From Candidatus Parcubacteria bacterium (GTDB taxonomy: Bacteria > Patescibacteriota > Microgenomatia > UBA12405), in assembly GCA_023396915.1 (NCBI GenBank), contig JAEWUV010000006.1, positions 21,129 through 85,128 of the forward strand: a stretch of 64,000 nucleotides of DNA. Direction: 5' to 3'. The position numbers and the translations under genes were made by a program. Positions within the stretch are counted from its first letter, which is position 1. The number at the start of each line of letters is the position of its first letter. The notes beneath the pieces are model-generated. The model saw only the letters and a list, made by a program, of their open reading frames with translations, searched no databases and was not told the origin of the DNA. Positions 1-64,000 of this stretch are shown here, in pieces.

Positions 1-120
1 GCGTGATGATATTAGTAAGGCCTATATTTGGGGTAAAAAAGCCAGATTTCCAGGACAAGAAGTATCCTTTAATTTTCCGGTTTTTGATGAAATGGAAGTG
101 TACTTTGGACGGTAGGTTAT

Positions 121-390
121 TTAGACCCTTAGTGCCTTGATTTTTAGTGGTGAGTCTTCTCTGTTTATAGATTTTCCTGTAATTTTTTCTCCATTTTCTA
201 CAAAAAAGCCAATTACAGAAAATCCTTTTCTTTTGTTTGTTGGAGAATTAGCAACTGTTACGAAACCTCCATTTTCATATCCTTCTGCTGTAATATATGT
301 GTTGTTTTTAGGGTCGTGGATGGCGTGATTATTTACTGTTCCATTTCTAACGAAACAAGACTGATTACCACATTCAATCTTTACTGACAT
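121..390 (-). CDS. hypothetical small protein (89 aa) downstream of the MiaB-like gene
   Basis: Intact ORF on the same strand, 17 nt after the MiaB-like stop. No recognisable motif. Confidence 0.3.
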   Translation of the reverse strand: MSVKIECGNQSCFVRNGTVNNHAIHDPKNNTYITAEGYENGGFVTVANSPTNKRKGFSVIGFFVENGEKITGKSINREDSPLKIKALRV

Positions 391-407
391 GTATAATTTT
401 AGCAGAT

Positions 408-1493
408 TTATTGTCTTATAAGGTTTTGGATTTGAGTAGATCGGGATTTGAGGGTTTCTTTGTTAATTTTAGGTGAGTTTTCAAAAATTATTCTGGCTTT
501 GGTGCCGGGGCGAGGAGAAAATGGGAAAGTGTGGATTTTGGTAAAGCCGATTTTTTTACATAAGTTTAGAGTTTCTTTAAAATCTTTTTCAGATTCGGTC
601 GGGAAACCTACAATAATATCAGTGCCAAAACGAAACCCTCCCCTAGCCCCTCCCTTGACAGGGCGGGGAACTATTTTTTTGATTTTATTAAATTTTTCTA
701 GAATTTCAGACTTAGCGTAGGGACGGTTCATGAGTTTTAGGATTTTGTCAGAACCGGATTGAATAGGAATATGGAAAAAATTTTTAATTCTATTGGGGTA
801 GTTTTTAATTAAATCAATGAATTTATCGTCAATACAGTTAATTGGGATAGAGCCAAAACTAATTAATTTAATTTTTGTTTGTTTGAGTATAAATTCGAGT
901 AAATTAGAAAAGCCATATTCGTATTGGTCTAAATTAACACCGGTGATAATTAATTCTTTATAGCTGTTTTTAACGGCTTGGTTAACTGTGTTTACGGCAT
1001 CTTTTATGGGTAATGACCATAAATAATCTCTTTTGAAGGGGACAATACAATAAGAACAAAATTGAGTACAGCCTGATTGAACCTTGAGAATATAACGATT
1101 AGTATGACTAAATTTGTCTTTAATCTTTGGGGAATATAAAGATTTGAGCTGGTTTAATAATTCTTCTTTTTCGTTATTTTTAAAAAACTTAATATTAGAG
1201 AGGTTTTCTATTTTTTTAAAATTAGCACAGCCAGAAACATAGATTTTGACTTTGGGATAAAGTTGTCGAAGCTGTTTGACTTTATTAATTGATTCTTTTT
1301 CTCCTTTTTTGGTGATGGCACAAGTGTTAAGTAAGATTATAGATGGTAGGTCGTAGGTTGTAGCAGGAACAAAACCTTGGTTAATCAGAAGTTGAGACCA
1401 TTGATTGGTTTCGGCGGCGTTAACCCGACAGCCAAAGCTAATTGATAAAAAAGTTTTTGGTGAGGCCATGGATTGAATTATAGCAGAAGGCAA
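408..1493 (-). CDS. radical SAM methylthiotransferase, MiaB/RimO/MtaB family
   Basis: N-terminal MTTase domain with three spaced Cys (FGCRVN..., NTCAIT, VSGC). Radical SAM motif CTQFCSYC (CX3CX2C). At 361 aa it is shorter than typical MiaB, so the TRAM domain may be missing. Confidence 0.75.
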   Translation of the reverse strand: MPSAIIQSMASPKTFLSISFGCRVNAAETNQWSQLLINQGFVPATTYDLPSIILLNTCAITKKGEKESINKVKQLRQLYPKVKIYVSGCANFKKIENLSNIKFFKNNEKEELLNQLKSLYSPKIKDKFSHTNRYILKVQSGCTQFCSYCIVPFKRDYLWSLPIKDAVNTVNQAVKNSYKELIITGVNLDQYEYGFSNLLEFILKQTKIKLISFGSIPINCIDDKFIDLIKNYPNRIKNFFHIPIQSGSDKILKLMNRPYAKSEILEKFNKIKKIVPRPVKGGARGGFRFGTDIIVGFPTESEKDFKETLNLCKKIGFTKIHTFPFSPRPGTKARIIFENSPKINKETLKSRSTQIQNLIRQ

Positions 1494-1620
1494 ATTTATG
1501 TATAAATATTTCCTATCTTTAGGTAAAATTAATTTTTATGTACTATTTAGCAGTCAGATAATCACTCTGCTAATTATATTTTACTATCGAAATATATCAA
1601 ATAATATAAAAGTATACTGA

Positions 1621-2496
1621 TTATTTTTTGGGGTGTTTTGAAACAAAGTCTTTGATGTAGTCCATAATATCAACAGTTGTTTTCCAACCTAGTTCAGTTC
1701 TGGCTTTGTTAGAAATATTTTTACCAGATTCAGTGCGACCGGGATAACCATTTACCATTTCAATAGGTCCACCGAAGGCTTTGGCTATTTTTTTAATAGA
1801 ATAAGCCTTTTTATTATTAAGGTTATAGCCATCACCCTGACCCCTTTCCCCTACCAAAATCATACCGTGAGCTAAATCTTTGACATAAGTGAAGTTGCGT
1901 TTTTGAGTACCGGGTTTAACAACTGTAAGTGGTTTGTTTTCTAAATAAAGTTTTTGAAATCTGGCGATTAATGTGGCATATTTATCGTTGCCATTTTCGC
2001 GGGGCCCAAAGGCGTTGTAGAAATAACAAATAGCGTAAGGCAAATTGTACCAACGACCATAACAGTTGATTAAATCAACATTATTGGCTTTGGTAAAAGA
2101 ATAGGGATTTTTAAAGCGTTCCTCACCCTTACTGGCAAACTTGGTGCTAGAAGCGGCATAAACAAGTTTTTTTACTTTTCTTTGGCGGCAAAATTCGACG
2201 ACTGCAAAAGTTCCTAAGGCATTCATTTCGTAAACTTTGTTTGGCTCATTAATTGAAGGAGTGATTCGGGCGTATTCACCAAGATGATAAACAATGTCTG
2301 GGGTTTCAGGAATTAGTTTATCAATGTCTTTTGTACTTCCTTTGCGGTATTCAGCCCCATTAATATGATTATTTTTACTGCCGTTGAGATAATTATCCAA
2401 AGAAATAACTTTATTTTCTGGGTTTTGAAGTAATTCTTCAATTAAATGTGAACCAACATGTCCAGCTCCTCCGGTAACTAAAATTATTTTTTTCAT
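1621..2496 (-). CDS. NAD-dependent epimerase/dehydratase family protein
   Basis: N-terminal Rossmann motif VTGGAGHVGSHL. Length and Y-x3-K-containing core are typical of SDR-type sugar epimerases/dehydratases. Confidence 0.75.
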   Translation of the reverse strand: MKKIILVTGGAGHVGSHLIEELLQNPENKVISLDNYLNGSKNNHINGAEYRKGSTKDIDKLIPETPDIVYHLGEYARITPSINEPNKVYEMNALGTFAVVEFCRQRKVKKLVYAASSTKFASKGEERFKNPYSFTKANNVDLINCYGRWYNLPYAICYFYNAFGPRENGNDKYATLIARFQKLYLENKPLTVVKPGTQKRNFTYVKDLAHGMILVGERGQGDGYNLNNKKAYSIKKIAKAFGGPIEMVNGYPGRTESGKNISNKARTELGWKTTVDIMDYIKDFVSKHPKK

Positions 2497-2500
2497 AAAT

Positions 2501-3610
<1,110 letters not shown>

Positions 3611-3615
3611 CTAAA

Positions 3616-4722
3616 TTAACGTACCTTTAGGGTATTTGACTCAAAAACTATATCTAGTGGTTTGATAATAACTTTTTTAGGTCCGGTAGTAATTTGGCCG
3701 GCGATAACCGATTTAAAACCAGATTCTGAAATTATTTTTTGAGCAAATTCGGTTTGATCTTTTGGCAAGAACAAAGCATAACCGACTCCCATATTAAAAT
3801 TGGCGTACATTTCGGTATTACTAATATTGCCTTGTTTTTGAATAAAATCGAAGACTGGTTGGGGTGGAAGTATATTTTCGATAGTATAAATAAAGTCTTT
3901 GTTGGCTCGCATAAGTTTACGCCACCCGTGACCGGTAATATTGGAAATGTAGTGGATATCAATATTTTGGTCTAATAAATTAGCAATAACTTTGGCGTAA
4001 ATATGGGTTGGGGCTAAAAGAGCTTCTCCATAGGTAGAACCGTTGGGAAGTTTGGCGGCATAACCATCAGGGTGATTTTCGGCAATGGATCGGGCCAAAG
4101 ATAAACCGTTGGCATGAATGCCGCTGCTTTCGATAAAAATAATAGAGTCGCCGTCTTGGAGTTTGTTTTGAGTAATCAGTTTTTCTTTTGGTTTAATAAT
4201 TCCAATGGCTGAACCGGCTAAATCAATGGTTTCAGGGTTGATAACACCCCTTAAGGTTGGGGTTTCGCCCCCACCATAAACAGCACCAGACATATCGCAG
4301 GCATTTTTCCAACCAATAATCAGGTCTTTAAATCGGGTTTCGTCAGATAACCAGTCAGAACTGCCAATACCAAAATAGGCATTGACCACCATAGGTTTGG
4401 CTCCGACGGTAACTAGATCGTTTACAATCATAGCCACAGTGTCTTGGGCAATTTGGTCATAATGGGTTTTGCCGGTAAATTTGCGGGTGGCGTCGGCAAC
4501 TAAATTTTTGGTACCTAAGCCTTCAATTACTAGTGCTTTATAACAATCGCCTTCGTCCCAAACATAGGCAGATTCTCCCCTGCTTTCGGTAACTTCTGAC
4601 ATATTTAGTTTTGATAAATTTTGTGCAGTATTAGCGGCTTGAGTTTGAGCAAAAACCTTGACTGGGTCCATTTTTGAATAATCAACTCCTGAAGAAGCGT
4701 AGTTGGAATTTTGTTTTGTCAT
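3616..4722 (-). CDS. purM: phosphoribosylformylglycinamidine cyclo-ligase (AIR synthase)
   Basis: Aligns along its length to E. coli PurM from memory: EGLGTKNLVAD, VAMIVNDLVTVGAKP, GGGETPTLRG, HANGLSLAR, LLAPTHIY, NITGHG, EMYANFNMGVG. Confidence 0.8.
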   Translation of the reverse strand: MTKQNSNYASSGVDYSKMDPVKVFAQTQAANTAQNLSKLNMSEVTESRGESAYVWDEGDCYKALVIEGLGTKNLVADATRKFTGKTHYDQIAQDTVAMIVNDLVTVGAKPMVVNAYFGIGSSDWLSDETRFKDLIIGWKNACDMSGAVYGGGETPTLRGVINPETIDLAGSAIGIIKPKEKLITQNKLQDGDSIIFIESSGIHANGLSLARSIAENHPDGYAAKLPNGSTYGEALLAPTHIYAKVIANLLDQNIDIHYISNITGHGWRKLMRANKDFIYTIENILPPQPVFDFIQKQGNISNTEMYANFNMGVGYALFLPKDQTEFAQKIISESGFKSVIAGQITTGPKKVIIKPLDIVFESNTLKVR

Positions 4723-4779
4723 AGCTTATTATAAATGATTAATTTTGTTATAAAAATTGTTATAATATGGACACATTTA

Positions 4780-4864
4780 GCCGCAGTGGTGAAACTGGTA
4801 TACACGCAAGACTTAAAATCTTGTGCTCTCAACAAGCGTGTGGGTTCGATTCCCGCCTGCGGCA
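4780..4864 (+). tRNA. tRNA-Leu(TAA), long variable arm
   Basis: Acceptor stem GCCGCAG/CTGCGGC. Anticodon arm caaga-CTTAAAA-tcttg. T-loop GGTTCGATTCC. Immediately followed by CC and then the next tRNA. Confidence 0.8.
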
Positions 4865-4865
4865 C

Positions 4866-4939
4866 CGGGGATTGGCGCAATTGGCTAGCGTGCGTGCTTT
4901 GGGAGCATGAGGTTGCAGGTTCGAATCCTGTATCCCCGA
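4866..4939 (+). tRNA. tRNA-Pro(TGG)
   Basis: Acceptor stem CGGGGAT/ATCCCCG. Anticodon loop tTTGGGa. T-arm GCAGGTTCGAATCCTGT. Starts 1 nt after the tRNA-Leu discriminator. Confidence 0.7.
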
Positions 4940-5012
4940 CTTCGTTCCGATAAATCGGAACTTCGTCGAGGCAAGGCCCGACTGTTTTGGTAAAATAAGT
5001 TACATTAAAAAT

Positions 5013-5083
5013 GCGGGTATAGTTTAGTGGTAGAACGAAAGATTTCCAATCTCTCGGCAGGGGTTCGATTCCCCTTACCCGCT
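5013..5083 (+). tRNA. tRNA-Gly(TCC)
   Basis: Very similar to E. coli glyT as recalled (GCGGG..TAGTT.A.TGGTAGAACGA.AG.TTCCAA...GGTTCGATTCCC..CCCGCTCCA). Confidence 0.8.
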
Positions 5084-5097
5084 CAGAAATTGTTGAT

Positions 5098-5745
5098 TTA
5101 AATTGTGTTTCCCTGTCGTGTTACAATACTGGATACGATTTTTAGATTTGGAAGTGTTTCTAGAGTCGTTCGAGAAAGATTATTTTTGACTAGATTTACT
5201 CTTATTTCAGGGAAAATTGAAGCAATGAAGTGAGCTGTTGGGGCTTCATCATCACTAAATTCAACAGTATTGTATCCCTTGCTAAGGAGATGAAGTACAT
5301 GAGCTTTACTAATGGTTGAGCTGACACCTGGGGGTTTATAAAAAATTTCTTTGAAAAAATTTAATATACCTGCGTTGTCTAATGTTTCATTGGTTACGTC
5401 TGCCCAAGTTAATTTGTTAGGTCGACCAGTGTTAATAAAGATGTCAAAACCTTCATCGATTAATCTTTTAATTTCGTCAGCTACACCTGGAAATAATTTA
5501 CTTCTGGCAATAAGTTGAAGGGAAAAGTCCTCACTTAGACCTGTAGAAGGTTGTTTTGTTGGTGAATGGTTAATGTCTAAACGGGCAATTTCTTCTCTGG
5601 TGTGTATTGGTAACTCGTGAGGGGGTTTTCTTTGTTTTAAAAAAAGAATGGGTTTTCCTAATGGAGTTATTTTGAATAATGTTCTATCAAGATCAAAAAC
5701 GATAGCTTTTGTTCCTGCTTCTGATAACATGCCGTATTCTAACAT
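5098..5745 (-). CDS. HAD-superfamily hydrolase
   Basis: Motif I FDLDRTL (DxD). A later FINTGRP motif is consistent with HAD phosphatases. Confidence 0.55.
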   Translation of the reverse strand: MLEYGMLSEAGTKAIVFDLDRTLFKITPLGKPILFLKQRKPPHELPIHTREEIARLDINHSPTKQPSTGLSEDFSLQLIARSKLFPGVADEIKRLIDEGFDIFINTGRPNKLTWADVTNETLDNAGILNFFKEIFYKPPGVSSTISKAHVLHLLSKGYNTVEFSDDEAPTAHFIASIFPEIRVNLVKNNLSRTTLETLPNLKIVSSIVTRQGNTI

Positions 5746-5797
5746 AGTAAAATTTTTTGGAATGATTGATTAGAAAAATTTTTGTTAAAATTGGCTT

Positions 5798-6442
5798 ATG
5801 ATACAAGTTTTTTTACTTGGTGATAGTTTTGTTTATGGTGTTGGTGCAGAAGACGGTGGTTGGGGTGATTTGATTAAGAAATATTTTCATAAAAAAATGT
5901 ATTTTTTTGGTGGGATTGGGGAAAAATACGAGATTTATAATTTTGGGAAACCAGGAGAAGGAATTGATTTTATTGAAAAAACTTTCAAACAGCAATTAGA
6001 GCAATATGGTAGAGATGGCGAGATTATTGCTGTTATTTCTGTTGGAACAAATGATATTAAAGCTAAAGATACTCCGGAAAATTTTGGAATGGCTATTAGC
6101 GATTTTTTAAATAAATTAAGTGAATTTGTAGATTTTTTAGTAGATAAAAATATTAAAGTCTTTTTAGTTGGCACAGGGTTTTTTGATGAAACAAAAAGTA
6201 ACCCAAGAATTAGTCCTATTACCGGTATAAAATCATTTTTTACAAATGAACGACAGAATGATTTTTTGGGTGGTTTAGAAAAATTATGTGAGGATAAAAA
6301 TATTTCTTTTGTTGACATTGGAATAGATGAAAAAGAATGGAAAGAAAAATATTTGTATATTGATGGTGTACACCCTAATCAAGAAGGCCATAATTTTATC
6401 GCAGGTAAAGTTTTAGATAAATTGGGTGAAATGGGATATTAA
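5798..6442 (+). CDS. SGNH/GDSL-family hydrolase (lipase/acylesterase)
   Basis: N-terminal block I LLGDSFVYGVG (GDS). Block V DGVHPNQEGH (DxxH). Confidence 0.7.
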   Translation: MIQVFLLGDSFVYGVGAEDGGWGDLIKKYFHKKMYFFGGIGEKYEIYNFGKPGEGIDFIEKTFKQQLEQYGRDGEIIAVISVGTNDIKAKDTPENFGMAISDFLNKLSEFVDFLVDKNIKVFLVGTGFFDETKSNPRISPITGIKSFFTNERQNDFLGGLEKLCEDKNISFVDIGIDEKEWKEKYLYIDGVHPNQEGHNFIAGKVLDKLGEMGY

Positions 6443-6454
6443 TTTGGTGATTTT

Positions 6455-7243
6455 TTGTTAAAATTGGCTGTGGAGAATAAATCAGAATTTTTAAAAGTAG
6501 GACTGGAAGCGGTTAAAAAAGCCGAGGAAATTATTAAAAAATATTATTTTGAACAGAATTTGGAGACTTCTTATAAAAAGAACGGCTCGCCTGTAACTAT
6601 TGCTGACAAAGAGGCAGAAAAAGTAATTAGAGAAACAATAACAGAGGCTTTTCCAGACCATATGTTTTTAGGCGAAGAAATGGGTCGATCTGGTGTTGGG
6701 TCTGAATATATGTGGATTATTGACCCAATTGACGGGACTAAAAATTTTGTCAGAGGACTGACTTCTTTTTCTACTTTGTTGGCCTTGGTAAAAGATGGGG
6801 AGATAATTTTGGGAATTTCTAATGCACCAATGATGAATGAATGTTTGTATGCCGAAAAAGGGAAAGGAGCTTATTTTAATGATAAAAAAATAGAAGTTTC
6901 TAAGGTCGATTCAATAAAAGATGCTTATATGAGTTATGGAGGGATTACCTATTTTGTGGATAAAAAGATGTGGAAACCACTTTTAGCACTTAATCGAGAT
7001 ACTCGTTTTCATCGAGCCTTAGGTGATTTTTGGAGTTTTCATTTATTGGCGATGGGAAAGTTAGATTTGATGGTTGAGGCGGATATTCGGATTTGGGATA
7101 TTGCACCGTTGGTTTGTATAGTTCAGGAAGCTGGCGGGAAAATAACCGATTTACAGGGTAAAAAAATAGATTTAAATTCTGATACTGTGTTGGCAAGTAA
7201 TGGACTCTTGCATAGTAACGTAGTGAAATATTTTAAGAAATAG
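6455..7243 (+). CDS. inositol monophosphatase family protein (SuhB-like)
   Basis: IMPase signature WIIDPIDGTKNFVRG. A downstream WDIAP motif is present. The true start may be slightly upstream. Confidence 0.8.
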   Translation: MLKLAVENKSEFLKVGLEAVKKAEEIIKKYYFEQNLETSYKKNGSPVTIADKEAEKVIRETITEAFPDHMFLGEEMGRSGVGSEYMWIIDPIDGTKNFVRGLTSFSTLLALVKDGEIILGISNAPMMNECLYAEKGKGAYFNDKKIEVSKVDSIKDAYMSYGGITYFVDKKMWKPLLALNRDTRFHRALGDFWSFHLLAMGKLDLMVEADIRIWDIAPLVCIVQEAGGKITDLQGKKIDLNSDTVLASNGLLHSNVVKYFKK

Positions 7244-7256
7244 TTTAGACTTTCTT

Positions 7257-7592
7257 ATGAAAGCATTGATTAAATTAGTGTTGATGGGTGTGGCAGTGAT
7301 GATAAGTGCTTATGTGATTCCAAATGTTTATGTAGATGGGTTTTTAGTGGCGGTGATAGTGGCCGTGATTTTATCGGTAGTCAACTTTATTATTAAACCG
7401 ATTGTAACTTTATTAACTTTGCCGATTAATATTTTAACTTTGGGTTTGTTTACTTTTGTAATAAATGCGTTGATGGTTTTGTTGGTTTCATCAATAGTTC
7501 CTGGCTTTGTGGTGGTTGGTTTGTGGTCGGCAGTATTGTTTAGTATCGTTTTGTCGATAGTGAATGGATTTTTGAATAAAATTTCTAAGTAA
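7257..7592 (+). CDS. 4-TM membrane protein, 'phage holin 4_2'-like family
   Basis: Entirely hydrophobic 111 aa with the IIKPIVTLLTLPINILTLGLFTF core. A paralog lies at 22362-22781. Confidence 0.5.
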   Translation: MKALIKLVLMGVAVMISAYVIPNVYVDGFLVAVIVAVILSVVNFIIKPIVTLLTLPINILTLGLFTFVINALMVLLVSSIVPGFVVVGLWSAVLFSIVLSIVNGFLNKISK

Positions 7593-7593
7593 G

Positions 7594-8472
7594 TTATTCA
7601 AGGTTATCGTGGTCAAGAATTATTTGATCAATTTTTTGGGTGGATATTAGTTTGTCAGTTGGAAGTTTAAACTTTGGCATGTTTAAGTTTCCTAATTCAA
7701 TTATTTGGTTGATGACGGTTTTGGCTAGATAATCGAGAGTTGGAACGTTTTTTCTAATTCTATTAGTAAGAATTATATTGGCTTTGACAGCGGCTTTTTG
7801 AATTTCCCAACCGGATTTGTTGATTCTAGACTCTAAATCTTCATTGGCTCTTTCTGTTTTTAGCCATTCTACATATTCAGAAATAGACATATCCGGCATA
7901 ATGAATTCTTTGATAATTAGGGTGTTTTTGTATTTTGATTTAATGTATTTTTCTAGTCGTGGCCAGCCACTCATTTCAATTTGACAGTAAATAACGGGTT
8001 TGGATTGGTTAAAGGCAAAATCAATACTTTTTTTGGGTAAGCCATAATAACTGTCCCCTCTTTTAAGAAACTCTAGGAATTCATTATTTTTGAGTAGTTT
8101 TAAAAATTTTTCGGTGGTGTAAAAAAAGTAATCAACTTCGTTGGTTTCGTCTTTCCTTGGAAGTCTGGAGGTAGCGGTAATCGTTTTGTGAAATAAGTTT
8201 GGTGATAGGTTAACCATTCGTCCATAGATACTGTCTTTGCCGGCGGCGGCTAAACCACTGGCCAGAAAAATTATTTTGTCGTATTTGATTTTTTTAGAAA
8301 ATGATTTGTTGTCAATCCAAAGACCATATTTTTTTATATCGGGAATAAATCTTTTATATTTTTGAATAGTTTGTTGTAAATAAAATGGAAGTAGCCGAGG
8401 GTTTTTAACCAAAAGTTTGTCAATTATTTTTTTACCGGAGTTAATATCTTTTTGGGAAATATTTGATTTCAT
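7594..8472 (-). CDS. guanylate kinase-like protein with N-terminal extension and atypical P-loop
   Basis: The C-terminal 200 aa align to E. coli Gmk (TSRLPRKDE..DYFFY..F..EF.....YYG). The P-loop is GLAAAGKDS, with Lys followed by Asp instead of Ser/Thr. About 70 extra N-terminal residues. Confidence 0.6.
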   Translation of the reverse strand: MKSNISQKDINSGKKIIDKLLVKNPRLLPFYLQQTIQKYKRFIPDIKKYGLWIDNKSFSKKIKYDKIIFLASGLAAAGKDSIYGRMVNLSPNLFHKTITATSRLPRKDETNEVDYFFYTTEKFLKLLKNNEFLEFLKRGDSYYGLPKKSIDFAFNQSKPVIYCQIEMSGWPRLEKYIKSKYKNTLIIKEFIMPDMSISEYVEWLKTERANEDLESRINKSGWEIQKAAVKANIILTNRIRKNVPTLDYLAKTVINQIIELGNLNMPKFKLPTDKLISTQKIDQIILDHDNLE

Positions 8473-8527
8473 GAGATTAGTAATTTTACTATAGAATTGG
8501 GTTTAAATGGTAGAATAGTGTAATTTT

Positions 8528-8609
8528 GCCAGGGTGTTGAAATTGGTATACAAGCATCGCTCAGAACGGTGTGTCGCAAGACGTATGGGTTCAAGTCCCA
8601 TCCCTGGCA
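8528..8609 (+). tRNA. tRNA-Leu(CAG), long variable arm
   Basis: Acceptor stem GCCAGGG/CCCTGGC. Anticodon arm catcg-CTCAGAA-cggtg. T-loop GGTTCAAGTCC. Confidence 0.75.
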
Positions 8610-8655
8610 CTAGGGTAGTGAAAAATGGATAGTATTTAGTATAATAAGGACACTG

Positions 8656-8728
8656 GCCGAAGTAGCCAAGATGGTCACGGCACTGGTCTGAAAAACCTGG
8701 GATGTCAGTTCGAGTCTGACCTTCGGCA
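8656..8728 (+). tRNA. tRNA-Phe(GAA)
   Basis: Acceptor stem GCCGAAG/CTTCGGC. Anticodon loop cTGAAaa. T-arm GTCAGTTCGAGTCTGAC. Confidence 0.6.
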
Positions 8729-8732
8729 CAGT

Positions 8733-8805
8733 GCGGGAATAGCTCAATTGGTGGAGCGTCTCCTTGCCAAGGAGAAGGTCGCGGGTTCGAGTCCCGTTTC
8801 CCGCT
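8733..8805 (+). tRNA. tRNA-Gly(GCC)
   Basis: Acceptor stem GCGGGAA/TTCCCGC. Anticodon arm tctcc-TTGCCAA-ggaga. T-loop GGTTCGAGTCC. Confidence 0.8.
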
Positions 8806-8816
8806 CATTTTTTTTG

Positions 8817-8889
8817 GGCCGTTTAGCTCAGTTGGTAGAGCGCTTCGTTTACATCGAAGATGTCGGGGGTCCGAGTCCCTCAGCGGCCA
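8817..8889 (+). tRNA. tRNA-Val(TAC)
   Basis: D-arm TAGCTCAGTTGGTAGAGC. Anticodon arm cttcg-TTTACAT-cgaag. T-loop GGTCCGAGTCC. Confidence 0.8.
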
Positions 8890-8910
8890 CCCGATTACAT
8901 TAAAAAATAA

Positions 8911-8992
8911 GCCGATGTGGTGAAATTGGTATACACGTACGCTTGAGGTGCGTATGCCGCAAGGCGTGGGGGTTCAAGTCCCTCCATCGGCA
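8911..8992 (+). tRNA. tRNA-Leu(GAG), long variable arm
   Basis: Acceptor stem GCCGATG/CATCGGC. Anticodon arm tacgc-TTGAGGT-gcgta. T-loop GGTTCAAGTCC. Confidence 0.75.
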
Positions 8993-9005
8993 CATTTAGT
9001 TCAAT

Positions 9006-11270
9006 TTGGCAGTGGACTTTAGTTTTAACTCGGATATAATTAGTTGCTTGTTTATGAAAAAAAAGAATATTTTATCTAATCAAAAAGAAGTTGATGTACG
9101 TGATTTTGTATTTAAAAATATTACTCCATACGATGGAAACAGTGAATTTTTAACTGGTCCGAGCGAAAAGACTAAAAAACTTTGGGATAGATGTAAAGTT
9201 CTGTTGGATAAAGAAATTAAAAATGGTGGGGTATTGGATATAGACACAGAAACAGTTTCTACTATTACTAGTCATAAACCCGGTTATATTGATAAAAAAT
9301 TAGAAGTGATTGTCGGTTTGCAAACAGATGAAGCTTTGAAGAGGGCTATTAAGCCGGCTGGTGGAATTAGAGTAGTAATGAAGGCTTGTGAGGAAAATGG
9401 TAGAGAGGTTAATGATGAAATTGTTAAGGTTTTTACTGAATATAGAAAAACCCATAATGACGGTGTTTTTAGCGCTTATACTGAGGAAATGAGGCGACTA
9501 AGAAAGACAGGTGTATTAACTGGGCTGCCTGATGCTTATGCCAGAGGAAGAATTATTGGAGATTATAGGAGAGTTGCTTTGTATGGTGTGGATAAATTGA
9601 TTGAAGAAAAACAAAAGGATGAAGAGAAATTGTTAGGTGAAATGAATGATGAAAAAATTAGATTAAAGGAAGAAATCAGCGAACAGATATTGGCTTTGGG
9701 AATGATGAAACAGATGGCGTCAACTTATGGTTTTGACATTGGTAGACCGGCAGCCTCAGCTTCTGAAGCAATAGAATGGACTTATTTAGCCTATTTATCG
9801 GCAGTTAAAGAACATGATGGAGCGGCCATGAGTTTGGGTAATGTAAGTAGTTTTTTTGATATTTATATTGAAAAAGATATAAATAATGGGATTTTGACTG
9901 AAGAGAAAGCACAAGAATTAATTGATCAATTTGTGATTAAACTTAGATTGGTCCGACATTTAAGAACGTCGGAGTATAACGAGTTATTTGCTGGTGACCC
10001 GACATGGATTACTGAATCTTTGGGGGGATGTTGGAATAATGGTAAACATAAAGTAACAAAAACTACATATAGATTTTTACAAACTCTTTATAATTTGGGA
10101 CCATCACCAGAGCCGAATATGACTGTGTTATGGTCAGAGAATTTACCTGAAGAATTTAGGAAATTTTGTGCTAAGGTTTCGATTGATACTTCATCCATTC
10201 AATATGAGAATGATGATTTGATGAGAGAATGTGGTTGTACTGATGATTATGGGATTAGTTGTTGTGTGTCAATGTTGGAAACTGGAAAGCAAATGCAGTT
10301 TTTTGGAGCCAGATGTAATATCGCCAAAGCTTTATTATTGTCTTTAAATGAGGGTGTTGATGAGATAACCGGAATTAAAATTTTAGATATTGATGCAGTT
10401 CCTGGAAAATATTTGGATTACAAGGAAGTTTGGAAAAGATATAAAAAGACTTTGTCTTTTTTGGCTGAAAATTACGTAAATACTATGAATATCATTCATT
10501 ATATGCATGATAAATATTACTATGAGAGAGCTCAGATGGCATTGTTGGATACTGAAGTGAAAAGAGTGATGGCCTTTGGTGCAGCTGGTTTTTCAGTAGC
10601 TGTTGATTCTTTGTCGGCGATAAAATATGCCAAGGTTAAGGCGGTTAGAAACGATCAAGGAGTGGCGACAGACTTTGAGGTCATAGGTGATTTTCCAAAA
10701 TATGGTAATGATGATGATAGGGTTGATAATATTGCCAAAGAGGTGGTGGAGTTTTTCAATAATGAGTTGAAAAAACATCATATTTATAGGGATGCTGTAC
10801 CGACTTTGTCAATTTTGACAATTACTTCAAATGTAGTTTATGGCCATAAAACCGGAGCTACTCCGGATGGAAGAAAAGCTGGTGCACCTTTTGCTCCGGG
10901 AGCCAATCCGATGCATGGTAGAGATACTAGTGGGGCGATTGCATCGTTAAATTCGGTAACAAAATTAGGTTATGAGAATGCTCGTGATGGAATTTCTAAT
11001 ACTTTTTCGACAACCACGAAGACTTTGGGTGGTACTTTGGATGAAAAAGAAAATAATTTAATGAAATTATTGGATGGTTATTTTAAGAAAGGTGGACATC
11101 ATTTGAATGTCAATGTAATGGATAAATCAACCTTACTTAAAGCAATGAAGCATCCGGAAAATTATCCGCAATTGACAATTAGGGTTTCTGGTTATGCAGT
11201 TAATTTTATTAAATTAACTCGTGAACAGCAGGAAGAAGTACTAGCCAGAACTTTTTTTGAATCAATGTAA
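9006..11270 (+). CDS. pflB: formate C-acetyltransferase (pyruvate formate-lyase)
   Basis: Near full-length similarity to E. coli PflB. Glycyl radical motif RVSGYAV near the C-terminus. Active-site CC region (GISCCVS) present. By alignment the true start is probably the internal Met near 9054 ([18 protein letters not shown]...). Confidence 0.9.
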
Positions 11271-11275
11271 GATTT

Positions 11276-12103
11276 ATGTTAAAACAAATTTTGGGAAAGG
11301 AAAGTTTTTCACCTGAGGAGATGGGTCAGAATTTAGATATTGTGGCTTTGAAAAAAGTAAGTTATCCATGGGTAAAAACGTTTATTTTGGCTGTTTTGGC
11401 TGGTATTTTTATTTCGTTTGGGGCAATGTTTTCGACTGTCGTTGGTTCTGGCTCTAGTAATTTTTATGGTTTATCTAGGTTGTTGGTTGGACTGTCATTT
11501 AGTTTAGGGTTAATTTTAGTAATATTGAGTGGAGCTGAATTATTTACCGGATCGACAATTGTGTCTGTCGGAGTGGCGAATAAAAAAATTAGATTATCGA
11601 AGTTATTTACTAATTGGTTGTTGGTTTATCTGGGAAATTTTATCGGTTCATTTTTAATTGCGTTATTGGTTTTTTGGGGTAAACAATATATGTTTGGTAA
11701 CGGATTAGTTGGAATAAATGCTGTTAATACAGTATTATCCAAATTACATCATACTTTTGGTGAGGCAATTGCTTTGGGAGTTTTGTGTAATATGTTGGTT
11801 TGTTTGGCTATTTGGTTAACTTATAGTACGAAATCAGTGTCGGGGAAAATATTGGTGTTAACGTTTCCAGTTACCGCTTTTGTAGCGGCAGGATTTGAGC
11901 ATAGTGTGGCTAATATGTATTTTTTCCCGATGGCTTTGTTGATTAAAAATTTTGATTTAAGTTTTACAGGATTGGTTGATATGTCTAGTTTAACTTGGGG
12001 TCATTTTTTGATTAGTAATTTGTTACCGGTAACTATAGGAAATATTATTGGAGGAGTTTTTATTTGGTTGATATTAAATTTTTTGTATAAAAAACATGCT
12101 TAG
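11276..12103 (+). CDS. focA: formate/nitrite transporter family (FocA-like formate channel)
   Basis: FNT-family hydropathy and motifs (GAELFTG, FEHSVANMYF). Sits between pflB and pflA. Confidence 0.85.
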   Translation: MLKQILGKESFSPEEMGQNLDIVALKKVSYPWVKTFILAVLAGIFISFGAMFSTVVGSGSSNFYGLSRLLVGLSFSLGLILVILSGAELFTGSTIVSVGVANKKIRLSKLFTNWLLVYLGNFIGSFLIALLVFWGKQYMFGNGLVGINAVNTVLSKLHHTFGEAIALGVLCNMLVCLAIWLTYSTKSVSGKILVLTFPVTAFVAAGFEHSVANMYFFPMALLIKNFDLSFTGLVDMSSLTWGHFLISNLLPVTIGNIIGGVFIWLILNFLYKKHA

Positions 12104-12821
12104 AGTTCATTCGATAGAAACTTTTGGAACTCACGATGGTCCGGGCTTACGGTTGGTAATATTTTTACAAGGTTGTGGTCTTCGTTGCTTGTATTGTCAT
12201 AATCCTGATTTATGGGAACGTTGCGGTGGTAAGTTAATGAAAAGATCAGACTTAATTAAAACCGCTGAGAAACAAAGAGAGTATTTTGGTAAAAATGGTG
12301 GGGTGACGGTTTCTGGGGGTGAACCAACTTTACAAGTAAAAAATTTAACTAAGTTATTTATTTCACTAAAAAAAAGAGGAATTAATACAGCTTTGGACAC
12401 TAATGGAATAATTGTCTCTAAAGAGGTTAAGAGGCTATATCGTTATAGTGATTTAGTGTTGCTTGACGTAAAACATATAGATGAAAAAATGCATATTAAA
12501 TTAACTGGGGCTTCGAATGGGAATGTATTTAAAATGGCTGAATTTAGGGAGAAAAGCGGAAAAGATATGTGGATAAGATATGTGTTGGTGCCGGGGTGGA
12601 ATGATAGTGACAAATATTTAAGACAATTTGGAGAGTATTTTAAGAATTACAAAACGATAAAAAAAATAGAGATACTCCCCTATCATACTTTGGGAGTGTA
12701 TAAATATAAGGAATTAGGGTTGAAATATAAATTGTCTAAGGTTAAACCACCAACTAAGGAAAACATTGAAAACGCTAAAAAAATATTGAGCGAATATTTT
12801 TCGAATGTAACGGTAGAATGA
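12096..12821 (+). CDS. pflA: pyruvate formate-lyase activating enzyme
   Basis: Radical SAM motif CGLRCLYC and GGVTVSGGEP. Similar in size and order to PflA. Confidence 0.9.
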   Translation: MLRVHSIETFGTHDGPGLRLVIFLQGCGLRCLYCHNPDLWERCGGKLMKRSDLIKTAEKQREYFGKNGGVTVSGGEPTLQVKNLTKLFISLKKRGINTALDTNGIIVSKEVKRLYRYSDLVLLDVKHIDEKMHIKLTGASNGNVFKMAEFREKSGKDMWIRYVLVPGWNDSDKYLRQFGEYFKNYKTIKKIEILPYHTLGVYKYKELGLKYKLSKVKPPTKENIENAKKILSEYFSNVTVE

Positions 12822-12846
12822 TGTTATAATAACAGCACTTTTATAT

Positions 12847-12917
12847 TGCCCTGTCGTCTAATGGTAGGACATCAGCCTTTGGAGCTGAGTATTGTGGTTC
12901 GAATCCATGCAGGGCAA
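12847..12917 (+). tRNA. tRNA-Gln(TTG)
   Basis: U1-A72 acceptor pair TGCCCTG/CAGGGCA. Anticodon arm cagc-CTTTGGA-gctg. T-loop GGTTCGAATCC. Confidence 0.7.
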
Positions 12918-12946
12918 CATTGTATAGGTGATATAATGCTGACTAT

Positions 12947-14164
12947 ATGAAAGGGACTGTTATTTTTGGAATTACTGGGGGAATTGCTGCGTTTAAATCA
13001 ATAGAGTTGGTTAAGGAACTTAAAAACGAGGGATTGGATGTGCATGTAGTTATGACGAAACACGCGACAGAGATGATTTCACCTAAAGAATTTAAGTTGG
13101 TTTCGGGGAATTTGGTTATCACAAAACTGTTTGGGAAAGATTTTGATTATAAAAAAATTTTGGAAAATAAAGATGTTAAACATATTTCTTTGGCAGAAAA
13201 GGCTAATGTTATGGTTATCTGTCCGGCAACGGCTAATATTATTTCAAAATTAGCCAATGGAATTGCGGATGATTATTTGACAACTACGGCATTAGCGGTA
13301 ACTTCCCCTATTATTATTTGTCCAGCGATGAATGTTAATATGTGGAACAACCCGATAGTACAGGAAAATTTGGAAAAATTAAGAAAAAGGAATTTCTATA
13401 TAGTGGAACCTGAAAAAGGGATGTTAGCCTGTGGCTATGAAGGAATGGGAAGATTGGCTGAGATTAAAAAAGTAAAACAAGAAGTTTTGAATTGTCTTAA
13501 TCAAAAAAAATCTTTGAAGGGTAAAAAAGTTATCGTAACGGCGGGTGGAACTGTGGAAAAAATTGATGATGTGAGAGTAATTACAAACAGGAGTTCTGGA
13601 AAAATGGGGGTGGCTATTGCTGAAGAGTGCTTTTTGAGAGGTGCAGAAGTTTTATTGTTGCGGGCGAAAAATTCTGTTGCGCCACGTTATTGTATTAATG
13701 AAAAAACTTTTACAACAGCTGATGGACTGTTGAAAATGGTTGAGTCAAATGTAAAAAAATATGATTATTTTTATCATGCGGCGGCAGTGTCGGATTTTAA
13801 ACCGGAAGTTCAAATAAAAGGTAAATTATCCAGTAAGAAAACGGTAATAATAAAATTAAAGCCTCAAGTAAAAATTCTGGATAGAATTAAAGAATTTAAT
13901 CCGTCTATACGTTTGATTGCGTTTAAGGCAGAGTGTATATCAGATCAAGGAAAGCTTGGTAATGTTGCTTTTAAAAGACTTAAAGAATCTAATTCTGATG
14001 TAATTATTGCCAATGATGTGGGTAAAAGAAGTAGAGGTTTTGAGGTTGATACTAATGAAGTAATGATTATTTTTGCAGACGGGGAGAAAGTATTCGTACC
14101 ATTGTCTGATAAGCGAAAAGTTGCCCAACAAATTGTTGAGTCTGTTTCTAAAAAATTAATTTAA
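12947..14164 (+). CDS. coaBC: bifunctional phosphopantothenoylcysteine decarboxylase / phosphopantothenate-cysteine ligase
   Basis: N-terminal flavoprotein domain (GITGGIAAFKS, PAMNVNMW). C-terminal CoaB domain (GGTVEKIDDVRVITNRSSGKMG, KLKPQVKIL). Confidence 0.85.
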   Translation: MKGTVIFGITGGIAAFKSIELVKELKNEGLDVHVVMTKHATEMISPKEFKLVSGNLVITKLFGKDFDYKKILENKDVKHISLAEKANVMVICPATANIISKLANGIADDYLTTTALAVTSPIIICPAMNVNMWNNPIVQENLEKLRKRNFYIVEPEKGMLACGYEGMGRLAEIKKVKQEVLNCLNQKKSLKGKKVIVTAGGTVEKIDDVRVITNRSSGKMGVAIAEECFLRGAEVLLLRAKNSVAPRYCINEKTFTTADGLLKMVESNVKKYDYFYHAAAVSDFKPEVQIKGKLSSKKTVIIKLKPQVKILDRIKEFNPSIRLIAFKAECISDQGKLGNVAFKRLKESNSDVIIANDVGKRSRGFEVDTNEVMIIFADGEKVFVPLSDKRKVAQQIVESVSKKLI

Positions 14165-14647
14165 AATTTTTTGGAGTTTTAATTTTAATTCTTTTTCTCC
14201 ATCAGTATTGTTGATTATTTGTTTGTAATTTATTTTTGGTTTTTCAAATATGGTGGTCATTTTTTGGGAATATTTAATATCGAGAGGATATTCAAGTCTG
14301 GCCAAAAGACGTCTTTCTCGAACTGATTTGTTGGCTTTGATAAAAATAAATTGAGTATTTGGAATTTGGTTTAAAAAATGTTCTCGATATTTTTCTTTTA
14401 TAAAAGTTTGGGAAATAACAAGGTTTTTGTAATTTTTTGATAGTTTTTTAGTTTTCTGAGTAAGTCTTTTGAAAAAAAGATTTCTCATAGAGTCGTCGAT
14501 TGGAAGTTTTTTAAAAATTGCTTGTTTCATGATTTTTGGTAAACTGCAATCGCCATCATAATGGTAAAAGCCAAAATCACTTTGGAGTAAATCTCCGATA
14601 TAACTTTTTCCGGCACCAGGTAGACCGAAAAGAACAATAATTTTCAT
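14156..14647 (-). CDS. P-loop kinase (gluconokinase/shikimate-kinase-like fold)
   Basis: Walker A LFGLPGAGKSY at the N-terminus. Small 163-aa NMP-kinase-like size. Substrate not assignable. Confidence 0.5.
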   Translation of the reverse strand: MKIIVLFGLPGAGKSYIGDLLQSDFGFYHYDGDCSLPKIMKQAIFKKLPIDDSMRNLFFKRLTQKTKKLSKNYKNLVISQTFIKEKYREHFLNQIPNTQFIFIKANKSVRERRLLARLEYPLDIKYSQKMTTIFEKPKINYKQIINNTDGEKELKLKLQKILN

Positions 14648-14668
14648 GAAAGGAATTATACTTTATTT

Positions 14669-16498
14669 TTACAATCCTGATTGAACGAAATCTCCATAAG
14701 AACCTATATCTCCGATACTGGTGGCATCTTTAATTCCGATATAAATCCATTTGACAGGGATGATAGCAAATGAGTATTTATTTGATTCTATTTGACGATA
14801 ATAACCATGAGAATATATTTGTTTTAAGACTTTTGCTCCATTTTTGTAACTGGTATTTAAATTTGCTGTTATTTGTCGGCCAAATTCAGCCAGTTCTTCA
14901 ATTCCTTCACGTTTGAGTTCGGGAGATAATTTTCTCTCTTTTGGGGTTTCTGTGGTGGATTCTTGACCGGTTAGCCATTCAACAACTCTTTGTTTAGTAT
15001 GGTACATAGCTTTCACTTCTGTTTCGAGTTGTTTGTCTTCAGTAATTCCTTTTCGGACAACAAGGTCAACAGAGTGGCCGTGAACATATAACCTATCAAG
15101 TTTGAGATAACTAGCAAGGGCAATAGCATTTTGATAAATTGAATAAGCATCTGAACTTTTATATATTTTTATATAATGTGGAATTTCTCCTATTTTTTGT
15201 AATTCTGAAACTACTTCACATAATTCTTCGTGTCCAGTACCCATACTACTAAATCTCCCTTTAACGACATCTTTGAGATATGCTAATTTACTTTTGGTAT
15301 CTCCGGAAATTTCATAATGGGTTTTAACTCCAAATGATTTTAAGATATCTAATTGTTTTGTAATTTGGGGAACGATTTGTTGGTATAGCTCTGAAGGATA
15401 TTTTTGGAGATATTGAATTCCATTAATGATAATGTATTCATACTGGGAAGCTACTTGTTTTAGTTCAGCATCGGAGCAGTTAAACATAGGAGGGGTTTCG
15501 GCAGAGTTACCGTTTTGATCGAAATACTTAGTAGTGAAAATAATTCTATCTGTAATATCTTTTGATTCTATTATTTGACCATTAAACTCAATTTTTGTTT
15601 TAGCTGGTATTTTGATAGGATAATTTTTTCTGATTGGATGACTTGGGTTAACACTTTCATTATCAGTAATTAAGTGAACTTCCATACCTTTTTCTGAAAA
15701 ATGAAGGAATTTAACTGGTCTTTTGTAGGCACTGGCTTGGTCTGGAGAATTATATTCGGTATAAACTGTACAATTTTCTTCTCCAATGCCGGTTAGAAAG
15801 TCGGTTGATTGAGCTGAGGCCCCTCCAACTTTATTAAAATATTTTGGAAAAGTTGTTTCTACCCAATCAGCTAATTTTTTATCCGAAATGGAGGCTCGAC
15901 TTACACGATATTTAAATGTTCTTAGAATAAAACCAATTACTTGGGCTTTAGTTTTAGCCTCTGTGGAAACATTTGTTGAATCTTCAGGTTCATCTAAAAA
16001 TGTTTGAATTTCTTGTATGACTTGTTCTTTGGATGTTCCTGGTTCGTTGCTGGCATCTTCAATTGCTAAATTAATTGTTTCTTGAGAAAACTGACGGACA
16101 CAATCAACACAAGAATAAAAAGCGGTTAAAATTTTTTTGTGGGTTGGAGGTAAATCTTGGCTTTCGGTAAATAATTTGCCCATGTTTTCTATCATTCTAG
16201 CGAAGATGTGCGGTTGAGTAATTCCGGCTGTTTTTTTATCGACCAAAGCACTAGTATCTAAAAGTTCTTGAATAGATTGTGGTGATGGGAATCTTCCTCC
16301 TTGGTTTTTAAGAGCATCGGAGATTTTTTTATAAGTTTCTGGTCTAGCATCGAAGTGATTTGAATCATTCCCCAGAGTTTGTCCGTCAAGTTGAATACTA
16401 ACAGATGGCAATAATTCTAGCGATTGTCGTAGTTGGAGGACTTGAGATCTATTAATTTCACCTGTGATGAAATTGGTTTCTAACATTTCAGCAGGCAT
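14669..16498 (-). CDS. large uncharacterised protein whose C-terminal half resembles ADP-dependent sugar kinases (ADP-PFK/GK family)
   Basis: The C-terminal half (HYEISGD...SSMGTGHEEL...HGHSVDLVV...IGDIGSYGDF) resembles ADP-dependent kinase family motifs as recalled. The N-terminal ~300 aa have no recognisable domain. Weak, memory-based call. Confidence 0.3.
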   Translation of the reverse strand: MPAEMLETNFITGEINRSQVLQLRQSLELLPSVSIQLDGQTLGNDSNHFDARPETYKKISDALKNQGGRFPSPQSIQELLDTSALVDKKTAGITQPHIFARMIENMGKLFTESQDLPPTHKKILTAFYSCVDCVRQFSQETINLAIEDASNEPGTSKEQVIQEIQTFLDEPEDSTNVSTEAKTKAQVIGFILRTFKYRVSRASISDKKLADWVETTFPKYFNKVGGASAQSTDFLTGIGEENCTVYTEYNSPDQASAYKRPVKFLHFSEKGMEVHLITDNESVNPSHPIRKNYPIKIPAKTKIEFNGQIIESKDITDRIIFTTKYFDQNGNSAETPPMFNCSDAELKQVASQYEYIIINGIQYLQKYPSELYQQIVPQITKQLDILKSFGVKTHYEISGDTKSKLAYLKDVVKGRFSSMGTGHEELCEVVSELQKIGEIPHYIKIYKSSDAYSIYQNAIALASYLKLDRLYVHGHSVDLVVRKGITEDKQLETEVKAMYHTKQRVVEWLTGQESTTETPKERKLSPELKREGIEELAEFGRQITANLNTSYKNGAKVLKQIYSHGYYRQIESNKYSFAIIPVKWIYIGIKDATSIGDIGSYGDFVQSGL

Positions 16499-16560
16499 AA
16501 TATATTTTTTTTTATAAACCTGAAGTTGATTTTAGCACTTATAGGCTTATTTTTAAAGTT

Positions 16561-17055
16561 TTATCTTCTTGTAAAAAAGTGACTTAATATTTGTCTAATT
16601 TTAGATGATTGGTTTTGACTAATAATACGGAATGGTCCTGTATATTCAGTGATGTTTGTAAGTAAATTATCTGTTTGAACAATAATTAACTTAGTTTTAT
16701 TAAAATTAAATATATGAAAACAATATGATTTTTCTGTTGTTTTACTGCCTTCAAAAGCTTGTATAAGATTAGATTCTTCTATCGGTGGAGGGAGTTCTTC
16801 TATATTGTCGTCGGTAATTTTAATTACTGCATTTTTTTGGATTTGTTGGATTAATGTGTTTTCATCAGTTGTGTCATTGTGTTTTAGTGTAGATGTTATT
16901 AGTGGGTTTATATATATTTCTAGGTGGTCATTATATATGGCGCAAACACCTCCGTTAGTAATATAATTTGTTGCTTCGTTTGGTGTTAAAACAATATGTC
17001 CAGGAATATAATTTATTTGGTTTTCTGGTTGGGGATTGTCCTTAATAATTTCCAT
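16561..17055 (-). CDS. hypothetical protein (164 aa)
   Basis: Intact ORF with codon usage like its neighbours. No recognisable motifs. Confidence 0.4.
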   Translation of the reverse strand: MEIIKDNPQPENQINYIPGHIVLTPNEATNYITNGGVCAIYNDHLEIYINPLITSTLKHNDTTDENTLIQQIQKNAVIKITDDNIEELPPPIEESNLIQAFEGSKTTEKSYCFHIFNFNKTKLIIVQTDNLLTNITEYTGPFRIISQNQSSKIRQILSHFFTRR

Positions 17056-17233
17056 AAAAATGGCGAAATTCGTATTCGCTGGAGTATAACATATATATAA
17101 AATTTGGTTTTTTAGTGTTTTTGGGATGTGAAAAACGGTATTGGTAGTGTTTGATATACATTTCCTTAGTTTTATCCCCTACTATAATTTTTTGAAAAAA
17201 ATATACTGGTAAATACATTAGAAATAAATAATG

Positions 17234-17320
17234 AATTGGGTGTAATTCCCAAACTGTGCCGCAACGGTTAAAGTCCGATCTTATTTATTTTATTAGTTAG
17301 TCCGAGCCAGACTGTCTTTT
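17234..17320 (+). promoter_or_regulatory. cobalamin (B12) riboswitch-like aptamer in the nrdD 5' leader
   Basis: 17238-17278 GGGTGTAATTCCCAAACTGTGCCGCAACGGTTAAAGTCCGA matches the conserved cobalamin riboswitch core (GGTG.AAT.CC....CTG.CCGCAAC.GT.AA). 17299-17316 AGTCCGAGCCAGACTGTC is B12-box-like. Confidence 0.55.
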
Positions 17321-17336
17321 TGATTAATTTTTTAAG

Positions 17337-17360
17337 CCTGGTCAAGACCAGGTTTTTTTA
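17337..17360 (+). terminator. intrinsic terminator / riboswitch expression platform upstream of nrdD
   Basis: Hairpin CCTGGT-CAAG-ACCAGG followed by T7, ending 12 nt before the nrdD ATG. Confidence 0.6.
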
Positions 17361-17371
17361 TTAATAAAATT

Positions 17372-19708
17372 ATGTTCAAAAAAATAAAAAAAAGAGATGG
17401 AAGAGTGGTTAAATTTGATTCGAGTAAAATTAAATTGGCAATTCAAAAAGCAGGTAGGGTTACCGGTGAATTTGATGAGAGAATAGCTTTGAAATTGAGC
17501 GTAAAAGTATTAGATTTAGCTGAGGAAAAAATTACAAATAAAATCCCAAAAGTTGAAGAATTGCAGGATGTTGTGGAAGAGGTGTTGTTGGATTCGAAAT
17601 ATAAAAAAACAGCTAAAGAATATATTACCTATAGACAAGAAAGAACACAAATTAGGGAAGCTAAGGCAAATTTGATGCAGGTTTATAAAACAATTGCTTT
17701 GGCTCAGGCAGAAGAAGACAGTGATGTAAAACGGGGTAATGCTAATGTTGATGGCGATACGGCGATGGGAAAAATGTTACAATTTGGAGCTGAAGGAAGT
17801 AAAGAATTTGCCAAAAAATTTTTGATGAAACCAGAACATGCAGTGGCGCACGATAATGGGGATATTCATATTCATGATTTGGATTTTTGGGCCACAGGGA
17901 CGTTGACTTGTTGTCAATCTGACCCGTTAGTTTTATTTGAAAAAGGATTTAATACTGGTCATGGTTTTTTAAGAACACCAAATTCTATTGGTAGTTATGC
18001 GGCATTGGCGGCAATATTGTTACAAGCGAATCAAAATGAACAACATGGGGGGCAGTCTATTCCAAATTTTGATTATGCTATGGCGCCGGGGGTGTTGAAG
18101 ACTTTTAGAAAAAGTTTAGTGAGTAACATTTTAAAATCAATTGATTTTATTTTTAGTAAAAGTATTGAGAAACAAGTGATAAAACAAATTGTTGTTGAGA
18201 TTGAAGAAAAAAATAAATTAACTTTCCCAGAATTGTCCAAGGATTTTTTGAAAAGTTTAAAAAGTTTAGTAAAGAAAAAAATAAAAGAAGATTTAACGTT
18301 TAAACAATTAAATAAGATTGTTGAACTTTCGGTTAAAGATACTGAAGAACAAACAAATCAAGCGATGGAGGGATTGATTCACAACTTGAATACCATGCAT
18401 TCTCGGGCTGGAGCTCAGGTGCCATTTACTTCAATTAACTTTGGGACAGATACTACAGCTGAAGGGCGATTGGTTTCAAAAGCTTTTTTAAAGGCGACTA
18501 TGAATGGGTTAGGAAAAGGAGAAACGCCAATTTTCCCTATCTCAATTTTTAAAGTGAAAGAAGGAATAAATTATAATCCGACGGATCCTAATTATGATCT
18601 ATTTAAGCAATCAATGGAAGTTTCGAGTAAAAGATTGTTTCCTAATTTTGTGTTTGTGGACGCACCATTTAATTTAAAATATTACAAACCAGGTGATTAT
18701 CGAACAGAAATTGCCACCATGGGGTGTAGAACTCGGGTGTTTGGATCGGTATTTCCTGAAAGTGATGGAATTGCCACTAGGAGAGGAAATTGTTCGTTTA
18801 CGACAATAAATTTGCCTAGAATTGGGATAAAACATGGAGTTGATTGGGATGGGTTTTATAAAGAATTAGATGAAAAGATGGATTTAGTGGCTAACCAATT
18901 ATTGGAGAGATTTGAGTTTCAAGGTGAAAGGCGAGTAAGAAATTTTCCATTTTTGATGGGGCAAGGAAATTGGATGGGAAGTGAAAAATTAGGTCCTGAC
19001 GACAAATTAAAAGATGTAATTAAACATGGAACTTTGTCGATTGGTTTTATTGGTTTGGCAGAAACTTTAGTGGCAATGACCGGAAAACATCACGGAGAAT
19101 CGGTTGAGTCCCAAAAAAATGGTTTGGAAATAATTGGATTTATGAGAAAAAAATGTGATGAATTGATGAAGAGATATAATTTGAATTTTAGTTTGTTAGC
19201 AACTCCGGCCGAAGGTTTGTCAGGACGATTTACAAAAATGGATAAAAAAGAATTTGGGGTGATTAAGGGAGTAACTGATCGGGAATTCTATACTAACTCT
19301 TTTCATGTGCCGGTCTACTTCCCTCTTGGAGCTTTTGAAAAAATTGAAATTGAAGCGCCGTATCATGATTTGTGTAATGCTGGACATATTACTTATGTGG
19401 AGTTAGACGGTAATTTGAGTAATAATATTGATGCTTTTGAGGCGGTAGTACGAAAAATGAAAGAATCAGGAGTCGGTTATGGCAGTATTAACCACCCGGT
19501 TGATAGAGATCCGGTATGTGGTTTTAGTGGAATTATAGATGGTGATACTTGTCCGTCCTGTGGCAGAAAAGAGTTTAACAATGGAGTCGGTTTTGAAAGA
19601 TTGAGAAGAATTACCGGTTATTTGGTGGGGTCATTAGAGCGGTGGAATGATGCCAAAAAAGCTGAAGAAAAAGCCAGGGTTAAGCATTCCGTAAAATTTA
19701 AAAATTGA
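17372..19708 (+). CDS. nrdD: anaerobic ribonucleoside-triphosphate reductase (class III)
   Basis: N-terminal ATP-cone (KRDGRVVKFDSSKI). C-terminal Zn motif CPSCG. Glycyl radical motif RITGYLVGSL. Confidence 0.9.
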   Translation: MFKKIKKRDGRVVKFDSSKIKLAIQKAGRVTGEFDERIALKLSVKVLDLAEEKITNKIPKVEELQDVVEEVLLDSKYKKTAKEYITYRQERTQIREAKANLMQVYKTIALAQAEEDSDVKRGNANVDGDTAMGKMLQFGAEGSKEFAKKFLMKPEHAVAHDNGDIHIHDLDFWATGTLTCCQSDPLVLFEKGFNTGHGFLRTPNSIGSYAALAAILLQANQNEQHGGQSIPNFDYAMAPGVLKTFRKSLVSNILKSIDFIFSKSIEKQVIKQIVVEIEEKNKLTFPELSKDFLKSLKSLVKKKIKEDLTFKQLNKIVELSVKDTEEQTNQAMEGLIHNLNTMHSRAGAQVPFTSINFGTDTTAEGRLVSKAFLKATMNGLGKGETPIFPISIFKVKEGINYNPTDPNYDLFKQSMEVSSKRLFPNFVFVDAPFNLKYYKPGDYRTEIATMGCRTRVFGSVFPESDGIATRRGNCSFTTINLPRIGIKHGVDWDGFYKELDEKMDLVANQLLERFEFQGERRVRNFPFLMGQGNWMGSEKLGPDDKLKDVIKHGTLSIGFIGLAETLVAMTGKHHGESVESQKNGLEIIGFMRKKCDELMKRYNLNFSLLATPAEGLSGRFTKMDKKEFGVIKGVTDREFYTNSFHVPVYFPLGAFEKIEIEAPYHDLCNAGHITYVELDGNLSNNIDAFEAVVRKMKESGVGYGSINHPVDRDPVCGFSGIIDGDTCPSCGRKEFNNGVGFERLRRITGYLVGSLERWNDAKKAEEKARVKHSVKFKN

Positions 19709-20196
19709 TGAATCAAATTAGATTAGCTAGTGAAATTGAGACCGATAATGTGGTTAATGGTGATGGCTTGAGAGCTGTAATTTGGTGTCAGGGTTGTAGA
19801 CTTCGTTGCAAGGGGTGCCATAATCCTGAAACTTGGGATGAAAAAGGTGGAACTTTGGTGGATGTTGATGAGATTAAAGGAAAATTAAAAAAAATAAAAG
19901 GTCAAAACGGTTTGACATTTTGTGGTGGTGAACCGATGTTACAACCACTAGTTTGTAAAGAAATAAGTGAGTGGGTAAAAAAAGAATTGGGCTGGTCAGT
20001 GTGGTCGTTTACTGGATATTTATATGAAGATATAAAAAAAGAAGGTGGTGATAGATGGGAGTTTTTGAAGACTTTGGACGTTTTAATTGATGGTCCTTTT
20101 ATATTAGCTGAAAAAGATTTAAGTATTAAATTTAGAGGGTCACGAAATCAAAGATTAATAAGATTGAGTAAAGGTGAAATTTTATCTATTGAATAG
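19705..20196 (+). CDS. nrdG: anaerobic RNR activating protein
   Basis: Radical SAM motif CQGCRLRCKGCHN. Overlaps the nrdD stop by 4 nt. Confidence 0.9.
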   Translation: MMNQIRLASEIETDNVVNGDGLRAVIWCQGCRLRCKGCHNPETWDEKGGTLVDVDEIKGKLKKIKGQNGLTFCGGEPMLQPLVCKEISEWVKKELGWSVWSFTGYLYEDIKKEGGDRWEFLKTLDVLIDGPFILAEKDLSIKFRGSRNQRLIRLSKGEILSIE

Positions 20197-20211
20197 GATA
20201 TAATTAAATAT

Positions 20212-20631
20212 ATGCAATGGTATATAGCGGCGGCTTTGTCAGCAATATTTGCCGCTTTAACATCAATTTTGGCTAAAATTGGGATTAAAGATGTAAATAG
20301 TAATTTGGCTACAGCTATTAGAACTTCTTTTGTATTAATGATTACTTGGGGAATCGCTTTTTGGCAGGGTGGAGTTTCGGGGATCAGTAGTATCTCAAAA
20401 AATAGTTGGGTATTTTTAATTTTGTCGGCAGTGGCTACTGGTTTGTCTTGGGTATTTTATTTTTATGCTTTGAAAGTTGGTGAGGCCAGTAAAGTAGCAC
20501 CGATTGATAAAATGAGTTTAGTATTAACAATTTTGTTTGCGGCGTTGATTTTAGGGGAAAAGATTACTTGGGCAAAGGCGGTGGGAGCATTGTTAATGAC
20601 GGGTGGAGTCTTGATAATTGCGTTGTTTTAA
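20212..20631 (+). CDS. EamA/DMT-like small membrane transporter
   Basis: Four predicted TM helices with an EamA-like pattern (ILAKIGIK..., GEKITWAKAVGALLMTGGVLIIALF). Confidence 0.55.
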   Translation: MQWYIAAALSAIFAALTSILAKIGIKDVNSNLATAIRTSFVLMITWGIAFWQGGVSGISSISKNSWVFLILSAVATGLSWVFYFYALKVGEASKVAPIDKMSLVLTILFAALILGEKITWAKAVGALLMTGGVLIIALF

Positions 20632-20813
20632 ATTTGGGTGGTGGAAGAAGTGGCTTCAGTTGTTGGAATTTGGGTGGGGAGAATTAATTCTTGGTTTTCG
20701 AGACGATTAAGGACTGTCCAGTCAATACTTTTATAAGAAATAATACCGGCGATTATTAATAAGATGAATAAAATAGTAAGAATAATTGGCCCAAAAATGT
20801 CTTTGTTTTTCAT
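20628..20813 (-). CDS. small single-TM protein (61 aa)
   Basis: One hydrophobic helix. Last gene of the minus-strand envelope operon. Weak call. Confidence 0.3.
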   Translation of the reverse strand: MKNKDIFGPIILTILFILLIIAGIISYKSIDWTVLNRLENQELILPTQIPTTEATSSTTQI

Positions 20814-20814
20814 A

Positions 20815-22146
20815 TTACTTAATTCTATTGATGGTATAAATGGTTGGATAATATAAAAAGATTGCTGGAGATTCTTCTAATAGGTAGGTTTGGAAGTCTT
20901 GATATATTTTCTTGCGTTCGATTTGATCGCTGGTTTGACGACCTTCTTCTAGAAGTTTATCGATGCGGGCGTCGTTAAGTTTAGTAATATTAGTATTAAC
21001 TTGGGTTGAATGCCAAAAAAGGTATTGGTCTGGATCTTTGGTGATAGCGCCATAGGTTAATAATGTCTCATAATCGTTAATGTTTATTTGGTTTTCAATC
21101 GAAATTGATACGGGGATACCAAATGTTTCTTGCCATGAAGTTTTGATACTTTCAGCAACAGAAAGTAACTCGCGGTTGTTAACACTTAGGTTAAGATGGT
21201 CAATTTTTTCATCCCCCAATAATTCTTTGGCTCTAGTTTTATTGTAATTATATTCTTTAATATCCGGATTGTAGGCCCATGAGGTGGGAGAGATTGGACC
21301 AAGGCAGCGTTCATTTTTATCTCCTTTTGTGGTTGAATAGGCTAGGGCTTGGCGAATTTGTCGATTACTAATTTTTTGGGTATTGATAAAAATAGCTACG
21401 TATTTTTCATTAGTTTCTATTTTTTTACTGATGTTTAAGTTTTTCCAAGTAGTTAGTTCTTGTGGTAACGAATTAATCCGAATTTCGTCGACATTGCCTA
21501 TTTTAAAAGCATGGACAACATCGTTTTGGTTGAAAAAAAAGTAATATTTTATTGGATTTAAGTCTTTGTGGCGTGGTTTTAAGTAAATAGTTTTTATATA
21601 ACCTTCTTGATAAGTAACCTTAGTAACGGAATATTCCCCTAGCCCATTAAAATTTTTTTTGATTAAAGGTTGACTTAGCAAAGCCAGAATTGGTTCAAAA
21701 GCGGATTCTGATGATATTTTAATACTGTACTGAGATAGTGGAGTAATAGAAACGCCGTCTATTTTATAATTAATATCATAAGCAGTTAGATTTTTTCCAT
21801 TACTCCAGTAAATATTATTTTTAAGATTAAAAATATAGTCTTTATTTTCGTTTTGGATATCAAGACTATCAACAATCTGAGAAATTTCTGGTTTTTGATT
21901 TTCTGAAAGAGTCATTAGCCCAAAACTTATTTTTTGAGAAATTTCGTCAGGAAGTGTGTCGACAGTATATCTGCCTTCGAGACCTATGATTTTGGTATGC
22001 CAAGAAGGCTGATTATAAATGGAAACTATTTGGTTTTTAAAAATAAATGCAGCTGTAATTATCAAAAAAATAACGGTAGCAATGAGCCAGTGTTTTTTGA
22101 GATATATCCAAAGAATTTCTAGCTTAAAATGAATTTTAGTAAACAC
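20815..22146 (-). CDS. membrane-anchored solute-binding-protein family 5-like protein
   Basis: N-terminal TM anchor. The C-terminal half looks like SBP_bac_5 (YSTTKGDKNER..., AIFLYYPTIYTINR). No adjacent ABC permease or ATPase. Confidence 0.45.
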   Translation of the reverse strand: MFTKIHFKLEILWIYLKKHWLIATVIFLIITAAFIFKNQIVSIYNQPSWHTKIIGLEGRYTVDTLPDEISQKISFGLMTLSENQKPEISQIVDSLDIQNENKDYIFNLKNNIYWSNGKNLTAYDINYKIDGVSITPLSQYSIKISSESAFEPILALLSQPLIKKNFNGLGEYSVTKVTYQEGYIKTIYLKPRHKDLNPIKYYFFFNQNDVVHAFKIGNVDEIRINSLPQELTTWKNLNISKKIETNEKYVAIFINTQKISNRQIRQALAYSTTKGDKNERCLGPISPTSWAYNPDIKEYNYNKTRAKELLGDEKIDHLNLSVNNRELLSVAESIKTSWQETFGIPVSISIENQININDYETLLTYGAITKDPDQYLFWHSTQVNTNITKLNDARIDKLLEEGRQTSDQIERKKIYQDFQTYLLEESPAIFLYYPTIYTINRIK

Positions 22147-22155
22147 GTTTTTGGT

Positions 22156-22365
22156 TTAGATTAAAGTTTGAATAATGGAAGAAATGATAAAAATAACGAT
22201 AATAAAAATTGTTAAATTAAACATAATTTTTTCCCAACCACGTTTTTGCGGAGCTGGTGACATTAAGTTGGAGCGGGATTCACTGTCGCCATTTGTTTGA
22301 AGAAAAACAAGACCGGCCAGAACTATAGACAGAATAATTTGAATTATGATGAGAGCTGTTTTCAT
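22156..22365 (-). CDS. secG: SecG-like preprotein translocase subunit
   Basis: 69 aa with two TM helices and a LAGLVFLQTNG motif, like SecG (LxxLxQxxKG). Confidence 0.5.
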   Translation of the reverse strand: MKTALIIIQIILSIVLAGLVFLQTNGDSESRSNLMSPAPQKRGWEKIMFNLTIFIIVIFIISSIIQTLI

Positions 22366-22781
22366 TGTTTAACTTTTTTCTTAATAATTAATGTAAATAG
22401 ATTTAGAAAGAAACCTATGGTGATTGAAGTGACTAGGTAGGCAAAAAAGCCTGAAAAGTTTAATTGTGGAATATTTATTCCCAAGACAGACGTTTCTGGA
22501 GTGTGAATATTTTTTATGTAAAAGTCGGAAAAAATGAACACTGCCAAATAAAGTCCAACTACATCGATAATGGCACGAAAAAGACCTAGGGTAAGGATAT
22601 TTATGGGGAAAAGAATAATTTTTAGTATTGGTTTGATGATAATTTCAAAAATAGATAAAAGAAATCCGGTTTTGATTATGGTCCATGGGATGTTGATAAA
22701 TTCTAAGTTACCCCAAATTTGATTAGCGGTGATTAAACTGAAAGTGATGAGGAGAGTTAATTTAGCGATTTTTTTTATCAT
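22362..22781 (-). CDS. 4-TM membrane protein, 'phage holin 4_2'-like family (paralog of 7257-7592)
   Basis: Shares the IIKPILKIILFPINILTLGLF core with the ORF at 7257-7592. Confidence 0.5.
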   Translation of the reverse strand: MIKKIAKLTLLITFSLITANQIWGNLEFINIPWTIIKTGFLLSIFEIIIKPILKIILFPINILTLGLFRAIIDVVGLYLAVFIFSDFYIKNIHTPETSVLGINIPQLNFSGFFAYLVTSITIGFFLNLFTLIIKKKVKQ

Positions 22782-24522
22782 GATTTTTCTTTTTTATTAT
22801 ACCGCCAAGGCCAATTAAAGTGGCGATTGAAGCGATAATTATGGTCCAGTGAAGATAAAATTGATAAAGGGGTATCTTAAAACTAATATTTTGATTGTTA
22901 TACTCTAAGTTGATTTTGTAAGTATTTAAGTTTAGAGAATTTAGAAAACTAAAGTTTGGAAATGTGTTTTCGATTGAAGACAATGGAGGGATTAGTGTAA
23001 TTTCTTGTTTAAAGTTAATGGACTTTATTGATAAAAATAATTTTGAGGCTGAATTGTAGTTAGGGTTAGTAATTTTGATTTTTGGAGTTTGGAAAGCCTT
23101 AGAAATAGTTTTTACGACTAAAGGAGTCATCTCATTTTTAAGTTCGTTTTTGGCAAATTCTACATTAATAGTTTTGATGTTTTGTCTGTTTTTATATCCG
23201 CCTGCTGAAATAGGCTGTTGACTGTCAATGCCATGAAAAACAAAGGCGAAATGATTGGGATCAAGATCATTAAAATAATCGATACCATTGGTGGTTTTTT
23301 CCCAAGTCGGGTCAACCGAAATCCAAGCTTTTTTTGAAGTGTCATAATATTGTGGCCAAGCATGGAGGATATCAGTATTGATGTTTATGGGTTTTATCTT
23401 GGTATTGTTACTGTAAGCGAAACCTTCAACTTCTCGGGCGGGTATACCCTTGATACGACATAGAGTGATAAAAAGATCAGTAAATTCGGTGCATAAAACA
23501 GAGTTTGGGAAGGTAACAGCCATAGTGGCTCCCTGACGAATTGAAGTGTCGTAATCATCGGTTTTATAACTTAAAGTGTTAACGACATATCGATAGATAT
23601 CTTTGACATTCTTTAATTGGTTGGCAATTTGGATTAAAGATGGATCGTTAGTTTCCCAAAATATATCTGATGTAGTGTATTGTTGTGGTTTAATGTCGGC
23701 ATAATTTAGATTTGTATGAATAATTTTGGCTTGACCGTCAATGTTAATTTCTAATTCTTGGTTGGGGTTCAATTCGTAAGAGGCCAGGTAGTTGCCATCA
23801 GGGTCAATGTTAATATTTTTTGGGGCTGGAATAATTGATCTGTAGGTAATTTTTTGGGAAGTGGTTTCTGGGGGGAAGGCAACAGAAAGGGTTTGTTTTT
23901 CAGAAGAACTGTTTTCTAAAAAATACTTAAATTTAAAATCAAAGAGTTGGTAATCACCAAATATTAGAAGAATTTTTGAAGTGGATATATTTTGAAAATA
24001 AAGTTCGGTTTGGTTATTGAGAAATATATTTTTTTGAGGCGGAGCGGAAGTGAAAGATAGATTGCCAAAACTTGAAGGAACAGTAATAGTAATTTCTGTT
24101 TGGGAGGCATATCCAGATGATTGGTTTTCAGGTAGAGCAATTTCCCAAGTATTTCCTTTGTTTTGAGCTAAAGTTTTTATATTGTAATTGAGTTTAAATT
24201 TAGTGGTTTTATTTTTACCGGTATTTTCTTGGTTAAAAACAATATTAATTGTGGTTGATTCGTTTTGTTGGTCAATGCTTTTAATGATATTACCTAAATT
24301 ATCTGAACCGGTGATGTTTTCTATTTGATTTGAAGATAGAGTAATTTGGTACTCTTTTGGGTAAATTTGAGAATAGTTATTAGTTAGTTCTATTTGTTGA
24401 GTAACAGTGGCATTGCCAGAGTTGTCAATTTGATATTGAATTTGTTGAGAGATATTAAATTCGTTGGCGGCAAAAATAGATTTGGGAATGAGAAAAAATA
24501 AGATTAGAAACAGATAAAACAT
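22762..24522 (-). CDS. secreted/membrane-anchored transglutaminase-like cysteine protease domain protein
   Basis: N-terminal signal peptide. Transglutaminase-like core LCTEFTDLFITLCRIKGIPAREVEGFAY...HAWPQYY...WISVDPTWE (Cys-His-Asp). C-terminal TM anchor. Confidence 0.65.
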   Translation of the reverse strand: MFYLFLILFFLIPKSIFAANEFNISQQIQYQIDNSGNATVTQQIELTNNYSQIYPKEYQITLSSNQIENITGSDNLGNIIKSIDQQNESTTINIVFNQENTGKNKTTKFKLNYNIKTLAQNKGNTWEIALPENQSSGYASQTEITITVPSSFGNLSFTSAPPQKNIFLNNQTELYFQNISTSKILLIFGDYQLFDFKFKYFLENSSSEKQTLSVAFPPETTSQKITYRSIIPAPKNINIDPDGNYLASYELNPNQELEINIDGQAKIIHTNLNYADIKPQQYTTSDIFWETNDPSLIQIANQLKNVKDIYRYVVNTLSYKTDDYDTSIRQGATMAVTFPNSVLCTEFTDLFITLCRIKGIPAREVEGFAYSNNTKIKPININTDILHAWPQYYDTSKKAWISVDPTWEKTTNGIDYFNDLDPNHFAFVFHGIDSQQPISAGGYKNRQNIKTINVEFAKNELKNEMTPLVVKTISKAFQTPKIKITNPNYNSASKLFLSIKSINFKQEITLIPPLSSIENTFPNFSFLNSLNLNTYKINLEYNNQNISFKIPLYQFYLHWTIIIASIATLIGLGGIIKKKNHDKKNR

Positions 24523-24573
24523 GAGTAGTTTACTATAACATTAAATTTGTCTAATTGACTTCGGGTATTATTC

Positions 24574-25215
24574 GTGTATATTAAATTTATGGCAACCACA
24601 TTATATAAAAGACAGAAGCAAATTTTAGATTATATTGACAAAAATATTGAGGATTACGGTTATGCCCCGACATTGACGGAAATCGCACAACATTTTGGGT
24701 TGTCTTCTTTGTCGACGGTTCATGAACATTTGGCGGTGTTAGAAAAAAAAGGATTAATCAGACGTTATAAAGGTGCAGTTAGAGGTATAGAGGTTTTGCA
24801 AAAAGAGACTGAAGAAATAGCCGGAATGGCGGCAATGATAGAGTTGCCGGTTTTGGGTTTTATTGCCTGTGGTGAACCGATTGAACCATATACTGATCCG
24901 AATGCTACTTTGGCAGTAAATAGTAATCTGGTTAGACCGGGTGATAAATCTTTTGTACTTCAAGCCAAAGGAGACTCGATGATTGACGATGGAATATTAA
25001 GTGGTGATTATGTGGTGGTCAAAGAACAACGCAATGCTTATGATGGGGACATTGTAGTGGCGGTTTTGAAAAATGGATTTGCTACATTAAAAAGATTTTA
25101 CAAAGAAGCGACCAGAATTAGGCTTCAACCAGCAAATTCGACCATGTCCCCTATTTATGTAAGAGATGTGGAAATACGGGGGAAAGTAGTAGCAGTGATT
25201 AGACAATTTAATTAG
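24574..25215 (+). CDS. lexA: LexA repressor
   Basis: N-terminal wHTH (LTEIAQHFGLSSLSTVHEHL). Cleavage-site region and S24 peptidase motif GDSMIDDGI...VAVLKNGFATLKRF (Ser/Lys dyad). Confidence 0.85.
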   Translation: MYIKFMATTLYKRQKQILDYIDKNIEDYGYAPTLTEIAQHFGLSSLSTVHEHLAVLEKKGLIRRYKGAVRGIEVLQKETEEIAGMAAMIELPVLGFIACGEPIEPYTDPNATLAVNSNLVRPGDKSFVLQAKGDSMIDDGILSGDYVVVKEQRNAYDGDIVVAVLKNGFATLKRFYKEATRIRLQPANSTMSPIYVRDVEIRGKVVAVIRQFN

Positions 25216-25218
25216 AGT

Positions 25219-25857
25219 ATGTTGTATATAATAGCGACACCGATTGGGAATCTAAAAGATATTACTGTAAGGGCAATGGAAACTTTGGAAAAGGTGGAAT
25301 ATTTGTTGTGTGAGGATACGAGAAACACAGGGTTGTTGTTGAAAAATTTAGGAATTAAAAATAAACCAAAATTAATTTCTTTTTATGATGAAGTGGAAGA
25401 TCAAAAAATTCCAGAAATAATAAATTTATTAAAAGAAAATAAAGAAGTTGGGTTGGTGACAGATGCTGGAACTCCAATAATCTCGGATCCGGGATGGAAA
25501 TTAATTAAAAAATGCCAAGGTTTAGGGATTAGTTATACGTCTTTGCCTGGAGCGTGTGCGGCAATTAATGGAGCAGTTTTGTCGGGCTTGCCGGTTGGAA
25601 GATTTTCTTTTTTGGGATTTTTGTCAAAAAAAGATGGTGAGAGAAAAAAGATTTTGGAAAAATATAAAAGTATCGATGGAGCAAAAATTGTTTATGAATC
25701 TCCTTTTCGGGTGGAAAAGTTAGTAGAGCAAATTAGACAAGTTTATGGAGGTGAAGTGCAAATAAAAATTATTCGGGAAATGACTAAAAAGTTTGAAGAA
25801 GTTTTGGAGACAACTAGTAAAAATATTAAGGGTGAAATAACGGTTATTTTTTGCTAA
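25219..25857 (+). CDS. rsmI: 16S rRNA (cytidine1402-2'-O)-methyltransferase
   Basis: Tetrapyrrole-methylase fold N-terminus YIIATPIGNLKDITVRA...CEDTRNTGLLL, typical of RsmI. Confidence 0.8.
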   Translation: MLYIIATPIGNLKDITVRAMETLEKVEYLLCEDTRNTGLLLKNLGIKNKPKLISFYDEVEDQKIPEIINLLKENKEVGLVTDAGTPIISDPGWKLIKKCQGLGISYTSLPGACAAINGAVLSGLPVGRFSFLGFLSKKDGERKKILEKYKSIDGAKIVYESPFRVEKLVEQIRQVYGGEVQIKIIREMTKKFEEVLETTSKNIKGEITVIFC

Positions 25858-28138
25858 TTTTTTTCTTTTCGGCTGCGGCAACAATTTCTCGGGTAGCATC
25901 AATAGCATCAGGGCTAACAGAAACACTGGTAGCCCCCCACTTAACTAATTTTTCGACTAGTTCGGGATAATTACTAGGCGCTTGACCGCAGATAGAACAC
26001 ATAATCCCGCGTTTTTTGGATTTGGTGACCAAGCGTTTTAGCGACCAAAGTACTGCCGGGTCCATTTCATTAAAATTTTTGGCAACTTCACCGTTGTCAC
26101 GATCAAGGCCGAGGGTAAGCATGGTTAAGTCGTTACTACCAATGGAAATTCCGTCGATACCAACGTCAATAAATTTGTCTAATAAAATAACATTGCTGGG
26201 GATTTCGGTCATCATTAAAAATTTAAATGACGGTGAACGGAGAAGTCCGGCATCGGTTACAAGTTTTTTGACTTGGGTTAGTTCTTCGACGGTACGAACA
26301 AAGGGAATCATGAGCCAAATATTTTTGTAACCATATTTATTTCTAACCATTTTTATGGCTTCAAGTTCCATGTTAAAAACATCAGGTGAACTTATGTAGC
26401 GGGAGGCACCACGAAAACCTAGCATGGGGTTTGATTCTTCAGGTTCATATAGTTTTCCCCATTTGAGGTGGCGGTATTCTTTGGTTTTGAAATCGGTAGC
26501 TCGGTAGACTACAGGTCTAGGTGAAAAGCTTTTACAAAATTTAAGTAAGTCTTTGGTAAGTTGATTAATAAATTGTTTTTGTTGATTGTGAGCAATTATG
26601 TATTTGGGATGCATCCCAATATTGGCCATCATAAATTCAGCTCGAAGTAGACCAATGCCATCAACGTTTCTTTTGGCTATAGTTTCAGCCAGGTCTGGCT
26701 CGCCTAAATTAACATAGACTTTGGTGGCGGTTTTGATTAGTTTGTTAGTAGATTGGTTGTTTGATTTATCAGCGCTAATGGTTGAACCTTGGGTTAAATC
26801 TCCTTTCCAAATTTGACCAGTAGCGCCATTTAGGGTGACAATGTCCCCTTCCTTGAGATCTTTGGTGGCAGTTTTGGTACCAACAACACAAGGAACTCCA
26901 AGTTCCCGGCTGACAATAGCGGCGTGGGATGTTTGACCACCTTTGTTGGTAATAATGCCATTAACTTTTTTCATAGCGGGAACAAAGTCGGGGGTGGTCA
27001 TATCGGTAACTAATATTTGGCCTTTTTGGGCTCGGGTAATTTCTTTTGGGTTATTGATAATAACTACAACTCCGGATGAAATTCCTGGACTGGCTGGTTC
27101 ACCAGTTAAATCGGGAGTTTGAGTAATGTTTTGTTTTTGTTGCTGATTTTCAATTTTTTCTTTACTGGATTCAATAGTAGTAATTGGTCTGGTTTGAACT
27201 ATGTAAAGTTGTCCCCTGTCAATGGCAAATTCAACGTCTTGGGGACGGCCGTAATGATTGTGGAGTTTTTGACCAATTTTGGCAATTTTTATGGCCATTT
27301 TATCATCAATTTTTTTTCTATTTTGTTTACTTTTGGGTACTTTTGTTTCTCCGGTTTCGTCATTATCTCGGACTAATTGAATATTTTGAGAAACATGATT
27401 TTCAGAAGTTATTTTCCATTCGTTTTTGTCGATAACGTATTGATCGGGAGTAATTTTACCTTGGACGATATATTCGCCAAGTCCCCAAATAGTTTCGACA
27501 ATAATCTCTTTTTTGTCGCCGGTTACCGGATTGGCAGTAAACATAATTCCAGAAATTTCAGAGTTAATTAGTTTTTGAACAGGAACAGCAACTCCAATTT
27601 TAAAATGATCATAATGTTTTTTGACTTGGTAAAAGATGGATCTAGAAGTAAAAAGACTGGACCAACAGTCACGAACCCTATCTATAACATTAACTTCTCC
27701 TATTACATTTAAAAAAGTGTCTCCTTGTCCAGCAAAAGAGGCATCGGCCGAATCTTCGGCGGTGGCAGAAGTTCTGACAGCAACTGGGACATGTTTTAAG
27801 CCACCGAAACCAGAAAGTTTTTTATAAGCTTTCATAATTTCTGTTGATAAAGCTTGACTGACTGGGGTTTTTTGAATTAAGTTTCTGATTTTTTTTGAGG
27901 CATATTGGAGTTGATCTGGTTGGTCGACGTCGGTAGTTTTTAAAATGTCTTTAATTTTTGGTTTAAGGTTATTTTCTTCAATAAATTTGAAATAAGCGTT
28001 TGAAGTGACTACAAAGCCGTTGGGAACTGGAATACCAAGTTGGTACATCTCACCTAAATTCCCTCCTTTACCACCAACTAAATTGACGTCATCTAAATCA
28101 ATTTCATGAAACCAAAGAACATTGGCAGATTTGTTCAT
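25844..28138 (-). CDS. ppsA: phosphoenolpyruvate synthase (pyruvate, water dikinase)
   Basis: N-terminal ATP-grasp motif GGKGGNLGEM. Phosphohistidine motif GGQTSHAAIVSRELGVPCVVG. C-terminal PEP-utilising domain. A PPDK-type enzyme is not fully excluded. Confidence 0.8.
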   Translation of the reverse strand: MNKSANVLWFHEIDLDDVNLVGGKGGNLGEMYQLGIPVPNGFVVTSNAYFKFIEENNLKPKIKDILKTTDVDQPDQLQYASKKIRNLIQKTPVSQALSTEIMKAYKKLSGFGGLKHVPVAVRTSATAEDSADASFAGQGDTFLNVIGEVNVIDRVRDCWSSLFTSRSIFYQVKKHYDHFKIGVAVPVQKLINSEISGIMFTANPVTGDKKEIIVETIWGLGEYIVQGKITPDQYVIDKNEWKITSENHVSQNIQLVRDNDETGETKVPKSKQNRKKIDDKMAIKIAKIGQKLHNHYGRPQDVEFAIDRGQLYIVQTRPITTIESSKEKIENQQQKQNITQTPDLTGEPASPGISSGVVVIINNPKEITRAQKGQILVTDMTTPDFVPAMKKVNGIITNKGGQTSHAAIVSRELGVPCVVGTKTATKDLKEGDIVTLNGATGQIWKGDLTQGSTISADKSNNQSTNKLIKTATKVYVNLGEPDLAETIAKRNVDGIGLLRAEFMMANIGMHPKYIIAHNQQKQFINQLTKDLLKFCKSFSPRPVVYRATDFKTKEYRHLKWGKLYEPEESNPMLGFRGASRYISSPDVFNMELEAIKMVRNKYGYKNIWLMIPFVRTVEELTQVKKLVTDAGLLRSPSFKFLMMTEIPSNVILLDKFIDVGIDGISIGSNDLTMLTLGLDRDNGEVAKNFNEMDPAVLWSLKRLVTKSKKRGIMCSICGQAPSNYPELVEKLVKWGATSVSVSPDAIDATREIVAAAEKKKISKK

Positions 28139-28292
28139 ATAAAAAGAATAACAGAATTTAGGAGAATGTAAATTAGCAGAGTTATTGTTTAAGTGCTAAT
28201 AAAAACTATTTTTTATAAATTGCCTATTTTAAGGATAAATATTATATAATATCAAACAGATTCTTTTTATATAAGACTATATAAAAAGATAT

Positions 28293-28721
28293 TTATTGAT
28301 TAGGGTTCCAGCCTCGATTCTCTAATTTTCTCATTTCTTCTGTTTCATCGGGGCGCTTGTAATCATCTTGGTAGCGAAAGGTTTTGCCGGTTTCTGGAGT
28401 TGAAGCTTCTAAAATAACAGCGTTTTTGATTCCAATCATGCGGTGAACAACGCCAAGTGGGATGTTGTAACCTTTTTTAATTCCCATGTGGATGGTTTCT
28501 AGATGATCTATATCTGGTCCAATGACTAAGTCAGCTTCGCCTTCGATTAAAACAAAGGTTTCGATTTTCTCATCATGTGATTGAAGTGAGAGTCGAGCTC
28601 CGTCGTTAATTTTTATTTGTTTGAAAGTGTATTTAAGGTCTTCAGGGGTGTAGATAATTTCCTCTCCCCAAGGTTTTATGATTACTTTAGTGTCAGACAA
28701 GTTGTTTAGATTTAGGTTCAT
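28293..28721 (-). CDS. cupin-domain protein
   Basis: Cupin_2-like motifs (PWGEEIIY, LSLQSHDEKIETFVLIEGEA, H-containing second motif). Confidence 0.55.
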   Translation of the reverse strand: MNLNLNNLSDTKVIIKPWGEEIIYTPEDLKYTFKQIKINDGARLSLQSHDEKIETFVLIEGEADLVIGPDIDHLETIHMGIKKGYNIPLGVVHRMIGIKNAVILEASTPETGKTFRYQDDYKRPDETEEMRKLENRGWNPNQ

Positions 28722-28739
28722 AGGTCAGTTTAACACAAA

Positions 28740-29360
28740 CTATTTGAGGAGGTTAATAAAAATTCTTTCAAGAGCGATTTCTTTGGGAATGTTAAGTTGT
28801 CCATTTTTTGATTGGAAGTCTAATTCAATTGTTTGAAGATAAGCGTTTTTTAGTTTTTCGGTTGGGAATTTTGAGTAACCAGTTAGTTGTTTACGTAAAT
28901 TAAATTTTACCCAAAACATGAAGAGTTCAAATGGTTCTTGGTTTATTACTTGTCGGTAAAGGGTTAAAAATTTGGGTAAATTGTTAGGGTATAGACTGTT
29001 TAAACAGGCAAACAATTTTTTGTCTAGTGGAAACAACTCTACTTTGGCTGTGGGGAAATTTTTAAGTTGGGTTGGGGTGAGTTTTTTATCTTGCCAGATG
29101 ACAATGTCAAATGAATCATTAGATTTAATTATCTTAATAATTTTGTCTAAATTTGCTTTTGGGATTGAGAAGAAATTGGAAAAGACGATAATTTTTTGAG
29201 ATGAAAAAAGGGATTGTCCATTAATAAAGCCGTTAATCTTGTCTAAATTAATTTCTTTTGAATCTATCCGTAGAATATCGAAGTCTTTTTTTTGATTGAG
29301 AAATAAGTTTAGAGCACTACGGCTGGTAAATTGATTATCGCCATGGAAAATATAAACCAT
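28740..29360 (-). CDS. DNA polymerase III delta subunit N-terminal-domain-like protein
   Basis: The N-terminus (VYIFHGDNQF...SLFSSQKIIVF) resembles the HolA N-terminal pattern. At 206 aa it is short for HolA. Confidence 0.35.
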   Translation of the reverse strand: MVYIFHGDNQFTSRSALNLFLNQKKDFDILRIDSKEINLDKINGFINGQSLFSSQKIIVFSNFFSIPKANLDKIIKIIKSNDSFDIVIWQDKKLTPTQLKNFPTAKVELFPLDKKLFACLNSLYPNNLPKFLTLYRQVINQEPFELFMFWVKFNLRKQLTGYSKFPTEKLKNAYLQTIELDFQSKNGQLNIPKEIALERIFINLLK

Positions 29361-29538
29361 AGTTTATTTTATCAAAAACAAAACCCCTCTATCCCAATAA
29401 ATTGGGATATCTCCCCTTAAAAAGGGGAGAAGTCAAAAAACAAAAAATGATTAGACGTGGAAATTTACTGGATATATTGATAGAATATCAAGTACTTTTG
29501 GCTCCGTCCCGATGTGTCGGGACTCCGCCGATTAAATC

Positions 29539-29612
29539 GGCTCCGTCGTCTAGTGGCCTAGGACTCCTGGCTTTCATCCAGGCAATCGAGGGTTCGACTC
29601 CCTCCGGAGTCA
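29539..29612 (+). tRNA. tRNA-Glu(TTC)
   Basis: D-arm TCGTCTAGTGGCCTAGGAC, as in E. coli tRNA-Glu. Anticodon arm cctgg-CTTTCAT-ccagg. T-loop GGTTCGACTCC. Confidence 0.8.
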
Positions 29613-29618
29613 CAAAAT

Positions 29619-30212
29619 ATGAACAAAAGGATAATTTTAGCTTCGGGGTCGAAACAGAGAAAAATGATTATGGATTCGTTGGGGGTGAGTTATGAGGTTG
29701 TGGTAGCAAATGTTGATGAAAAATCTATTCGAGATAAAAATTTATCACTTCGAGCTAAGAAAATTGCCAAACTTAAGGGAGATAAAATTTTAGAAAATAA
29801 AAATGGTGGAATTGTAGTTGCGGCAGATACATTTGTAGAATGTAATGGAAAAGTATTGGAAAAACCGGTTGATTTGGAAGAAGCTAAAAAAATGCTAAAA
29901 ATGGAAAGTGGTAATAAAATGACGGTTTATACGGGTTTTTATTATATGGACATTAATAAAAAATTTAAGGTTTTAAAGACTTCTGTGAGTAAAGTTTGGT
30001 TTAGAGAATTGTCAGATAGTGAAATTAATAATTTTGTAAAAAATAATCCGGTTATGACCTGGGCAGGAGGTTTTTCATTGATGTTTTTGTATCAGTCAAG
30101 TTTTGTCAAAAAAATTAGCGGATCAATGACGGCTGTTTATGGTTTACCGACTGAATTTTTGGTTGAGTGTTTCCAAAGATCTGGGGTGGAGATAAAAGGA
30201 GAAGGAGAATAA
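29619..30212 (+). CDS. maf: Maf-like nucleoside triphosphate pyrophosphatase
   Basis: N-terminal ILASGSKQRKMIMDSLG and VVAADT motifs are characteristic of Maf. Confidence 0.8.
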   Translation: MNKRIILASGSKQRKMIMDSLGVSYEVVVANVDEKSIRDKNLSLRAKKIAKLKGDKILENKNGGIVVAADTFVECNGKVLEKPVDLEEAKKMLKMESGNKMTVYTGFYYMDINKKFKVLKTSVSKVWFRELSDSEINNFVKNNPVMTWAGGFSLMFLYQSSFVKKISGSMTAVYGLPTEFLVECFQRSGVEIKGEGE

Positions 30213-30220
30213 AATTGATT

Positions 30221-30886
30221 ATGAGTGTGAAGATTGAGGAAAGTTGGAAAAAAGTTTTGGAAAAAGAATTTGAAGAGGATTATTTTAAACAATTGGCGGA
30301 ATTTGTAAAACAAGAGTACAAAAACACAACAGTTTATCCCCCACCTCAATTTATATTTCATGCTTTTGATTTAACTCCGTTTGATAAGGTAAAAGTGGTG
30401 ATTTTGGGACAAGATCCATATCATGGTGAAAAACAGGCCAACGGTTTGGCCTTTTCGGTGAATGATAATGTAGCCATTCCTCCATCACTGGTAAATATTT
30501 ATAAAGAAATCGAAAGTGATATGGGGGTCAAGACAAAAAATAAAAATGGAAATTTAGAAAATTGGGCCAGGCAGGGAGTGTTGATGTTAAACGCAACTTT
30601 GACAGTTAGGGCTCATATGGCAGGGTCACATCAAAATAAGGGCTGGGAGAGGTTTACAGATACTGTGGTGAGGGTTTTATCGGAACAAAAAGAAAATTTG
30701 GTGTTCATTTTGTGGGGTGGCTATGCCCAAAAAAAAGGCAGTGTGATTGACGAGACTAAACATTTAGTGATTAAATCAGCCCATCCATCACCATTATCAG
30801 CTTATGCTGGGTTTTTTGGATCAAAACCATTTTCACAAACAAATAGCTATTTGATTTTTAGTGGACAAGAACCTATTGAATGGTAA
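30221..30886 (+). CDS. ung: uracil-DNA glycosylase (family 1)
   Basis: Motifs GQDPYH, water-activating region, LLLN, HPSPLS. The listed ORF starts at 30167, but the Met at 30221 fits UNG alignment. Confidence 0.85.
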   Translation: MSVKIEESWKKVLEKEFEEDYFKQLAEFVKQEYKNTTVYPPPQFIFHAFDLTPFDKVKVVILGQDPYHGEKQANGLAFSVNDNVAIPPSLVNIYKEIESDMGVKTKNKNGNLENWARQGVLMLNATLTVRAHMAGSHQNKGWERFTDTVVRVLSEQKENLVFILWGGYAQKKGSVIDETKHLVIKSAHPSPLSAYAGFFGSKPFSQTNSYLIFSGQEPIEW

Positions 30887-30887
30887 T

Positions 30888-31973
30888 TTATTTGTACTCT
30901 TTGGCTATTTCTTCATTATTAAGAACACGAAGGGCGCCGTCGCGGAGAGCTTCAAGTTCTTTTTCACCAGGGATGACTGTAACACCGATATTTACTTGTT
31001 TTAAGTATTGAGAGATTCTTTCGGTTAAGAGTTTCCATTGAGCAATTCCACCGGTGAGAACTATTTGATCAATTGGTTCTCCTTCAAAATCTGGAATGAT
31101 ATGGCAAATATAACGGGCAAAACCGGTAATCATTTCATCGACAATATCCTTGGTATTTTTATCTAAACTGTCATAATTTACATTTAGATAATAAACATCT
31201 TTGGTATTAAGAAGTGAAAATAATCCACCTCCACCAAGGACTTTGTGTAAAATTTCTTCTTTGGTAAATTTATTTGAAAAACATAATTCAACTAATTGTT
31301 GCGAAGGTAAATAACCAGACCTTTCTGGAGTGAATGGTCCTTCACCGGGAATGGCATTAATAACATTAATGGTACGGCCTTTTTTGTGAGCGCCAAAAGA
31401 GGAGCCACCACCAAAGTGAGCTACAATGAGATTTAAGTCTTCATATTTTTTACCAATAGATGTGGCATATTCACGAGCAATAGCTTTTTGATTAAGGGCG
31501 TGCCAACCGGCGTAACGTTTGATTTCAGCGATACCTGTTAGTTTCTTTTTCGGTTCAATTTCGTCAGTGGTAACAGGGTCAACTATAAAAGCTTTGTCGG
31601 TGATGTTGAATTTTTCGGCTACTTTTAGGGCTAATGGAGCGCCTAAATTGGAAGCATGATTGGCTACTGGACGGTGATAAAGGTCATCCATCATTTTGTC
31701 ATTAATAGGAAAAGTTCCTGATGGGGTTGGGGGTAACATGCCACCACGGCCGACAACTGCATCGAGCTGGGTTATTTGGTTTTTGGTTAAAAGTTCTTCG
31801 ACAGCTTTGTATCTGTCTTCAAGTTGGTCCAAAACACTTCCAGGACGACTAAATTTTTTTTGAAATTCAAGATCTCTAGCGTGATCAATTTTTTCTTCAA
31901 AAATAGCGTTTTTATCTTCGTATAAAGCTAATTTGGTAGTAGTTGAACCGGGATTAATGATGAGTATTTTCAT
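30888..31973 (-). CDS. buk: butyrate kinase-like ASKHA-family acyl kinase
   Basis: N-terminus MKILIINPGSTTTKLALY matches the butyrate kinase consensus. ~360 aa. No ptb gene adjacent. Confidence 0.7.
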   Translation of the reverse strand: MKILIINPGSTTTKLALYEDKNAIFEEKIDHARDLEFQKKFSRPGSVLDQLEDRYKAVEELLTKNQITQLDAVVGRGGMLPPTPSGTFPINDKMMDDLYHRPVANHASNLGAPLALKVAEKFNITDKAFIVDPVTTDEIEPKKKLTGIAEIKRYAGWHALNQKAIAREYATSIGKKYEDLNLIVAHFGGGSSFGAHKKGRTINVINAIPGEGPFTPERSGYLPSQQLVELCFSNKFTKEEILHKVLGGGGLFSLLNTKDVYYLNVNYDSLDKNTKDIVDEMITGFARYICHIIPDFEGEPIDQIVLTGGIAQWKLLTERISQYLKQVNIGVTVIPGEKELEALRDGALRVLNNEEIAKEYK

Positions 31974-32580
31974 ATTTAATAATAAAAATTCCGAATAATA
32001 TAAATAATAAACTTAGAATTTGGGCTAAAGATAGATACAATATTGGTATGGTGTCTATTCTAGCAAACTCTAATACAAATCGTATTATACCGTAGCTGAT
32101 TAAATAAATTCCAGTTTGATGGCTTTTAGTTTTGTGAAGCAATAAAAAAATAATAAACATAGGAATTGATTCGTATAACCAAACTGGTTGTCCATTTTTT
32201 GAATAGATTTCGTGATTAAAAAAATTACCAAAACGACCGATACTTTGGCAAAGAGGGATAGCGGGAGTGAGTGAATTTAAAATAGTTAGAATTTTTAGTT
32301 TGTTTTTTAAACAAAACGAAATTATAAAAATAATTCCACCAATAAGTCCGCCGTAAATTCCCAATCCCCCACCTCGAAGGTTAAGTATTTGAATTGGGTT
32401 TTGAGAAAAATAGTCCCAATCGGCAATAATGCCATAAATTCGAGCACCGATAAGGCCGGAGATTAAGGTAGAGAAAATAAAAACATTTTCCTGTTTTTTG
32501 GGGATAATTTGATTATGTTTAAAGAAGTACTGGATACCAATGACGAAAGCGATACCGAGAATTAAACCGTAGAGAGACAT
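31954..32580 (-). CDS. lgt: prolipoprotein diacylglyceryl transferase
   Basis: Lgt signature GRFGNFFNHEIYS and polytopic hydropathy. The start was moved to the internal Met (MSLYGL) because the longer ORF overlaps tRNA-Lys. Confidence 0.8.
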   Translation of the reverse strand: MSLYGLILGIAFVIGIQYFFKHNQIIPKKQENVFIFSTLISGLIGARIYGIIADWDYFSQNPIQILNLRGGGLGIYGGLIGGIIFIISFCLKNKLKILTILNSLTPAIPLCQSIGRFGNFFNHEIYSKNGQPVWLYESIPMFIIFLLLHKTKSHQTGIYLISYGIIRFVLEFARIDTIPILYLSLAQILSLLFILFGIFIIKYENTHH

Positions 32581-32582
32581 GG

Positions 32583-32655
32583 TGGGTCCAGCGGGACTCG
32601 AACCCGCGACCAATTGCTTAAAAGGCAACTGCTCTACCGACTGAGCTATAGACCC
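32583..32655 (-). tRNA. tRNA-Lys(TTT), CCA encoded
   Basis: Reverse complement GGGTCTATAGCTCAGTCGGTAGAGCA...gttgc-CTTTTAA-gcaat...GGTTCGAGTCC...TGGACCCACCA. Confidence 0.8.
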
Positions 32656-32661
32656 TGGTTA

Positions 32662-32973
32662 TTAAATACTCTTAACCTTTGGATCACGGAGATAGTAAAG
32701 TTTAGATCGGCGAATCTTAACTTTAGGTCCGCGGAGTTTTTTGATACTATCAATCCAAGGGGAATTAACGGGGAAAATTCTTTCGACATCAACAGCATCG
32801 CTGGCATGTTTTTGAACAACAAAATTTTTGTTTTCACCTTGACCAGTGATAGATAAAATAATACCGTCGAAAGCTTGCAATCTTTCTTTGTCTTTTTCTT
32901 TGATTTTATAATTAACTCTGACAGTGTCACCAACGAAAAATTCGTGGTCTTTGTGGGTTATTTTTAATGACAT
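32662..32973 (-). CDS. rplS: 50S ribosomal protein L19
   Basis: Conserved L19 motifs (GDTVRVNYKIKE, RRSKLYYLR). Confidence 0.85.
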   Translation of the reverse strand: MSLKITHKDHEFFVGDTVRVNYKIKEKDKERLQAFDGIILSITGQGENKNFVVQKHASDAVDVERIFPVNSPWIDSIKKLRGPKVKIRRSKLYYLRDPKVKSI

Positions 32974-33033
32974 ATTTTTATAAGAAAATTGTGTTGAAAT
33001 TATAGCACAATTGAACCTTGGTAGTTTACCAAG

Positions 33034-36000
33034 CTAAGATTGCTTTGACAAGAGGATGTCGTCAATTTGTTGCTGGAGTTTTTTGTTGTAGTTTACCCCG
33101 TAATTGAGAGGTAGATTTTTCCCATTTGGGAGGATAATTAAACCTTTGTGGCCATTAGGGTTGTTTTTGAGTAATGTATTTAATTGCATTAATTGACTTT
33201 GAGAGGCGCTTTGAGGAACGGTAATGACGAAGTCATATTTGTCGGTATTTTTCGGGGCTTTGTCGGTAAGATTGTCAATCAATATGGATAAATTCCCTTC
33301 TCTCATATTAGTTTTTCCCTCTATATAGACGGCCTTATTTTCTTTTAAGAGGTCGGCTATTTTTTCGTAGATTTTTGGGAAAACTACTGCTTCTATAGTT
33401 TCGGTTTCGTCTGTCAGAGTAACAAAAGCCATTTTAGCATTGCTTTTTTTGGTAAAAATATTTCTAACTTTTTGAATAACGGCAACTAGTTTGACTGGGG
33501 CACCGCTAGAGTATCCAAGGATTTCGTTTATTTTTGGAAGGTTCAGGGAATTAAATGGTTCTAAAATTTTGGTTAAAGGGTTTTCGGTAACAAAAACACC
33601 GATTAGGTCCTTTTCCATTATCAGACGATCATGTTCGGGCATTGGTTCTACTTCGAGAAATTTATCCGGAGGGGCGATAATTTTGCCTTTGTCTTCGTTG
33701 GGAGTATCAAACAAACCGAATTGTCCGCTGTTTTTTTTATCACTTAATTTCTCACAATCTGTTCTGATTTTATCCAGAGAGGCTAGAATTGCATTTCTTT
33801 CGCCAAATTGATCTAAGGCTCCAACTTTGATTAAACTTTCTAAAACGCGTTTGTTTACTTTTTGACTATCAACCCGAATACAAAAATCATTAAAGTTAAC
33901 AAATGGTCCGTTTTCGCGTTCTTTGAGGATATTTTCGATAGCGGCAATACCGACATTTTTAATAGCGCTTAAACCAAAACGGATAGACATTTTTTCCAAA
34001 GAATTAGGATTTTCTTCTATTTCAAAGCCACTATTAGATTTGTTTATGTCTGGGGGGGCAACAATAATTCCCATTTTTCGGCTTTCTTCAATTCCATTGG
34101 TTATTTTTTCGGTATCACCTGATTCGGCAGTAAGTAAGGCACACATATATTCAACCGGATAGTTGGCTTTCATATAGGCAGTGCGATAAGCTAACATGCC
34201 ATAAGAGGCGGCATGGGCTTTGTTAAATCCATAAGAGGTAAATGGTTCGATGAGTTTAAAAATTTCTTCTGCCTTTTTTTTGGTATAGCCGTTTTTGACA
34301 CAGCCGTTGATAAATTTTTCTTTTTGAGCAGCCATTTCTTCGGGGATTTTTTTACCGATAGCTTTTCTAAATTTATCGACTTCAGTCCAGTTGTAGCCGG
34401 CAAGTTCGATAGCAGTATATAAACAGTCATCTTGATAAACCAAAAGCCCATAGGAACTTTTGAGGAATTTTTCCATTTTTGGATCAAAATAGTCGATTTT
34501 TGAAGAATCATTCTTTCGGGCAATATATTCGGGAATAATTCCCATTGGTCCGGGTCGATAAAGGGCTACCATGGCCATTAAGTCTTCGATTCGATTAGGT
34601 TTAAGTTCTTTGAGCCATTTAGTCATGCCTTCGCCGGAAAGTTGGAATGTTCCCATGGTACTACCACGGGAAAGCATATCGAAAGTTTTTTGGTCATCAA
34701 GAGGAATTTTACGTAAATTTATTTCAATTTTTTTGCTTTTTCGGACATTAACCACTGCTTGTCCTAAGAAAGATAAATTGCGGATACCTAGAATATCGAA
34801 TTTAATTAATCCAACATCTTCGCAAGCATGCATTTCATATTGGGTAATGGTTTTATCACCACCGGTTTCTAACTGAGTCGGAGAGAAATCGTTGATGGTA
34901 GTTGGAGAAATAACGATAGCACAGGCGTGAACACTAATATGACGGGCACAACCTTCAATTTGTTTGGCAGAATCTATAATTTTTTTAGCATCTGGATCAC
35001 TGTTGTAGAGGCTTTTTAGTTCTGGGGTAATGCTTAAGGCTTTGTCGATGGACATGGGAAAACCTTGGGAACCTTCGGGAATAAGTTTACTTATTTTGTC
35101 TCCGGTTGAATATTCGTAGCCCAAAACTCTGGCAGTATCGCGAACGGCACCTTTGGCCATCATTCGACCAAAAGTACATATTTGAGCAACGGCGTCTTTG
35201 CCATATTGGTCGATAATATGATAAAGCATTCCTTGGCGTTTGTCGTCGGCGATATCAAGATCAATATCAGGAGGTGAGGGACGGTCTTTGTTTAAAAACC
35301 TTTCAAAGGGTAATTGATAAATTAGAGGGTCTACCGGGGTGATGCCTAAGACAAAGGCGACTAAACAGCCAGCGGCGGATCCTCTGGTGTTTGTTGGAGT
35401 ATCATTTTCTTCCGTCCATTGGATAAAGTCGCGCATGATTAAAAAGTAGGCGGCATAACCCTTACTACAAATAACGTCCATTTCATATTCGATTCGGTCG
35501 GTAATTTCTTGGTTTAGATTGTCACCATAATGCTCTTTGGCGGCTTGATAAACAGCATCGTGAAGAGTTTGTTCGGCGGTCTTGTCTTTTGGAAGTTTAA
35601 ATTTAGGGAAATACCATTTACCCAGTTCAATTTCTAAGTCACATTTGTCGGCAATTTTTTGGGTGTTTTCTAAAGCATCGGGATAGTCGATGAATTGCTG
35701 CTGCATTTCTTCAGGTGATTTGATGTAAAAATCGGGGATATCTAACATACTCATTCTTTTGGTGTCGTTGATAGTAGTTTGAGTATTAATCATAACCAAG
35801 ACATCTTGGGCAAAAGCATCTTCCTTTTTAATGTAATGAGCGTCGTTGGTGGCGATTAGAGGGACTCCGATTTCACGGCTTATTTTAACAATGCCTTCAT
35901 TGGCTGTTTCTTGACCTTCCAGTCCGGGGTGACGTTGGATTTCTAAGTAGTAATCATTTCCAAAAAGTTGTTGGAAATCTTGGGCTCGTTTTTTGGCTTG

Positions 36001-36453
36001 GTCATATTTATCATCTAAGATTAATTGCGATATTTCTCCTTCAATGCAGGCACTGCTACAAATAATACCTTCGTGATATTTGGTTAAAAGTTCCCAGTCG
36101 ATACGTGGTTTGTAGTAATAGCCTTCAATATGGGCAGTACTGACTAATCTCATTAAATTTTGATAACCTTGTTGGTTTTTGGCTAGAAGAATTAAATGTT
36201 GATTGCGGCGATTGCTGGTAGATTTATCTAAGTGTCCGTTTGGGGCTAAATATGTTTCACAACCAATAATTGGTTTAATGCCGGCTTTGGTGCAAGTTTT
36301 GTAAAATTCTACAGCGCCATACATAACTCCGTGATCGGTTATAGCAATAGAATTCATACCCATTTCTTTGACAGTGCTAACTAGATTTTTGATTTTAGAA
36401 AGTCCGTCTAAAAGTGAATATTCAGTATGAACGTGAAGATGAACAAAAGACAT
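33034..36453 (-). CDS. dnaE: DNA polymerase III alpha subunit
   Basis: N-terminal PHP domain (FVHLHVHTEYSLLDG). Polymerase core and OB-fold, 1139 aa. Confidence 0.9.
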   Translation of the reverse strand: MSFVHLHVHTEYSLLDGLSKIKNLVSTVKEMGMNSIAITDHGVMYGAVEFYKTCTKAGIKPIIGCETYLAPNGHLDKSTSNRRNQHLILLAKNQQGYQNLMRLVSTAHIEGYYYKPRIDWELLTKYHEGIICSSACIEGEISQLILDDKYDQAKKRAQDFQQLFGNDYYLEIQRHPGLEGQETANEGIVKISREIGVPLIATNDAHYIKKEDAFAQDVLVMINTQTTINDTKRMSMLDIPDFYIKSPEEMQQQFIDYPDALENTQKIADKCDLEIELGKWYFPKFKLPKDKTAEQTLHDAVYQAAKEHYGDNLNQEITDRIEYEMDVICSKGYAAYFLIMRDFIQWTEENDTPTNTRGSAAGCLVAFVLGITPVDPLIYQLPFERFLNKDRPSPPDIDLDIADDKRQGMLYHIIDQYGKDAVAQICTFGRMMAKGAVRDTARVLGYEYSTGDKISKLIPEGSQGFPMSIDKALSITPELKSLYNSDPDAKKIIDSAKQIEGCARHISVHACAIVISPTTINDFSPTQLETGGDKTITQYEMHACEDVGLIKFDILGIRNLSFLGQAVVNVRKSKKIEINLRKIPLDDQKTFDMLSRGSTMGTFQLSGEGMTKWLKELKPNRIEDLMAMVALYRPGPMGIIPEYIARKNDSSKIDYFDPKMEKFLKSSYGLLVYQDDCLYTAIELAGYNWTEVDKFRKAIGKKIPEEMAAQKEKFINGCVKNGYTKKKAEEIFKLIEPFTSYGFNKAHAASYGMLAYRTAYMKANYPVEYMCALLTAESGDTEKITNGIEESRKMGIIVAPPDINKSNSGFEIEENPNSLEKMSIRFGLSAIKNVGIAAIENILKERENGPFVNFNDFCIRVDSQKVNKRVLESLIKVGALDQFGERNAILASLDKIRTDCEKLSDKKNSGQFGLFDTPNEDKGKIIAPPDKFLEVEPMPEHDRLIMEKDLIGVFVTENPLTKILEPFNSLNLPKINEILGYSSGAPVKLVAVIQKVRNIFTKKSNAKMAFVTLTDETETIEAVVFPKIYEKIADLLKENKAVYIEGKTNMREGNLSILIDNLTDKAPKNTDKYDFVITVPQSASQSQLMQLNTLLKNNPNGHKGLIILPNGKNLPLNYGVNYNKKLQQQIDDILLSKQS

Positions 36454-36464
36454 ATTGATAGTTT

Positions 36465-36489
36465 AAAGTTAAAAGTTAAAAGTTAAAAG
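36465..36489. repeat. tandem heptamer repeat (AAAGTTA x3.6) in the dnaE 5' leader
   Basis: Direct reading: aaagtta aaagtta aaagtta aaag, starting 12 nt upstream of the dnaE start codon. Confidence 0.6.
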
Positions 36490-36535
36490 ACTAATAAACT
36501 GAATCAATTCTAAAAATACTAACATTATGCGGTAA

Positions 36536-37423
36536 TTACATCATTTCTTGAAGGGCTTTGATGCGGTCTTTGATAGGTGGGTGGGTAGAAAAAAGACTAG
36601 CGATTTTATTACTTTTAAAAGGATTAGTAATGTAAAGTGAAGCGGTGGCCGTGGAGGCGGTTTCAAAAACAGAGTCATCGTTGGATATTTTGGTTAGGGC
36701 ATCGATTAAAGCTTGAGGTTGACGGGTTAGTTTAACTGCTGAAGCATCAGCGTAATATTCTCGGCGACGAGAAATAGCCAGTTGAATTAATTGGGCAATT
36801 AAAGGGGCAAAAATTATCATAATAAATCCCAAAAGCATAATAATATTATTAGCTTGGTTATTTTCTTTATCGTTGCTTTTTCTGAAAAATGAAGAACGAT
36901 AAGCCATATTAATAAGAATTGAAAGTGAGCCAATAAGAATACTGACAAGAGTCATTAAACGAATATCGTAGTTTTTTATATGAGAAAGTTCGTGGGCGAT
37001 AACAGCTTCAAGTTCGCTACGGTTAAGTTTTGGTAAAAGACCCGTTGTTACACAAACGACCGCGTGTTGAGGGTCGCGACCAGTGGCAAAAGCATTTGGA
37101 GCGTTAGTGCTAATGATATAAATTTGAGGCATGGGAGTTTGATTGGCAATACTTAAGTTTTCGATAACTTGATATAAAAGAGGATAATTATTTTTATTGG
37201 CAGGTTGGGCGTGATTTAAGGCTAGAACCATTTTGTCGCCGTAAAAATAACTACCAAGAGAGGAAATGATCGAAAATAAAATGGCAAAAGCTAAAAAAAC
37301 TCCATCAAGATTGTAGGCACGAGTAATTAGGTAGGCAACTAAAACTATAAAGGCAGAAAATAAAGAGATAATAAAAGTAGATCTGATTTTATTACGACTT
37401 ATTTGTTCGTAGATATTGACCAT
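36536..37423 (-). CDS. htpX: HtpX-like M48 zinc metalloprotease
   Basis: HEXXH motif (HELSHIKNYD). TM helices at the N-terminus. Confidence 0.8.
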   Translation of the reverse strand: MVNIYEQISRNKIRSTFIISLFSAFIVLVAYLITRAYNLDGVFLAFAILFSIISSLGSYFYGDKMVLALNHAQPANKNNYPLLYQVIENLSIANQTPMPQIYIISTNAPNAFATGRDPQHAVVCVTTGLLPKLNRSELEAVIAHELSHIKNYDIRLMTLVSILIGSLSILINMAYRSSFFRKSNDKENNQANNIIMLLGFIMIIFAPLIAQLIQLAISRRREYYADASAVKLTRQPQALIDALTKISNDDSVFETASTATASLYITNPFKSNKIASLFSTHPPIKDRIKALQEMM

Positions 37424-37474
37424 AAAAACGAAACTCTTTCCGGTTGAACCGGTTTTTCCCTTAAAAAGGGCAAT

Positions 37475-38053
37475 TTATAACTGGACTTTTGGATTTTTCA
37501 TTTCTTCAGAAGTGATTTCGGTGGCAGATTTATCGTCTGGCATAGATAAGCCTTTTTCTGCTTCAAACCCAAAAAGTTTGGCGACCCAGACACCGGGTAT
37601 GGTGACAATAGATGAGTTGTAGTCGGCAGTTAGGTCGATTAAAGTTCGGCGGGAATACATAAGTTTGTCGGCAGTGTCGCGAAGTTCGTCCATAAGATTG
37701 TTAACTAAGGCAGAAGTTTGAAGTTCAGGATTGCTTTCAACTATGACTTTAAGTGAGCTTAGAATTTTGTTAATAGTTTTTTGGGATTCATCAAGTGCTT
37801 TTGGATTATTAGTATTAGCGGCTGTTTCTATGGTTTTTCTGGCATTAGTTAAATCTTCAAAAATTCCTTTTTCATGAGTCATATAACCTTTGACAGAATT
37901 GACTAAATTTGGAATTAAGTCGGCTTGGCGCTTGAGTTGATTACCAATTTCTTGGATAGAGGCTTTGATACGGACTTGAAAAGTTTTTAATTTGTTATAA
38001 AAACTCATCATGACTAGGGCAATGATAATTAGAATTGCTAAGAAAATTAACAT
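37475..38053 (-). CDS. lemA: LemA family protein
   Basis: N-terminal TM followed by the LemA consensus (YNKLKTFQVRIKASIQEIGNQLKRQADLIPNLV). Typical lemA-htpX pairing. Confidence 0.75.
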   Translation of the reverse strand: MLIFLAILIIIALVMMSFYNKLKTFQVRIKASIQEIGNQLKRQADLIPNLVNSVKGYMTHEKGIFEDLTNARKTIETAANTNNPKALDESQKTINKILSSLKVIVESNPELQTSALVNNLMDELRDTADKLMYSRRTLIDLTADYNSSIVTIPGVWVAKLFGFEAEKGLSMPDDKSATEITSEEMKNPKVQL

Positions 38054-38068
38054 AATTTTTGTTAAAAA

Positions 38069-39112
38069 TTAACCTGATTGATTATAGCATTTATAAGCGG
38101 TTTCAAGTTCGTTTTCTCCTAATCTATTTTTGGGTTCTATGTAGCAAAGTTTTAAGAAATTATAAAGTTTTTTTTCATTAGTAAAATTATAAATTTTTCC
38201 TGTTTTTAGGTTTTTTATTCCATATTCTGAGACTGAATAACCTAAAGAAAGGGCATGTTTTCGAAGTAAGATATTGTGTTGGCGTGAACCGGTAAAATGT
38301 TGTAAAAGCGAGGCAAAATTTTTGGCCGGTTGGACCATAATATCAACCCTAATATCTGGATAAATTTTAATGGAAGCTTTTTTGGCCCCACGATCAATAG
38401 TTTGAATATTTTCAGGATATTGAATGAAATAATCCAAAATTTTTGCAGAATTTTTTGATTTAGCGGCTAGGTCAATATCCCCTATCGTAAGTGAATGTCG
38501 ACGTAAACTGCCGAGGGCGTAAATTTCAATTTTGGGAAATTTTTCATGAAGATATTTAATGATTTTGTCAGATTTAATTTTGGCTTCTTGATAATACATG
38601 CGGCGACTTTGACCTAAAAAGGCTAGTGTATTTTCTAGTATTGAGGCTTCGGATTTAATTCCAAAATGGGGCCAATTTCTAATTTTGCCTTGCCGACAAT
38701 ATTGGATTAACTGGTCCAATGCTTTGAGTGGATTTTTAGAAAATTTTAGTTTTTTGGTAAGAATATAAGCAGTTTTGGGGCCGATACTATTGATTTTGGT
38801 AAAAATGAAAACCAAAGGAGAGATACCTTTGAAGGCACGGATAACATGAGGGTGAAGTTTGCCGGTGGTAAAAAGATAAGTAATTTTGGTAAAAATGTTG
38901 GGACCAATGCCGGGAATATTATCAAATAATTGTGGGTCTTTTTGCCAAAGATGATAGACAGATTTGGGATAAGTCAGAATGGTTTCAGCAGCGTCTTGAT
39001 AGGATTTAATTCGGAAGAAATTTTTCTTTTTGATTTCGTAGGCAGTAGCAATATTTTGGAGTATCTCGGCAATTTGTTGGTTAGAGTAATCTTTTTTAGT
39101 TTTACTCATCAC
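38069..39112 (-). CDS. DNA polymerase beta-like (family X) nucleotidyltransferase
   Basis: HhH motif IPGIGPNI. NT_POLXc catalytic motif GSLRRHSLTIGDIDL. No PHP domain. Confidence 0.65.
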   Translation of the reverse strand: MMSKTKKDYSNQQIAEILQNIATAYEIKKKNFFRIKSYQDAAETILTYPKSVYHLWQKDPQLFDNIPGIGPNIFTKITYLFTTGKLHPHVIRAFKGISPLVFIFTKINSIGPKTAYILTKKLKFSKNPLKALDQLIQYCRQGKIRNWPHFGIKSEASILENTLAFLGQSRRMYYQEAKIKSDKIIKYLHEKFPKIEIYALGSLRRHSLTIGDIDLAAKSKNSAKILDYFIQYPENIQTIDRGAKKASIKIYPDIRVDIMVQPAKNFASLLQHFTGSRQHNILLRKHALSLGYSVSEYGIKNLKTGKIYNFTNEKKLYNFLKLCYIEPKNRLGENELETAYKCYNQSG

Positions 39113-39150
39113 TTGATTATATAAGATTTGGCGGCATATAATAGGTTCTC

Positions 39151-39885
39151 ATGTTTAAAGAAGGGTCTCCATCACATTCTTTGAATATTAATAAAGAAAA
39201 AAGTTTTAATTGGGACAGGGCTTTGGAGGCAGCAAAGTTTTTTGAACGCGACATTGATGTAGAGGATGTAGTTCCTAGATATGTTACTAATTGGGAGATT
39301 TTGGCTTCTTTTGTAAATTTGGCAATAGACTTAAAAGGAAAAGAATTTAAATACAACACTATAGTTTCTGATGATGGGGGTGGTCGAGTTATATCGATTT
39401 TTATAAAATATCTTTTTAGTATTAAGCGTATGGAGATTGAAAATAATGCTCCTAGTCCAATGGTTTATTTTGTTTCTCCACATAAACCGGATTTAGTGAA
39501 TAGTTTTGTTGATAATATTCATGATTCATTGGGAAAAGTCTTGGTGGTTACGGAATTAATTAGAAATGGGAAAGGGACGAGAGTTTTTGGTGATGCCTTG
39601 AAAAGATATAACGATGTAAGTTTTGATGTGGCCTCGGTTTCTAGTGTGAAGCCTGGAGTACCAGAACAACTAGAGTCTGAATATAACACTAAGGTGTTTG
39701 TAGGTGAGAGTCTAGGTTGGGGAGCGGGAGAGGTTTTTCATAAACAACCGTTTAATGCGGTTGGTGGTGTCCTTATAGAAGGGAAACCACATTTAAAAAA
39801 AAGAGATGATTTTGATTCCCCAGTTGTGGCTGCTGCTCGGAAGAATATTTTTACTTTAGCTGAGGAAATTTCGAAGTTAATTTAG
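39151..39885 (+). CDS. hypothetical protein, possibly phosphoribosyltransferase-like
   Basis: Weak PRTase-like motif VLVVTELIRNGKGT (hydrophobic run + acidic + G.T). Otherwise uncharacterised. Adjacent to the purine genes. Confidence 0.3.
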   Translation: MFKEGSPSHSLNINKEKSFNWDRALEAAKFFERDIDVEDVVPRYVTNWEILASFVNLAIDLKGKEFKYNTIVSDDGGGRVISIFIKYLFSIKRMEIENNAPSPMVYFVSPHKPDLVNSFVDNIHDSLGKVLVVTELIRNGKGTRVFGDALKRYNDVSFDVASVSSVKPGVPEQLESEYNTKVFVGESLGWGAGEVFHKQPFNAVGGVLIEGKPHLKKRDDFDSPVVAAARKNIFTLAEEISKLI

Positions 39886-40997
39886 GTAGTGATTTGGTCT
39901 AGACAATTATTTTTAACAGCTGATTTGATTTCCATAGCGACACGAGTACCGACACTTAAATGTTTTCCATAAAGATAGAAGTTGTAAGGAGTGGCAAAAA
40001 GTCCGGGTGATCCGGGCATTCTAGGTGAAACATCAATAACAACAATATCTTTTTGTGGAGGTCCGGGGACGATAATTGATTGAAGAGCAAAAGGACCAAT
40101 TACTCCGGGTGAATAAAGATCCTGACAGGCTTTGACAAAGCTTTCGCCTAAAATAAAAGCTTTTTCGAGCATTGATTCCAATACCGTGACAGCAATGTGG
40201 CCGGCTTCTTCATATTTAATTTCCATTTTTTTAAGAACTTCAGTTTGATAACTGACGGGAATACGAGAAAGACCTTCGAGATTGGTTTGGCGACGGGTAT
40301 CAGTGCCCATAAGCTCTAATCTTTTGCTAGTCGGTGAATAGAAATAATTAAAATTGGTATGAACTCCAGTGACAAATTCTTCGATTACAGATTTTTGTAA
40401 TTGTTCTTCGGTAAAGGCGCCTTGTTGAAGTAATTTATCAGTTTGATTTTTAAAATCTTGATAAGAATCGACCATAAAGAAAGCTCTTTCAAAACCACGG
40501 GCTTTTTCTAGAACTTTAACTAAACAAAGTCTGTCGATGTTTTTTGGGTCGGTGAATTGAATAGGAAAACGAATGCCGGCCGATTTTAGGATATCGTATT
40601 GGTTGGGTTTGACTCCCCTCTCTTCGGATTTGAGTAAAAATTTATTACCAAACATAGGAATTTTAAAGTCATTTTCAATAGCCTTGTAGTCGAAATTTAG
40701 GTAAACTTCAAAAGATCGATGAGGGACAAAAATGGTATTTTGATCAATTAATTGTTGTTGGATTTGAGGGTTAAGTAAATCAGAAAATTTGTCTAAAATT
40801 AGACAATTATCAACACAACCAATTTTTCCGTCGGTTTTGTAATATTTAGAATAAACAGCATCACGGCCCTTTTGGGCAATAACCAGTGTTTTGAAACCGA
40901 GTTTTTTGGCACCACTACAAACATCAAGAGCACTGTGTGAACCGAGAACGGCAATAGTAATTTTTGACGGGTCGTAAGTTTTAATTATATTCTCCAT
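39882..40997 (-). CDS. purP: PurP-family ATP-grasp protein (FAICAR synthetase paralog)
   Basis: Collinear with archaeal PurP (IAVLGSHSALDVCSGAKKLGF, VPHRSFEVYL, FGNKFLLKSE, NFNYFYSP, ELMGTDTRRQTN, PFALQSII). Paralog of the adjacent gene. Confidence 0.8.
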   Translation of the reverse strand: MENIIKTYDPSKITIAVLGSHSALDVCSGAKKLGFKTLVIAQKGRDAVYSKYYKTDGKIGCVDNCLILDKFSDLLNPQIQQQLIDQNTIFVPHRSFEVYLNFDYKAIENDFKIPMFGNKFLLKSEERGVKPNQYDILKSAGIRFPIQFTDPKNIDRLCLVKVLEKARGFERAFFMVDSYQDFKNQTDKLLQQGAFTEEQLQKSVIEEFVTGVHTNFNYFYSPTSKRLELMGTDTRRQTNLEGLSRIPVSYQTEVLKKMEIKYEEAGHIAVTVLESMLEKAFILGESFVKACQDLYSPGVIGPFALQSIIVPGPPQKDIVVIDVSPRMPGSPGLFATPYNFYLYGKHLSVGTRVAMEIKSAVKNNCLDQITT

Positions 40998-40998
40998 T

Positions 40999-42012
40999 TT
41001 AGTCTAAAATTAAATTTAATTTATTGGATTTTTTGGCTAAATTAATTTCTCGGGCGATACGACGACCAGTGCTCATGGGTTGACCATAAACCAAATCGCT
41101 ATAAGGAGATCCGTTGATATGGATGTTGGTACCGGCAACAATGCGGCAAGAAATTTCGATAATATGGAATTTTAGGTCGGGAGTAATAATAGTTTCCAAA
41201 CAAAAAGGTCCGTAAATACCTTTTTTGTCAATTAATTTTTGAGAAGCGGCAACTAGGCGTTCACCCATTTCGTAAGCTTCGGGCATCATGGATTCCCGTA
41301 AAACAACAGGGGTATTCCCTACTACGGTATAACTAGGATTAATATCAAGTTCTTGTTGGTTTTTTGAAGGGATTCTACCAAGTGAATCAACGTTGGTTTC
41401 ATAACGGCGATCCATACCAAGAATTTCAACTTGTTTGGTTAAAGGAGAATAAAAATAATGGATATAAAGATTGACACCGATGACATATTGTTGAATAGTA
41501 TATTTTTTGCCTTTGGGGATATTTTTAAGTTTTTTGGCTAAATCTTTTTTAGAACTGGCATAAAAATAACCACTACCACCATCAGCTCCGTGGGTTTTGA
41601 CGATAACAGGATATTCAATTTTATTAATGTCAGAGTATTCTTTTGGAGTATTAATATTGGCTTGTTTAAGCCAAAGGGATTGTTTATCTCTGTCGGCTTC
41701 CCAATCCAGAACGGCTTTGTTGCCAAAATAAGGTAAAGACATTTCTTTGTTTTTTTCTAGACCTAAGTGAGCCACAAAGCTACCATGAGGAATGACAATA
41801 GCATTTTCTTTTCGGAGTTCTGGTTCTACTTTAGAAAAATCTGACCAGTCGGGAATGGTAATAATTTTGTCGATAAAAGGGAAACGCTTATAAAAAGAAA
41901 CTCTGTCTGGGGTAGAAACCAGAATTGTGTTGAACTTCTCGTCTTTGGCGCCCTTAAGGATTTGAAGAGCAGAATGACTAGCTAGAGTAACGATACTATA
42001 TTTTTTATTCAC
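40999..42012 (-). CDS. purP: 5-formaminoimidazole-4-carboxamide ribonucleotide (FAICAR) synthetase, archaeal type
   Basis: Strong collinear similarity to M. jannaschii PurP as recalled (IVTLASHSALQILKGAKDEKF, IPHGSFVAHLGLE, YFGNKAVLDWEADR, YPVIVK, YIHYFYSPL, ILGMDRRYETNVD, GPFCLETI). Confidence 0.85.
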   Translation of the reverse strand: MNKKYSIVTLASHSALQILKGAKDEKFNTILVSTPDRVSFYKRFPFIDKIITIPDWSDFSKVEPELRKENAIVIPHGSFVAHLGLEKNKEMSLPYFGNKAVLDWEADRDKQSLWLKQANINTPKEYSDINKIEYPVIVKTHGADGGSGYFYASSKKDLAKKLKNIPKGKKYTIQQYVIGVNLYIHYFYSPLTKQVEILGMDRRYETNVDSLGRIPSKNQQELDINPSYTVVGNTPVVLRESMMPEAYEMGERLVAASQKLIDKKGIYGPFCLETIITPDLKFHIIEISCRIVAGTNIHINGSPYSDLVYGQPMSTGRRIAREINLAKKSNKLNLILD

Positions 42013-42060
42013 TGATAAGCTGAGTTTAAATGGCTAAGGGCGATAATTCAAGGCTATATT

Positions 42061-43467
42061 TTAAAGTTTCTCAACTCTGATGACCTGTTTCCTTTCCGGT
42101 CCGGTACCTAAAAGGACAGGTTGACAACCGGTTTTTTCCAAAAGAAATTTTAAATATTCTTTGGCCTCGTCAGGAATTTCGTCATAATTTTTGGCAGCAC
42201 TGATTTTATCAGTGTTCCATGAAGGAAGCTCTTGATATTGTGGTTCTACTAGGTCTGCCCACCATTGGTAAGGACGATAGTCAACTTTTTCTCCGGTGCT
42301 TTTTAATTTATATTCGGTGCAGAGTTTAATGTTAGTATTTGGTTTAATGGCATCCATGTGACTAATAGCAATTTCATTGGCATGGCTGACTTTGGCATAA
42401 AAGGCAGTAGCTACCAAGTCGGGAAAAGCAACATCTCGGGGTCTGCCGGTGGTTCCACCAAATTCATGGAAAGTGTCCCGGTACCAATTGGCCAAATCTT
42501 CGGGCATTTGGGTGGGTAATTTTCTGGCACCAACACTGGAACAGTAAAGTTTACTGATTCCAATTCGGTGTTCAATTTCCATATGATTAACCAAACCTTC
42601 GGTCGAGGCATCAATTCCGATAAAACTTGGGTCAGAGGCGGTTATATCAGGTTTGACTCCATATACCGGATGGATACCAACACCCTGAGACATTTCAAAA
42701 AGGAAAGCATACTTGTTCGGACTTTCCCAGGCTTGTTTGACAAAATCATAGACATCTTCGATATAAGGTAAAAGGAACTCACGATATTTTTTAAGGTTAG
42801 AAATAAAATCTTGTTTACTTCCAACTAGTTGTTTCTCTCCGCCTTTGGTGTCGGAAAAAATAGGAATTAAGATTTCTGACATTTTAAGGTCAAGGCCGGA
42901 TATAATTTGAGAAAAATAGTCGTAATGTTTTTCAAAAGCCCCAAAATTTCCTTCAACTAAATCTTTGACATAAAGTTCTTGGCGAAGGGTTCTGTCGGCA
43001 TAAGCGGGACTAATCCCTTGCCCGGTAGCTCCTTTGCCAATATCTTTGGTACTTTTAAGGGCGAATTCAAAAGCCTGATGAGTGGGTAGAGCTAAGGTGG
43101 CGGTAGCGCTGACTTTAATAGTTGAAGGAATTTCTCCTCCGGATAATTCTTTGACCTTGCCTATTTCATAGGTTAATCCCTGAGGGTTGATAACTTTGCT
43201 GTTGCCTAAAATGGCATAAACATTTTTATTAAAAACTCCGCTGGGAAGTTGGTGAAGATTAATAGAAATTCTTTGTCCATTATTCTGGTCTATTTCTATC
43301 CGGTGTCCAGCATTGGCTCCACCGCTAACACTGTAATCGACGCAAGTAAGGCCTTTTCCAACATACTCTTCGGCTATTTTATCGGCGAATTTTGCTTTAC
43401 CCTCATCTCCCCATTGGGCGCCTTGGATGGCGGTACTGTTTGGTCTGGTTTTAATCATATAACTCAT
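42061..43467 (-). CDS. purA: adenylosuccinate synthetase (divergent)
   Basis: PurA motifs GAQWGDEGKAK, GGANAGH, GATGQGISPAY, GGTTGRPRD, LGTGPER. The P-loop reads GKAK instead of GKGK. 468 aa. Confidence 0.75.
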   Translation of the reverse strand: MSYMIKTRPNSTAIQGAQWGDEGKAKFADKIAEEYVGKGLTCVDYSVSGGANAGHRIEIDQNNGQRISINLHQLPSGVFNKNVYAILGNSKVINPQGLTYEIGKVKELSGGEIPSTIKVSATATLALPTHQAFEFALKSTKDIGKGATGQGISPAYADRTLRQELYVKDLVEGNFGAFEKHYDYFSQIISGLDLKMSEILIPIFSDTKGGEKQLVGSKQDFISNLKKYREFLLPYIEDVYDFVKQAWESPNKYAFLFEMSQGVGIHPVYGVKPDITASDPSFIGIDASTEGLVNHMEIEHRIGISKLYCSSVGARKLPTQMPEDLANWYRDTFHEFGGTTGRPRDVAFPDLVATAFYAKVSHANEIAISHMDAIKPNTNIKLCTEYKLKSTGEKVDYRPYQWWADLVEPQYQELPSWNTDKISAAKNYDEIPDEAKEYLKFLLEKTGCQPVLLGTGPERKQVIRVEKL

Positions 43468-43586
43468 TTTAAGGTGGTTTTATTGTAAAAGAAAGGAATT
43501 GTTTAATGAGTAAATAGTAAGTATAATGAGGAAATAGACAAAAATTTACTATTTTGATATAGTATCTCTTGTCTTTAGACCAAAAA

Positions 43587-43660
43587 GGGTTTGTGGTGCA
43601 GCGGTCTAGCACATCCGCCTGTCACGCGGAAGATCGTGGGTTCGAATCCCATCAGACCCG
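43587..43660 (+). tRNA. tRNA-Asp(GTC)
   Basis: Acceptor stem GGGTTTG/CAGACCC. Anticodon arm tccgc-CTGTCAC-gcgga. T-loop GGTTCGAATCC. Confidence 0.8.
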
Positions 43661-43670
43661 CTTTTAAATT

Positions 43671-43698
43671 AATCCCCTATATTAGGGGATTTTTGATA
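43671..43698. terminator. bidirectional intrinsic terminator-like hairpin
   Basis: ATCCCCT-ATATT-AGGGGAT followed by TTTTT. Lies between tRNA-Asp (+) and the end of the radical SAM gene (-). Confidence 0.55.
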
Positions 43699-43713
43699 AG
43701 TTATTGTTTATCT

Positions 43714-44754
43714 TTATAGTTTTGTTTTGATTGGTGATTTGAGTTTACTGCGGCGCAACAAGCTTCTTAGTTCCTTGGCTAAATTTTGACTACTTGGAGC
43801 TCCCATTGTGCCGATTCGTTCATAAATTTTACGACGGGGTAGATTAATTGGGTTACGACAAAGTCCTTCATGAATGTCGTCTCCATAAATGCCAATGTTG
43901 GTTGGGAAATCTAATTGTTCGATAATTTGAGCTGTTTGTTCCACTATTTCGTATGGGGTTAAATTGCGATTTTGGTTTAATTGTTCTTGTCTTTTTATCC
44001 AAGTTTCGTAAGGAGTACCTTTTTTAACATCAAGCCCCATAAAAGTAACCCAGAAAGGCCTTGTTTCGTTGAGAACTCTAGCTGTTTCTCTTACATGATC
44101 TTCAAAATTGGCCATGCCACCAAGACCTGGCATAACCATAGTTGAGTTTCCTATACTAGTCCATCTTAGAATTTCTCCAGCCTTGACTGCTTCGTCTTGA
44201 GTGTTTCCTTTATTAATTATTCTTAATACATTATTGCTTCCGCTTTCTAGACCAACGTAGACTATTTTTTCGCTAATGCGTCCTCTCTTATCATGGTCAA
44301 CATTTTTGAATCTTGACATATATTCTTCTCCTTTACCTAAAACATCTTTTACTCTTCCATAAGTTGAAAGACGGACTGTCCTAGTAAAAAATTCTTTATC
44401 ATAAAGAGCTTGTATTATAGTTTGACAGGCTTCAATAAATTTTTTATTATCAACACTTAAGGCATTACCAGCACCAATAAAAATTCTGGGTCTCATAAAA
44501 GCATATTTAGCCTGTCTTTCTTTTGCGACAAAATCTAAAACCAAATTTACATGTCGACTAAACTCTTCAATTGATTTTTCGTTGTAACCAATTTGGCTAT
44601 ACATATCACAAAAAGTGCATCGACCATGATTACAACCGGTGGTTAGTTCAAATTGAATTCCTTCACTTCTGCTTTCTGATGGTGGAGGAGCCATAGGTTT
44701 ATCACTAAAACCATATGTACCAATTAACCTTTCACAAAGAGGCACATTTGCCAT
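43714..44754 (-). CDS. radical SAM superfamily protein with atypical CX4CX2C cluster motif
   Basis: FELTTGCNHGRCTFCDMY: three Cys spaced C-x4-C-x2-C with an aromatic residue before the last Cys. A glycine-rich SAM-binding-like GAGNAL follows. No further family assignment. Confidence 0.55.
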   Translation of the reverse strand: MANVPLCERLIGTYGFSDKPMAPPPSESRSEGIQFELTTGCNHGRCTFCDMYSQIGYNEKSIEEFSRHVNLVLDFVAKERQAKYAFMRPRIFIGAGNALSVDNKKFIEACQTIIQALYDKEFFTRTVRLSTYGRVKDVLGKGEEYMSRFKNVDHDKRGRISEKIVYVGLESGSNNVLRIINKGNTQDEAVKAGEILRWTSIGNSTMVMPGLGGMANFEDHVRETARVLNETRPFWVTFMGLDVKKGTPYETWIKRQEQLNQNRNLTPYEIVEQTAQIIEQLDFPTNIGIYGDDIHEGLCRNPINLPRRKIYERIGTMGAPSSQNLAKELRSLLRRSKLKSPIKTKL

Positions 44755-44819
44755 AATTGCGATGATTATATCAATTAATTAAACGTTTCGCTTTAATCCC
44801 ATATCTTAGGGGATTTTTT

Positions 44820-45263
44820 GTGTTTGTTGCGTTTGTGTTAGAATTTTTTATGCAATATGAACCGTCCCTTGTTCCAGAATTAATTGTTTTTGATTTTCAA
44901 AAGAGTTTAGATTTTTATACTAAAGTTTTAGGTTTTAAAATTGAATATGATAGACCAGAGAAAAAATTTGCATTGCTTTCATTTGAAAATAGCCAAATAA
45001 TGATTAATGAGTATAACGGTACTTGGGAGACTGGTAAATTAGAGTATCCATTGGGTCGGGGTGTTAATTTTCAAATTGAATGTAGTAATGTTGATTTATT
45101 GGTTAGTCAATTGAGAAAAAATAATTATAAATTGTTTCAAGAAATTGAAGAAAATTGGTATAGAAAGAATAAGAAAGAAGTTGGAAATAGAGAATTTTTG
45201 GTCCAAGATTTAGATGGCTATTTACTGCGTTTTGCTCAGGATTTGGGAGAAAGAGATATCTAG
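44820..45263 (+). CDS. VOC-family (glyoxalase/bleomycin-resistance-like) protein
   Basis: Beta-alpha-beta-beta-beta modules (FDFQKSLDFYTKVLGF, REFLVQDLDGYLLRF). The start may be the internal Met (MQYEPS...). Confidence 0.55.
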   Translation: MFVAFVLEFFMQYEPSLVPELIVFDFQKSLDFYTKVLGFKIEYDRPEKKFALLSFENSQIMINEYNGTWETGKLEYPLGRGVNFQIECSNVDLLVSQLRKNNYKLFQEIEENWYRKNKKEVGNREFLVQDLDGYLLRFAQDLGERDI

Positions 45264-45305
45264 TATTGGTTGTTGGTTGGTGGTATATATTAAAATAATA
45301 AATCC

Positions 45306-45758
45306 GTGAAAGTAAGAAAACTAAGGAAAAGTGAGATAGACATAGTTTGTAAAATTGTTGAGGAGAATTATCCTCCGGGTCATGACGATGAGGATTTAAG
45401 TAAAAAATGCAAAGCAGAGTTAGAGGCGATGTTTGTTCGTTCTGTTATTAAACCTGAATATTATGTGGTGGAGGATAAGGGTGAAATAATAGGTTTTGGA
45501 GGTTTTTTTCAGTCGTGGATGGATTATAATGTTTATGAAATTTGTTGGATAAATATTAGACCATGTTATCAGCTTAAAGAGAAGGGAAGATTTTTAATTA
45601 ATGAACTTATTAAAAGAATCAAAAAAAGAAAAGGTGCCAGATTAGTTTTTTTGGCAGCTATCGTGGTAGATTTTTACAAAAAATTTGGGTTTGAAGACTT
45701 AGAAATTTTTGACGTGGGAGGTTACAAAATTATGTACTTAGACTTAGAGAAAATTTAG
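45306..45758 (+). CDS. GNAT-family N-acetyltransferase
   Basis: Motif A-like region (RPCYQLKEKGRFLINELIK) and a typical ~150 aa size. Confidence 0.55.
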   Translation: MKVRKLRKSEIDIVCKIVEENYPPGHDDEDLSKKCKAELEAMFVRSVIKPEYYVVEDKGEIIGFGGFFQSWMDYNVYEICWINIRPCYQLKEKGRFLINELIKRIKKRKGARLVFLAAIVVDFYKKFGFEDLEIFDVGGYKIMYLDLEKI

Positions 45759-45762
45759 ATTT

Positions 45763-46374
45763 TTATTCTAAAATTCCATCTAAATTGACATCGTAGATGA
45801 TTTCTTCAGATATTAGTCGATAGTTAATGATTTCGTTTTTGTTAAACCAAATTGGAATTTCTTTTTCAGCTTCTTCAACAGATCCAGAAGAATGAATAAT
45901 GTTTCTGACGGCTCTTTTGTCAGCGTTAGCGGCAGTGTAGGAATCAATGGTGAAATCACCGCGAATTGTTCCTGGTGCAGAACTTAATGGTTCGGTAGAT
46001 CCGGTAATTTTTCTAACGATGGCGACTGCTCCCATTCCCTGCCAAACCATAGCGATGACCGGACCACTACTCATAAAATCCATAAGTTGTGATCTAACTT
46101 CTTCGGCAAATGCTTCAGGGGTATCGGCAGGCATGGGTAAGCCTTTTTCTTTGTAAGATTCAAAAGTTTTGTTACCAGTTTTAGTGGCCCATTCGGGGTC
46201 AATAGAATAATGATTTTTAACTGTTTCTTTGTTCGGAGTAAGCATTTTTAAAGCGACTAATTTTAATCCGCAGGTTTCGTATCTTTTAATAACTTCTCCA
46301 ATTAGACCTCTTTGAACTCCGTCGGGTTTAACAATAACTAAGGTTTGTTCTTGTTTACTATCAAAGTTTTTCAT
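45763..46374 (-). CDS. ndk: nucleoside diphosphate kinase (with C-terminal extension)
   Basis: Motifs TLVIVKPDGVQRG and NIIHSSGSVEEAEKEI (NxxHGSD-like). ~50 extra C-terminal residues. Confidence 0.85.
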   Translation of the reverse strand: MKNFDSKQEQTLVIVKPDGVQRGLIGEVIKRYETCGLKLVALKMLTPNKETVKNHYSIDPEWATKTGNKTFESYKEKGLPMPADTPEAFAEEVRSQLMDFMSSGPVIAMVWQGMGAVAIVRKITGSTEPLSSAPGTIRGDFTIDSYTAANADKRAVRNIIHSSGSVEEAEKEIPIWFNKNEIINYRLISEEIIYDVNLDGILE

Positions 46375-46415
46375 AAGTAGTTGTATTGTCTATTAAATTG
46401 GATAAATAATCAAGT

Positions 46416-46769
46416 TTGAAAAAGGAAGTTGTTTATATTGATGTTTATCGATATAATAGTTTTATGGATAAAATTTTTAAGGCATTAGCCGATAGAAACA
46501 GAAGGAAAATATTAACTTTGCTAAAGGATAAAGAATATTCAGTAACGGATTTATTGGTCAATTTTGATATTGGGCAGGCGACTTTGTCCAGCCATTTAGC
46601 GATTTTAAAAAAAGCAGAATTAGTTAATTGCAGAGTAGTTGGTAAACAAAGAATATATAGGTTAAATTGTGAGACACTAACAATTTTTGCCCAAAATTTA
46701 CGTAAATTTGTTGGAATTATAGAGGAAACAGGCATACAGGATATTGCAATAAGACCAAGTCGGGTGTAA
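46416..46769 (+). CDS. ArsR/SmtB-family transcriptional regulator
   Basis: wHTH motif ALADRNRRKILTLLKDKEYSVTDLLVNFDIGQATLSSHLAILKKAELV. Confidence 0.7.
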   Translation: MKKEVVYIDVYRYNSFMDKIFKALADRNRRKILTLLKDKEYSVTDLLVNFDIGQATLSSHLAILKKAELVNCRVVGKQRIYRLNCETLTIFAQNLRKFVGIIEETGIQDIAIRPSRV

Positions 46770-46832
46770 ATTGAAAATAGTTTTATAGTTATTTATTATT
46801 TGCGATAAAGCAATTTTTTAAAATATCCAATA

Positions 46833-47414
46833 ATGAATTTTAAACAAATAAAAAGGAAATATTTTAAGTCAAGTGAAGAAGTTATTAGTATGTTTTTGGG
46901 GTTGGTGATTGTAGTGGTGGTGATTGGTTTGATATTTAATTATTTTCAGAAAAATAAGGGGTCAGTTAATATCCCAGGATTGAATGATGATGTGTCTTTG
47001 AATGGGGATACCATTAGTGGTGACTCCGGTAAATATGAAGTTGTTAAGGGTGATAATTTGTGGAAAATTTCGATGGAAAAATATGGAAATGGATATGCTT
47101 GGACTGAAGTTGCTAAAGCTAATGGGTTGGAAAATCCTTCTGCCATTGAGGTTGGTCAAAAATTAGTTATTCCAGATAAAGTGGTGGTTAATGGTAAAGA
47201 GTTTGGGGTTGTCAGTACTACCAGTGGTGATTCTGATGTTTTGGTTGGTAGTGAATATCAAGTAGCTAAAGGTGATAGTTTATGGAAGATAGCTGTTAAA
47301 GCTTATGGTGATGGTTATCAATGGCCAAAGATTTGGGAAGAAAATAGGGCTAAGTTGCCAAACGCTAATGGTTTGGAAATTGGTATGATGTTGATGATAC
47401 CGAGATTAAATTAA
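46833..47414 (+). CDS. membrane-anchored protein with two LysM domains
   Basis: N-terminal TM. Two LysM repeats (YEVVKGDNLWKIS...GQKLVIP and YQVAKGDSLWKIA...GMMLMIP). Confidence 0.75.
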   Translation: MNFKQIKRKYFKSSEEVISMFLGLVIVVVVIGLIFNYFQKNKGSVNIPGLNDDVSLNGDTISGDSGKYEVVKGDNLWKISMEKYGNGYAWTEVAKANGLENPSAIEVGQKLVIPDKVVVNGKEFGVVSTTSGDSDVLVGSEYQVAKGDSLWKIAVKAYGDGYQWPKIWEENRAKLPNANGLEIGMMLMIPRLN

Positions 47415-47431
47415 GCTATAATTTGTACGTT

Positions 47432-47502
47432 GCGGCTATAGTTTAGTGGTAAAATATGTCCTTCCCAAGGATAGGTCGAGGGTTCAATTCCCTCTAGCCG
47501 CT
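47432..47502 (+). tRNA. tRNA-Gly(CCC), CCA encoded
   Basis: Acceptor stem GCGGCTA/TAGCCGC. Anticodon arm tgtcc-TTCCCAA-ggata. T-loop GGTTCAATTCC. Followed by TCCA. Confidence 0.75.
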
Positions 47503-47513
47503 CCAGAATACGC

Positions 47514-47586
47514 GCCGGAGTAGCTCAGTTGGTAGAGCAAAGCTTTCGTAAAGCTGAGGTCGGGAGTTCGATTCTCCCCTTCGGCT
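47514..47586 (+). tRNA. tRNA-Thr(CGT)
   Basis: D-arm TAGCTCAGTTGGTAGAGC. Anticodon loop tTCGTAa, like E. coli thrW. T-loop GAGTTCGATTCTCCC. One A-G mismatch at the base of the anticodon stem. Confidence 0.65.
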
Positions 47587-47636
47587 CATTAATTAGATAT
47601 TAGTAAAAAAGTAGAAATGTTATACTTTAATATATT

Positions 47637-48353
47637 ATGGCTGAGTTCAAAAGATCAAGATTAATCAGAAAAAATCAAGATCAGATAACAAAAAAAACAG
47701 TTTTTTTGGGTTTTTTGACGATTACTTCTTTGATATTGGTTTTGGTATTTGGTTTACCCCTTTTGATAAAATTTTCGGTTTTTTTGGGTGAAGGAAAAAA
47801 GGATTCTGGTCAGGATGATGAGAAAATATTAGCACCATTAGCTCCGAGATTGATTATTCCATATGAAGCAACGAATAGTGCTGAAATTAAAATAAGTGGT
47901 TTTGCCGAACCTGAGGTAACAGTTGAATTATTTAAAAATGAGGTTTCGGTCGGAACAACGAAGGTGACAGAAAGTGGGGATTTTGTTTTTAATAAAATTA
48001 ATTTAGAAGAAGGTGATAATGGTTTTAGTGCAATTGCCAGTACTGAAAAATCGGGTAATGGCGATGGTTCAAAAACTATTAACGTTGTTTTTGATAAAAC
48101 AGCTCCAAAATTAGAATTAACTAATCCAACTGAAGATAGTTTGACTGTTGATTCAGCAGATTTTGATATTTTAGGAAAAACTGATATAAAGGCAAGTGTG
48201 TCTATTAATAATAGAATTGCTATGGTTGATGGTGATGGAAATTTCAAACTAAAATGGCAGTTAAATACAGGAAAAAATGAGTTGGAAGTAACGTCAACTG
48301 ATTTGGCGGGTAATCAAACTAAAAAGAAAATTTCTATAACTTACAGTCTTTAA
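47637..48353 (+). CDS. membrane-anchored protein with Ig-like/beta-rich extracellular region
   Basis: N-terminal TM, then a Ser/Thr/Gly-rich beta-strand pattern (VTVELFKNEVSVGTTKVTESGDFVF...). No catalytic motifs. Confidence 0.4.
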   Translation: MAEFKRSRLIRKNQDQITKKTVFLGFLTITSLILVLVFGLPLLIKFSVFLGEGKKDSGQDDEKILAPLAPRLIIPYEATNSAEIKISGFAEPEVTVELFKNEVSVGTTKVTESGDFVFNKINLEEGDNGFSAIASTEKSGNGDGSKTINVVFDKTAPKLELTNPTEDSLTVDSADFDILGKTDIKASVSINNRIAMVDGDGNFKLKWQLNTGKNELEVTSTDLAGNQTKKKISITYSL

Positions 48354-49426
48354 AGAAAGATTAGAGCCAGTAGCGTCCATGGATAAAGAAGTGAGTTGGC
48401 AAATAGTGAGTGGATTAAGATTATCCAAATTAATGTTTTTTTGCCTAATGAAATAGATGGATAATAATTTTTAACCCCGAAAAGAAAAAGAGTTGTATCA
48501 ATAATTCCAGTTGAAATTAGTAAGGTTAAAATACTACCATCAAAACCGGAATTAGCGTGGGAATTGGGGTTTTTATTTTCTCTGAATATCGGAATGTTAT
48601 TGTAGCCGATACCTATTATTGGATGTTTGATAAAAAGTTTTAAGCCTTCTTGGTAATTTTGTATTTTGGCAGTTATTGATGAGGTTCTTTCTAATTTAGT
48701 CCCCTCTCCGGGTTGGCGGGGTAAACAAAAAATAGTGAAAGCTATGATAATCAAGCTAATCAAAAAGGGGCGTATTTTTTTAGTAGAAAATGAAATAAAT
48801 GCAAAAGCGCCGACAAATGATAGATAAGTAGAACGACTGTAGGTTAGAGCTATGGCCAAATAAGAAATGGTTAACAAAAATTTACGATAAGGGATTTTTT
48901 TATCAAAATAGATGGTGATAAAAAACATAAGATAAATAAGTCCGGTAAAGGTGGGATCGAAAAAGGTACTGACCAAACGATACAAATGTGGGTCCCATTG
49001 ATTAACATCAAAGTGAGTAAAGTCCGGCCAAAAAAAGTATTGGATGAGGCCGAAAATAATATTAGCAATGAGGAATAAATAAAATAATTGATGTTGTTTT
49101 TTACTTATTTTGGACGGCAAAATAAACAAGGAGAGTAAACAGGTAAAACGGATAAGATAAAAAAGTGAGTTTAAAGAAAATATTTGAAAACGGAAATAGT
49201 TGAAAAGCAACAGAACCCAGGCGTAAACAATAAAATAAAGGAGGTATTTATTGCTTATTTTTAGTGGCTTATTTTTGAAATGAAAAATGATATTAAAAAT
49301 AGACAAAATGACGATGGAAAGATCAATTAGTGGAAAAGAGGTTCCAAATAAATTGAGACGGAATATTTGACCAATAAAAAATGAAAAAAAACAAAGAATT
49401 AAGATTGAGTTTTGTATAAATGCCAT
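48350..49426 (-). CDS. polytopic membrane protein, O-antigen ligase/polymerase (Wzy_C)-like
   Basis: About 10 TM helices with a central extracytoplasmic loop containing YSRSTYLSFVGAF, adjacent to glycosyltransferases. The function is inferred from context. Confidence 0.4.
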   Translation of the reverse strand: MAFIQNSILILCFFSFFIGQIFRLNLFGTSFPLIDLSIVILSIFNIIFHFKNKPLKISNKYLLYFIVYAWVLLLFNYFRFQIFSLNSLFYLIRFTCLLSLFILPSKISKKQHQLFYLFLIANIIFGLIQYFFWPDFTHFDVNQWDPHLYRLVSTFFDPTFTGLIYLMFFITIYFDKKIPYRKFLLTISYLAIALTYSRSTYLSFVGAFAFISFSTKKIRPFLISLIIIAFTIFCLPRQPGEGTKLERTSSITAKIQNYQEGLKLFIKHPIIGIGYNNIPIFRENKNPNSHANSGFDGSILTLLISTGIIDTTLFLFGVKNYYPSISLGKKTLIWIILIHSLFANSLLYPWTLLALIFL

Positions 49427-50172
49427 AGTTTAGCTTTGTTTAAAAAAACATGGAAACTCATGGAAAGAGCCATAATTATACCGGCGGTTCCATCTAAAAA
49501 ACCTAAGCGCAAGAAATAATCTTGAATAAACTTACCGATTGGAAAAAATATAATTTGAAACATGTTTGTTTTGATTTTTTGTTGATAAAGTTCATGGGAG
49601 CGAATGTCAGTATAAAAGTTTATTTTTTGAATAAAAGATTTGATTGTTTGGTGAGAGTAGTGGCTGATGGCAAGTCGTGTTTTTTTAATAAATTTTTGAC
49701 TTTGCCAAATTTCATGAACTTGATTAACAAACTTTCCATAATTTTTATTAAAAAGACGAGTGAAATAAAGATGTGCGTTTTCACCATGTTTTATGGTTTG
49801 ATTTAAAAATATATCCTTTCTTTTAAAAGCGTATGATTTATATCGATGTTTATCGAAATGATTTAAAAATAGGATTAATTCCTTTGTTGGTTGTTCGTCA
49901 GGATCGATAGTAAAAATCCAATTGTGTTTTGATTTTGAGATGCCGAAATTGCGTTGTGAGGCAAAGTTGTTGTTTAAATCACGGCTAAATATTTTGACTT
50001 TTTGGTGTTTTGATTCAAGCTTTTTAATTTGTTCAAGGGTATCGTCAGTAGAATAATCATCGACAATAATTATTTCTTTTATACTTTTACACTCCCCCAC
50101 CCAATTAAAATTCTTTTGTATATTTTCCGATTCGTTTTTGGTGAGGAGAAGAAGAGTGAGTTTATGGTTCAT
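49399..50172 (-). CDS. family 2 glycosyltransferase
   Basis: GT2 N-terminal motifs (LTLLLLTKNESENI, IIIVDDYSTDDT, DxD). Confidence 0.75.
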   Translation of the reverse strand: MNHKLTLLLLTKNESENIQKNFNWVGECKSIKEIIIVDDYSTDDTLEQIKKLESKHQKVKIFSRDLNNNFASQRNFGISKSKHNWIFTIDPDEQPTKELILFLNHFDKHRYKSYAFKRKDIFLNQTIKHGENAHLYFTRLFNKNYGKFVNQVHEIWQSQKFIKKTRLAISHYSHQTIKSFIQKINFYTDIRSHELYQQKIKTNMFQIIFFPIGKFIQDYFLRLGFLDGTAGIIMALSMSFHVFLNKAKLWHLYKTQS

Positions 50173-51259
50173 GTTTGATGTGATTGATGTAGTACTCTAT
50201 TATTTTATCAGAAGTATACTTCCAATCTATCGTATTTATCTGTGTAAATGTTAGTTTGTTTTGGGAAAGAACTTTTTTGAGAATTTTTCTAGCCTGATTA
50301 AGGTTTGAATATAAATAACCATTTATTCCACTTTTGATTATTTCTGATGTACCACCTTCTTTTTTACCTAAAACTAGGCAATTATTTGACGTTGCTTCGA
50401 GAGTGGTTATTCCAAATGGTTCATTTGAGTTGTTTGCCAGGTAGATTGAATAATATTTATATAAGTCGTCTTTAACTTCATCGTCTTCGGTGTTGATTAT
50501 ATTTAAAAATATATTTTTCTTTTTTGCTAATTTATATATAGTTTTACTTTCAGATGTTTCTCTTCCGAGAATAGTGAAGTTATCAACAATTTTGTCTAAT
50601 TGATTTATAGAAAAATCATGTCCTTTGATTTTTGACAATTGTCCAACAGATAGTATTTTTTTATTATTATTGATTATTATTTTTTTAGGTTTGATTGGTT
50701 TTAATCCGGGATAAATAATTGTTGAATTTTTATGGTAGATTTTTTTGAGGTTTTTGGCTGTGAATTTTGAATTGCAGATTATATGTTTGGCTGATTTACA
50801 GTTTTTTATATCGATATATTTTATTGGTAATCGTGTTAGTCGGGATAGCATCTTTTTGGGTGACCGATAATTAAAAGAAGTATTTTCATAAAATTCTCTT
50901 TTAGTTTCTGTGAAGAAATAAATTACTTTTTCTTTGTGTTTTAAATAGCGTAAAAGATATGGTGATTGGGTTAGTAAACAAGGAAAAACTAAAATTAAAT
51001 CATAGTTATTTTTATTGATATCTTCAGTTATTTTTTTGTTTATTGTTTTTAGTTTAAATAAAACTTGAGATAGATTTTGAAAAATATTTTTAGTTTTTCC
51101 AATCTTGTAAATATAAAAGTTGTTAGCTAGGTTGTTTGGGATATTCCTTTGAAGGGAATATATATCAATTTTATTTCTTTGTTTTAGATGTTCAAGTATA
51201 AAAATGATTGAATTTAATGCCCCTCCTTTTTCTAGGTTGTGAAATATTGCTATTTTCAT
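50162..51259 (-). CDS. family 1 (GT4-like) glycosyltransferase
   Basis: C-terminal GT-B motif (SNEPFGITTLEATSNNCLVLG..EGGTSEII). Confidence 0.7.
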   Translation of the reverse strand: MKIAIFHNLEKGGALNSIIFILEHLKQRNKIDIYSLQRNIPNNLANNFYIYKIGKTKNIFQNLSQVLFKLKTINKKITEDINKNNYDLILVFPCLLTQSPYLLRYLKHKEKVIYFFTETKREFYENTSFNYRSPKKMLSRLTRLPIKYIDIKNCKSAKHIICNSKFTAKNLKKIYHKNSTIIYPGLKPIKPKKIIINNNKKILSVGQLSKIKGHDFSINQLDKIVDNFTILGRETSESKTIYKLAKKKNIFLNIINTEDDEVKDDLYKYYSIYLANNSNEPFGITTLEATSNNCLVLGKKEGGTSEIIKSGINGYLYSNLNQARKILKKVLSQNKLTFTQINTIDWKYTSDKIIEYYINHIKHEP

Positions 51260-51274
51260 TAGTATTAATATTAA

Positions 51275-53824
51275 ATGAAAGTAAATTTAAGGGTGGTTTT
51301 ATTTATTTTACTATTTTTTATTTTTGGCAAAACTGTTTTTGCCGAGAGTTATTTTGAGGATGAATTTGATAATTTAGATAACAATAAGTGGATTTATTAC
51401 TGTAATTATTCTTATACAAATCCAAATAATAGAACCGAGTGTATTTTGTCAAATTCTAAAGTTGTTTATGAGGGCGGGTTTGTAAATTTATCTACAAATG
51501 ATTCTGATTTTCCTGTTGTGATATCAAAAAATGATATTGTTCCAACTGACGGGGACTTCTGGATAAGAATTAAATTTCGTTACCCATCAATAACTAATAG
51601 AGGGGTTGGTTTGGGAGTTGGTTTTACGGGTCCTTTTGGTAAATTATTTTCACAGTTTGGTATTTGGAACGATACTAGTAGTGGTCAGGGATTTAAATTT
51701 TATTATAATGATTTTAATGACCAAGGAGCTTGTTCAAAATTTACAGCCTCTACTAGTGATTTATCTGGACGAATAACTCAAACGAATATTGTCTTATCTA
51801 ATAACTATTGGCATTACTTTGATATTTCTAAAGTGGGTAATTTTTATTATGTTTATTTAGATAAGTTTTATGGGAATACTACTCCAATTTTTACAACTGA
51901 GATAAGAAATAATTGTATTCCTAAAATTATATGGTTTGGAAATTTTGTTTCTGATGGTGGTGGTCCTTGGTCTAAATTTTCTCTGGATAAAATTGTTATA
52001 GATGGGAGTGAACCAGTGATTTCTCAGACCCCTACGCCTACCTCCACACCAACTCCAACTCCAACACCGACGGAGGAGCCAGCAGCAACCCCTATTCCAA
52101 CTCAAACACCTATTCCGACACCAACATTGACCCAAACACCAACTCCGACACCGACCGAGGTGTCGAGGAGAAAGAAAATTTTTATACTTCCTGGGTTGGG
52201 AGCAAGTTGGAATTCGAAGGCAATTGTTTATGGAAATAGTGTTGGGGGTGATGAATGGAAAATGACTCCATTTGTTAATAATTATGATGGATTAATAGAG
52301 TTGTTAGACAAAAATGGTTTGGTGAAGAATCAGGATTATTTTGTGTGGAATTATGATTGGAGAAAACCCATTGAAGAAATTAAAAGTAATTTTAATGAGT
52401 TTGTGATTAGTAAGGGATTGAATGAAAACGATGACATTTATTTGGTTGGCCATAGTTTGGGCGGGGTGGTGGCCAGGTTGTGGGCGCAGGATAATAAAAA
52501 CAGGGGAAATGTAAAACGAGTAATTAATTTAGGGTCGCCGAATTTAGGTTCTTTGGATACTTATTCTGTTTGGAATGGAGGGGAAATATTGGAGTATGAC
52601 GGGATAAGTTCTGTGGCTTTTCAAATATTATTGGGTTTACAAAATAAGGGTTTTGTAGTGACGGATCTGGCTAAAATCCGTAATTTTGCTCCGGTAGTAA
52701 AAGATTTATTACCAGTTTTTGATTATATTTCTAAAAATAATGAAATGATTTCTTGGAATAATTTGGATAGTTATAATAGTTATTTGGATGATAAAAATAA
52801 GAATGTTTCTGATGTTTCAGAGAAATTATTTTCGTCGGTGGGGGTCGGAATATCGACCCCAAAAATATTGAAATTGGGGGAAAGGTCGGTTTATGACAGA
52901 GTTTTAGGATTATGGCCTGATGGTGAAATTTTTGGTTTAGCAAAAGGGAATGGTGATATGACTGTTTTGAAAAATAGTTCTTCTTTTGGAACCGGAGAGC
53001 GATTTGAATTAATGACTGATCATGGAGCGATAGTAAATGATTCATTATCCTTTATTGCTGATAAATTAGGTTTGGGGAATAGTGGAGTTGATTTTGTATA
53101 TAAAGATAATTTTAAAAATAGTTTAGTGGTTTTTGTGGGGTCTCCGGTGACGGCTGAATTAAAGTGCGGAGGTGATGTTTATAAGGAAGATGATGGTTTT
53201 ATTGTAGTTGGTGGTAAAAATTATAATGATTGTGATTTAAACTTATCCCCTATTGATAATGGTTTGGTTCACTTGGTTTTTGGTAATACTAAAGAAAATA
53301 AGTGGAAATATGTGGAAAAAGAAGTTGGGGTTGGAGTGACTAATACAGTGGTAGTTAAGTTTGATGATGGGCAAATTTTTGGTGATAATAAGAGTGAGGA
53401 TTTTTTAAGAGAACAAATTAGAAAAGACTTGGATGATTTAGGTTTAATTAGTGCTGTTAGTGATTTTGATCAGAAATTTTTAACTAAAGCGGCGGTGCGA
53501 GTTTTTAAATATCGAGAGGAGACCGATGAAAGGGTTGTTAGTCAGCGTGTTTTGAATAATCTTTTTGATTTAGCAAATTTAATAGCCTGGGATAAAAGAG
53601 TAAATAATTTTAGTTCACTATTAGATTATTTTAGTTTAGTTGAAGGTAGGGTAAAAATGAAATTTGAAAATTCTTCTGTTAGTAAAGATTCGGCGGTAAG
53701 TTTGGCTTTATTGGATGATTTAAAAAAGAAAGTTTTGAATATGTCTGATAATTATTCAGAAACAAGTTATTCAATGGTGATGGTGTTGGCGAGTGGGTAT
53801 GGGGCAGAGGCGTTGAGGGATTAG
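51275..53824 (+). CDS. secreted alpha/beta-hydrolase (lipase/esterase-like) with N-terminal beta-rich domain and Pro/Thr-rich linker
   Basis: Signal peptide. N-terminal ~240 aa domain. PT-repeat linker (PTPTSTPTPTPTPTEEPAATPIPTQTPIPTPTLTQTPTPTPTE). Lipase nucleophile elbow IYLVGHSLGGVVARLW (GHSxG). ~330 aa C-terminal region of unknown function. Confidence 0.6.
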   Translation: MKVNLRVVLFILLFFIFGKTVFAESYFEDEFDNLDNNKWIYYCNYSYTNPNNRTECILSNSKVVYEGGFVNLSTNDSDFPVVISKNDIVPTDGDFWIRIKFRYPSITNRGVGLGVGFTGPFGKLFSQFGIWNDTSSGQGFKFYYNDFNDQGACSKFTASTSDLSGRITQTNIVLSNNYWHYFDISKVGNFYYVYLDKFYGNTTPIFTTEIRNNCIPKIIWFGNFVSDGGGPWSKFSLDKIVIDGSEPVISQTPTPTSTPTPTPTPTEEPAATPIPTQTPIPTPTLTQTPTPTPTEVSRRKKIFILPGLGASWNSKAIVYGNSVGGDEWKMTPFVNNYDGLIELLDKNGLVKNQDYFVWNYDWRKPIEEIKSNFNEFVISKGLNENDDIYLVGHSLGGVVARLWAQDNKNRGNVKRVINLGSPNLGSLDTYSVWNGGEILEYDGISSVAFQILLGLQNKGFVVTDLAKIRNFAPVVKDLLPVFDYISKNNEMISWNNLDSYNSYLDDKNKNVSDVSEKLFSSVGVGISTPKILKLGERSVYDRVLGLWPDGEIFGLAKGNGDMTVLKNSSSFGTGERFELMTDHGAIVNDSLSFIADKLGLGNSGVDFVYKDNFKNSLVVFVGSPVTAELKCGGDVYKEDDGFIVVGGKNYNDCDLNLSPIDNGLVHLVFGNTKENKWKYVEKEVGVGVTNTVVVKFDDGQIFGDNKSEDFLREQIRKDLDDLGLISAVSDFDQKFLTKAAVRVFKYREETDERVVSQRVLNNLFDLANLIAWDKRVNNFSSLLDYFSLVEGRVKMKFENSSVSKDSAVSLALLDDLKKKVLNMSDNYSETSYSMVMVLASGYGAEALRD

Positions 53825-54861
53825 AGTTTGTGGATTTCGGAAAGTAAGACTTCTAGAATTTTTTCTTCTGGAACGGTGCAGATGATTTGATCTTTTTTGA
53901 AGATTACGCCTTGATGGTGTCCACCGGCAATGCCGATGTCGGCTTCTTTTGCTTCTCCCGGTCCATTAACAACGCAGCCCATAACAGCAACTGTGATGGG
54001 TTTGTCGATACTAGTTAATGCTTTTTCAACTTTGTTGGCTAATCCAATTAAATCAATTTCGGTACGACCACAGGTGGGGCAAGAAATTAGATTGACTCCC
54101 CTACTTCGAAGTTTTAGTGATTTTAAAATTTCCCAACCAACGCGAACTTCTTCGAGTGGGTCTCCTGTTAAAGATACTCGAATGGTGTCACCAATGCCTT
54201 TGAAAAGCATGATTCCTAGTCCAACGGAGCTTTTGACTGTTCCGATGTTTATGGTGCCTGCTTCGGTGATGCCGAGGTGTAATGGGTAACTAACTTTTTT
54301 GGATAATAATTCGTAAGCCTCGACGGTCCGTTGAATATCAGAGGCTTTCATAGAAATAACAATGTTGTAGAAATGAAGTTTCTCTAAAATTTTGATATGA
54401 CTCAGGGCACTTTCAACCATGGCTTTGGCGGTGCGGCCATATTTTTTTTCGGCTCCTTTTTCTAGCGAACCGGTGTTGATACCGATACGAATGGGAATAT
54501 TTTTGTCTTTGCAGGCATCGACAACTTTTTTGACATTTTGATTGGATCCGATATTACCAGGGTTAATACGAACTTTATCCACTCCGTTTTTTATGGATTC
54601 TAAGGCTAAATTATAATCAAAATGGATGTCAGCAACTAAGGGAATGTGAATATTTTTTTTGATATCTTTGATGGCTTTGGCGGCAGTCATATCGGGAACA
54701 GCAACACGAATAATTTCACAACCGGCTTTTTCAAGTTCTAAAATTTGTTTGACAGTAGATTTTGAATCTCGAGTATCAGTGTTGCACATGGATTGAACTC
54801 TGATTGGATTGTTTCCTCCGATTTTTAGATTACCTATTTGAACAACACGTGTTTGTTTCAT
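53821..54861 (-). CDS. ispG: 4-hydroxy-3-methylbut-2-enyl diphosphate synthase
   Basis: GcpE motifs (VRVQSMCNTDT, GINTGSLEKG, Fe-S Cys motif CPTCGRTE). The start was moved to the internal Met (MKQTRVVQ) because the longer ORF overlaps tRNA-Val. Confidence 0.85.
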   Translation of the reverse strand: MKQTRVVQIGNLKIGGNNPIRVQSMCNTDTRDSKSTVKQILELEKAGCEIIRVAVPDMTAAKAIKDIKKNIHIPLVADIHFDYNLALESIKNGVDKVRINPGNIGSNQNVKKVVDACKDKNIPIRIGINTGSLEKGAEKKYGRTAKAMVESALSHIKILEKLHFYNIVISMKASDIQRTVEAYELLSKKVSYPLHLGITEAGTINIGTVKSSVGLGIMLFKGIGDTIRVSLTGDPLEEVRVGWEILKSLKLRSRGVNLISCPTCGRTEIDLIGLANKVEKALTSIDKPITVAVMGCVVNGPGEAKEADIGIAGGHHQGVIFKKDQIICTVPEEKILEVLLSEIHKL

Positions 54862-54898
54862 GAAAATTAAGTCGTAAAAAATTAGTTTTACCTTTTGG

Positions 54899-54972
54899 TG
54901 GTTGTTAGAGGACTCGGACCTCTGACCTCTTCGATGTGAACGAAGCGCTCTAACCAACTGAGCTAAACAACC
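54899..54972 (-). tRNA. tRNA-Val(CAC), CCA encoded
   Basis: Reverse complement GGTTGTTTAGCTCAGTTGGTTAGAGCG-cttcg-TTCACAT-cgaag...GGTCCGAGTCC...AACAACCACCA. Confidence 0.8.
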
Positions 54973-55014
54973 AAGATTATGGCTTTTGGTAATTATATCA
55001 GTTAGAATGAAGTC

Positions 55015-55605
55015 ATGAAAAATAGATATAAAAGTCAGTATGGATTTGCTTTGGGTAATTTTTTACTTGAATTTATTCAGTCGATAGTTTTGGCTTTGTC
55101 GGTTTTTGTGGTGATTTATTTATTTGTAGCTCAGCCAAATGAAGTTAAAGGAAGTTCTATGTATCCTAATTTTGAAGATAAAGAGTATTTGTTAACAGAA
55201 AAATTGAGTTATCAGTTTGGCGATCCCAAACGGGGTGATGTGGTAATTTTTAAAGCTCCGGCTAGTGAACCCTGTTCGGCTGATGAGTGTGAATATATTA
55301 AACGGGTCATTGGTGTCCCAGGAGACAAAGTTATGGTGAAAGAAGGTGATGTTTATGTGAATGGGGAAATGTTGGATCAGTCTTTTTTGCCGGTAATGGT
55401 TTATACTTCGGCAGGTGAGTATGCACAAGAAGGGGTAGAAGTAACGGTGCCAGAAGGACAATATTTGTGTTTTGGGGATAATAGGCCTAACTCTAGAGAT
55501 GGACGTGAATTTGGGCCGATAGAGAGAGATTCTATTATCGGAAAAGCCTTTTTTATTTATTGGCCTTTATCAAAAGTTTCATTAGTACCAAAAGTTAGAA
55601 TTTAG
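55015..55605 (+). CDS. lepB: signal peptidase I
   Basis: Box B GSSMYP (Ser nucleophile). Box D RVIGVPGD (Lys region). Box E GDNRPNSRDGR. Confidence 0.85.
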   Translation: MKNRYKSQYGFALGNFLLEFIQSIVLALSVFVVIYLFVAQPNEVKGSSMYPNFEDKEYLLTEKLSYQFGDPKRGDVVIFKAPASEPCSADECEYIKRVIGVPGDKVMVKEGDVYVNGEMLDQSFLPVMVYTSAGEYAQEGVEVTVPEGQYLCFGDNRPNSRDGREFGPIERDSIIGKAFFIYWPLSKVSLVPKVRI

Positions 55606-56456
55606 TCTTCTGTTTTAAGGTCGGTTAAATCTTTTTTACAAACTTGTTTGTATAATTCTTTGAGATTTTGAAAGCGTTGATCAATTCCACCTTTGAATTG
55701 AAAAGTGATTTGGGTTAGAACATTTGTTTGAACTATTTTGACATTAGTAGTTTTGTCGTCAAAAAAATCTTTGAAATCAGTACTAATATTATCTAGTTTT
55801 GATTTTAAAAATTGAGGTAAATTTTCTTTGGTAATGGGAACACTTCCCTCTTGAATTTTTTTCTTCATCCGACGGGCAATATCTTCGGCACGACGGACAG
55901 AGGCCTTTTCGCGGAGGACTATTTTGTAAGCTTCAATGGTTAAACGAGTATCCCCTATATTAGATAAAGCTCGGGCGTGCCCTTCGCTGATAAGACCAGA
56001 AAGAAGGCCGTCTTTGAGAGCGTCTGGGAGAGTTAATAATTTAAGGCAATTAATAACATAAGGAACACTTTTACTAACTTTTTTGGCAATTTGATGATTG
56101 TCAAACTGGAATTCTTCTTTTAGCCTTAAGAAGGCTTTGGCTCGTTCGATTGGATTTAAATCTTTTCTTTGGACATTTTCAACGATAGCCATTTCTAACA
56201 TTTGTTGAGGGTTGGTTTCTTTGATAATGGCAGGGACATATTCTAGTTTTAGAAATCTAGCAGCCCGCCAACGGCGTTCACCGGCAATAATTTGATAACC
56301 GGCTGGAGTTTTGGCAATAATTAATGGCTCTAATATGCCATGTTCTTTGATGGAGTCTATGAGTTCAGTTATAGATTCAGGAGCAATGTTTCCGCGAGGT
56401 TGAAGAGGATTAGGTTCTAGTTGGTTGGTGGGGATTTGAGTAATTTGTTTAAACAT
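55602..56456 (-). CDS. parB: ParB/Spo0J chromosome partitioning protein
   Basis: ParB box IIAGERRWRAARFL, an HTH and the N-terminal ParB domain. No parA adjacent in this window. Confidence 0.8.
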   Translation of the reverse strand: MFKQITQIPTNQLEPNPLQPRGNIAPESITELIDSIKEHGILEPLIIAKTPAGYQIIAGERRWRAARFLKLEYVPAIIKETNPQQMLEMAIVENVQRKDLNPIERAKAFLRLKEEFQFDNHQIAKKVSKSVPYVINCLKLLTLPDALKDGLLSGLISEGHARALSNIGDTRLTIEAYKIVLREKASVRRAEDIARRMKKKIQEGSVPITKENLPQFLKSKLDNISTDFKDFFDDKTTNVKIVQTNVLTQITFQFKGGIDQRFQNLKELYKQVCKKDLTDLKTED

Positions 56457-56536
56457 GAATTAGGTTACTATGAAAAGCGTCGTGAAAAAAGGAGACAAAA
56501 GTGGTTCAAATGAAGTCAAAAGGGCAATTAAAAAAA

Positions 56537-56788
56537 TTATTTCTTTACGATAGAAACGAAATTCTTACCAAACTTTTTGAAGAATTTAATAATACCTGGT
56601 TTGACAGCATAAAGTGTATAGTCCTTTCCGGTTTTGACACCATTGCCAGCACGGAAACTAGATCCAACCTGACGAACAATAATTTGACCAACAGTGGCTT
56701 TTTGACCACCGAATTTTTTAACCCCCCGACGTTGTCCGGGACGATTGGCTTTTTGATTGGTTTTACCCTGTGATTTTGTATGTGCCAT
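56537..56788 (-). CDS. rpmA: 50S ribosomal protein L27
   Basis: MAHTKSQGKTNQKANRPGQRRGVKKFGG... matches L27 N-terminal conservation. Confidence 0.85.
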   Translation of the reverse strand: MAHTKSQGKTNQKANRPGQRRGVKKFGGQKATVGQIIVRQVGSSFRAGNGVKTGKDYTLYAVKPGIIKFFKKFGKNFVSIVKK

Positions 56789-56795
56789 AGTTTAG

Positions 56796-57113
56796 TTATT
56801 TAGTTGAAATTTTAGTAATTTGGATTTGAGTTAGTTGAGGGCGGAAACCCATGGTTTTACGGTAACGAGATTTTGACTTGTATTTAAAAACTCTTAATTT
56901 TTTACCTTGATAATTTTTAATAACAGTAAATTCAACTTTGGAATCTTTGACAGTTGGAGTTCCAACTTTGACGGTTTTATCATCGGCAATCAGCAAGACT
57001 TGATCGGTTGACGATTTTTCACCTTCTTTAAGGTTTAAGTTGTTGACGTCTAATTTTTGATTTTCTTCAACTTTGAATTGTGAGCCACTAATGGCGATAA
57101 CGGCGTATTTCAT
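56796..57113 (-). CDS. rplU: 50S ribosomal protein L21
   Basis: MKYAVIAISGSQFKVEE...VFKYKSKSRYRK is an L21 pattern. Directly upstream of rpmA. Confidence 0.85.
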   Translation of the reverse strand: MKYAVIAISGSQFKVEENQKLDVNNLNLKEGEKSSTDQVLLIADDKTVKVGTPTVKDSKVEFTVIKNYQGKKLRVFKYKSKSRYRKTMGFRPQLTQIQITKISTK

Positions 57114-57173
57114 ACTTTTCGATTATAGCATAGGAAAAATTGTAGACAAGGTTTAGAAAAAATCGTAGAAAAT

Positions 57174-58130
57174 TTATTTTTTTGTTCTTTGAATTAGTTT
57201 TTCTATCTCAGTTTTTCTTCTTTGTAATTCGTTTTCGGAAAGATTAATTAGTGTTAATTTATTCTTTGCTTCGTTAATTTGATTTTGGACGTGAGAAATA
57301 TGCCCCATCCAATATTCTTTTTTTTCTCCTTTTGTATTATTTGCTTTTTCAATAAATTGTTCGAAAGCCCAAATGGCCTGTTTTAAAAAGGGAATGTCTG
57401 GTTTATTGGATAGAGATTCTCCGAGAATTGGATAAAATCCTGGATATTCTGGATTACTTTCAATTGCTTGATAAGCTAGGTTTGTGGCCTCTTCATATCG
57501 TTCAGTAGAATTTAGTAAGTGACCTAATATAAAGTGATAATAATCATCTTTTTTAGAAGATTTTTTATTTAATTTACGACATACTTTGATACACTCTTCT
57601 TTGCAATCTTCTTCTTTAAGAATATCTGCTATGGTTTTTAAGCTTTTAAGTGTCAGCTCCTTATAGTTTGAAATCTTTTTCATATCTTCACCGACCCAAA
57701 AAACTAGACCTTTGGGTTTACTCCTTTTGGTGAGAGCAAGAATATTAGAAATATTTTGATTTCTAACATTTTCGTTCGTGAGAAATTCTTCGTTATCTAG
57801 TCTTTGTAGTGTGTTATCTGCAGTTACTATAACTAAGGTCTCAGGTCTTTGATGTGAATCTTCTAGTTTTAAATATTGAATATCAAGTTCTTGCAATAAG
57901 AATTCAGTAATTGCTGGTCCGCATAGCTTAAAACCTTGCATTTCTTTTTTTATAATGCCCACTATATCTCGTTCTTTTTGAGCAATTTGTTCTGGATCTG
58001 GATTTTCAACTTGGCGGAGTGAACCTAGTTCTGTTTTGAATTGGGTGACATCTAAAGAATCGTGAAAGGCTTGGTATTTATCTACTTGGGGCTCTAGTGA
58101 TGCTTTTGCTTCGACGGATGGGTTTGACAT
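57174..58130 (-). CDS. hypothetical protein (318 aa), helical/TPR-like C-terminus
   Basis: Intact ORF between ftsW/rodA and rplU. No recognisable motif. Confidence 0.4.
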   Translation of the reverse strand: MSNPSVEAKASLEPQVDKYQAFHDSLDVTQFKTELGSLRQVENPDPEQIAQKERDIVGIIKKEMQGFKLCGPAITEFLLQELDIQYLKLEDSHQRPETLVIVTADNTLQRLDNEEFLTNENVRNQNISNILALTKRSKPKGLVFWVGEDMKKISNYKELTLKSLKTIADILKEEDCKEECIKVCRKLNKKSSKKDDYYHFILGHLLNSTERYEEATNLAYQAIESNPEYPGFYPILGESLSNKPDIPFLKQAIWAFEQFIEKANNTKGEKKEYWMGHISHVQNQINEAKNKLTLINLSENELQRRKTEIEKLIQRTKK

Positions 58131-58162
58131 ACCTGGCGGTATTTTAACCTAAATTTTCTATT

Positions 58163-59161
58163 TTAGGAAGAGTAGATGATACCGAGTGAGAAGAGAAGAG
58201 TCATAATGGAGGAACCGCCGACCGATAGAAATGGTAAAGGGATTCCGGTGACCGGAAGAATACCTAAATTCATCCCGATGTTGACAAAAGCCTGCATCCA
58301 AATTTGAAGACCAATACCTAGACTAAATAAAAACAAAACACGATTGTTGGTGGACATAAAGGCTTTGATAAAGATTGTTTTGATTAGAAAATAGTAGGAA
58401 ATCAAAATTATAATTATCCCGACAATTCCAAGTTCTTCGGCGGTGGCGGCAAAGATAAAATCGGTGTGTTTTTCAGGTAAAAACAATAATTGTGCCTGAG
58501 TACCTTTTTTGTAACCTTTGCCCCAAAGACCACCAGAACCAATGGCTATTTTTGATTGGATAACGTTGTAACCCGTATCTAATGGATCTGATGATGGATT
58601 AATGAAATTGGTAATTCGCTCTCTTTGATAATCGTGGAGGACATATTTATAAATTAAAGGGGAAGTTATCACTAAAATAGATATAAGAAGTAGGGATATT
58701 TTGGCTAGTTTTTTGTTATATAAAACAATTGGAGTTAGTAAAAATAAGACAGAAATAGCGCTACCTAGGTCTGGTTGGAGCATGATGATTCCAACGGGAA
58801 TTAAGTGGAGCAAGGGGTATTGGGTATTGCTTAGAAATAACATTAGCCAGGGTTTAACGATTTCTGAAGGTTGAATGGAGGTAAAACCAAGGTCAATCCA
58901 ACGACGGGAACCACGAGTGATGTTATTGAGAAGTATTGGTATAAGAAGCAAAATGCATGAGCCAATAAAAATGAACCATTTTGAGGAGGCGATTTGTTTT
59001 GGATTGATTAAGCGACCAATGAAAAATAGTAAAACTCCAATTCCCCAGGCAATAAGTTGTTTGACTAATGAATTTGGAGCAACTGAACTTACCATTAAGA
59101 TATTGATAGAAAAAAGAAAAATCAGGCTAATTAAAACAGATAACCATGGCGTTTTAGACAT
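58163..59161 (-). CDS. ftsW: SEDS-family peptidoglycan glycosyltransferase (FtsW/RodA)
   Basis: 10-TM topology and SEDS motifs (GIPLPFLSVGGSS, DFIFAATAEELG). Confidence 0.8.
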   Translation of the reverse strand: MSKTPWLSVLISLIFLFSINILMVSSVAPNSLVKQLIAWGIGVLLFFIGRLINPKQIASSKWFIFIGSCILLLIPILLNNITRGSRRWIDLGFTSIQPSEIVKPWLMLFLSNTQYPLLHLIPVGIIMLQPDLGSAISVLFLLTPIVLYNKKLAKISLLLISILVITSPLIYKYVLHDYQRERITNFINPSSDPLDTGYNVIQSKIAIGSGGLWGKGYKKGTQAQLLFLPEKHTDFIFAATAEELGIVGIIIILISYYFLIKTIFIKAFMSTNNRVLFLFSLGIGLQIWMQAFVNIGMNLGILPVTGIPLPFLSVGGSSIMTLLFSLGIIYSS

Positions 59162-59170
59162 GATTTAATT

Positions 59171-61981
59171 TTAGCTGATTTTTTCTATTTTGAGTTCTTC
59201 TGCTTTGTTGATACTTTCAGCCAATGTTTTTGATTTAATTTCTGCTTCAAATTTTTGTGGCCATGTGGGGGCAAAAATTATGATTTTATCATCAAGATTA
59301 AGATTAGCTTCTTTTCGAAGGCTTTGAATTTGGCGGATTAAGTCACGGGAATCCCCTTCTTCTTTGAGTTCTGGGGTAATATTAGTGTCTAAAGTGACAA
59401 TTAAATTGTCTTTTGATGAGACAATTTCAATTTTTTTGACATTAATTTCATTTTTAATAATTTCTAAGAGTGAATCGGATAAATTGATTTTTTGGTTTGA
59501 GGAAATAGTCAGAAGTGATAAGGGTTGACGGGTACTAATTTGTTGGGTTTTCCTAGCCATATTACCCTGCTCGCAGATTTGTTGAACCAGACTCATATCG
59601 GAAGCTAATTTTTCGTCAAAATTTTTAGTTTCGGGATAATATTCAAGATGAATTGATTCCGGTTTTGAGGAGTCAATGTCAATAACTAGTTTTTGCCAAA
59701 AATATTCGGTAATAAAGGGGATAATTGGAGCAGTGGTAAGACTGAATTGAACTAAAACTTGCCATAAGGTTTGGAGGGCATTAGTGTCACCAGTAACAAA
59801 ACGGTCACGGGATTGACGAATGTACCAACGGGATAAGTCATTAACGAAAGGTTCTAACAATCTGGTAGCATTTGGTAAATTATAGTTTTCTAGTTGTTTA
59901 CTAATATTAATTGTCAGAGCGTTAATTTGATTTTGGATCCAAAGATCAAGAGGATTTTGGGAGTTATTTTCTTTGTTTGGGGCAAAGTTGTGTAAATCGG
60001 CGTAAGTTAAAAAATATTTAAATGAATTCCAAAGAGGTAATAAAATATTTTTGACTTGGTTATCGAATTCTTTTTCATCAAGATTGATATTTTCACCAAC
60101 CATAATGACACTTCCCATAAGATAAAGTCGCATGGCGTCTCCGCCATATTTTTGGAGAACCATTTTTGGGTCGGGGTAGTTTTTGAAAAGTTTACTCATT
60201 TTGCGACCGTCGGTACCCATCATGGTGCCAGTAACAACACAGTTTTTGAAACTTTCTGATTGAAATAAAGTGTTGCTCAAAACGTGAAGGGTATAAAACC
60301 AACCGCGGGTTTGGCCGATGTATTCGACGATGTAATCAGCAGGAAAACTTTTTTCAAAAAATTCTTTATTTTCAAAAGGGTAGTGGAGTTGGGCATAAGG
60401 CATGGCGCCGGATTCAAACCAACAGTCTAAGACTTCAGGAACGCGGTGAACTTTTTTGCCACATTTGTTACAAGTAATAGTGACTTCGTCAATTTCTGGT
60501 TTGTGAAGATTGGTAATTTTTTGACCTGATTTTTCTTCTAATTCGGCGATGCTTGAAGGAACGAATCTCTCACCGCATTCACATTCCCAAACAGGAATTG
60601 GTGAAGCCCAATAGCGAGAACGGGAAAGACACCAATCTGGAGCAGTTTCGATCCCCTGACCGAATCGGCCGTCTTTGATGTGGTCTGGAACCCAATTAAT
60701 TTTTTGATTGGTGATACGCATTTGGTCTTTTACTTTTTGGACATTGAGATACCAAGCGGTTTGAGATTTATAAATTAATGGCGTGCCACAGCGATAACAG
60801 AAAGGGTAACTATGAGTTATCCTTTCTTCTTTGAAAAGTAAATTACGATTTTTGAGATCTTCGATAACTAATGGATCGGCTTTTTTGACAAAAAGACCAG
60901 CGAATGGAGTAACTTGGCTAATAATTTTTCCTTCATCGTCAACATGGCTGATGAGCGATAATTTATTTTCTTTGCCAAAAGCAGAATCATCTTCACCAAA
61001 CGCAGGAGCAGTGTGAACTACACCGGTACCATCGGTCATAGAAACAAAATCAGCATGATAAATTTTGTAATCGTTATCCCCTGTTTCAAAAAAATGATAA
61101 AGAGGTTCGTAAGATAAACCGATTAATTCTTCTCCTTTAAAATCTTTGATAGTTTCATATTTTCGATCTCCTAAAACTGTTTCAACTCGGGCTTTGGCTA
61201 AAATTATATTTTCATTATTAACTTTAATTTCGGAATAAATTTCGTCTTTATTGACGGCAAGAGCTAAATTGGCCGGAAGAGTCCAAGGAGTAGTAGTCCA
61301 GGCTAAAATATAGGCATCACGGTCAGTTAATTTAAATTTGATAGAAATAGCTGGGTCTTCGACATCTTTGTAAGAATTATCCATGGCAATTTCAAAATTA
61401 GAAAGAGGGGTCGAACAACGAGGGCAAAATAAAGAGATACGATTACCTTTGTAAATTAAGTCTTTTTTGTAAATTTCGGAAAAAGCCCACATGACACTTT
61501 CCATATAAGGCAAATCCATGGTTTTGTAGGCGTGGTCTAAATCAACCCAACGACCAACATGGTCAACATACCAGGGCCATTCCTGGGAAACGTTTTGAAC
61601 GTAATCGTAACAAGTATCGATATATTTTTTGATTCCGACAGTTTCGATATCTTTTTTGTTTTTTAGACCTAATTGTTCTTCGACTTTATTTTCGGCCGGG
61701 AGTCCATGGCAATCCCATCCCCAGACACGGCGGACACGTTTGCCTTTCATAGTCCAATAACGAGGAATGACATCTTTGGCGATACTCGAAAGTAAATGGC
61801 CATGGTGAGGCATACCGGTAATGAAAGGAGGGCCGTCGTAAAAACTGTAAGCATTATCCTCTGGTCGTGATTCAACTGATTTTTCAAAAATTTTTTTATC
61901 CTTCCAAAATTTTATAGTTTCTTCTTCGAGTTGGGGGAAGTTTACGTACTGAGGTAAAGTTTTAGTTTTGAATTTAGACAT
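59171..61981 (-). CDS. ileS: isoleucyl-tRNA synthetase
   Basis: HIGH-region PHHGH. WTTTPWTLPAN (IleS editing/CP1 signature). KMSKL motif. 936 aa. Confidence 0.9.
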   Translation of the reverse strand: MSKFKTKTLPQYVNFPQLEEETIKFWKDKKIFEKSVESRPEDNAYSFYDGPPFITGMPHHGHLLSSIAKDVIPRYWTMKGKRVRRVWGWDCHGLPAENKVEEQLGLKNKKDIETVGIKKYIDTCYDYVQNVSQEWPWYVDHVGRWVDLDHAYKTMDLPYMESVMWAFSEIYKKDLIYKGNRISLFCPRCSTPLSNFEIAMDNSYKDVEDPAISIKFKLTDRDAYILAWTTTPWTLPANLALAVNKDEIYSEIKVNNENIILAKARVETVLGDRKYETIKDFKGEELIGLSYEPLYHFFETGDNDYKIYHADFVSMTDGTGVVHTAPAFGEDDSAFGKENKLSLISHVDDEGKIISQVTPFAGLFVKKADPLVIEDLKNRNLLFKEERITHSYPFCYRCGTPLIYKSQTAWYLNVQKVKDQMRITNQKINWVPDHIKDGRFGQGIETAPDWCLSRSRYWASPIPVWECECGERFVPSSIAELEEKSGQKITNLHKPEIDEVTITCNKCGKKVHRVPEVLDCWFESGAMPYAQLHYPFENKEFFEKSFPADYIVEYIGQTRGWFYTLHVLSNTLFQSESFKNCVVTGTMMGTDGRKMSKLFKNYPDPKMVLQKYGGDAMRLYLMGSVIMVGENINLDEKEFDNQVKNILLPLWNSFKYFLTYADLHNFAPNKENNSQNPLDLWIQNQINALTINISKQLENYNLPNATRLLEPFVNDLSRWYIRQSRDRFVTGDTNALQTLWQVLVQFSLTTAPIIPFITEYFWQKLVIDIDSSKPESIHLEYYPETKNFDEKLASDMSLVQQICEQGNMARKTQQISTRQPLSLLTISSNQKINLSDSLLEIIKNEINVKKIEIVSSKDNLIVTLDTNITPELKEEGDSRDLIRQIQSLRKEANLNLDDKIIIFAPTWPQKFEAEIKSKTLAESINKAEELKIEKIS

Positions 61982-62128
61982 AGCTTATTGTACAAAAAAA
62001 TCCTTCAAATAGAAGGATTTTGATATGCCACGGGTTTCCGACGAATCGGAACCGCAGCTATTTAATAATGATTTTTGAACTAAAAGGATTCACTGATGAA
62101 TATTATACCCTATTTGTATGTGGATTTT

Positions 62129-64000
62129 TTATTGTCTTTCCCAAATTACGTCCATATCTTTTATTTTGTATTCAGGATAGTAAGAAAATTGTTTCTCTTT
62201 TGAAAAACTAAAAATTTTATGTATTTGAGAAACTTTTTTATCAATAGATTGTTCAAAGATACCACCTCTACGATTTGTTCTAATTGCTTTATTTTGAGAA
62301 GTGGCAATGATATCAAATCCATTTTGACTGGCAAAATCTTTGAGATGGTCGTAAATTCCATTAAAAATTGATGATTCGTCTACGGAATAGAGATATGTAC
62401 TTGATGGGTTAAATGAGACAGTGAGAACTTTTTTACCATTTTCTTTGAAGTGGTGGAGTAAACATAATCCTCGACATTGATAATTTTCAGGATCTTGAAA
62501 AACCATCTGAAAGTAATTTGACATATCCCATTGATTTAGTTTTTGCTTTATACCGCTTGTATCAATTGGGTTATCACCAGAAACACAGACACCTCCAACC
62601 ATACGAGCATTAGCGCTAGATTTAGTTTTAGTAATGTAGGCATTTAAGACCTCTCTTTGTGTGCCATTTTCAGAAACATATTTAGAAAGTTCGGTATCGA
62701 GTTGTGATTTTTCATCTACAAAGATGTTAATAAACTTTTGAGCGGTATAAGCCAAAAATTCATCTTGATTATAATTACCACTTTCTATAGATTGATTTAA
62801 ATTCAGTGCCTGTTGAAGATTAATTTCATCAAGATGAATTGATCGAGGATCAATATAATCACTACCTAATTGTTTTAATAATGCAAAGGTTTTTTCTCGT
62901 TGAGAACGAAGTTGGCCATAGAAGGCTTGAGTGTTTTTGTCTGGTGAATTTGATTTTTGTTCAGTTAACCCTTGTGTAACAGTTTCGTAAATATGAAGCA
63001 TTCTTTTAACTTGGTCTGAAGTAAAAATTTTATCAGGAAAACGTCGTTTTAGAGTTTTTGCAAGTTGATCAACAAATCCATCGGCTAAACCAAGTTTGTC
63101 AGTTTGAAGCTTATTTAAATTGTTTTGAGTTGATTGTTGAGATTCTTGCTGAGTTAAACTTTTGAAATAAGTTGGAAGAAGTTGACTGATTTGTGGATTG
63201 GCGGAAACTGATTCAATAATTCGTTTGTTAACTTCTTTGATTCGGTCAGAATAGAAATTACTTAGTTCACAAAGATGAGCATAATCTGGGTTATTAGACT
63301 GGCTAACTTTATCATTAGTTCCTTGAATAAAGTTTCTAATATCTTCAAAATTAACAAATTCATAAGTAATTAAGAGATGCTTTAGGTCATTAGAGTCGAT
63401 GTTTTGGTGGTGATAGATTGATTCTGAAGTGATAATAAATAATTTGTCTTCGATAGATAATCTTGATAAATCAATATCTGGAAGATTAATTTGAGTAAGA
63501 ATTTTATCGGCTTGTTGGTGAAGTTGTTGATTTGCCAATTCTTTGTCAAAATTAATAATTCGTAGATTTTCTAAAACTTGAAGAATTGGTTTTTCGAGTT
63601 GAATTTGGAGATTAGGGTTTACCTGTTCTCCATCTTTAATTTTGATTTCGCTTTGACTTAATAAATCAATTTGATAAACATCTTTAATATTAAATTGCGA
63701 TAAATCGCTGCTTCTGTCAGAGCAAGAATGGTTAGATTCGTAACTAGTATATTGACCGACATTATTGGGATAAACATGCTGAATTAAATCTTGATAGTAT
63801 GGAGATTGATATTCTATCTCACTAAGGCCTTTTGATGATGTTAGTTTTTGAGCAATTTCTTTAAGACTAGAGATAAATAATTTTTCTGTGTGATTTTGTT
63901 TTGCTTCTTTGTAATCATTAATAATATTTGGAGTTAAAACAGAAAATTCATTTAAAAATTCTAAAACTAATGTTTTATCTTCTTTTGTAATTACTTTAGA
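62129..64000 (-). CDS. large hypothetical protein, 5'-partial (reading frame stays open to the window edge)
   Basis: The listed ORF (62129-63538) begins at an in-frame TTG. The frame has no stop upstream through 64000. The C-terminal ~150 aa are rich in conserved-looking Cys/His/Asp (GVCVSGDNPID, CRGLCLLHHF). Confidence 0.45.
   Translation of the reverse strand, partial: SKVITKEDKTLVLEFLNEFSVLTPNIINDYKEAKQNHTEKLFISSLKEIAQKLTSSKGLSEIEYQSPYYQDLIQHVYPNNVGQYTSYESNHSCSDRSSDLSQFNIKDVYQIDLLSQSEIKIKDGEQVNPNLQIQLEKPILQVLENLRIINFDKELANQQLHQQADKILTQINLPDIDLSRLSIEDKLFIITSESIYHHQNIDSNDLKHLLITYEFVNFEDIRNFIQGTNDKVSQSNNPDYAHLCELSNFYSDRIKEVNKRIIESVSANPQISQLLPTYFKSLTQQESQQSTQNNLNKLQTDKLGLADGFVDQLAKTLKRRFPDKIFTSDQVKRMLHIYETVTQGLTEQKSNSPDKNTQAFYGQLRSQREKTFALLKQLGSDYIDPRSIHLDEINLQQALNLNQSIESGNYNQDEFLAYTAQKFINIFVDEKSQLDTELSKYVSENGTQREVLNAYITKTKSSANARMVGGVCVSGDNPIDTSGIKQKLNQWDMSNYFQMVFQDPENYQCRGLCLLHHFKENGKKVLTVSFNPSSTYLYSVDESSIFNGIYDHLKDFASQNGFDIIATSQNKAIRTNRRGGIFEQSIDKKVSQIHKIFSFSKEKQFSYYPEYKIKDMDVIWERQ

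Follow-up and report, generated by a model that had tools for sequence, protein, structure and literature searches.

A very divergent ADP-dependent kinase-family protein and a gluconate-kinase-fold protein adjoining coaBC in a Candidatus Parcubacteria bacterium

Three consecutive minus-strand ORFs of 163, 609 and 164 aa lie between coaBC and the nrdDG leader in the 64,000-nucleotide stretch of Candidatus Parcubacteria DNA analysed here (contig JAEWUV010000006.1; hereafter the window), as the initial annotation had described. On balance, we read this run as a juxtaposition rather than a three-gene system: a probable sugar-phosphate kinase (the 609-aa protein, hereafter K609), a P-loop kinase that probably belongs to the CoA pathway, and a recent orphan.

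Layout of the locus

12947-14164, plus strand: coaBC, phosphopantothenoylcysteine synthetase/decarboxylase (TIGR00521, 390.8 bits vs. a cutoff of 219.7)
14156-14164: overlap (9 bp) of the convergent 3' ends of coaBC and the P-loop kinase gene
14156-14647, minus strand: P-loop kinase gene, 163 aa, gluconate-kinase (GntK/IdnK) fold
14669-16498, minus strand: K609 gene, 609 aa, ADP_PFK_GK family of the ribokinase superfamily
16561-17055, minus strand: orphan ORF, 164 aa, lineage-specific, not a conserved member of either kinase unit

A PEP synthase gene (25844-28138; 926 bits) lies 9 kb from the K609 gene. The GC skew of the window runs in one direction only, as it does in the Microgenomates order UBA1400, and homologues of the P-loop kinase carry the names Patescibacteria or Microgenomates.

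K609 is a complete, divergent member of the ADP-PFK/GK family

K609 is one complete, very divergent kinase of the ADP_PFK_GK family, with a small lid domain and a Rossmann-like large domain. It scored 29.0 bits against Pfam PF04587 (gathering score 27). Its best PDB match was 6c8z (7e-8 with the single sequence, 5e-11 with a profile), and the matches from the profile search of the PDB were ADP-PFKs and ADP-GKs. The resemblance to ADP-dependent glucokinases and phosphofructokinases, originally noticed from short motifs, was thus borne out. When profiles were compared with hhalign, residues 103–609 aligned to positions 5–483 of a 494-column, canonical-like ADP-PFK/GK profile (probability 100, E 1e-43, 465 columns). 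The AF2 model was poor (pLDDT 51.5) and is good for fold-level statements only; at that level, Foldseek matches 1–22 were all ADP-GK/PFK structures with ~500 aligned columns. A ribokinase fold is therefore predicted by Pfam, the PDB profile search, Foldseek and hhalign alike.

The N-terminal ~300 residues had earlier been said to match nothing, and the protein had been called two-domain and possibly a new fusion. Neither description survived. The TIGR02045 alignment covers residues 123–481, that of the P. horikoshii ADP-PFK (1u2x) covers 116–310, and ~102 residues are left over. A fusion of an uncharacterised N-terminal half to a kinase half was ruled out by the presence of the whole canonical fold on residues 103–609, to which ~100 N-terminal residues are extra.

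16193-16498, minus strand: K609 residues 1–102, clade-specific N-terminal extension preceding the start of the hhalign match at 103
14672-16192, minus strand: K609 residues 103–609, complete small and large ADP-PFK/GK domains (hhalign, Foldseek, 1u2x alignment)

The extension was modelled with a pLDDT below 50. It is conserved in the clade, and seven of its positions (L42, G43, H48, D50, Q77, E78 and D81) are invariant in one of our alignments (A1). In relatives of ~40% identity, HEAT repeats precede it.

The whole two-domain fold of the PF04587 enzymes (e.g., AncMsPFK, 6C8Z/6XIO; P. horikoshii PFK, 1U2X; T. litoralis GK, 1GC5; M. jannaschii PFK/GK, 5OD2) aligns with K609. Shared features are the Asp of GXGD, HXE, the Glu of NXXE, the β-phosphate Arg, the GG loop, the sugar-binding Asp and K/R-x-N. 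K609 nonetheless differs from these enzymes in its low identity to them (14–20%), in the N-terminal module and the HEAT repeats of its relatives, and in its host, a CPR-type bacterium with a tiny genome rather than an archaeon or a eukaryote. It scored ~35 bits where the ADP-PFK equivalog cutoff is 408, far under both archaeal equivalog cutoffs, and a rough NJ tree placed it in a separate deep clade. The K609 family is very rare, with 10 clusters in 5.8e9 proteins and 34 representatives at E<=1e-30.

Active-site residues and the likely substrate of K609

Conservation was assessed in an alignment (A2) of 20 sequences with identities down to 24%; residue roles were taken from the paper on the AncMsPFK–F6P structure (PMC7948494).

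16103-16105, minus strand: D132, equivalent to sugar-binding D36 of AncMsPFK (AFYSCVD vs. AYNSNID)
15821-15826, minus strand: G225-G226, the GG of the GGQAG sugar-binding loop
15623-15631, minus strand: R290-K-N292, equivalent to K179-x-N181 of AncMsPFK
15545-15547, minus strand: R318, equivalent to R206, the family-wide ADP β-phosphate arginine (PMC7948494)
15311-15319, minus strand: H394-Y-E396, the HXE motif, which binds Mg-ADP (PMC7948494)
15224-15235, minus strand: G422-H-E-E425, the NXXE/DXXE motif with its Glu kept
14708-14719, minus strand: S594-I-G596-D597, the GXGD motif with the catalytic-base Asp (PMC7948494), here SXGD

The motifs quoted in the initial annotation (HYE, GHEE, the one containing H473, and SIGD) are all present. 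Invariant in A2 were D132, G225, G226, N292, R318, E396, E425, H473 and G596; D597 was kept in at least 90% of the sequences, and H394 was invariant in A1. NXXE begins with Gly in the sub-clade of K609 and with Asn in the HEAT-fused clade, and the Gln of the GGQAG loop is Ala in K609. In PFK-type and bifunctional enzymes, K179-x-N181 holds the phosphate of fructose-6-phosphate (PMC7948494). The K609 clade has only K or R at position 290, and its motif TK(I/V)NYPIE corresponds to the canonical TK(I/V)NWIFE. The glucose-specific Glu (equivalent to E90) is missing, the aligned position being ~A202.

Because its clade conserves the very residues on which catalysis depends in characterised enzymes, we infer that K609 is catalytically active, a candidate sugar-phosphate kinase of a rare, deep clade. 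ADP, the phosphate donor of the ADP_PFK_GK family, would give up its terminal phosphate to a hydroxyl of a phosphorylated sugar. Fructose-6-phosphate is the leading candidate, since the K/R-x-N phosphate grip is kept and the glucose-specific Glu is absent. The PEP synthase could recycle the AMP from such a reaction.

A real, if minority, possibility is that K609 acts outside glycolysis, as a kinase for another sugar or sugar phosphate in nucleotide-sugar or envelope glycan supply, much as the ribokinase-fold heptose-7-P kinase HldE/RfaE does, or as a glucokinase. Conservation fails at several of the residues that contact F6P: N32, N34 and Q116 are replaced by Tyr, Cys and Ala, respectively, and the PFK arginine R212 by Lys or Glu. 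Moreover, HEAT-fused homologues lie among genes for glycosyltransferases (GT2; L004, L019), NAD-epimerases (L014, L019), a sugar nucleotidyltransferase (L014) and polytopic membrane proteins, and adjoin a gene for a ~900-aa HEAT protein; such surroundings suggest other sugar substrates or a protein-complex role. Genes of this envelope type are widespread among CPR genomes, however, and the contexts are inconsistent: PEPCK and aminotransferase genes are directly upstream in L021 and L022 (32–34% identity), and nrdD and coaBC flank the locus in the window. As for glucose itself, related Microgenomates lack a glucokinase as well, but K609 keeps the K/R-x-N phosphate pair and lacks both the GK-type Glu and the GK-type His. 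That K609 is a non-catalytic or regulatory kinase descendant acting through protein–protein contacts is very improbable: its relatives carry fused HEAT repeats and have a large HEAT protein encoded next to them, and its sub-clade has lost the first residue of NXXE, but the catalytic and nucleotide- and sugar-binding residues are invariant down to 24% identity, the pattern of an active enzyme.

The 163-aa protein and its link to coaBC

The 163-aa protein is a gluconate-kinase-fold P-loop kinase. It matched TIGR01313 (GntK) with 52.9 bits (cutoff 113.75), its profile matched PDB 1knq at 6.6e-12, and its AF2 model (pLDDT 91.9) retrieved gluconate kinases as the top 10 Foldseek matches (TM 0.75–0.87). 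The protein had been described as bearing a plain Walker A; the Walker A is indeed there, but "plain" undersells a protein that is specifically gluconate-kinase-like.

14603-14626, minus strand: Walker A, GLPGAGKS
14549-14557, minus strand: DGD
14483-14485, minus strand: R55
14393-14410, minus strand: QTFIKE
14297-14311, minus strand: lid arginines

Walker A, DGD, an Arg after the substrate helix, the K..YR motif and the lid arginines are common to this protein and E. coli GntK (1KNQ/1KO5). The genomic partners differ: coaBC, with or without panC, as opposed to genes of gluconate catabolism. In eight of eight lineages (the window, L001/L012, L023, L024, L025, L026, L027 and L028), the P-loop gene converges on coaBC and overlaps it, and its upstream neighbour is different in each. 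The overlap is 9 bp in the window and 8–33 bp elsewhere. The two genes converge instead of forming an operon, and the overlap of their ends could by itself keep them together. In L023, a genuine panC (318 bits) lies 1 nt upstream of the P-loop gene on the same strand.

Since the pairing with coaBC is kept while other neighbours change, once with panC, the P-loop protein is a candidate kinase for a hydroxy-acid of the CoA pathway. The reaction would most likely convert pantothenate to 4'-phosphopantothenate, the substrate of CoaBC, possibly making the protein a non-orthologous pantothenate kinase. It would then occupy the same position between PanC and CoaBC as CoaA (type I), the type II enzymes, CoaX (type III) and archaeal pantoate kinase; it shows no recognisable sequence relationship to these families, none of which was among its Pfam, NCBIfam or PDB matches. 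A precedent is the Desulfovibrio-type shikimate-kinase/GntK-like homoserine kinase (NF040667), a small kinase of the same fold recruited to another hydroxy-acid in an essential pathway, there threonine rather than CoA synthesis. That model was matched weakly by 30 of the 34 P-loop family members (best 5.7e-7; cutoff 197 bits).

Could the protein simply be a genuine gluconokinase feeding 6-phosphogluconate to the pentose-phosphate pathway, with its place beside coaBC a chance arrangement frozen by the overlap of the 3' ends? GntK provides its best sequence and structure matches, its automated label at JGI is gluconate kinase, and a SemiSWEET sugar transporter gene directly upstream in L028 would favour a sugar-acid kinase. 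We nevertheless think this unlikely. All 34 family members reach roughly half of the TIGR01313 cutoff or less. At positions conserved in the substrate-binding helix and lid of GntK, other and mostly more hydrophobic residues occur (LHP..N gives way to (S/D)LP..M, CSALK to SQTFIK, GHF to (E/D)YP). No gluconate permease, gnd or edd/eda was found in any of the eight flanks, and the adjacency to coaBC outlasts every other neighbour.

A different role in CoA synthesis, as a substitute for dephospho-CoA kinase or as a CMP kinase, appears improbable. Bacterial CoaB uses CTP, and a CMP kinase would recycle the resulting CMP. The link to coaBC would suit either role, and TIGR00152 (dephospho-CoA kinase) and TIGR02173 (archaeal CMP kinase) were each matched weakly by 10 of the 34 members. 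A bifunctional PanC/(d)CMP kinase is listed in NCBIfam (NF010004; compare the cyanobacterial PanC–Cmk fusion). Against this, GntK matches ten orders of magnitude better than DPCK or Cmk, and NMP kinases and CoaE are structurally more distant (TM 0.6–0.78) than GntK (TM 0.8–0.87). The conserved Arg after DGD would also fit a carboxylate substrate, which we presume by analogy with shikimate kinase.

The three genes do not form a conserved unit

No role can be inferred for the 164-aa ORF, a lineage-specific orphan of recent origin. It had no match in Pfam, NCBIfam, PDB, PHROGs or PADLOC, and 5.8e9 proteins yielded only two clusters (99% and 58% identity). It was not found upstream of the K609 relative of 82% identity, and TetR and ABC-2 permease genes take its place in the relative of 68% identity. 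The three-gene arrangement therefore showed no recurrence.

The suggestion that the two kinases form a phosphorylation pair also proved weak. They are adjacent only in relatives of at least 68% identity (L001-3, L012, L013, L029/30), all of which also keep coaBC and nrdD synteny. The P-loop gene was absent from all 11 loci of more distant K609 homologues (32–41% identity), and a K609 homologue from all six P-loop loci at 40–52% identity, each of which is beside coaBC. It is accordingly improbable that the two genes form an operon serving one sugar pathway, in which, for example, the GntK-like enzyme would phosphorylate gluconate or a sugar acid and the ADP-PFK-like enzyme a downstream sugar phosphate. 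Both proteins do resemble carbohydrate kinases, and their genes share a strand with short spacers (21 nt in the window, 8 nt in the 68% relative, 21 nt in the 82% relative); judging from this spacing, they may be co-transcribed in the lineage of the window. The 21-nt spacer, however, reads as containing a perfect TATAAT ~8 nt before the P-loop ATG, and the P-loop gene may therefore be expressed on its own.

Implications

According to Jaffe 2020, PF04587 is absent from ~1000 CPR genomes, in which PFK and hexokinase are rare; the Microgenomates order UBA1400 is without GK and PFK but has GPI and FBA. Within the window, no FBA, PGI or PFK was seen. Because the K609 family is very rare, it cannot be what closes the PFK gap across CPR bacteria at large. 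In this Microgenomates-type genome, K609, if it is a fructose-6-phosphate kinase, would fill the usually missing PFK step. If its neighbour is indeed a pantothenate kinase, it would represent a fourth, GntK-fold solution to that reaction.

Locus layout

Three consecutive minus-strand ORFs make up the locus; they lie at the stated coordinates, and every motif that the initial annotation quoted from them is present:

14156–14647, minus strand: P-loop kinase gene, 163 aa
14669–16498, minus strand: K609, a member of the ADP_PFK_GK family, 609 aa
16561–17055, minus strand: orphan ORF, 164 aa

On one side lie pflB, a focA-like gene, pflA and coaBC, all on the plus strand; on the other, an AdoCbl-II riboswitch and then nrdD and nrdG.

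The idea of a three-gene block for sugar or nucleoside phosphorylation is not borne out by their arrangement in relatives. The P-loop kinase gene lies directly downstream of K609 in an 82%-identical relative (21-nt gap) and in a 68%-identical one (8-nt gap), and it is absent beside the K609 relatives of 32–41% identity (loci L004–7 and L014–22). The orphan is missing upstream of K609 in the 82% relative and also in the 68% relative, where TetR and ABC-2 permease genes are found instead. The three genes are a lineage-specific juxtaposition: a deep-branching ADP_PFK_GK kinase, a GntK-fold kinase partnered with coaBC, and an orphan.

Searches with the orphan returned only two clusters, at 99% and 58% identity, and no match in Pfam, NCBIfam, PDB sequences, PHROGs or PADLOC. 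That its protein sequence is conserved at 58% identity suggests that it is nonetheless a real gene. A defence-system role for the three genes was considered and rejected: K609, like the orphan, had no PADLOC match, and the P-loop kinase had only a generic VakA match (28.8 bits).

Fold and family of K609

The likeness of the 609-aa protein to ADP-dependent kinases, noted at the outset, held up: PF04587 (ADP_PFK_GK) matched residues 344–583 with 29.0 bits, a narrow margin over the gathering score of 27, and profile and structure matches agreed. Several of the closer relatives (P0018–P0036) have no Pfam match at all. Both equivalog models scored K609 below their cutoffs: TIGR02045 (ADP-specific phosphofructokinase), with an alignment spanning residues 123–481, gave 35.5 bits vs. 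408.1, and NF010641 (ADP-specific glucokinase) gave 27.3 bits vs. 554. The ADP-PFK of P. horikoshii aligns with K609 residues 116–310, a stretch that includes LPPTHKKILTAFYSCVDCV in K609 vs. MIPEHLSIYTAYNANIDAI.

The extent of the fold was examined by profile–profile alignment. A profile of 13 K609-family members was compared in hhalign with one of 16 canonical-length relatives; the two matched with a probability of 100 and an E value of 1e-43 over 465 columns, pairing K609 residues 103–609 with template positions 5–483 of 494. Foldseek comparisons were made with an AlphaFold2 model of K609, which was built from a 10-sequence alignment, had a low mean confidence (pLDDT 51.5) and was used for ranking at the level of fold, not for residue geometry. 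With this low-confidence model, each of the best 22 matches was an ADP-GK/PFK structure, aligned over about 500 columns.

Largely correct as to ORFs and motifs, the initial annotation erred in its domain description. It had read K609 as a two-domain protein with a kinase half only at the C-terminus, preceded by some 300 residues that matched nothing; the profile–profile alignment instead places one whole ADP-dependent-kinase fold at residues 103–609. Because homology reaches residue 103, the supposedly unknown N-terminal 300 residues are the N-terminal part of that same fold, and only residues 1 to ~102 are extra. On this alignment, the architecture of K609 is complete, with both the large (Rossmann-like) and the small (lid) domain. 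The residues outside the fold are conserved within the clade, and HEAT repeats precede them in the relatives at ~40% identity (the HEAT clade).

Active site and candidate substrate of K609

Residues were mapped onto K609 by sequence and profile alignments, with numbering from the paper on the F6P-bound structure of AncMsPFK, a characterised ADP-dependent kinase (PMC7948494).

Active-site residues of AncMsPFK, or family motifs, and the K609 residues aligned with them.
D36, sugar site: D132
G114/G115: G225/G226
K179-x-N181: R290-x-N292
R206, the Arg contacting the ADP beta-phosphate: R318, invariant
H360: H473
HXE motif, Mg-ADP binding: H394-Y-E396
Glu of NXXE/DXXE, Mg-ADP binding: E425, invariant
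GXGD catalytic-base Asp: D597 in S594-I-G596-D597 (first Gly replaced by Ser)

Across 20 sequences, down to 24% identity, the invariant columns were D132, G225, G226, N292, R318, P337, G390, E396, G399, E425, H473, D478, K502 and G596, and D597 was kept in at least 90% of the same alignment. A clade motif, TK(I/V)NYPIE, parallels the canonical TK(I/V)NWIFE. NXXE begins with Gly in the K609 sub-clade (GHEE) and with Asn in the HEAT clade. K609 departs from AncMsPFK at N32 (Y128), N34 (C130; Asn in the HEAT clade), Q116 (Ala) and R212 (K324 or Glu); of these, N32, N34 and R212 belong, with K179 and N181, to the residues that bind the F6P phosphate in AncMsPFK.

As judged from these alignments, the conservation pattern is that of a working enzyme, and we infer that K609 is catalytically active, with a phosphorylated sugar as its substrate. 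In PFK-type and bifunctional enzymes, the F6P phosphate is gripped by a Lys/Arg and Asn pair; ADP-GKs carry His at the position of that Asn (PMC7948494). In K609, the Lys of the pair is R290 (Lys in relatives), and the Asn is retained as the invariant N292, unlike in the ADP-GKs. The glucose-specific Glu of those enzymes (E90 equivalent) is also absent: the position aligns to about A202, in a loop whose alignment is moderately reliable. F6P is the leading candidate for the substrate, an assignment that we regard as more doubtful than secure. ADP is assumed, from family membership, to be the phosphoryl donor.

Distribution and genomic context of K609

Homologues of K609 are rare. A word-indexed search found 10 clusters among 5.8 billion proteins; an exhaustive profile search of 1.84 billion representatives found 191 at E ≤ 1e-3 and 34 at E ≤ 1e-30. 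Among GTDB species representatives there was a single K609 locus, L007, on a 48%-GC contig of a MAG labelled Gammaproteobacteria. In a rough neighbour-joining tree, the K609 clade stands apart from the canonical clade of 450–506 aa, and there are many further long-branch clades of 530–790 aa, part of which pass PF04587 and part of which fail. Metagenomic proteins P0034–P0164 comprise many such deep clades, with C-terminal halves ending in ...GAGD(I/T)xS... that match ADP_PFK_GK; some match N-terminally too, and none of these clades was traced to a characterised enzyme. Given that so many deep, uncharacterised clades were exposed, the ADP_PFK_GK family probably has substrates beyond those of its three known activities.

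A rival role for K609, in a glycan-precursor pathway, is kept alive by its contexts: glycosyltransferase, epimerase and nucleotidyltransferase genes are frequent around the HEAT-clade homologues. A HEAT protein of 900–990 aa, with only HEAT_2 Pfam matches and an N-terminal HExxH-like motif, HECAHDKQ (within LLLHECAHDKQ), is encoded directly next to the homologue at five HEAT-clade loci; it lies at 2509–5229 in L007, 9936–end in L014, 3654–6614 in L015, 4078–end in L016 and 1–1104 in L020. By tblastn, no such protein is encoded in the window. Beside two homologues of 32–34% identity, the context is one of central carbon metabolism: ATP-dependent PEPCK (677 bits) and a class I/II aminotransferase are encoded immediately upstream on the same strand (L021, 179–2911; L022, 1246–4080).

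Genomes of CPR/Patescibacteria have gaps in central pathways, and the absence of PFK and hexokinase is usually put down to a pentose-phosphate bypass. A survey of ~1000 CPR genomes recorded no PF04587, with PFK and hexokinase rare (Jaffe 2020), and the Microgenomates order UBA1400 lacks GK and PFK but has GPI and aldolase (PMC7143001). K609 is thus a candidate for filling this gap in a few lineages, and not across the CPR bacteria. Scanning 38 other ORFs of the window for glycolytic and CoA genes revealed PEP synthase, pyruvate formate-lyase (PFL) and its activase, butyrate kinase, two PurP genes, PurA and NDK, and none for FBA, PGI, PFK, PanK, CoaD or CoaE. Arguments from a gap therefore draw on published work on relatives and not on this genome itself.

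The PEP synthase (pyruvate, water dikinase; 25844–28138, minus strand; 926 bits) is encoded 9 kb away from K609, with a homologue also near the 68% relative in L001. Thermococcus runs this enzyme in reverse, thereby recycling AMP from its ADP-dependent kinases; by analogy, the PEP synthase of the window could recycle AMP from K609, if K609 is ADP-dependent.

The P-loop kinase and its coaBC partner

The best family for the P-loop kinase was TIGR01313 (GntK/IdnK), at 52.9 bits, below the cutoff of 113.75. All 34 aligned members of its family matched this model, each far under the cutoff (best E, 2.2e-17). Its confident AlphaFold2 model (pLDDT 91.9) has the GntK three-dimensional fold: the ten best Foldseek matches in the PDB were gluconate kinases, with TM scores of 0.75–0.87. 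No CoaA, type II PanK or CoaX family appeared among its Pfam, NCBIfam and PDB matches. By sequence, then, it falls outside any known PanK family, and the proposed likeness to those enzymes would be functional only. Named homologues are Patescibacteria or Microgenomates.

The genomic neighbourhood points to CoA biosynthesis. The gene adjoins coaBC in 8/8 lineages. In six unrelated contigs bearing homologues of 40–52% identity, the two genes are always convergent, with overlaps of 8–33 bp; in the window they overlap by 9 bp (its coaBC is genuine, at 390.8 bits), and in the 68% relative they are likewise convergent and overlapping. The upstream neighbour, by contrast, varies: K609, panC, UDG, a hypothetical gene, a Y-family polymerase, a GT-like protein or a SemiSWEET transporter. 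The panC gene, immediately upstream in one of the eight lineages (L023), is genuine (318 bits; cutoff, 212.75), lies on the same strand and ends 1 nt before the kinase gene. Because coaBC remains the constant partner while other neighbours change, the P-loop kinase belongs with coaBC; we consider this the decisive evidence.

We infer that the protein phosphorylates a hydroxy-acid in the CoA pathway. The most plausible substrate is pantothenate, which would make it a pantothenate kinase, a tentative identification whose chances we put well short of even. Neither the window nor the flanks (up to 10 kb) showed a PanK, CoaD or CoaE, and a literature search found no paper linking pantothenate kinase to CPR bacteria. 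Among the alternatives is a true gluconokinase. The family shares with two GntK structures the Walker A motif, DGD, the Arg after the substrate helix, K..YR and the lid arginines, but differs from GntK in having (S/D)LP..M for LHP..N, SQTFIK for CSALK and (E/D)YP for GHF; no genes for gluconate uptake or catabolism were found in the eight flanks of the gene. Two other roles compatible with the coaBC partnership are those of a dephospho-CoA kinase and of a CMP kinase that recycles CMP from CoaB.

Two side observations concern these neighbourhoods. A 29%-identical outlier, P0206 (JGI 3300075153 contig), lies between cysE/cysK-like genes and an aminotransferase gene, not beside coaBC, a position that suggests further substrate switches in the small-kinase fold. 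In the 68% relative (L001/L012), two genes follow downstream of coaBC, one for a UCP014422-family protein and one for an ATP-grasp ligase that stands alone (L001, 9580–11010); the latter is similar to the ligase domains of cyanophycin synthetase and GshAB, with a score of 265 bits, far under the cutoff.

Other features of the window

The AdoCbl-II riboswitch (17221–17291, plus strand; 46.1 bits vs. 36.5) is followed by a terminator-like hairpin (17334–17355, plus strand) ahead of the nrdD start at 17372. Their position suggests that the anaerobic class III ribonucleotide reductase is repressed in a B12-dependent manner. Butyrate kinase (30888–31973, minus strand; 398 bits, above cutoff) occurs in the same genome as pyruvate formate-lyase, the activase of that enzyme and a formate channel, a combination that suggests a fermentative organism. 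Tandem archaeal-type PurP paralogues (39882–40997 and 40999–42012, both minus strand; DUF1246 + DUF1297, formate-dependent FAICAR synthetase, under equivalog cutoffs) adjoin purA (42061–43467). In the 203-aa nucleoside-diphosphate kinase (45763–46374, minus strand), the NDK domain matched in two stretches, hence an insertion or extension relative to the norm of ~140 aa.

GC skew was positive in every 2-kb bin of the window (1–64000; 0.05–0.38), whatever the coding strand, with 21.1% G and 13.6% C on the plus strand. Complete Microgenomates UBA1400 genomes are reported to have a matching one-directional cumulative skew, and unidirectional replication has been proposed for them (PMC7143001). Together with the Patescibacteria and Microgenomates names of the P-loop kinase homologues, the skew makes a Microgenomates-type CPR bacterium the probable source of the window.

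Implications

Both kinases are variants of known families, and each has a putative function in a missing pathway step. The GntK-fold kinase, locked to coaBC, would supply 4'-phosphopantothenate to CoaBC as a non-orthologous replacement. K609, as an ADP-dependent phosphofructokinase, would close the "missing PFK" gap, a second such replacement adjacent to the first; with AMP recycled by PEP synthase, the result would be an archaeal-style modified Embden-Meyerhof pathway in a bacterium. That at least one of the two assignments is correct (the P-loop kinase as a fourth type of pantothenate kinase, or K609 as an ADP-dependent phosphofructokinase) seems to us somewhat less probable than its opposite.

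The coupling of the P-loop kinase to coaBC offers a concrete candidate for a kinase step of CoA biosynthesis in these reduced genomes. Since K609 barely exceeds the Pfam threshold, which its nearest relatives fail to reach at all, standard annotation would overlook such enzymes. If K609 is active on F6P, at least some Microgenomates-type lineages would have a complete archaeal-style upper glycolysis.

Follow-up and report, generated by a model that had tools for sequence, protein, structure and literature searches.

The leader of an nrdDG operon in a CPR genome raises the question of whether a bacterium with a reduced gene set adjusts its anaerobic ribonucleoside-triphosphate reductase (class III RNR), a B12-independent and oxygen-sensitive enzyme, to the availability of cobalamin. 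The operon was analyzed within a 64-kb stretch of DNA (64,000 nucleotides; hereafter the window), whose gene set is fermentative and reduced and includes pflB-focA-pflA. A first-pass annotation of the window, made from its letters alone, had proposed that a cobalamin-sensing leader with a terminator attenuates this B12-independent operon. The analyses reported here support the core of that reading, and we consider it likely that the leader is a class-II cobalamin riboswitch that would switch transcription off when cobalamin is available. The two genes concerned are:

17372–19708, + strand: nrdD, class III anaerobic ribonucleoside-triphosphate reductase, 778 aa (Pfam ATP-cone, NRDD at 650 bits and Gly_radical; NF005497 at 1092 bits)
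19708–20196, + strand: nrdG, activating radical-SAM enzyme (Pfam Fer4_12 and Radical_SAM; TIGR02491 at 143 bits)

These Pfam and NCBIfam matches to NrdD and NrdG agree with the identity originally given to the operon, and nrdDG, lying directly downstream, is the target of the element. The nrdG ATG overlaps the nrdD stop codon (TGATG), and public gene calls put the nrdG start at the same place. Homologues of NrdD place the gene beside Candidatus Saccharibacteria and similar CPR bacteria and, judging by these sequences, the host is a Saccharibacteria-related CPR bacterium.

Structured RNAs were sought with cmscan over all 4227 families of Rfam 15 at the gathering threshold, covering 128 kb of strand. 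The search returned 15 tRNAs and a single further match in the 64-kb window, RF01689 at 17221–17291 on the + strand, which scores 46.1 bits, above its gathering score of 36.5 (E = 5.9e-8), with the complete model aligned (positions 1–81 of 81). A local scan recovered RF01689 again (E = 3.7e-10) and left every other family far under its threshold. The strings in which the first-pass annotation had recognized the conserved core of cobalamin riboswitches (GGGTGTAATTCCCAAACTGTGCCGCAACGGTTAAAGTCCGA, 17238–17278) are indeed present there and are borne out by a covariance-model match above the gathering score. Of the two families it had named, the AdoCbl-variant model, put forward as the alternative, is the one that stands, while RF00174 is outscored. 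The parts of the aptamer are:

17221–17291, + strand: cobalamin riboswitch aptamer, RF01689 (AdoCbl-II, formerly AdoCbl-variant), full model, cmscan 46.1 bits
17221–17231, + strand: P1/P3 5′ strand GAAAUAAAUAA, paired with 17281–17291 (UUAUUUAUUUU) in the model alignment and in the minimum free energy (MFE) fold
17236–17252, + strand: P4 hairpin UUGGG-UGUAAUU-CCCAA with loop L4 (Rfam alignment); clade members share an identical stem and differ in the loop
17255–17263, + strand: P5/L5 UGUGCCGCA (Rfam alignment); G17258–G17261 of L5 (GCCG) are the kissing partners of L13
17265–17277, + strand: P6, CGG-UUAAAGU-CCG, with a plain 7-nt loop L6 (Rfam alignment)

The four-way junction P3–P6 is present, with P4, P5, P6 and the core strings aligned at posterior probabilities near 1. 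The matched strings comprise a GUGNAAUUC-like L4, CUG..CC.GCAACGGU and AGUCCGA; P3 is replaced by A/U pairs. The outer helix (17221–17231 × 17281–17291) consists of 11 A-U or G-U pairs and has no J1/3 bulge, so that, compared with the RF01689 consensus, the alignment shows a 7-nt deletion at J1/3 and two non-canonical P3 pairs. An all-A/U P1–P3, the two non-canonical pairs, the missing J1/3 and an extra C in L13 all count against the model on structural grounds.

The composition of the region also bears on whether the match could be a chance resemblance in AT-rich intergenic DNA, with the hairpin and T-run belonging to an unrelated terminator. Local G+C is 34% and the outer helix is low-complexity A/U, as that explanation would have it. 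It is contradicted by the E-value of 5.9e-8 across 4227 families and 128 kb of strand, by the recurrence of a 20-nt piece of the core in 89 metagenomic stretches with known B12-regulon members downstream, and by the orthologous conservation of the element, and we regard it as refuted by these comparative data, leaving it a vanishingly small probability.

Cobalamin riboswitches of type Cbl-I carry a P2 arm, and their P6 is greatly extended (PMC7367189). Membership of RF00174 (Cbl-I) was rejected here: RF01689 wins the clan competition, and the RNA has neither P2 nor a P6 (P7–P11) extension. Within class II, Cbl-IIa RNAs combine a bulged J1/3 with a looped P6 and sense HyCbl/MeCbl; in Cbl-IIb RNAs, which sense AdoCbl, J1/3 is short and either paired or mismatched, and P6 is lengthened by a short hairpin (PMC7367189). 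The window RNA has the P6 loop of Cbl-IIa without its bulged J1/3, P1–P3 being continuous; its paired J1/3 is IIb-like, and the P6 hairpin is absent from it and from orthologues L085, L179 and L181. By these features, the RNA is class II, not IIa and only half IIb, and its sequence alone does not give the cobalamin form sensed. The earlier description of the leader as AdoCbl-responsive is therefore unproven; the aptamer would be expected to bind a cobalamin.

Downstream of the aptamer, after a 6-nt linker, lies the following element:

17298–17314, + strand: P13/L13 regulatory hairpin, stem 17298–17302 × 17310–17314, loop CGAGCCA at 17303–17309

The segment AGTCCGAGCCAGACTGTC (17299–17316) had been described as B12-box-like. 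It lies outside the aptamer and corresponds instead to this expression-platform hairpin; the conservation of P13/L13 and the L5–L13 covariation described below rule out the B12-box label. Regulation in every class of cobalamin riboswitch runs through the L5–L13 kissing loop (PMC5028336, PMC7367189), and L13 must be in a stem-loop with at least one bulged or unpaired nucleotide (PMC5028336). To compare this region among relatives, public metagenome contigs were searched for exact matches to the 20-nt core CCGCAACGGTTAAAGTCCGA, which occurs in 89 stretches; 80 loci were returned, yielding 63 unique sequences with sufficient downstream sequence. A short hairpin follows soon after the aptamer GTCCGA in 61 of these 63, with the loop CGAGCA, or CGAGCYA in four relatives that include the window and its sister. 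The P13 stems covary, with 13 stem types represented. Position 5 of L13 covaries with the L5 nucleotide immediately 5′ of CCGCAAC: among 61 scored pairs, 51 are G-C, eight C-G and one A-U, so that the contact is Watson-Crick in 60 of 61, and the lone exception is a mis-detected hairpin. The first-pass annotation had singled out the kissing loop as a feature to check, and the L5 × L13 pairing is found and covaries.

In the window, the stem-loop downstream of the aptamer offers CG(A)GC to the GCCG of L5 with one unpaired nucleotide, the predicted kissing pairs being G17258-C17307, C17259-G17306, C17260-G17304 and G17261-C17303, with A17305 bulged. Because of the extra C in L13, the kissing loop has 4 bp and a bulge, as opposed to 5 bp in most relatives. 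The folding energy of P13 is −2.8 kcal/mol.

The leader ends in a second hairpin, whose coordinates, recovery by a terminator scan and conservation all agree with the strong intrinsic terminator already noted 12 nt before the nrdD ATG:

17334–17359, + strand: intrinsic terminator (P14), 9-bp stem 17334–17342 × 17347–17355, loop CAAG, U7 to 17359

The consensus terminator scan gives the hairpin arms as AAGCCUGGU-CAAG-ACCAGGUUU (17334–17355), within which CCTGGT-CAAG-ACCAGG occupies 17337–17352 and is followed by T7 at 17353–17359; 12 nt (17360–17371) lie between the T-run and the nrdD ATG at 17372. In 600 nt the scan finds three sites resembling terminators, where 0.3 would be expected, and the hairpin has an energy of −11.6 kcal/mol. 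It is kept in seven clade members, with a compensatory C-G to U-A change in L180 and U-A, U-G or C-G at the loop-closing pair, and RNAalifold applied to the seven expression platforms of the clade predicts P13 as well as the terminator, three of the pairs being compensatory. The hairpin, the U-run directly after it and the conserved structure are those of a rho-independent terminator.

How an aptamer with a kissing loop might communicate with this terminator is suggested by a second possible pairing of the same nucleotides:

17306–17310, + strand: candidate antiterminator strand GCCAG (with GUC at 17300–17302), which would pair with CUGGU at 17338–17342 and GAC at 17346–17348

When the nascent RNA is cut before the terminator 3′ arm, the MFE structure pairs G17306–G17310 with C17338–U17342 (−6.1 kcal/mol), and with three bases more it adds 17300–17302 × 17346–17348 (−8.8 kcal/mol). 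This fold excludes both P13 and the terminator and overlaps the kissing-loop nucleotides; it is the nascent MFE structure in the window, L085, L179 and L182, and the MFE structure of the full platform in L181. The pairing is not longer than in shuffled controls (5 bp vs 3.9), the nascent folding energies are no better than those of shuffled sequence, and in 20 terminator-bearing relatives the complementarity of L13 and the P13 3′ strand to the terminator 5′ arm is not significant (4.55 vs 4.03 bp). Because neither complementarity nor energy rises above these controls, we infer the antiterminator (17300–17310 × 17338–17348) as the best available candidate, 5–8 bp long and not distinguishable from chance. 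As to the mutually exclusive pairing on which the first-pass annotation had made its reading depend, the region it flagged can pair with the terminator 5′ arm and exclude the terminator, and the pairing does not exceed shuffled controls.

The whole leader is kept in six loci (L085, L178, L179, L180, L181 and L182) whose NrdD is 84–88% identical to that of the window. RF01689 matches the orthologues in L085, L179 and L181 at 38.5–42.4 bits, the window copy scoring highest. A hairpin of about 30–45 nt is inserted in L6 of L178, L180 and L182; L178, with its P6 insertion, is the only orthologue that matches RF00174 (31.6 vs 31.5). In P1, a U-A pair is replaced by C-G in L182, a compensatory change, and the relatives have an extension of either GAGG/CCUC or CAG/CUG; this P1 extension and a small linker hairpin are present in the other six intact copies and missing from the window copy. 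Across the seven leaders (the window and its six orthologues), mean pairwise identity is 0.93–0.97 in the aptamer core, 0.85 in P13 and 0.46 in the spacer, and 0.90, 0.95 and 0.63 at nrdD codon positions 1, 2 and 3, respectively. The excess of the aptamer core over the spacer and over the third codon position therefore indicates purifying selection on the aptamer, and on the sequences compared P13/L13 and the terminator are under purifying selection as well.

Four further loci at 82–84% identity (L086, L005, L087 and L183) have a homologous intergenic region in which the riboswitch has decayed. The aptamer core and the terminator 3′ arm with its T-run are deleted in all four, and P13-like and CUGG segments remain. 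Because the 3′ arm was lost together with the core, the terminator appears to be functionally tied to the aptamer. The MFE structures of these decayed relatives pair the P13-like segment with the CUGG segment (CCAG × CUGG) over 11, 14, 5 and 4 bp. These are single-sequence folds; RNAalifold missed the common helix, with MAFFT mis-aligning the 3′ arms. A frozen antiterminator would be expected to leave such a helix.

Decay so close by bears on whether the window copy is itself a decaying relic that regulates nothing, with nrdDG constitutively expressed or constitutively terminated. The four close relatives without core and terminator 3′ arm would fit such a fate, as would the absence from the window copy of the P1 extension and linker hairpin kept by six other intact copies, its A/U-only P1–P3, and the failure to find nrdJ in the window and 8.4 kb upstream. 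Against a relic, the window copy tops the RF01689 scores of its clade (46.1 vs 38.5–42.4), its core is conserved as strongly as nrdD codon positions 1 and 2, its L5 and L13 contact nucleotides are intact, and the changes in helices are compensatory, not random. We accordingly hold a relic to be improbable and favor a functional class-II riboswitch.

The operon is wired differently in more distant relatives. NrdR-box-like palindromes occur at 76 of 78 more distant Saccharibacteria nrdD loci, at least two of them in 54 loci and mostly 32–33 bp apart, and these loci have strong GGAGG ribosome-binding sites. No NrdR-box-like site (≤3 mismatches) was found upstream of nrdD in any of the 11 loci of the window clade (the window and its 10 closest relatives), and membership of the window nrdD in an NrdR regulon was rejected on this ground.

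The transcription and translation context of the leader was examined over the 55 genes of the window. A candidate promoter element precedes the aptamer:

17202–17207, + strand: candidate −10 box TATACT, from which transcription would start near 17214

Its context, AATATACTGrTAA, is invariant in all seven riboswitch-bearing clade members, and TATACT fits the TAYAMT (TATAAT-like) boxes located 3–22 nt before the start codons of 15 of the 55 genes, compared with 3.8% of random 30-nt windows that contain a TATAAT-like box. A sigma-70 scan had offered a different promoter, TTGAAA-16-TACATT at 17192–17219, from which transcription would begin inside P1. Short or missing leaders appear to be the norm in the window, and the nrdD leader, at about 158 nt, stands out. 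A Shine-Dalgarno (SD)-like motif is found at only 5 of the 55 genes. The L13 loop of cobalamin riboswitches normally masks a ribosome-binding site; a terminator read-out in place of ribosome-binding-site occlusion fits a genome that barely uses SD motifs.

The preferred reading, a class-II riboswitch acting through the terminator, would operate as follows. With cobalamin bound, the L5–L13 kissing loop would be stabilized and P13 held, leaving the terminator 5′ arm free for its 3′ arm, and polymerase would halt 12 nt short of nrdD. When cobalamin is lacking, the terminator 5′ arm and loop (CUGGU...GAC) would instead be captured by L13 and the P13 3′ strand (GCCAG and GUC), and the resulting antiterminator would let transcription continue into nrdD and into nrdG, which is translationally coupled to it. 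The direction of the switch would be OFF, and its purpose would be to shut down the class III RNR when the B12-dependent NrdJ can work. Several further results count against this scheme: the antiterminator does not rise above shuffles, P13 is 8 bp long in L085 and L178 and would there resist strand invasion, and no B12 gene was found in the window and the adjoining 8.4 kb.

A cobalamin-binding aptamer could also be read out by means other than competition between L13 and the terminator. The candidates would be switching through P1, a pseudoknot that joins L13 to the terminator 5′ arm while P13 stays intact, an effect on mRNA stability, or one on SD-independent translation initiation at the A/U-rich start. 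The statistical weakness of the antiterminator speaks for such a read-out, and so does the length of P13 in L085 and L178: because it is 8 bp long, it would resist strand invasion, which favors a contact through the loop only, as in a pseudoknot. The rarity of SD use (5 of 55 genes) and the MFE pairing of AUUAAU repeats on either side of the terminator point the same way, and the mechanism of transcriptional cobalamin switches is unresolved even for yvrC of B. subtilis (PMC7367189). What tells against a different read-out is that all seven intact clade members keep the terminator and show compensatory changes in it, that its 3′ arm was lost alongside the aptamer core in four of four decayed relatives, and that no conserved alternative partner was found for the P1 3′ strand. 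On balance we judge a different read-out unlikely and retain competition between L13 and the terminator as the proposed mechanism.

The physiological sense of this mechanism depends on the rest of the B12 economy of the host. Switching off nrdDG would be reasonable where a B12-dependent RNR can step in, as in Propionibacterium acnes (PMC3848588), where the nrdDG and nrdAB leaders carry cobalamin riboswitches and the genome has nrdJ (PMC3848588). The first-pass annotation had taken its reading to imply B12 uptake or an nrdJ elsewhere. Pfam searches found no nrdJ, no btu/cobalamin transporter gene and no gene for a B12-dependent enzyme across the 64-kb window and the 8.4 kb upstream of it, the search covering about 72 kb of a 906,714-bp scaffold. 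A tblastn search with NrdA and NrdJ against 180 relative loci and the window located NrdJ in L158, L115 and L148 only. NrdJ is common in other CPR groups, a Woesebacteria NrdJ query matching at least 120 clusters that are named Woesebacteria, Levybacteria or Patescibacteria; among the 120 clusters listed, none lies on the 906,714-bp scaffold. The host almost certainly cannot make B12, and the proposed mechanism implies that its genome probably encodes nrdJ.

In metagenomic loci, the same aptamer subclass precedes nrdA (L137) and nrdB-nrdA (L131), and genes downstream of the shared 20-nt core include nrdA, nrdB, a BtuF-like binding protein and DUF4430.

As a separate observation, the subclass occurs in CPR-like contigs mostly before proteins without a Pfam or NCBIfam match. 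The largest such protein group comprises 20 loci and proteins of 367–470 aa, one of them encoded directly after nrdJ in a Woesebacteria contig (L158). The group forms only 69 representative clusters among 1.84 billion proteins. A GSCGG-like cysteine motif is invariant in it, and the C-terminus carries a four-cysteine knuckle; AlphaFold2 gives a confident model (pLDDT 84), for which a Foldseek search of the PDB gave no match at E ≤ 0.001.

Cobalamin riboswitches upstream of nrdDG are already known; what is new here is the CPR host, the turnover between NrdR boxes, riboswitch and decay, and the polymorphism of P6. In a search of the full-text literature, we found no paper joining CPR, Patescibacteria or Saccharibacteria with cobalamin and RNR or with a riboswitch. 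Our results place a well-supported cobalamin riboswitch in a genome of the CPR/Patescibacteria and lead to the prediction that this bacterium, which is reduced and probably depends on a host, imports B12 and has a B12-dependent RNR; they leave existing knowledge of riboswitch classes and RNR regulation unchanged. The clade provides a natural series for studying the coupling of kissing loop and terminator, from intact copies through copies with a P6 insertion to decayed copies in which the antiterminator would have been kept, and this coupling is unresolved even for yvrC of B. subtilis (PMC7367189). Some orthologues have a plain L6 loop and others a P6 hairpin, the feature by which the cobalamin-selectivity subclasses are told apart.

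A broader interpretation, which we offer tentatively and consider rather doubtful, is that one orthologous nrdDG locus has been repeatedly rewired within a narrow CPR clade, NrdR operators giving way to a minimal class-II riboswitch and the latter to decay with the antiterminator helix frozen, while L6 loop and P6 hairpin toggled and L13 took on a new role, competing for a terminator arm. If true, the clade would offer a natural example of a kissing-loop switch moving from translational to transcriptional control, and evidence for an obligate symbiont that adjusts dNTP synthesis to the B12 it obtains from its host or community.

Among characterized systems, the window RNA resembles the env8HyCbl/AdoCbl-variant riboswitch (Cbl-IIa; RF01689, PDB 4FRN) in its P3–P6 four-way junction, its conserved L4 and its GCAACGGU...AGUCCGA core. 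The two also share the lack of a large P6 extension and a P13 that follows P1 by a few nucleotides and whose loop kisses L5 around a bulge (PMC5028336). Unlike env8, the window RNA has a continuous A/U helix P1–P3 in place of the J1/3 bulge, a T-loop that helps to form the Cbl-IIa pocket; its L13 belongs to the class CGAGC(C)A, with one bulged A as opposed to two bulged purines, and contains no ribosome-binding site, a separate intrinsic terminator taking the place of ribosome-binding-site occlusion. In its gene context, the leader resembles that of P. acnes, where a B12 sensor resides in the nrdDG 5′ UTR, nrdAB shows premature termination and the genome has nrdJ (PMC3848588). Those elements carry only the general annotation of cobalamin riboswitch and belong to B12-making Actinobacteria, whereas the window RNA is a short class II riboswitch in a CPR bacterium. 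Control through NrdR boxes governs the same operon in the nearest larger group, Saccharibacteria, but acts through a protein repressor on DNA. The closest parallel to the proposed expression platform is yvrC (btuF) of B. subtilis, a transcriptional OFF switch in which P13/L13 is followed by a separate P14 terminator and poly-U (PMC7367189). That RNA is a Cbl-I/II hybrid, and the window copy differs from it in having no P2 arm, no P6 hairpin and no structured P8–P9 linker, although its six orthologues have a small linker hairpin. One published model of ligand-free yvrC re-pairs parts of P13 with parts of P14 (PMC7367189), as proposed here for the nrdDG leader.

Three orthologues of the window's aptamer, in the metagenomic loci L178, L180 and L182, carry a hairpin of ~30-45 nt inserted in the P6 loop, which is a plain loop in the window (coordinates approximate):

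L178:2860-2915, P6-loop (L6) insertion
L180:1960-2010, P6-loop (L6) insertion
L182:2880-2925, P6-loop (L6) insertion

The L178 aptamer with its insertion matches the Rfam Cobalamin family (RF00174; 31.6 vs 31.5), and no gathering score is reached by L180 and L182. Since the hairpin is present in only some orthologues, the P6 feature that splits cobalamin riboswitch subclasses is polymorphic at one orthologous locus.

Within the same clade, the riboswitch has decayed in the homologous intergenic region of four close relatives:

L086:5681-6003, decayed riboswitch region
L005:884-1206, decayed riboswitch region
L087:5681-6003, decayed riboswitch region
L183:2670-3003, decayed riboswitch region

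All four have lost the aptamer core (~33 nt) together with the terminator 3' arm and T-run, and their P13-like segment is now paired in a long hairpin with what was once the terminator 5' arm (11-14 bp in L086 and L005). L005 (CAYUUU010000021.1) is titled 'uncultured Gammaproteobacteria bacterium', a label that probably reflects a binning or taxonomy error, because its NrdD is 84% identical to that of the window and it shares a homologous leader with the CPR clade. A block further upstream is common to every clade member in the alignment, whether or not it keeps the riboswitch:

17105-17165, conserved upstream block, TAGTGTTTTT ... AAAAAC ... GTAGTG-TTTGATATAyAT

This block may act as the promoter or operator of either nrdD or the divergent gene at 16561-17055, whose 164-aa product has no Pfam match. 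At the other end of the operon, the EamA-family gene 3' of nrdG (20212-20631) carries a separate TATAAT 7 nt ahead of its ATG, is missing or replaced in several relatives, and probably lies outside riboswitch control.

The same riboswitch subclass precedes, at 20 loci, a family of 367-470 aa proteins with no Pfam or NCBIfam match:

L158:3088-4311, family member behind the riboswitch
L105:9080-10312, family member behind the riboswitch

The other 18 loci are L089, L099, L103, L104, L106, L114, L118, L125, L127, L145, L147, L149, L151, L159, L162 and L166-L168. The family is rare, with only 69 representative clusters among 1.84 billion proteins, and is apparently restricted to CPR bacteria. Its members share invariant Ser/Arg/SP.G/GSCGG-type Cys positions and a four-Cys knuckle at the C-terminal end, and neither of the two sequences inspected (L158 and L105) showed a signal peptide. 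An AlphaFold2 model (pLDDT 84) had no PDB match at E <= 0.001 in Foldseek. In L158 (Candidatus Woesebacteria) the gene lies immediately 3' of nrdJ. Candidate functions for the family are a B12-acquisition factor or a substitute enzyme that does not need B12. Further Pfam-less proteins of 359-676 aa, mutually unrelated, lie immediately downstream of the same aptamer subclass:

L119:928-2955
L102:937-2682
L101:1040-2680
L098:2153-3229
L111:2152-3435, (-)
L140:5569-6975, (-)
also in L091, L120, L129 and L161

In L115 and L148, NrdJ fragments closely precede the riboswitch.

Elsewhere in the window, genes of archaeal flavour occupy four sites, all on the (-) strand (14669-16498, 39882-40997, 40999-42012 and 38069-39112), and comprise an ADP-dependent PFK/glucokinase-like protein, a tandem pair of PurP-like (DUF1246/DUF1297) genes and a PolX-type polymerase. 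The 64 kb hold 15 tRNA genes, single or in small clusters (4780-5083, 8528-8992, 12847-12917, 29539-29612, 32583-32655, 43587-43660, 47432-47586 and 54899-54972); the ORF-finder prediction 8503-8808 (- strand) overlies the cluster at 8528-8992 and is probably not a gene.

Upstream of nrdD in Saccharibacteria (L006-L084), NrdR-box-like palindromes (ACACTAnATATAGyGT) were found ~40-150 nt from the gene at 76 of 78 loci, usually as two copies that flank a TTGACA promoter at a spacing of 32-33 bp, together with strong GGAGG ribosome-binding sites; the window-clade nrdD loci have neither such palindromes nor such ribosome-binding sites. Shine-Dalgarno sequences precede just 5 of 55 window genes, and the host genome seems largely to dispense with them. 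TATAAT-like boxes lie 3-22 nt before the start codon in 15 of the 55, against a background of 3.8% (example sites from the survey: 3599-3625, 4723-4750, 12920-12946, 20195-20211 and 39125-39150). Taken together, the scarcity of Shine-Dalgarno sequences and the proximity of these boxes to start codons suggest that mRNAs are leaderless or have very short leaders, unlike those of the Saccharibacteria relatives.

Follow-up and report, generated by a model that had tools for sequence, protein, structure and literature searches.

A coupled envelope gene cluster divergent from lexA in Candidatus Shapirobacteria and its apparent relation to a lexA-uvr neighbourhood

Genes transcribed divergently from lexA are known to encode membrane-anchored, extracellularly exposed division inhibitors, and for one of them, ChiZ, wall-hydrolase activity has been reported (PMC6851548). 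Envelope genes are also found on the divergent side of lexA in the 64-kb window considered here, i.e. the whole stretch of DNA that was analysed. The source organism belongs to Candidatus Shapirobacteria (Microgenomates, CPR), the name carried by the orthologues. Five ORFs are located on the minus strand exactly where the preliminary description had placed them: 22762-24522, 22362-22781, 22156-22365, 20815-22146 and 20628-20813. They encode, in this order, the transglutaminase-like protein TG (586 aa), the PF04020 protein HOL (139 aa), SecG (69 aa), the solute-binding protein SBP (443 aa) and the small membrane protein SM (61 aa). TG and HOL overlap by 20 nt and HOL and secG by 4 nt; the gaps between secG and SBP and between SBP and SM comprise 9 nt and 1 nt, respectively. 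A promoter/terminator scan detected no terminator-like site on the minus strand within the cluster. The overlapping or abutting junctions had been taken as a sign of translational coupling, and related loci bear this out: the genes recur contiguously, in this order and spacing, in 55 of 84 loci sampled, many of which ended early at contig ends, and SM is included in 48 of these 55. Contiguous loci display either 4-nt overlaps or gaps of 1-6 nt (modal junctions -4, -4, +2 and +2 to +4 nt), and HOL is directly followed by secG with a 4-nt overlap in 48 of them. Gene order is identical in orthologous loci although the downstream flank varies. The conservation of order and spacing is far beyond chance, and the spacing suggests that all five genes are co-transcribed.

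Domains were assigned with a Pfam scan and TIGRFAM profiles at curated cut-offs and topology with a hydropathy scan; all four families proposed earlier (Transglut_core, Phage_holin_4_2, SecG and SBP_bac_5) score above their cut-offs. TG (22762-24522, minus strand) matches PF01841 with 56.6 bits (cut-off 23). Its signal peptide is followed by a β-sandwich N-region (~22-268), a catalytic core (~290-445), a β C-domain (452-549), a TM segment (555-576) and a basic tail, KKKNHDKKNR. C344, H387 and D404 do not vary among the orthologues compared (54 close and 9 distant, down to 32% identity). In the AF2 model (pLDDT 78), the active-site region 384-441 is of low confidence. Foldseek matched the core to the cysteine protease 3isr and the β region to ribophorin/Ost1 and to the N-domains of M1 aminopeptidases. 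TG can be described as a secreted enzyme of the transglutaminase fold that is membrane-anchored at its C-terminus, keeps the complete Cys-His-Asp triad and is predicted to be active.

HOL (22362-22781, minus strand) is a divergent multi-pass member of PF04020 (Phage_holin_4_2/DUF360-type; 41.2 bits, cut-off 28.8). Four TM segments had been claimed; at a threshold of 1.6, three clear hydrophobic segments are present and a weaker N-terminal one falls below detection. All other topology predictions agree with those made before. The label 'holin-like' is justified for the family match but not as a functional reading: HOL has neither a PHROG nor a PADLOC match, and no phage or defence signal was found. 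A second, more canonical PF04020 paralogue is encoded elsewhere in the window. With no phage context, no PHROG match and this paralogue, a function of HOL as phage holin was rejected. SecG (22156-22365, minus strand) has two hydrophobic segments and matches both PF03840 (34.4 bits, cut-off 29.2) and TIGR00810 (35.2 bits, cut-off 30.85). SBP (20815-22146, minus strand; PF00496 SBP_bac_5, 59.4 bits, cut-off 32.4) carries an N-terminal TM anchor and a family-5, cluster C solute-binding fold. PDB profile searches retrieved HbpA, AgaA, NikZ and DppA at 1e-15 to 1e-12. Its AF2 model (pLDDT 80) is matched by Foldseek to NikZ 4oet (E 1.7e-27, TM 0.66) and to YliB, NikA and DppA (TM 0.69-0.70). The view that SBP is an orphan holds: the Pfam scan, which covered 56 of the 61 window ORFs that reach 110 aa, detected no ABC component, and no ABC partner borders any of the 84 loci; their flanks show a single unrelated ABC-like ORF, ~4 kb downstream in L033. 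SM (20628-20813, minus strand) has no family match among Pfam and TIGRFAM profiles. The small TM peptide has nevertheless proved to be a conserved membrane protein, with 48 distinct orthologues of 58-78 aa encoded directly 3' of SBP. In these single-pass proteins, the N-terminal TM is followed by the conserved juxtamembrane motif SYKSIDWxVLKRLExxPLxLPTPIP and a tail rich in Ser, Thr and Pro. SM and the convergent eamA share 4 nt at the SM stop codon.

lexA (24589-25215, plus strand, 208 aa; TIGR00498, 205.6 bits) encodes a repressor with the Cys-Gly self-cleavage site in the motif IACGEP. It is flanked in the same orientation by rsmI, the gene for the 16S rRNA C1402 2'-O-methyltransferase (25219-25857, plus strand; TIGR00096, 205.7 bits), a conserved neighbour that adjoins lexA in 56 loci. 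All orthologues share the N-terminus MATTLYKRQKQ, which makes the ATG at 24589 the almost certain start of lexA, in place of the GTG at 24574. The divergent gap to the operon thus comprises 66 bp, and the earlier figure of 51 bp has to be corrected; genes called independently on the source scaffold agree with both the 208-aa length of LexA and the 66-bp gap. A promoter scan placed the lexA promoter (TTGACT-16 nt-TATATT, 24555-24582, plus strand) 6 nt before the ATG, and it is conserved in aligned lexA upstream regions. The operon possesses its own extended -10 element (TGTTATAGT on the minus strand, 24532-24540), read from the sequence 9 nt before the TG ATG. In 20 of the 25 loci examined, among them loci with a distant lexA, a TGnTATATT-type element precedes the TG ATG by 6-13 nt. 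With so little room before the start codon, the mRNA would be leaderless or nearly so.

The spacer of the lexA promoter contains a candidate LexA operator, CTTCGGGTATTATTCGTG (TTCG-N7-TTCG, 24559-24576, plus strand), 22 nt upstream of the operon -10 hexamer; across loci, it ends 20-22 nt upstream of this hexamer. The element is not palindromic and is the sole perfect match in the 64-kb window. There is one site per locus, always adjoining lexA, with PWM scores of 22.4-30.6 (maximum 30.8) that fall below 27 only in L029 and L035. TTCG-N7-TTCG is also found between lexA and uvrB in two loci (L065 and L070, the latter with start codons ~48 bp apart). Because it precedes uvrB even where lexA is absent (L058, L068, L072), it is probably a LexA operator. 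Insertions have moved lexA and TG 342-3385 bp apart in 9 of 50 loci, and the operator stays with lexA; in one of the nine (L031), the gap holds masked N bases. Separated loci with a readable TG upstream region (L003, L004, L009, L028) have kept the promoter and lack the operator, so that LexA control is not conserved in them. The proposal that the operon shares a control region with lexA is therefore only partly upheld: a candidate operator does lie beside the operon promoter, but this promoter is the operon's own. Since the operon can be separated from lexA with the operator left behind, LexA control seems plausible, but not required.

Small, slowly rearranging CPR genomes can retain long-range synteny without functional coupling. 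Order, spacing and the link to lexA recur across relatives, but the five genes do not behave as the self-contained system suggested previously. In Ames-, Levy-, Davies- and Woesebacteria, TG is located between uvrA and uvrC, in the order uvrB-uvrA-TG-uvrC-HOL-secG-SBP divergent from lexA. uvrA and TG overlap by 4 nt in L077 and L082, and in L082 uvrB sits between lexA and uvrA. HOL, secG and SBP are present in 78, 77 and 71 of the 84 loci and are inverted as one block in five (L059, L073, L074, L080, L083). These data point to HOL-secG-SBP as the stable core, which moves as a cassette across Microgenomates, and to TG as being tied to uvrA and uvrC instead. SM is restricted to Shapirobacteria-type loci; in six of the uvr-linked lineages, CcdA is encoded after SBP. 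The adjacency to lexA looks like what is left of an earlier layout with uvrB-uvrA-TG-uvrC-... divergent from lexA. The envelope genes seem to be the remnant of a DNA-damage-linked cluster, not an independent system for surface attachment, because relatives interleave them with uvrB, uvrA and uvrC; history alone may account for the linkage of uvr and envelope genes.

With moderate confidence, we consider the five ORFs to be one conserved, translationally coupled and probably leaderless envelope operon of Candidatus Shapirobacteria that was left from a lexA-uvr cluster and retains a residual, dispensable LexA input. In the older Microgenomates arrangement, lexA would have been divergent from uvrB-uvrA-TG-uvrC-HOL-secG-SBP. 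Departure of the uvr genes from the locus in Shapirobacteria would have brought the extended -10 element of the TG operon to its present distance of 20-22 nt from the operator. LexA bound at this site would occlude the -35 region and could reduce transcription until DNA damage lifts the repression. The main role of the operon would be constitutive envelope and secretion maintenance: SecG would act within SecYEG, TG would cleave or cross-link surface proteins or wall peptides, and HOL would be a housekeeping membrane protein. The ligand of SBP at the cell surface would be peptide-like and bound on behalf of a distant partner or in a role other than transport.

Other readings assign more specific tasks to these products. 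TG might be an extracellular protease that frees peptides, and SBP might catch them for a remotely encoded Opp/Dpp-type importer that feeds an amino-acid-auxotrophic CPR cell. TG is indeed extracytoplasmic with an intact protease-type triad, SBP has a complete cluster-C fold nearest to peptide, nickel and murein-peptide binders, and both are conserved and probably co-transcribed in Shapirobacteria. Such scavenging is, however, distinctly unlikely: a permease or ATPase is absent from the 64 kb and from the flanks of the 84 loci, and the SBP ectodomain, compared with Foldseek target lengths, is ~80-100 residues shorter than typical OppA/DppA. Moreover, TG (with uvrA and uvrC) and SBP (with secG and HOL) travel separately in other Microgenomates, which argues against a functional pair. 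HOL-secG-SBP could alternatively be a lineage-specific SecYEG accessory. Outside the membrane, SBP would then hold or receive unfolded chains as they emerge, and HOL would be a partner within the membrane. Gene context speaks for this: no other part of the neighbourhood is as stable as the trio, which stays together, is inverted as one unit across Microgenomates, has 4-nt and 1-6-nt junctions and includes an SBP without local ABC partner. Periplasmic SBPs such as OppA are said, in work by Richarme and Caldas from 1997, to have chaperone-like activity in vitro. Yet SecG is small and non-essential and compact genomes can inherit gene order without function, so we regard an accessory role as very improbable. 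CPR bacteria are frequently episymbionts, and secreted TG and binding proteins might mediate contact to a host cell: each product is either exposed at the surface or a membrane protein, and the large β-sandwich domains of TG are of a type that often serves in binding. Host-interaction proteins, however, usually diversify, duplicate and move, whereas close Shapirobacteria-type orthologues have a mean column identity of 67-71%, one orthologue per locus and fixed synteny. As the cluster further includes the housekeeping secG and the Pfam scan revealed neither adhesin repeats nor genes for pili or secretion systems there, an attachment module is likewise very improbable.

The remaining alternative is an SOS-controlled envelope checkpoint, in which the operon would belong to the LexA regulon and its products, with TG and/or SM as effectors, would respond to DNA damage by delaying division or remodelling the wall. 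In 41 of 50 loci, the candidate operator covers the -35 region of TG, which is transcribed divergently from lexA; other Microgenomates place TG in a uvrB-uvrA-TG-uvrC unit headed by TTCG-N7-TTCG, and its papain-like fold is predicted to be able to cut or cross-link wall peptides. In addition, profile scans revealed no SulA, YneA or LysM-type candidate adjoining lexA, and the lexA-divergent membrane-anchored inhibitors provide a published precedent (PMC6851548). We nonetheless judge a checkpoint unlikely: the operon has its own promoter and has lost the operator in 9 of 50 loci, secG and SBP have no obvious role in it, a LysM domain is absent according to the Pfam scan, and SM closes the operon at the end far from lexA, with none detected after SBP in uvr-linked lineages. 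A checkpoint role would match YneA, ChiZ, DivS and SosA, the lexA-divergent single-pass membrane inhibitors of Gram-positive bacteria. TG, a multidomain enzyme of 586 aa, is unlike these known inhibitors of 50-110 aa. SM has a SosA-like architecture, in which a conserved extracellular segment adjoins a short TM at the N-terminus.

Five ORFs follow one another on the minus strand of the window: TG (22762-24522, 586 aa) encodes a transglutaminase-like protein, HOL (22362-22781, 139 aa) a PF04020 protein, secG (22156-22365, 69 aa) a SecG-like subunit, SBP (20815-22146, 443 aa) a solute-binding-like protein and SM (20628-20813, 61 aa) a small membrane protein. All were found exactly where the preliminary description had located them. 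Its Transglut_core, Phage_holin_4_2, SecG and SBP_bac_5 assignments score above the curated cut-offs (Pfam, NCBIfam), and the topologies it proposed agree with a hydropathy scan. From TG to SM, the ORFs overlap by 20 nt and by 4 nt and are then separated by 9 nt and by 1 nt. The end of SM overlaps the convergent eamA by 4 nt. On the plus strand, the cluster is flanked by lexA (TIGR00498, 205.6 bits) followed by rsmI. The nearest homologues of both TG and SBP carry the name Candidatus Shapirobacteria (Microgenomates, CPR).

A one-genome-per-species scan yielded 207 TG relatives, and 80 loci were kept; gene orders were counted using iterative HMM searches over the ORFs of all 84 loci collected for comparison. 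In this comparison, which covers the synteny check proposed earlier, TG-HOL-secG-SBP is contiguous in 55 of the 84, and in 48 of these 55 SM directly follows SBP. Orthologous loci with about 55% identity display ppdK, then rsmI-lexA on one strand and TG-HOL-secG-SBP-SM on the opposite strand, while the downstream flank is not constant. Among the 55 contiguous loci, 35 have a TG-HOL junction of -4 nt and 48 a HOL-secG junction of -4 nt. The gap is mostly +1 to +6 nt between secG and SBP and mostly +2 to +4 nt between SBP and SM. A scan of the minus strand found no terminator-like site within the cluster region. The tight, recurrent junctions are the signature expected of a translationally coupled operon. 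For SM, neither Pfam nor NCBIfam yielded a family match. It has 48 distinct orthologues, which have in common a TM helix, a tail rich in Ser, Thr and Pro and the motif SYKSIDWxVLKRLExxPLxLPTPIP; by this conservation, SM is a genuine gene.

A different layout was found in distant loci titled Ames-, Levy-, Davies- and Woesebacteria, where TG identity amounts to 32-41%. There, TG is flanked by uvrA and uvrC, and in many cases it directly adjoins uvrA or overlaps it (4 nt overlap in L077 and L082, 0 nt gap in L073). HOL-secG-SBP comes after uvrC, in most of these loci on the same strand; in L059, L073, L074, L080 and L083, the block is inverted as a unit. The full order in L082 is rsmI-lexA on one strand and uvrB-uvrA-TG-uvrC-HOL-secG-SBP on the other. 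Comparison of this uvr-linked layout with that of the Shapirobacteria-type loci therefore points to the HOL-secG-SBP cassette as the stable core of the neighbourhood and to TG as being tied to the excision-repair genes. This means that the five-gene unit of the preliminary description holds as a contiguous arrangement in 48 loci, whereas its core is smaller and TG belongs with uvrA and uvrC elsewhere. As the interleaved layout is present in several differently named lineages, we infer that it came first: The Shapirobacteria-type layout would follow from it if the locus lost uvrB, uvrA and uvrC. A Pfam scan of 56 ORFs detected no uvr genes in the window, so that only the envelope genes of the uvr-plus-envelope set are left.

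Several uvr-linked loci carry additional genes. In six of them, a CcdA/DsbD-like thiol-disulfide membrane protein is encoded after SBP in the place of SM (L060, L065, L070, L072, L075, L078), four of which are Amesbacteria (L060, L065, L070, L072). Furthermore, uvrA and TG are separated in some loci by inserted genes: a histidine kinase and a response regulator (L056, L069), a PIG-L/LmbE-type deacetylase with the motif FAHPDDEA (L068, L072, L078) or a transposase-like ORF (L065, L084). These insertions were discarded as a clue, as they are variable and without consistent signal.

The preliminary description had the operon begin 51 bp from lexA. This distance had to be corrected. Every LexA orthologue begins with MAT(I/V/T)LYKRQKQ; therefore, lexA (24589-25215, plus strand) most probably starts at ATG 24589 instead of GTG 24574, which gives a divergent gap of 66 bp. 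The gene call on a matching metagenomic scaffold has the same start and the same gap. The canonical self-cleavage site of LexA is Ala-Gly. LexA of the window carries IACGEP at residues ~90-95, and Shapirobacteria-type LexA has Cys-Gly at this site (IACG[EAQ]P or ISCGEP, 50 sequences, loci L001-L057) with the Ser (GDSM) and Lys motifs still present. In uvr-linked Ames- and Levybacteria, IAAG is kept. The Cys-Gly change coincides with the absence of uvrB, uvrA and uvrC from the locus.

An alignment of all lexA upstream regions revealed a common block composed of a -35 box, a spacer element and a -10 box. In the window, these are TTGACT (24555-24560, plus strand), CTTCGGGTAwTrTTCGyG (24559-24576, plus strand), a TTCG-N7-TTCG direct repeat in the conserved 15-18-nt spacer, and TATATT (24577-24582, plus strand), which ends 6 nt before the ATG. 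Using a PWM built from the lexA-upstream sites, exactly one strong site was found per locus, always adjoining lexA. uvrA and uvrB are LexA-regulated nucleotide-excision-repair genes of the core SOS regulon. In the Daviesbacteria locus L058, the element directly precedes the extended -10 box of uvrB with no lexA nearby. Likewise, it precedes uvrB without lexA in L068 and L072. In L065 and L070, it is flanked by lexA on one side and uvrB on the other, and their start codons are only ~48 bp apart in L070. Because it co-occurs at lexA and at uvrB, the element is a probable LexA operator. On the minus strand, the operon has an extended -10 box of its own (TGTTATAGT, reverse complement, 24532-24540), 9 nt before the ATG of TG. 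Among 25 loci analysed, 20 carry a TGnTATATT-type element 6-13 nt upstream of the TG start codon. With -10 boxes so close to the start codons, both lexA and the TG operon look leaderless.

The preliminary description had suggested that the operon might share the control region of lexA. In the lexA-adjacent loci measured, the candidate operator covers the -35 region of the operon, as its end is 20-22 nt upstream of the -10 hexamer. Hence, LexA repression of the operon would be geometrically plausible. The other side of the suggestion fared less well: In 9 of 50 loci, lexA and TG are separated by 342-3385 bp, the operator remains beside lexA, and none of these nine loci has a second copy. The operon promoter is kept in all four separated loci that are readable (L003, L004, L009, L028). 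These loci are evidence against a required LexA link. In the 64-kb window, no second operator copy was found, and matches with three mismatches number 7, compared to 7.05 expected by chance.

Of the 120 stretches returned by a metagenome-wide scan for the element, 11 are lexA sites, and most come from unrelated contigs of high GC that match by chance. The full promoter context (TTGAC, TTCGGGTAwTrTTCG and a -10 box) is present at two further sites, which precede genes for LAGLIDADG/HTH homing-endonuclease-like proteins: one at 4027-4043 (plus strand) of L105 before ORF 4056-5264, the other in L204 before ORF 2434-2979 (minus strand). They could be mobile endonucleases under the control of DNA damage, or else the promoter module may have been reused.

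TG matches PF01841 with 56.6 bits (cut-off 23) over residues 301-405. C344, H387 and D404 are invariant among 54 close and 9 distant orthologues (32-39% identity). The AlphaFold model (pLDDT 78; residues 384-441, which include His387 and Asp404, are of low confidence) comprises a signal peptide, a beta-rich N-region (~22-268), a catalytic core (~290-445), a beta C-domain (452-549) and, at the C-terminus, a helix followed by a basic tail. In Foldseek searches, the core matches 3isr, a putative cysteine protease of Cytophaga hutchinsonii (E 1.9e-6), and the N-region resembles beta-sandwich domains found in M1 aminopeptidases and in ribophorin/Ost1. When the PDB was searched with a TG profile, the only matches were 3isr (1.2e-5) and a protein-glutamine gamma-glutamyltransferase. 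Score, triad and the papain-like alpha/beta core fold place TG in the transglutaminase-like superfamily as a predicted enzyme. With PF01841 cysteine proteases like 3isr it shares the catalytic core and the Cys-His-Asp triad. In contrast to these proteases, TG has beta-sandwich regions flanking the core on both sides, a signal peptide and a C-terminal membrane anchor. Another member of the superfamily is CPR-C4 (PDB 7OB6). This cysteine protease, conserved across the CPR, has a vasohibin/transglutaminase-like fold, ~215 residues per chain and a Cys-His-Leu(carbonyl) triad, and it crystallised as a homodimer (PMC9108980). Assignment of TG to the CPR-C4 family was rejected, as size and triad differ and no CPR-C4 chain is among the PDB matches of the TG profile (E up to 1).

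HOL scores 41.2 bits against PF04020 (cut-off 28.8) and resembles the family in being a small multi-pass membrane protein. A Kyte-Doolittle scan reveals three clear hydrophobic segments (~40-58, 65-83, 115-133); an N-terminal one stays under the threshold. HOL is a divergent paralogue of a canonical PF04020 copy in the window (7257-7592, plus strand, 111 aa, 106 bits), which adjoins an inositol-monophosphatase-family gene. PF04020/DUF360, named "Mycobacterial 4 TMS phage holin" family, includes YvlD-type chromosomal members of B. subtilis. In this genome, the family is a housekeeping one and not phage-derived. Unlike the phage holins of PF04020, HOL is fixed beside secG: It neighbours TG and secG in the contiguous loci and has no lysis-cassette or prophage context. 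PHROG families gave no match for TG, HOL or SM. A phage lysis cassette with a true holin was rejected based on the missing PHROG match, the absence of an endolysin and the second chromosomal paralogue. Consequently, the term holin-like is justified by the PF04020 score but not as a functional statement. A literature search on PF04020 found nothing relevant. By its scores (PF03840 34.4 bits, cut-off 29.2; TIGR00810 35.2 bits, cut-off 30.85), its length of ~70 aa and two predicted TM helices (hydrophobic segments 4-22 and 47-65 in the hydropathy scan), the secG product qualifies as SecG.

SBP matches PF00496 (SBP_bac_5) with 59.4 bits (cut-off 32.4). Its predicted model (pLDDT 80) displays a complete two-lobed cluster-C fold, and Foldseek aligned it with NikZ (4oet; E 1.7e-27, TM 0.66) and with YliB, NikA and DppA (TM 0.69-0.70). 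Sequence and model thus assign SBP to the family 5/cluster C solute-binding fold. It belongs to none of the named equivalogs (OppA, DppA, NikA, GsiB etc.), being far under every NCBIfam cut-off; the best match, Opp4A, reaches 69 bits with a cut-off of 650. Compared to the cluster-C proteins NikZ (4oet), DppA (1dpp/1dpe), MppA (4toz) and YliB/GsiB (1uqw), the two-lobed fold is shared (TM 0.66-0.70), whereas identity is just 14-21%, the ectodomain is shorter, and an N-terminal TM helix (hydropathy scan) serves as anchor where the others have a lipobox or a cleaved signal. Moreover, SBP has no permease or ATPase gene next to it; its constant partners are secG and the PF04020 gene. The lack of an ABC partner noted before was borne out: Neither BPD_transp nor ABC_tran was detected by Pfam in 56 ORFs scanned of the 61 ORFs of at least 110 aa in the window, and a scan of 84 loci for Walker-A and LSGGQ motifs, reaching ~8 kb from the cluster, found only one ABC-like ORF, an unrelated one ~4 kb downstream in L033. 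A literature search on Microgenomates solute-binding proteins yielded nothing relevant.

The window contains other features of note. An AdoCbl-II (B12) riboswitch (17221-17291, plus strand; 46.1 bits, gathering score 36.5) is located directly upstream of the genes for anaerobic class III ribonucleotide reductase, nrdD (17372-19708) and nrdG (19705-20196). At 39882-42012 and 14669-16498, both on the minus strand, two tandem DUF1246/DUF1297 proteins, which we take to be of the PurP-type, archaeal-style FAICAR synthetase family, and a weak match to the ADP-dependent PFK/glucokinase family were found; judged by these matches, this CPR genome has metabolic genes of archaeal type. At 46416-47414 (plus strand), an ArsR-family regulator is followed by a protein with two LysM stretches; no other LysM protein was seen in the window, and this one is distant from lexA. 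Fifteen tRNA genes are present, several of them clustered at 4780-5084 and 8528-8993. Every 2-kb bin has a positive GC skew (0.05-0.38), and the cumulative curve climbs steadily even with genes on both strands; therefore, the window should lie within one replichore.

Taken together, the conserved envelope operon is probably what is left of a supra-operon that combined uvr and envelope genes and was divergent from lexA. It would serve the housekeeping maintenance of envelope and secretion, and the input of LexA would be residual and dispensable. Other explanations have been considered. The operon might act as an SOS envelope/division checkpoint, which has some contextual support in the position and membrane topology shared with YneA, ChiZ, DivS and SosA. 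Some support from the context exists as well for TG and SBP forming a peptide-scavenging pair of protease and binding protein, and for a Sec-accessory cassette. The host-attachment module proposed in the preliminary description has some contextual support too, but fits least well: It is at odds with sequences this well conserved, with single-copy genes in fixed order and with secG being part of the set. An anti-phage defence system was rejected, since PADLOC found no match for any of the five proteins. A more far-reaching proposal combines two roles: TG in a LexA-controlled uvr unit, which in Shapirobacteria became lexA-divergent with a SosA-like SM, would couple DNA damage to wall or division, and the tethered, ABC-less SBP and the PF04020 protein would together with SecG form a lineage-specific accessory of the translocon. 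We regard this combination as unlikely; if true, it would represent a previously undescribed class of effectors that couple DNA damage to wall or division.

Each of the recognisable genes (TG, HOL, secG, SBP) is, by its profile matches, a member of a known family. As a set, they are unmatched by PADLOC and PHROGs, and literature searches found no description of it, in agreement with the earlier view that this is not a described system. The same searches found no report on a linkage between uvr genes and an extracellular transglutaminase-fold gene. As judged from gene order, the class-wide interleaving of such a gene with uvrA and uvrC, preceded by a probable LexA operator, is new, and so is the constant HOL-secG-SBP cassette with an ABC-less solute-binding protein. 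CPR bacteria account for much of bacterial diversity. To our knowledge, almost nothing is known about their envelope biology and stress responses. The locus offers a candidate Microgenomates LexA operator, the direct repeat in the promoter spacer, and a class-wide link between excision repair and an extracellular enzyme candidate of the transglutaminase fold. The cassette with its full-fold SBP but no local transporter could reveal a non-transport role of solute-binding proteins. Demonstration of LexA control or of a Sec-associated role would raise the interest. If no functional link holds, the locus is a clean example of the decay of an ancestral supra-operon in a reduced genome.

Among known systems, the SOS division inhibitors YneA, ChiZ/Rv2719c, DivS and SosA of Gram-positive bacteria are encoded divergently from lexA and are membrane-anchored with extracellular parts; for ChiZ, wall-hydrolase activity was reported (PMC6851548). 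The operon resembles their genes in its divergent orientation over a short common control region, and its products are also membrane-anchored with extracellular parts. SM also has their architecture, being small with a single TM helix and an extracellular C-terminus, but it is encoded by the last gene of the operon. The lexA-proximal product is instead a 586-aa transglutaminase-fold protein, followed by secG and SBP. Pfam found no LysM domain in the operon products, whereas YneA-type inhibitors often have one. Furthermore, the adjacency of lexA and TG appears to be secondary here, with uvrB and uvrA lost from between, and the operator is absent from the operon in the nine separated loci. The divergent position is thus that of a YneA/ChiZ/DivS/SosA-type locus, although the operon is not a member of this type.

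The classical uvr regulon provides the second comparison. In Ames-, Levy- and Daviesbacteria, the element of the lexA promoter precedes uvrB at the head of uvrB-uvrA-...-uvrC, which corresponds to classical SOS logic. In contrast to the classical regulon, these loci accommodate a gene for an extracytoplasmic transglutaminase-fold protein between uvrA and uvrC and a set of envelope genes after uvrC.
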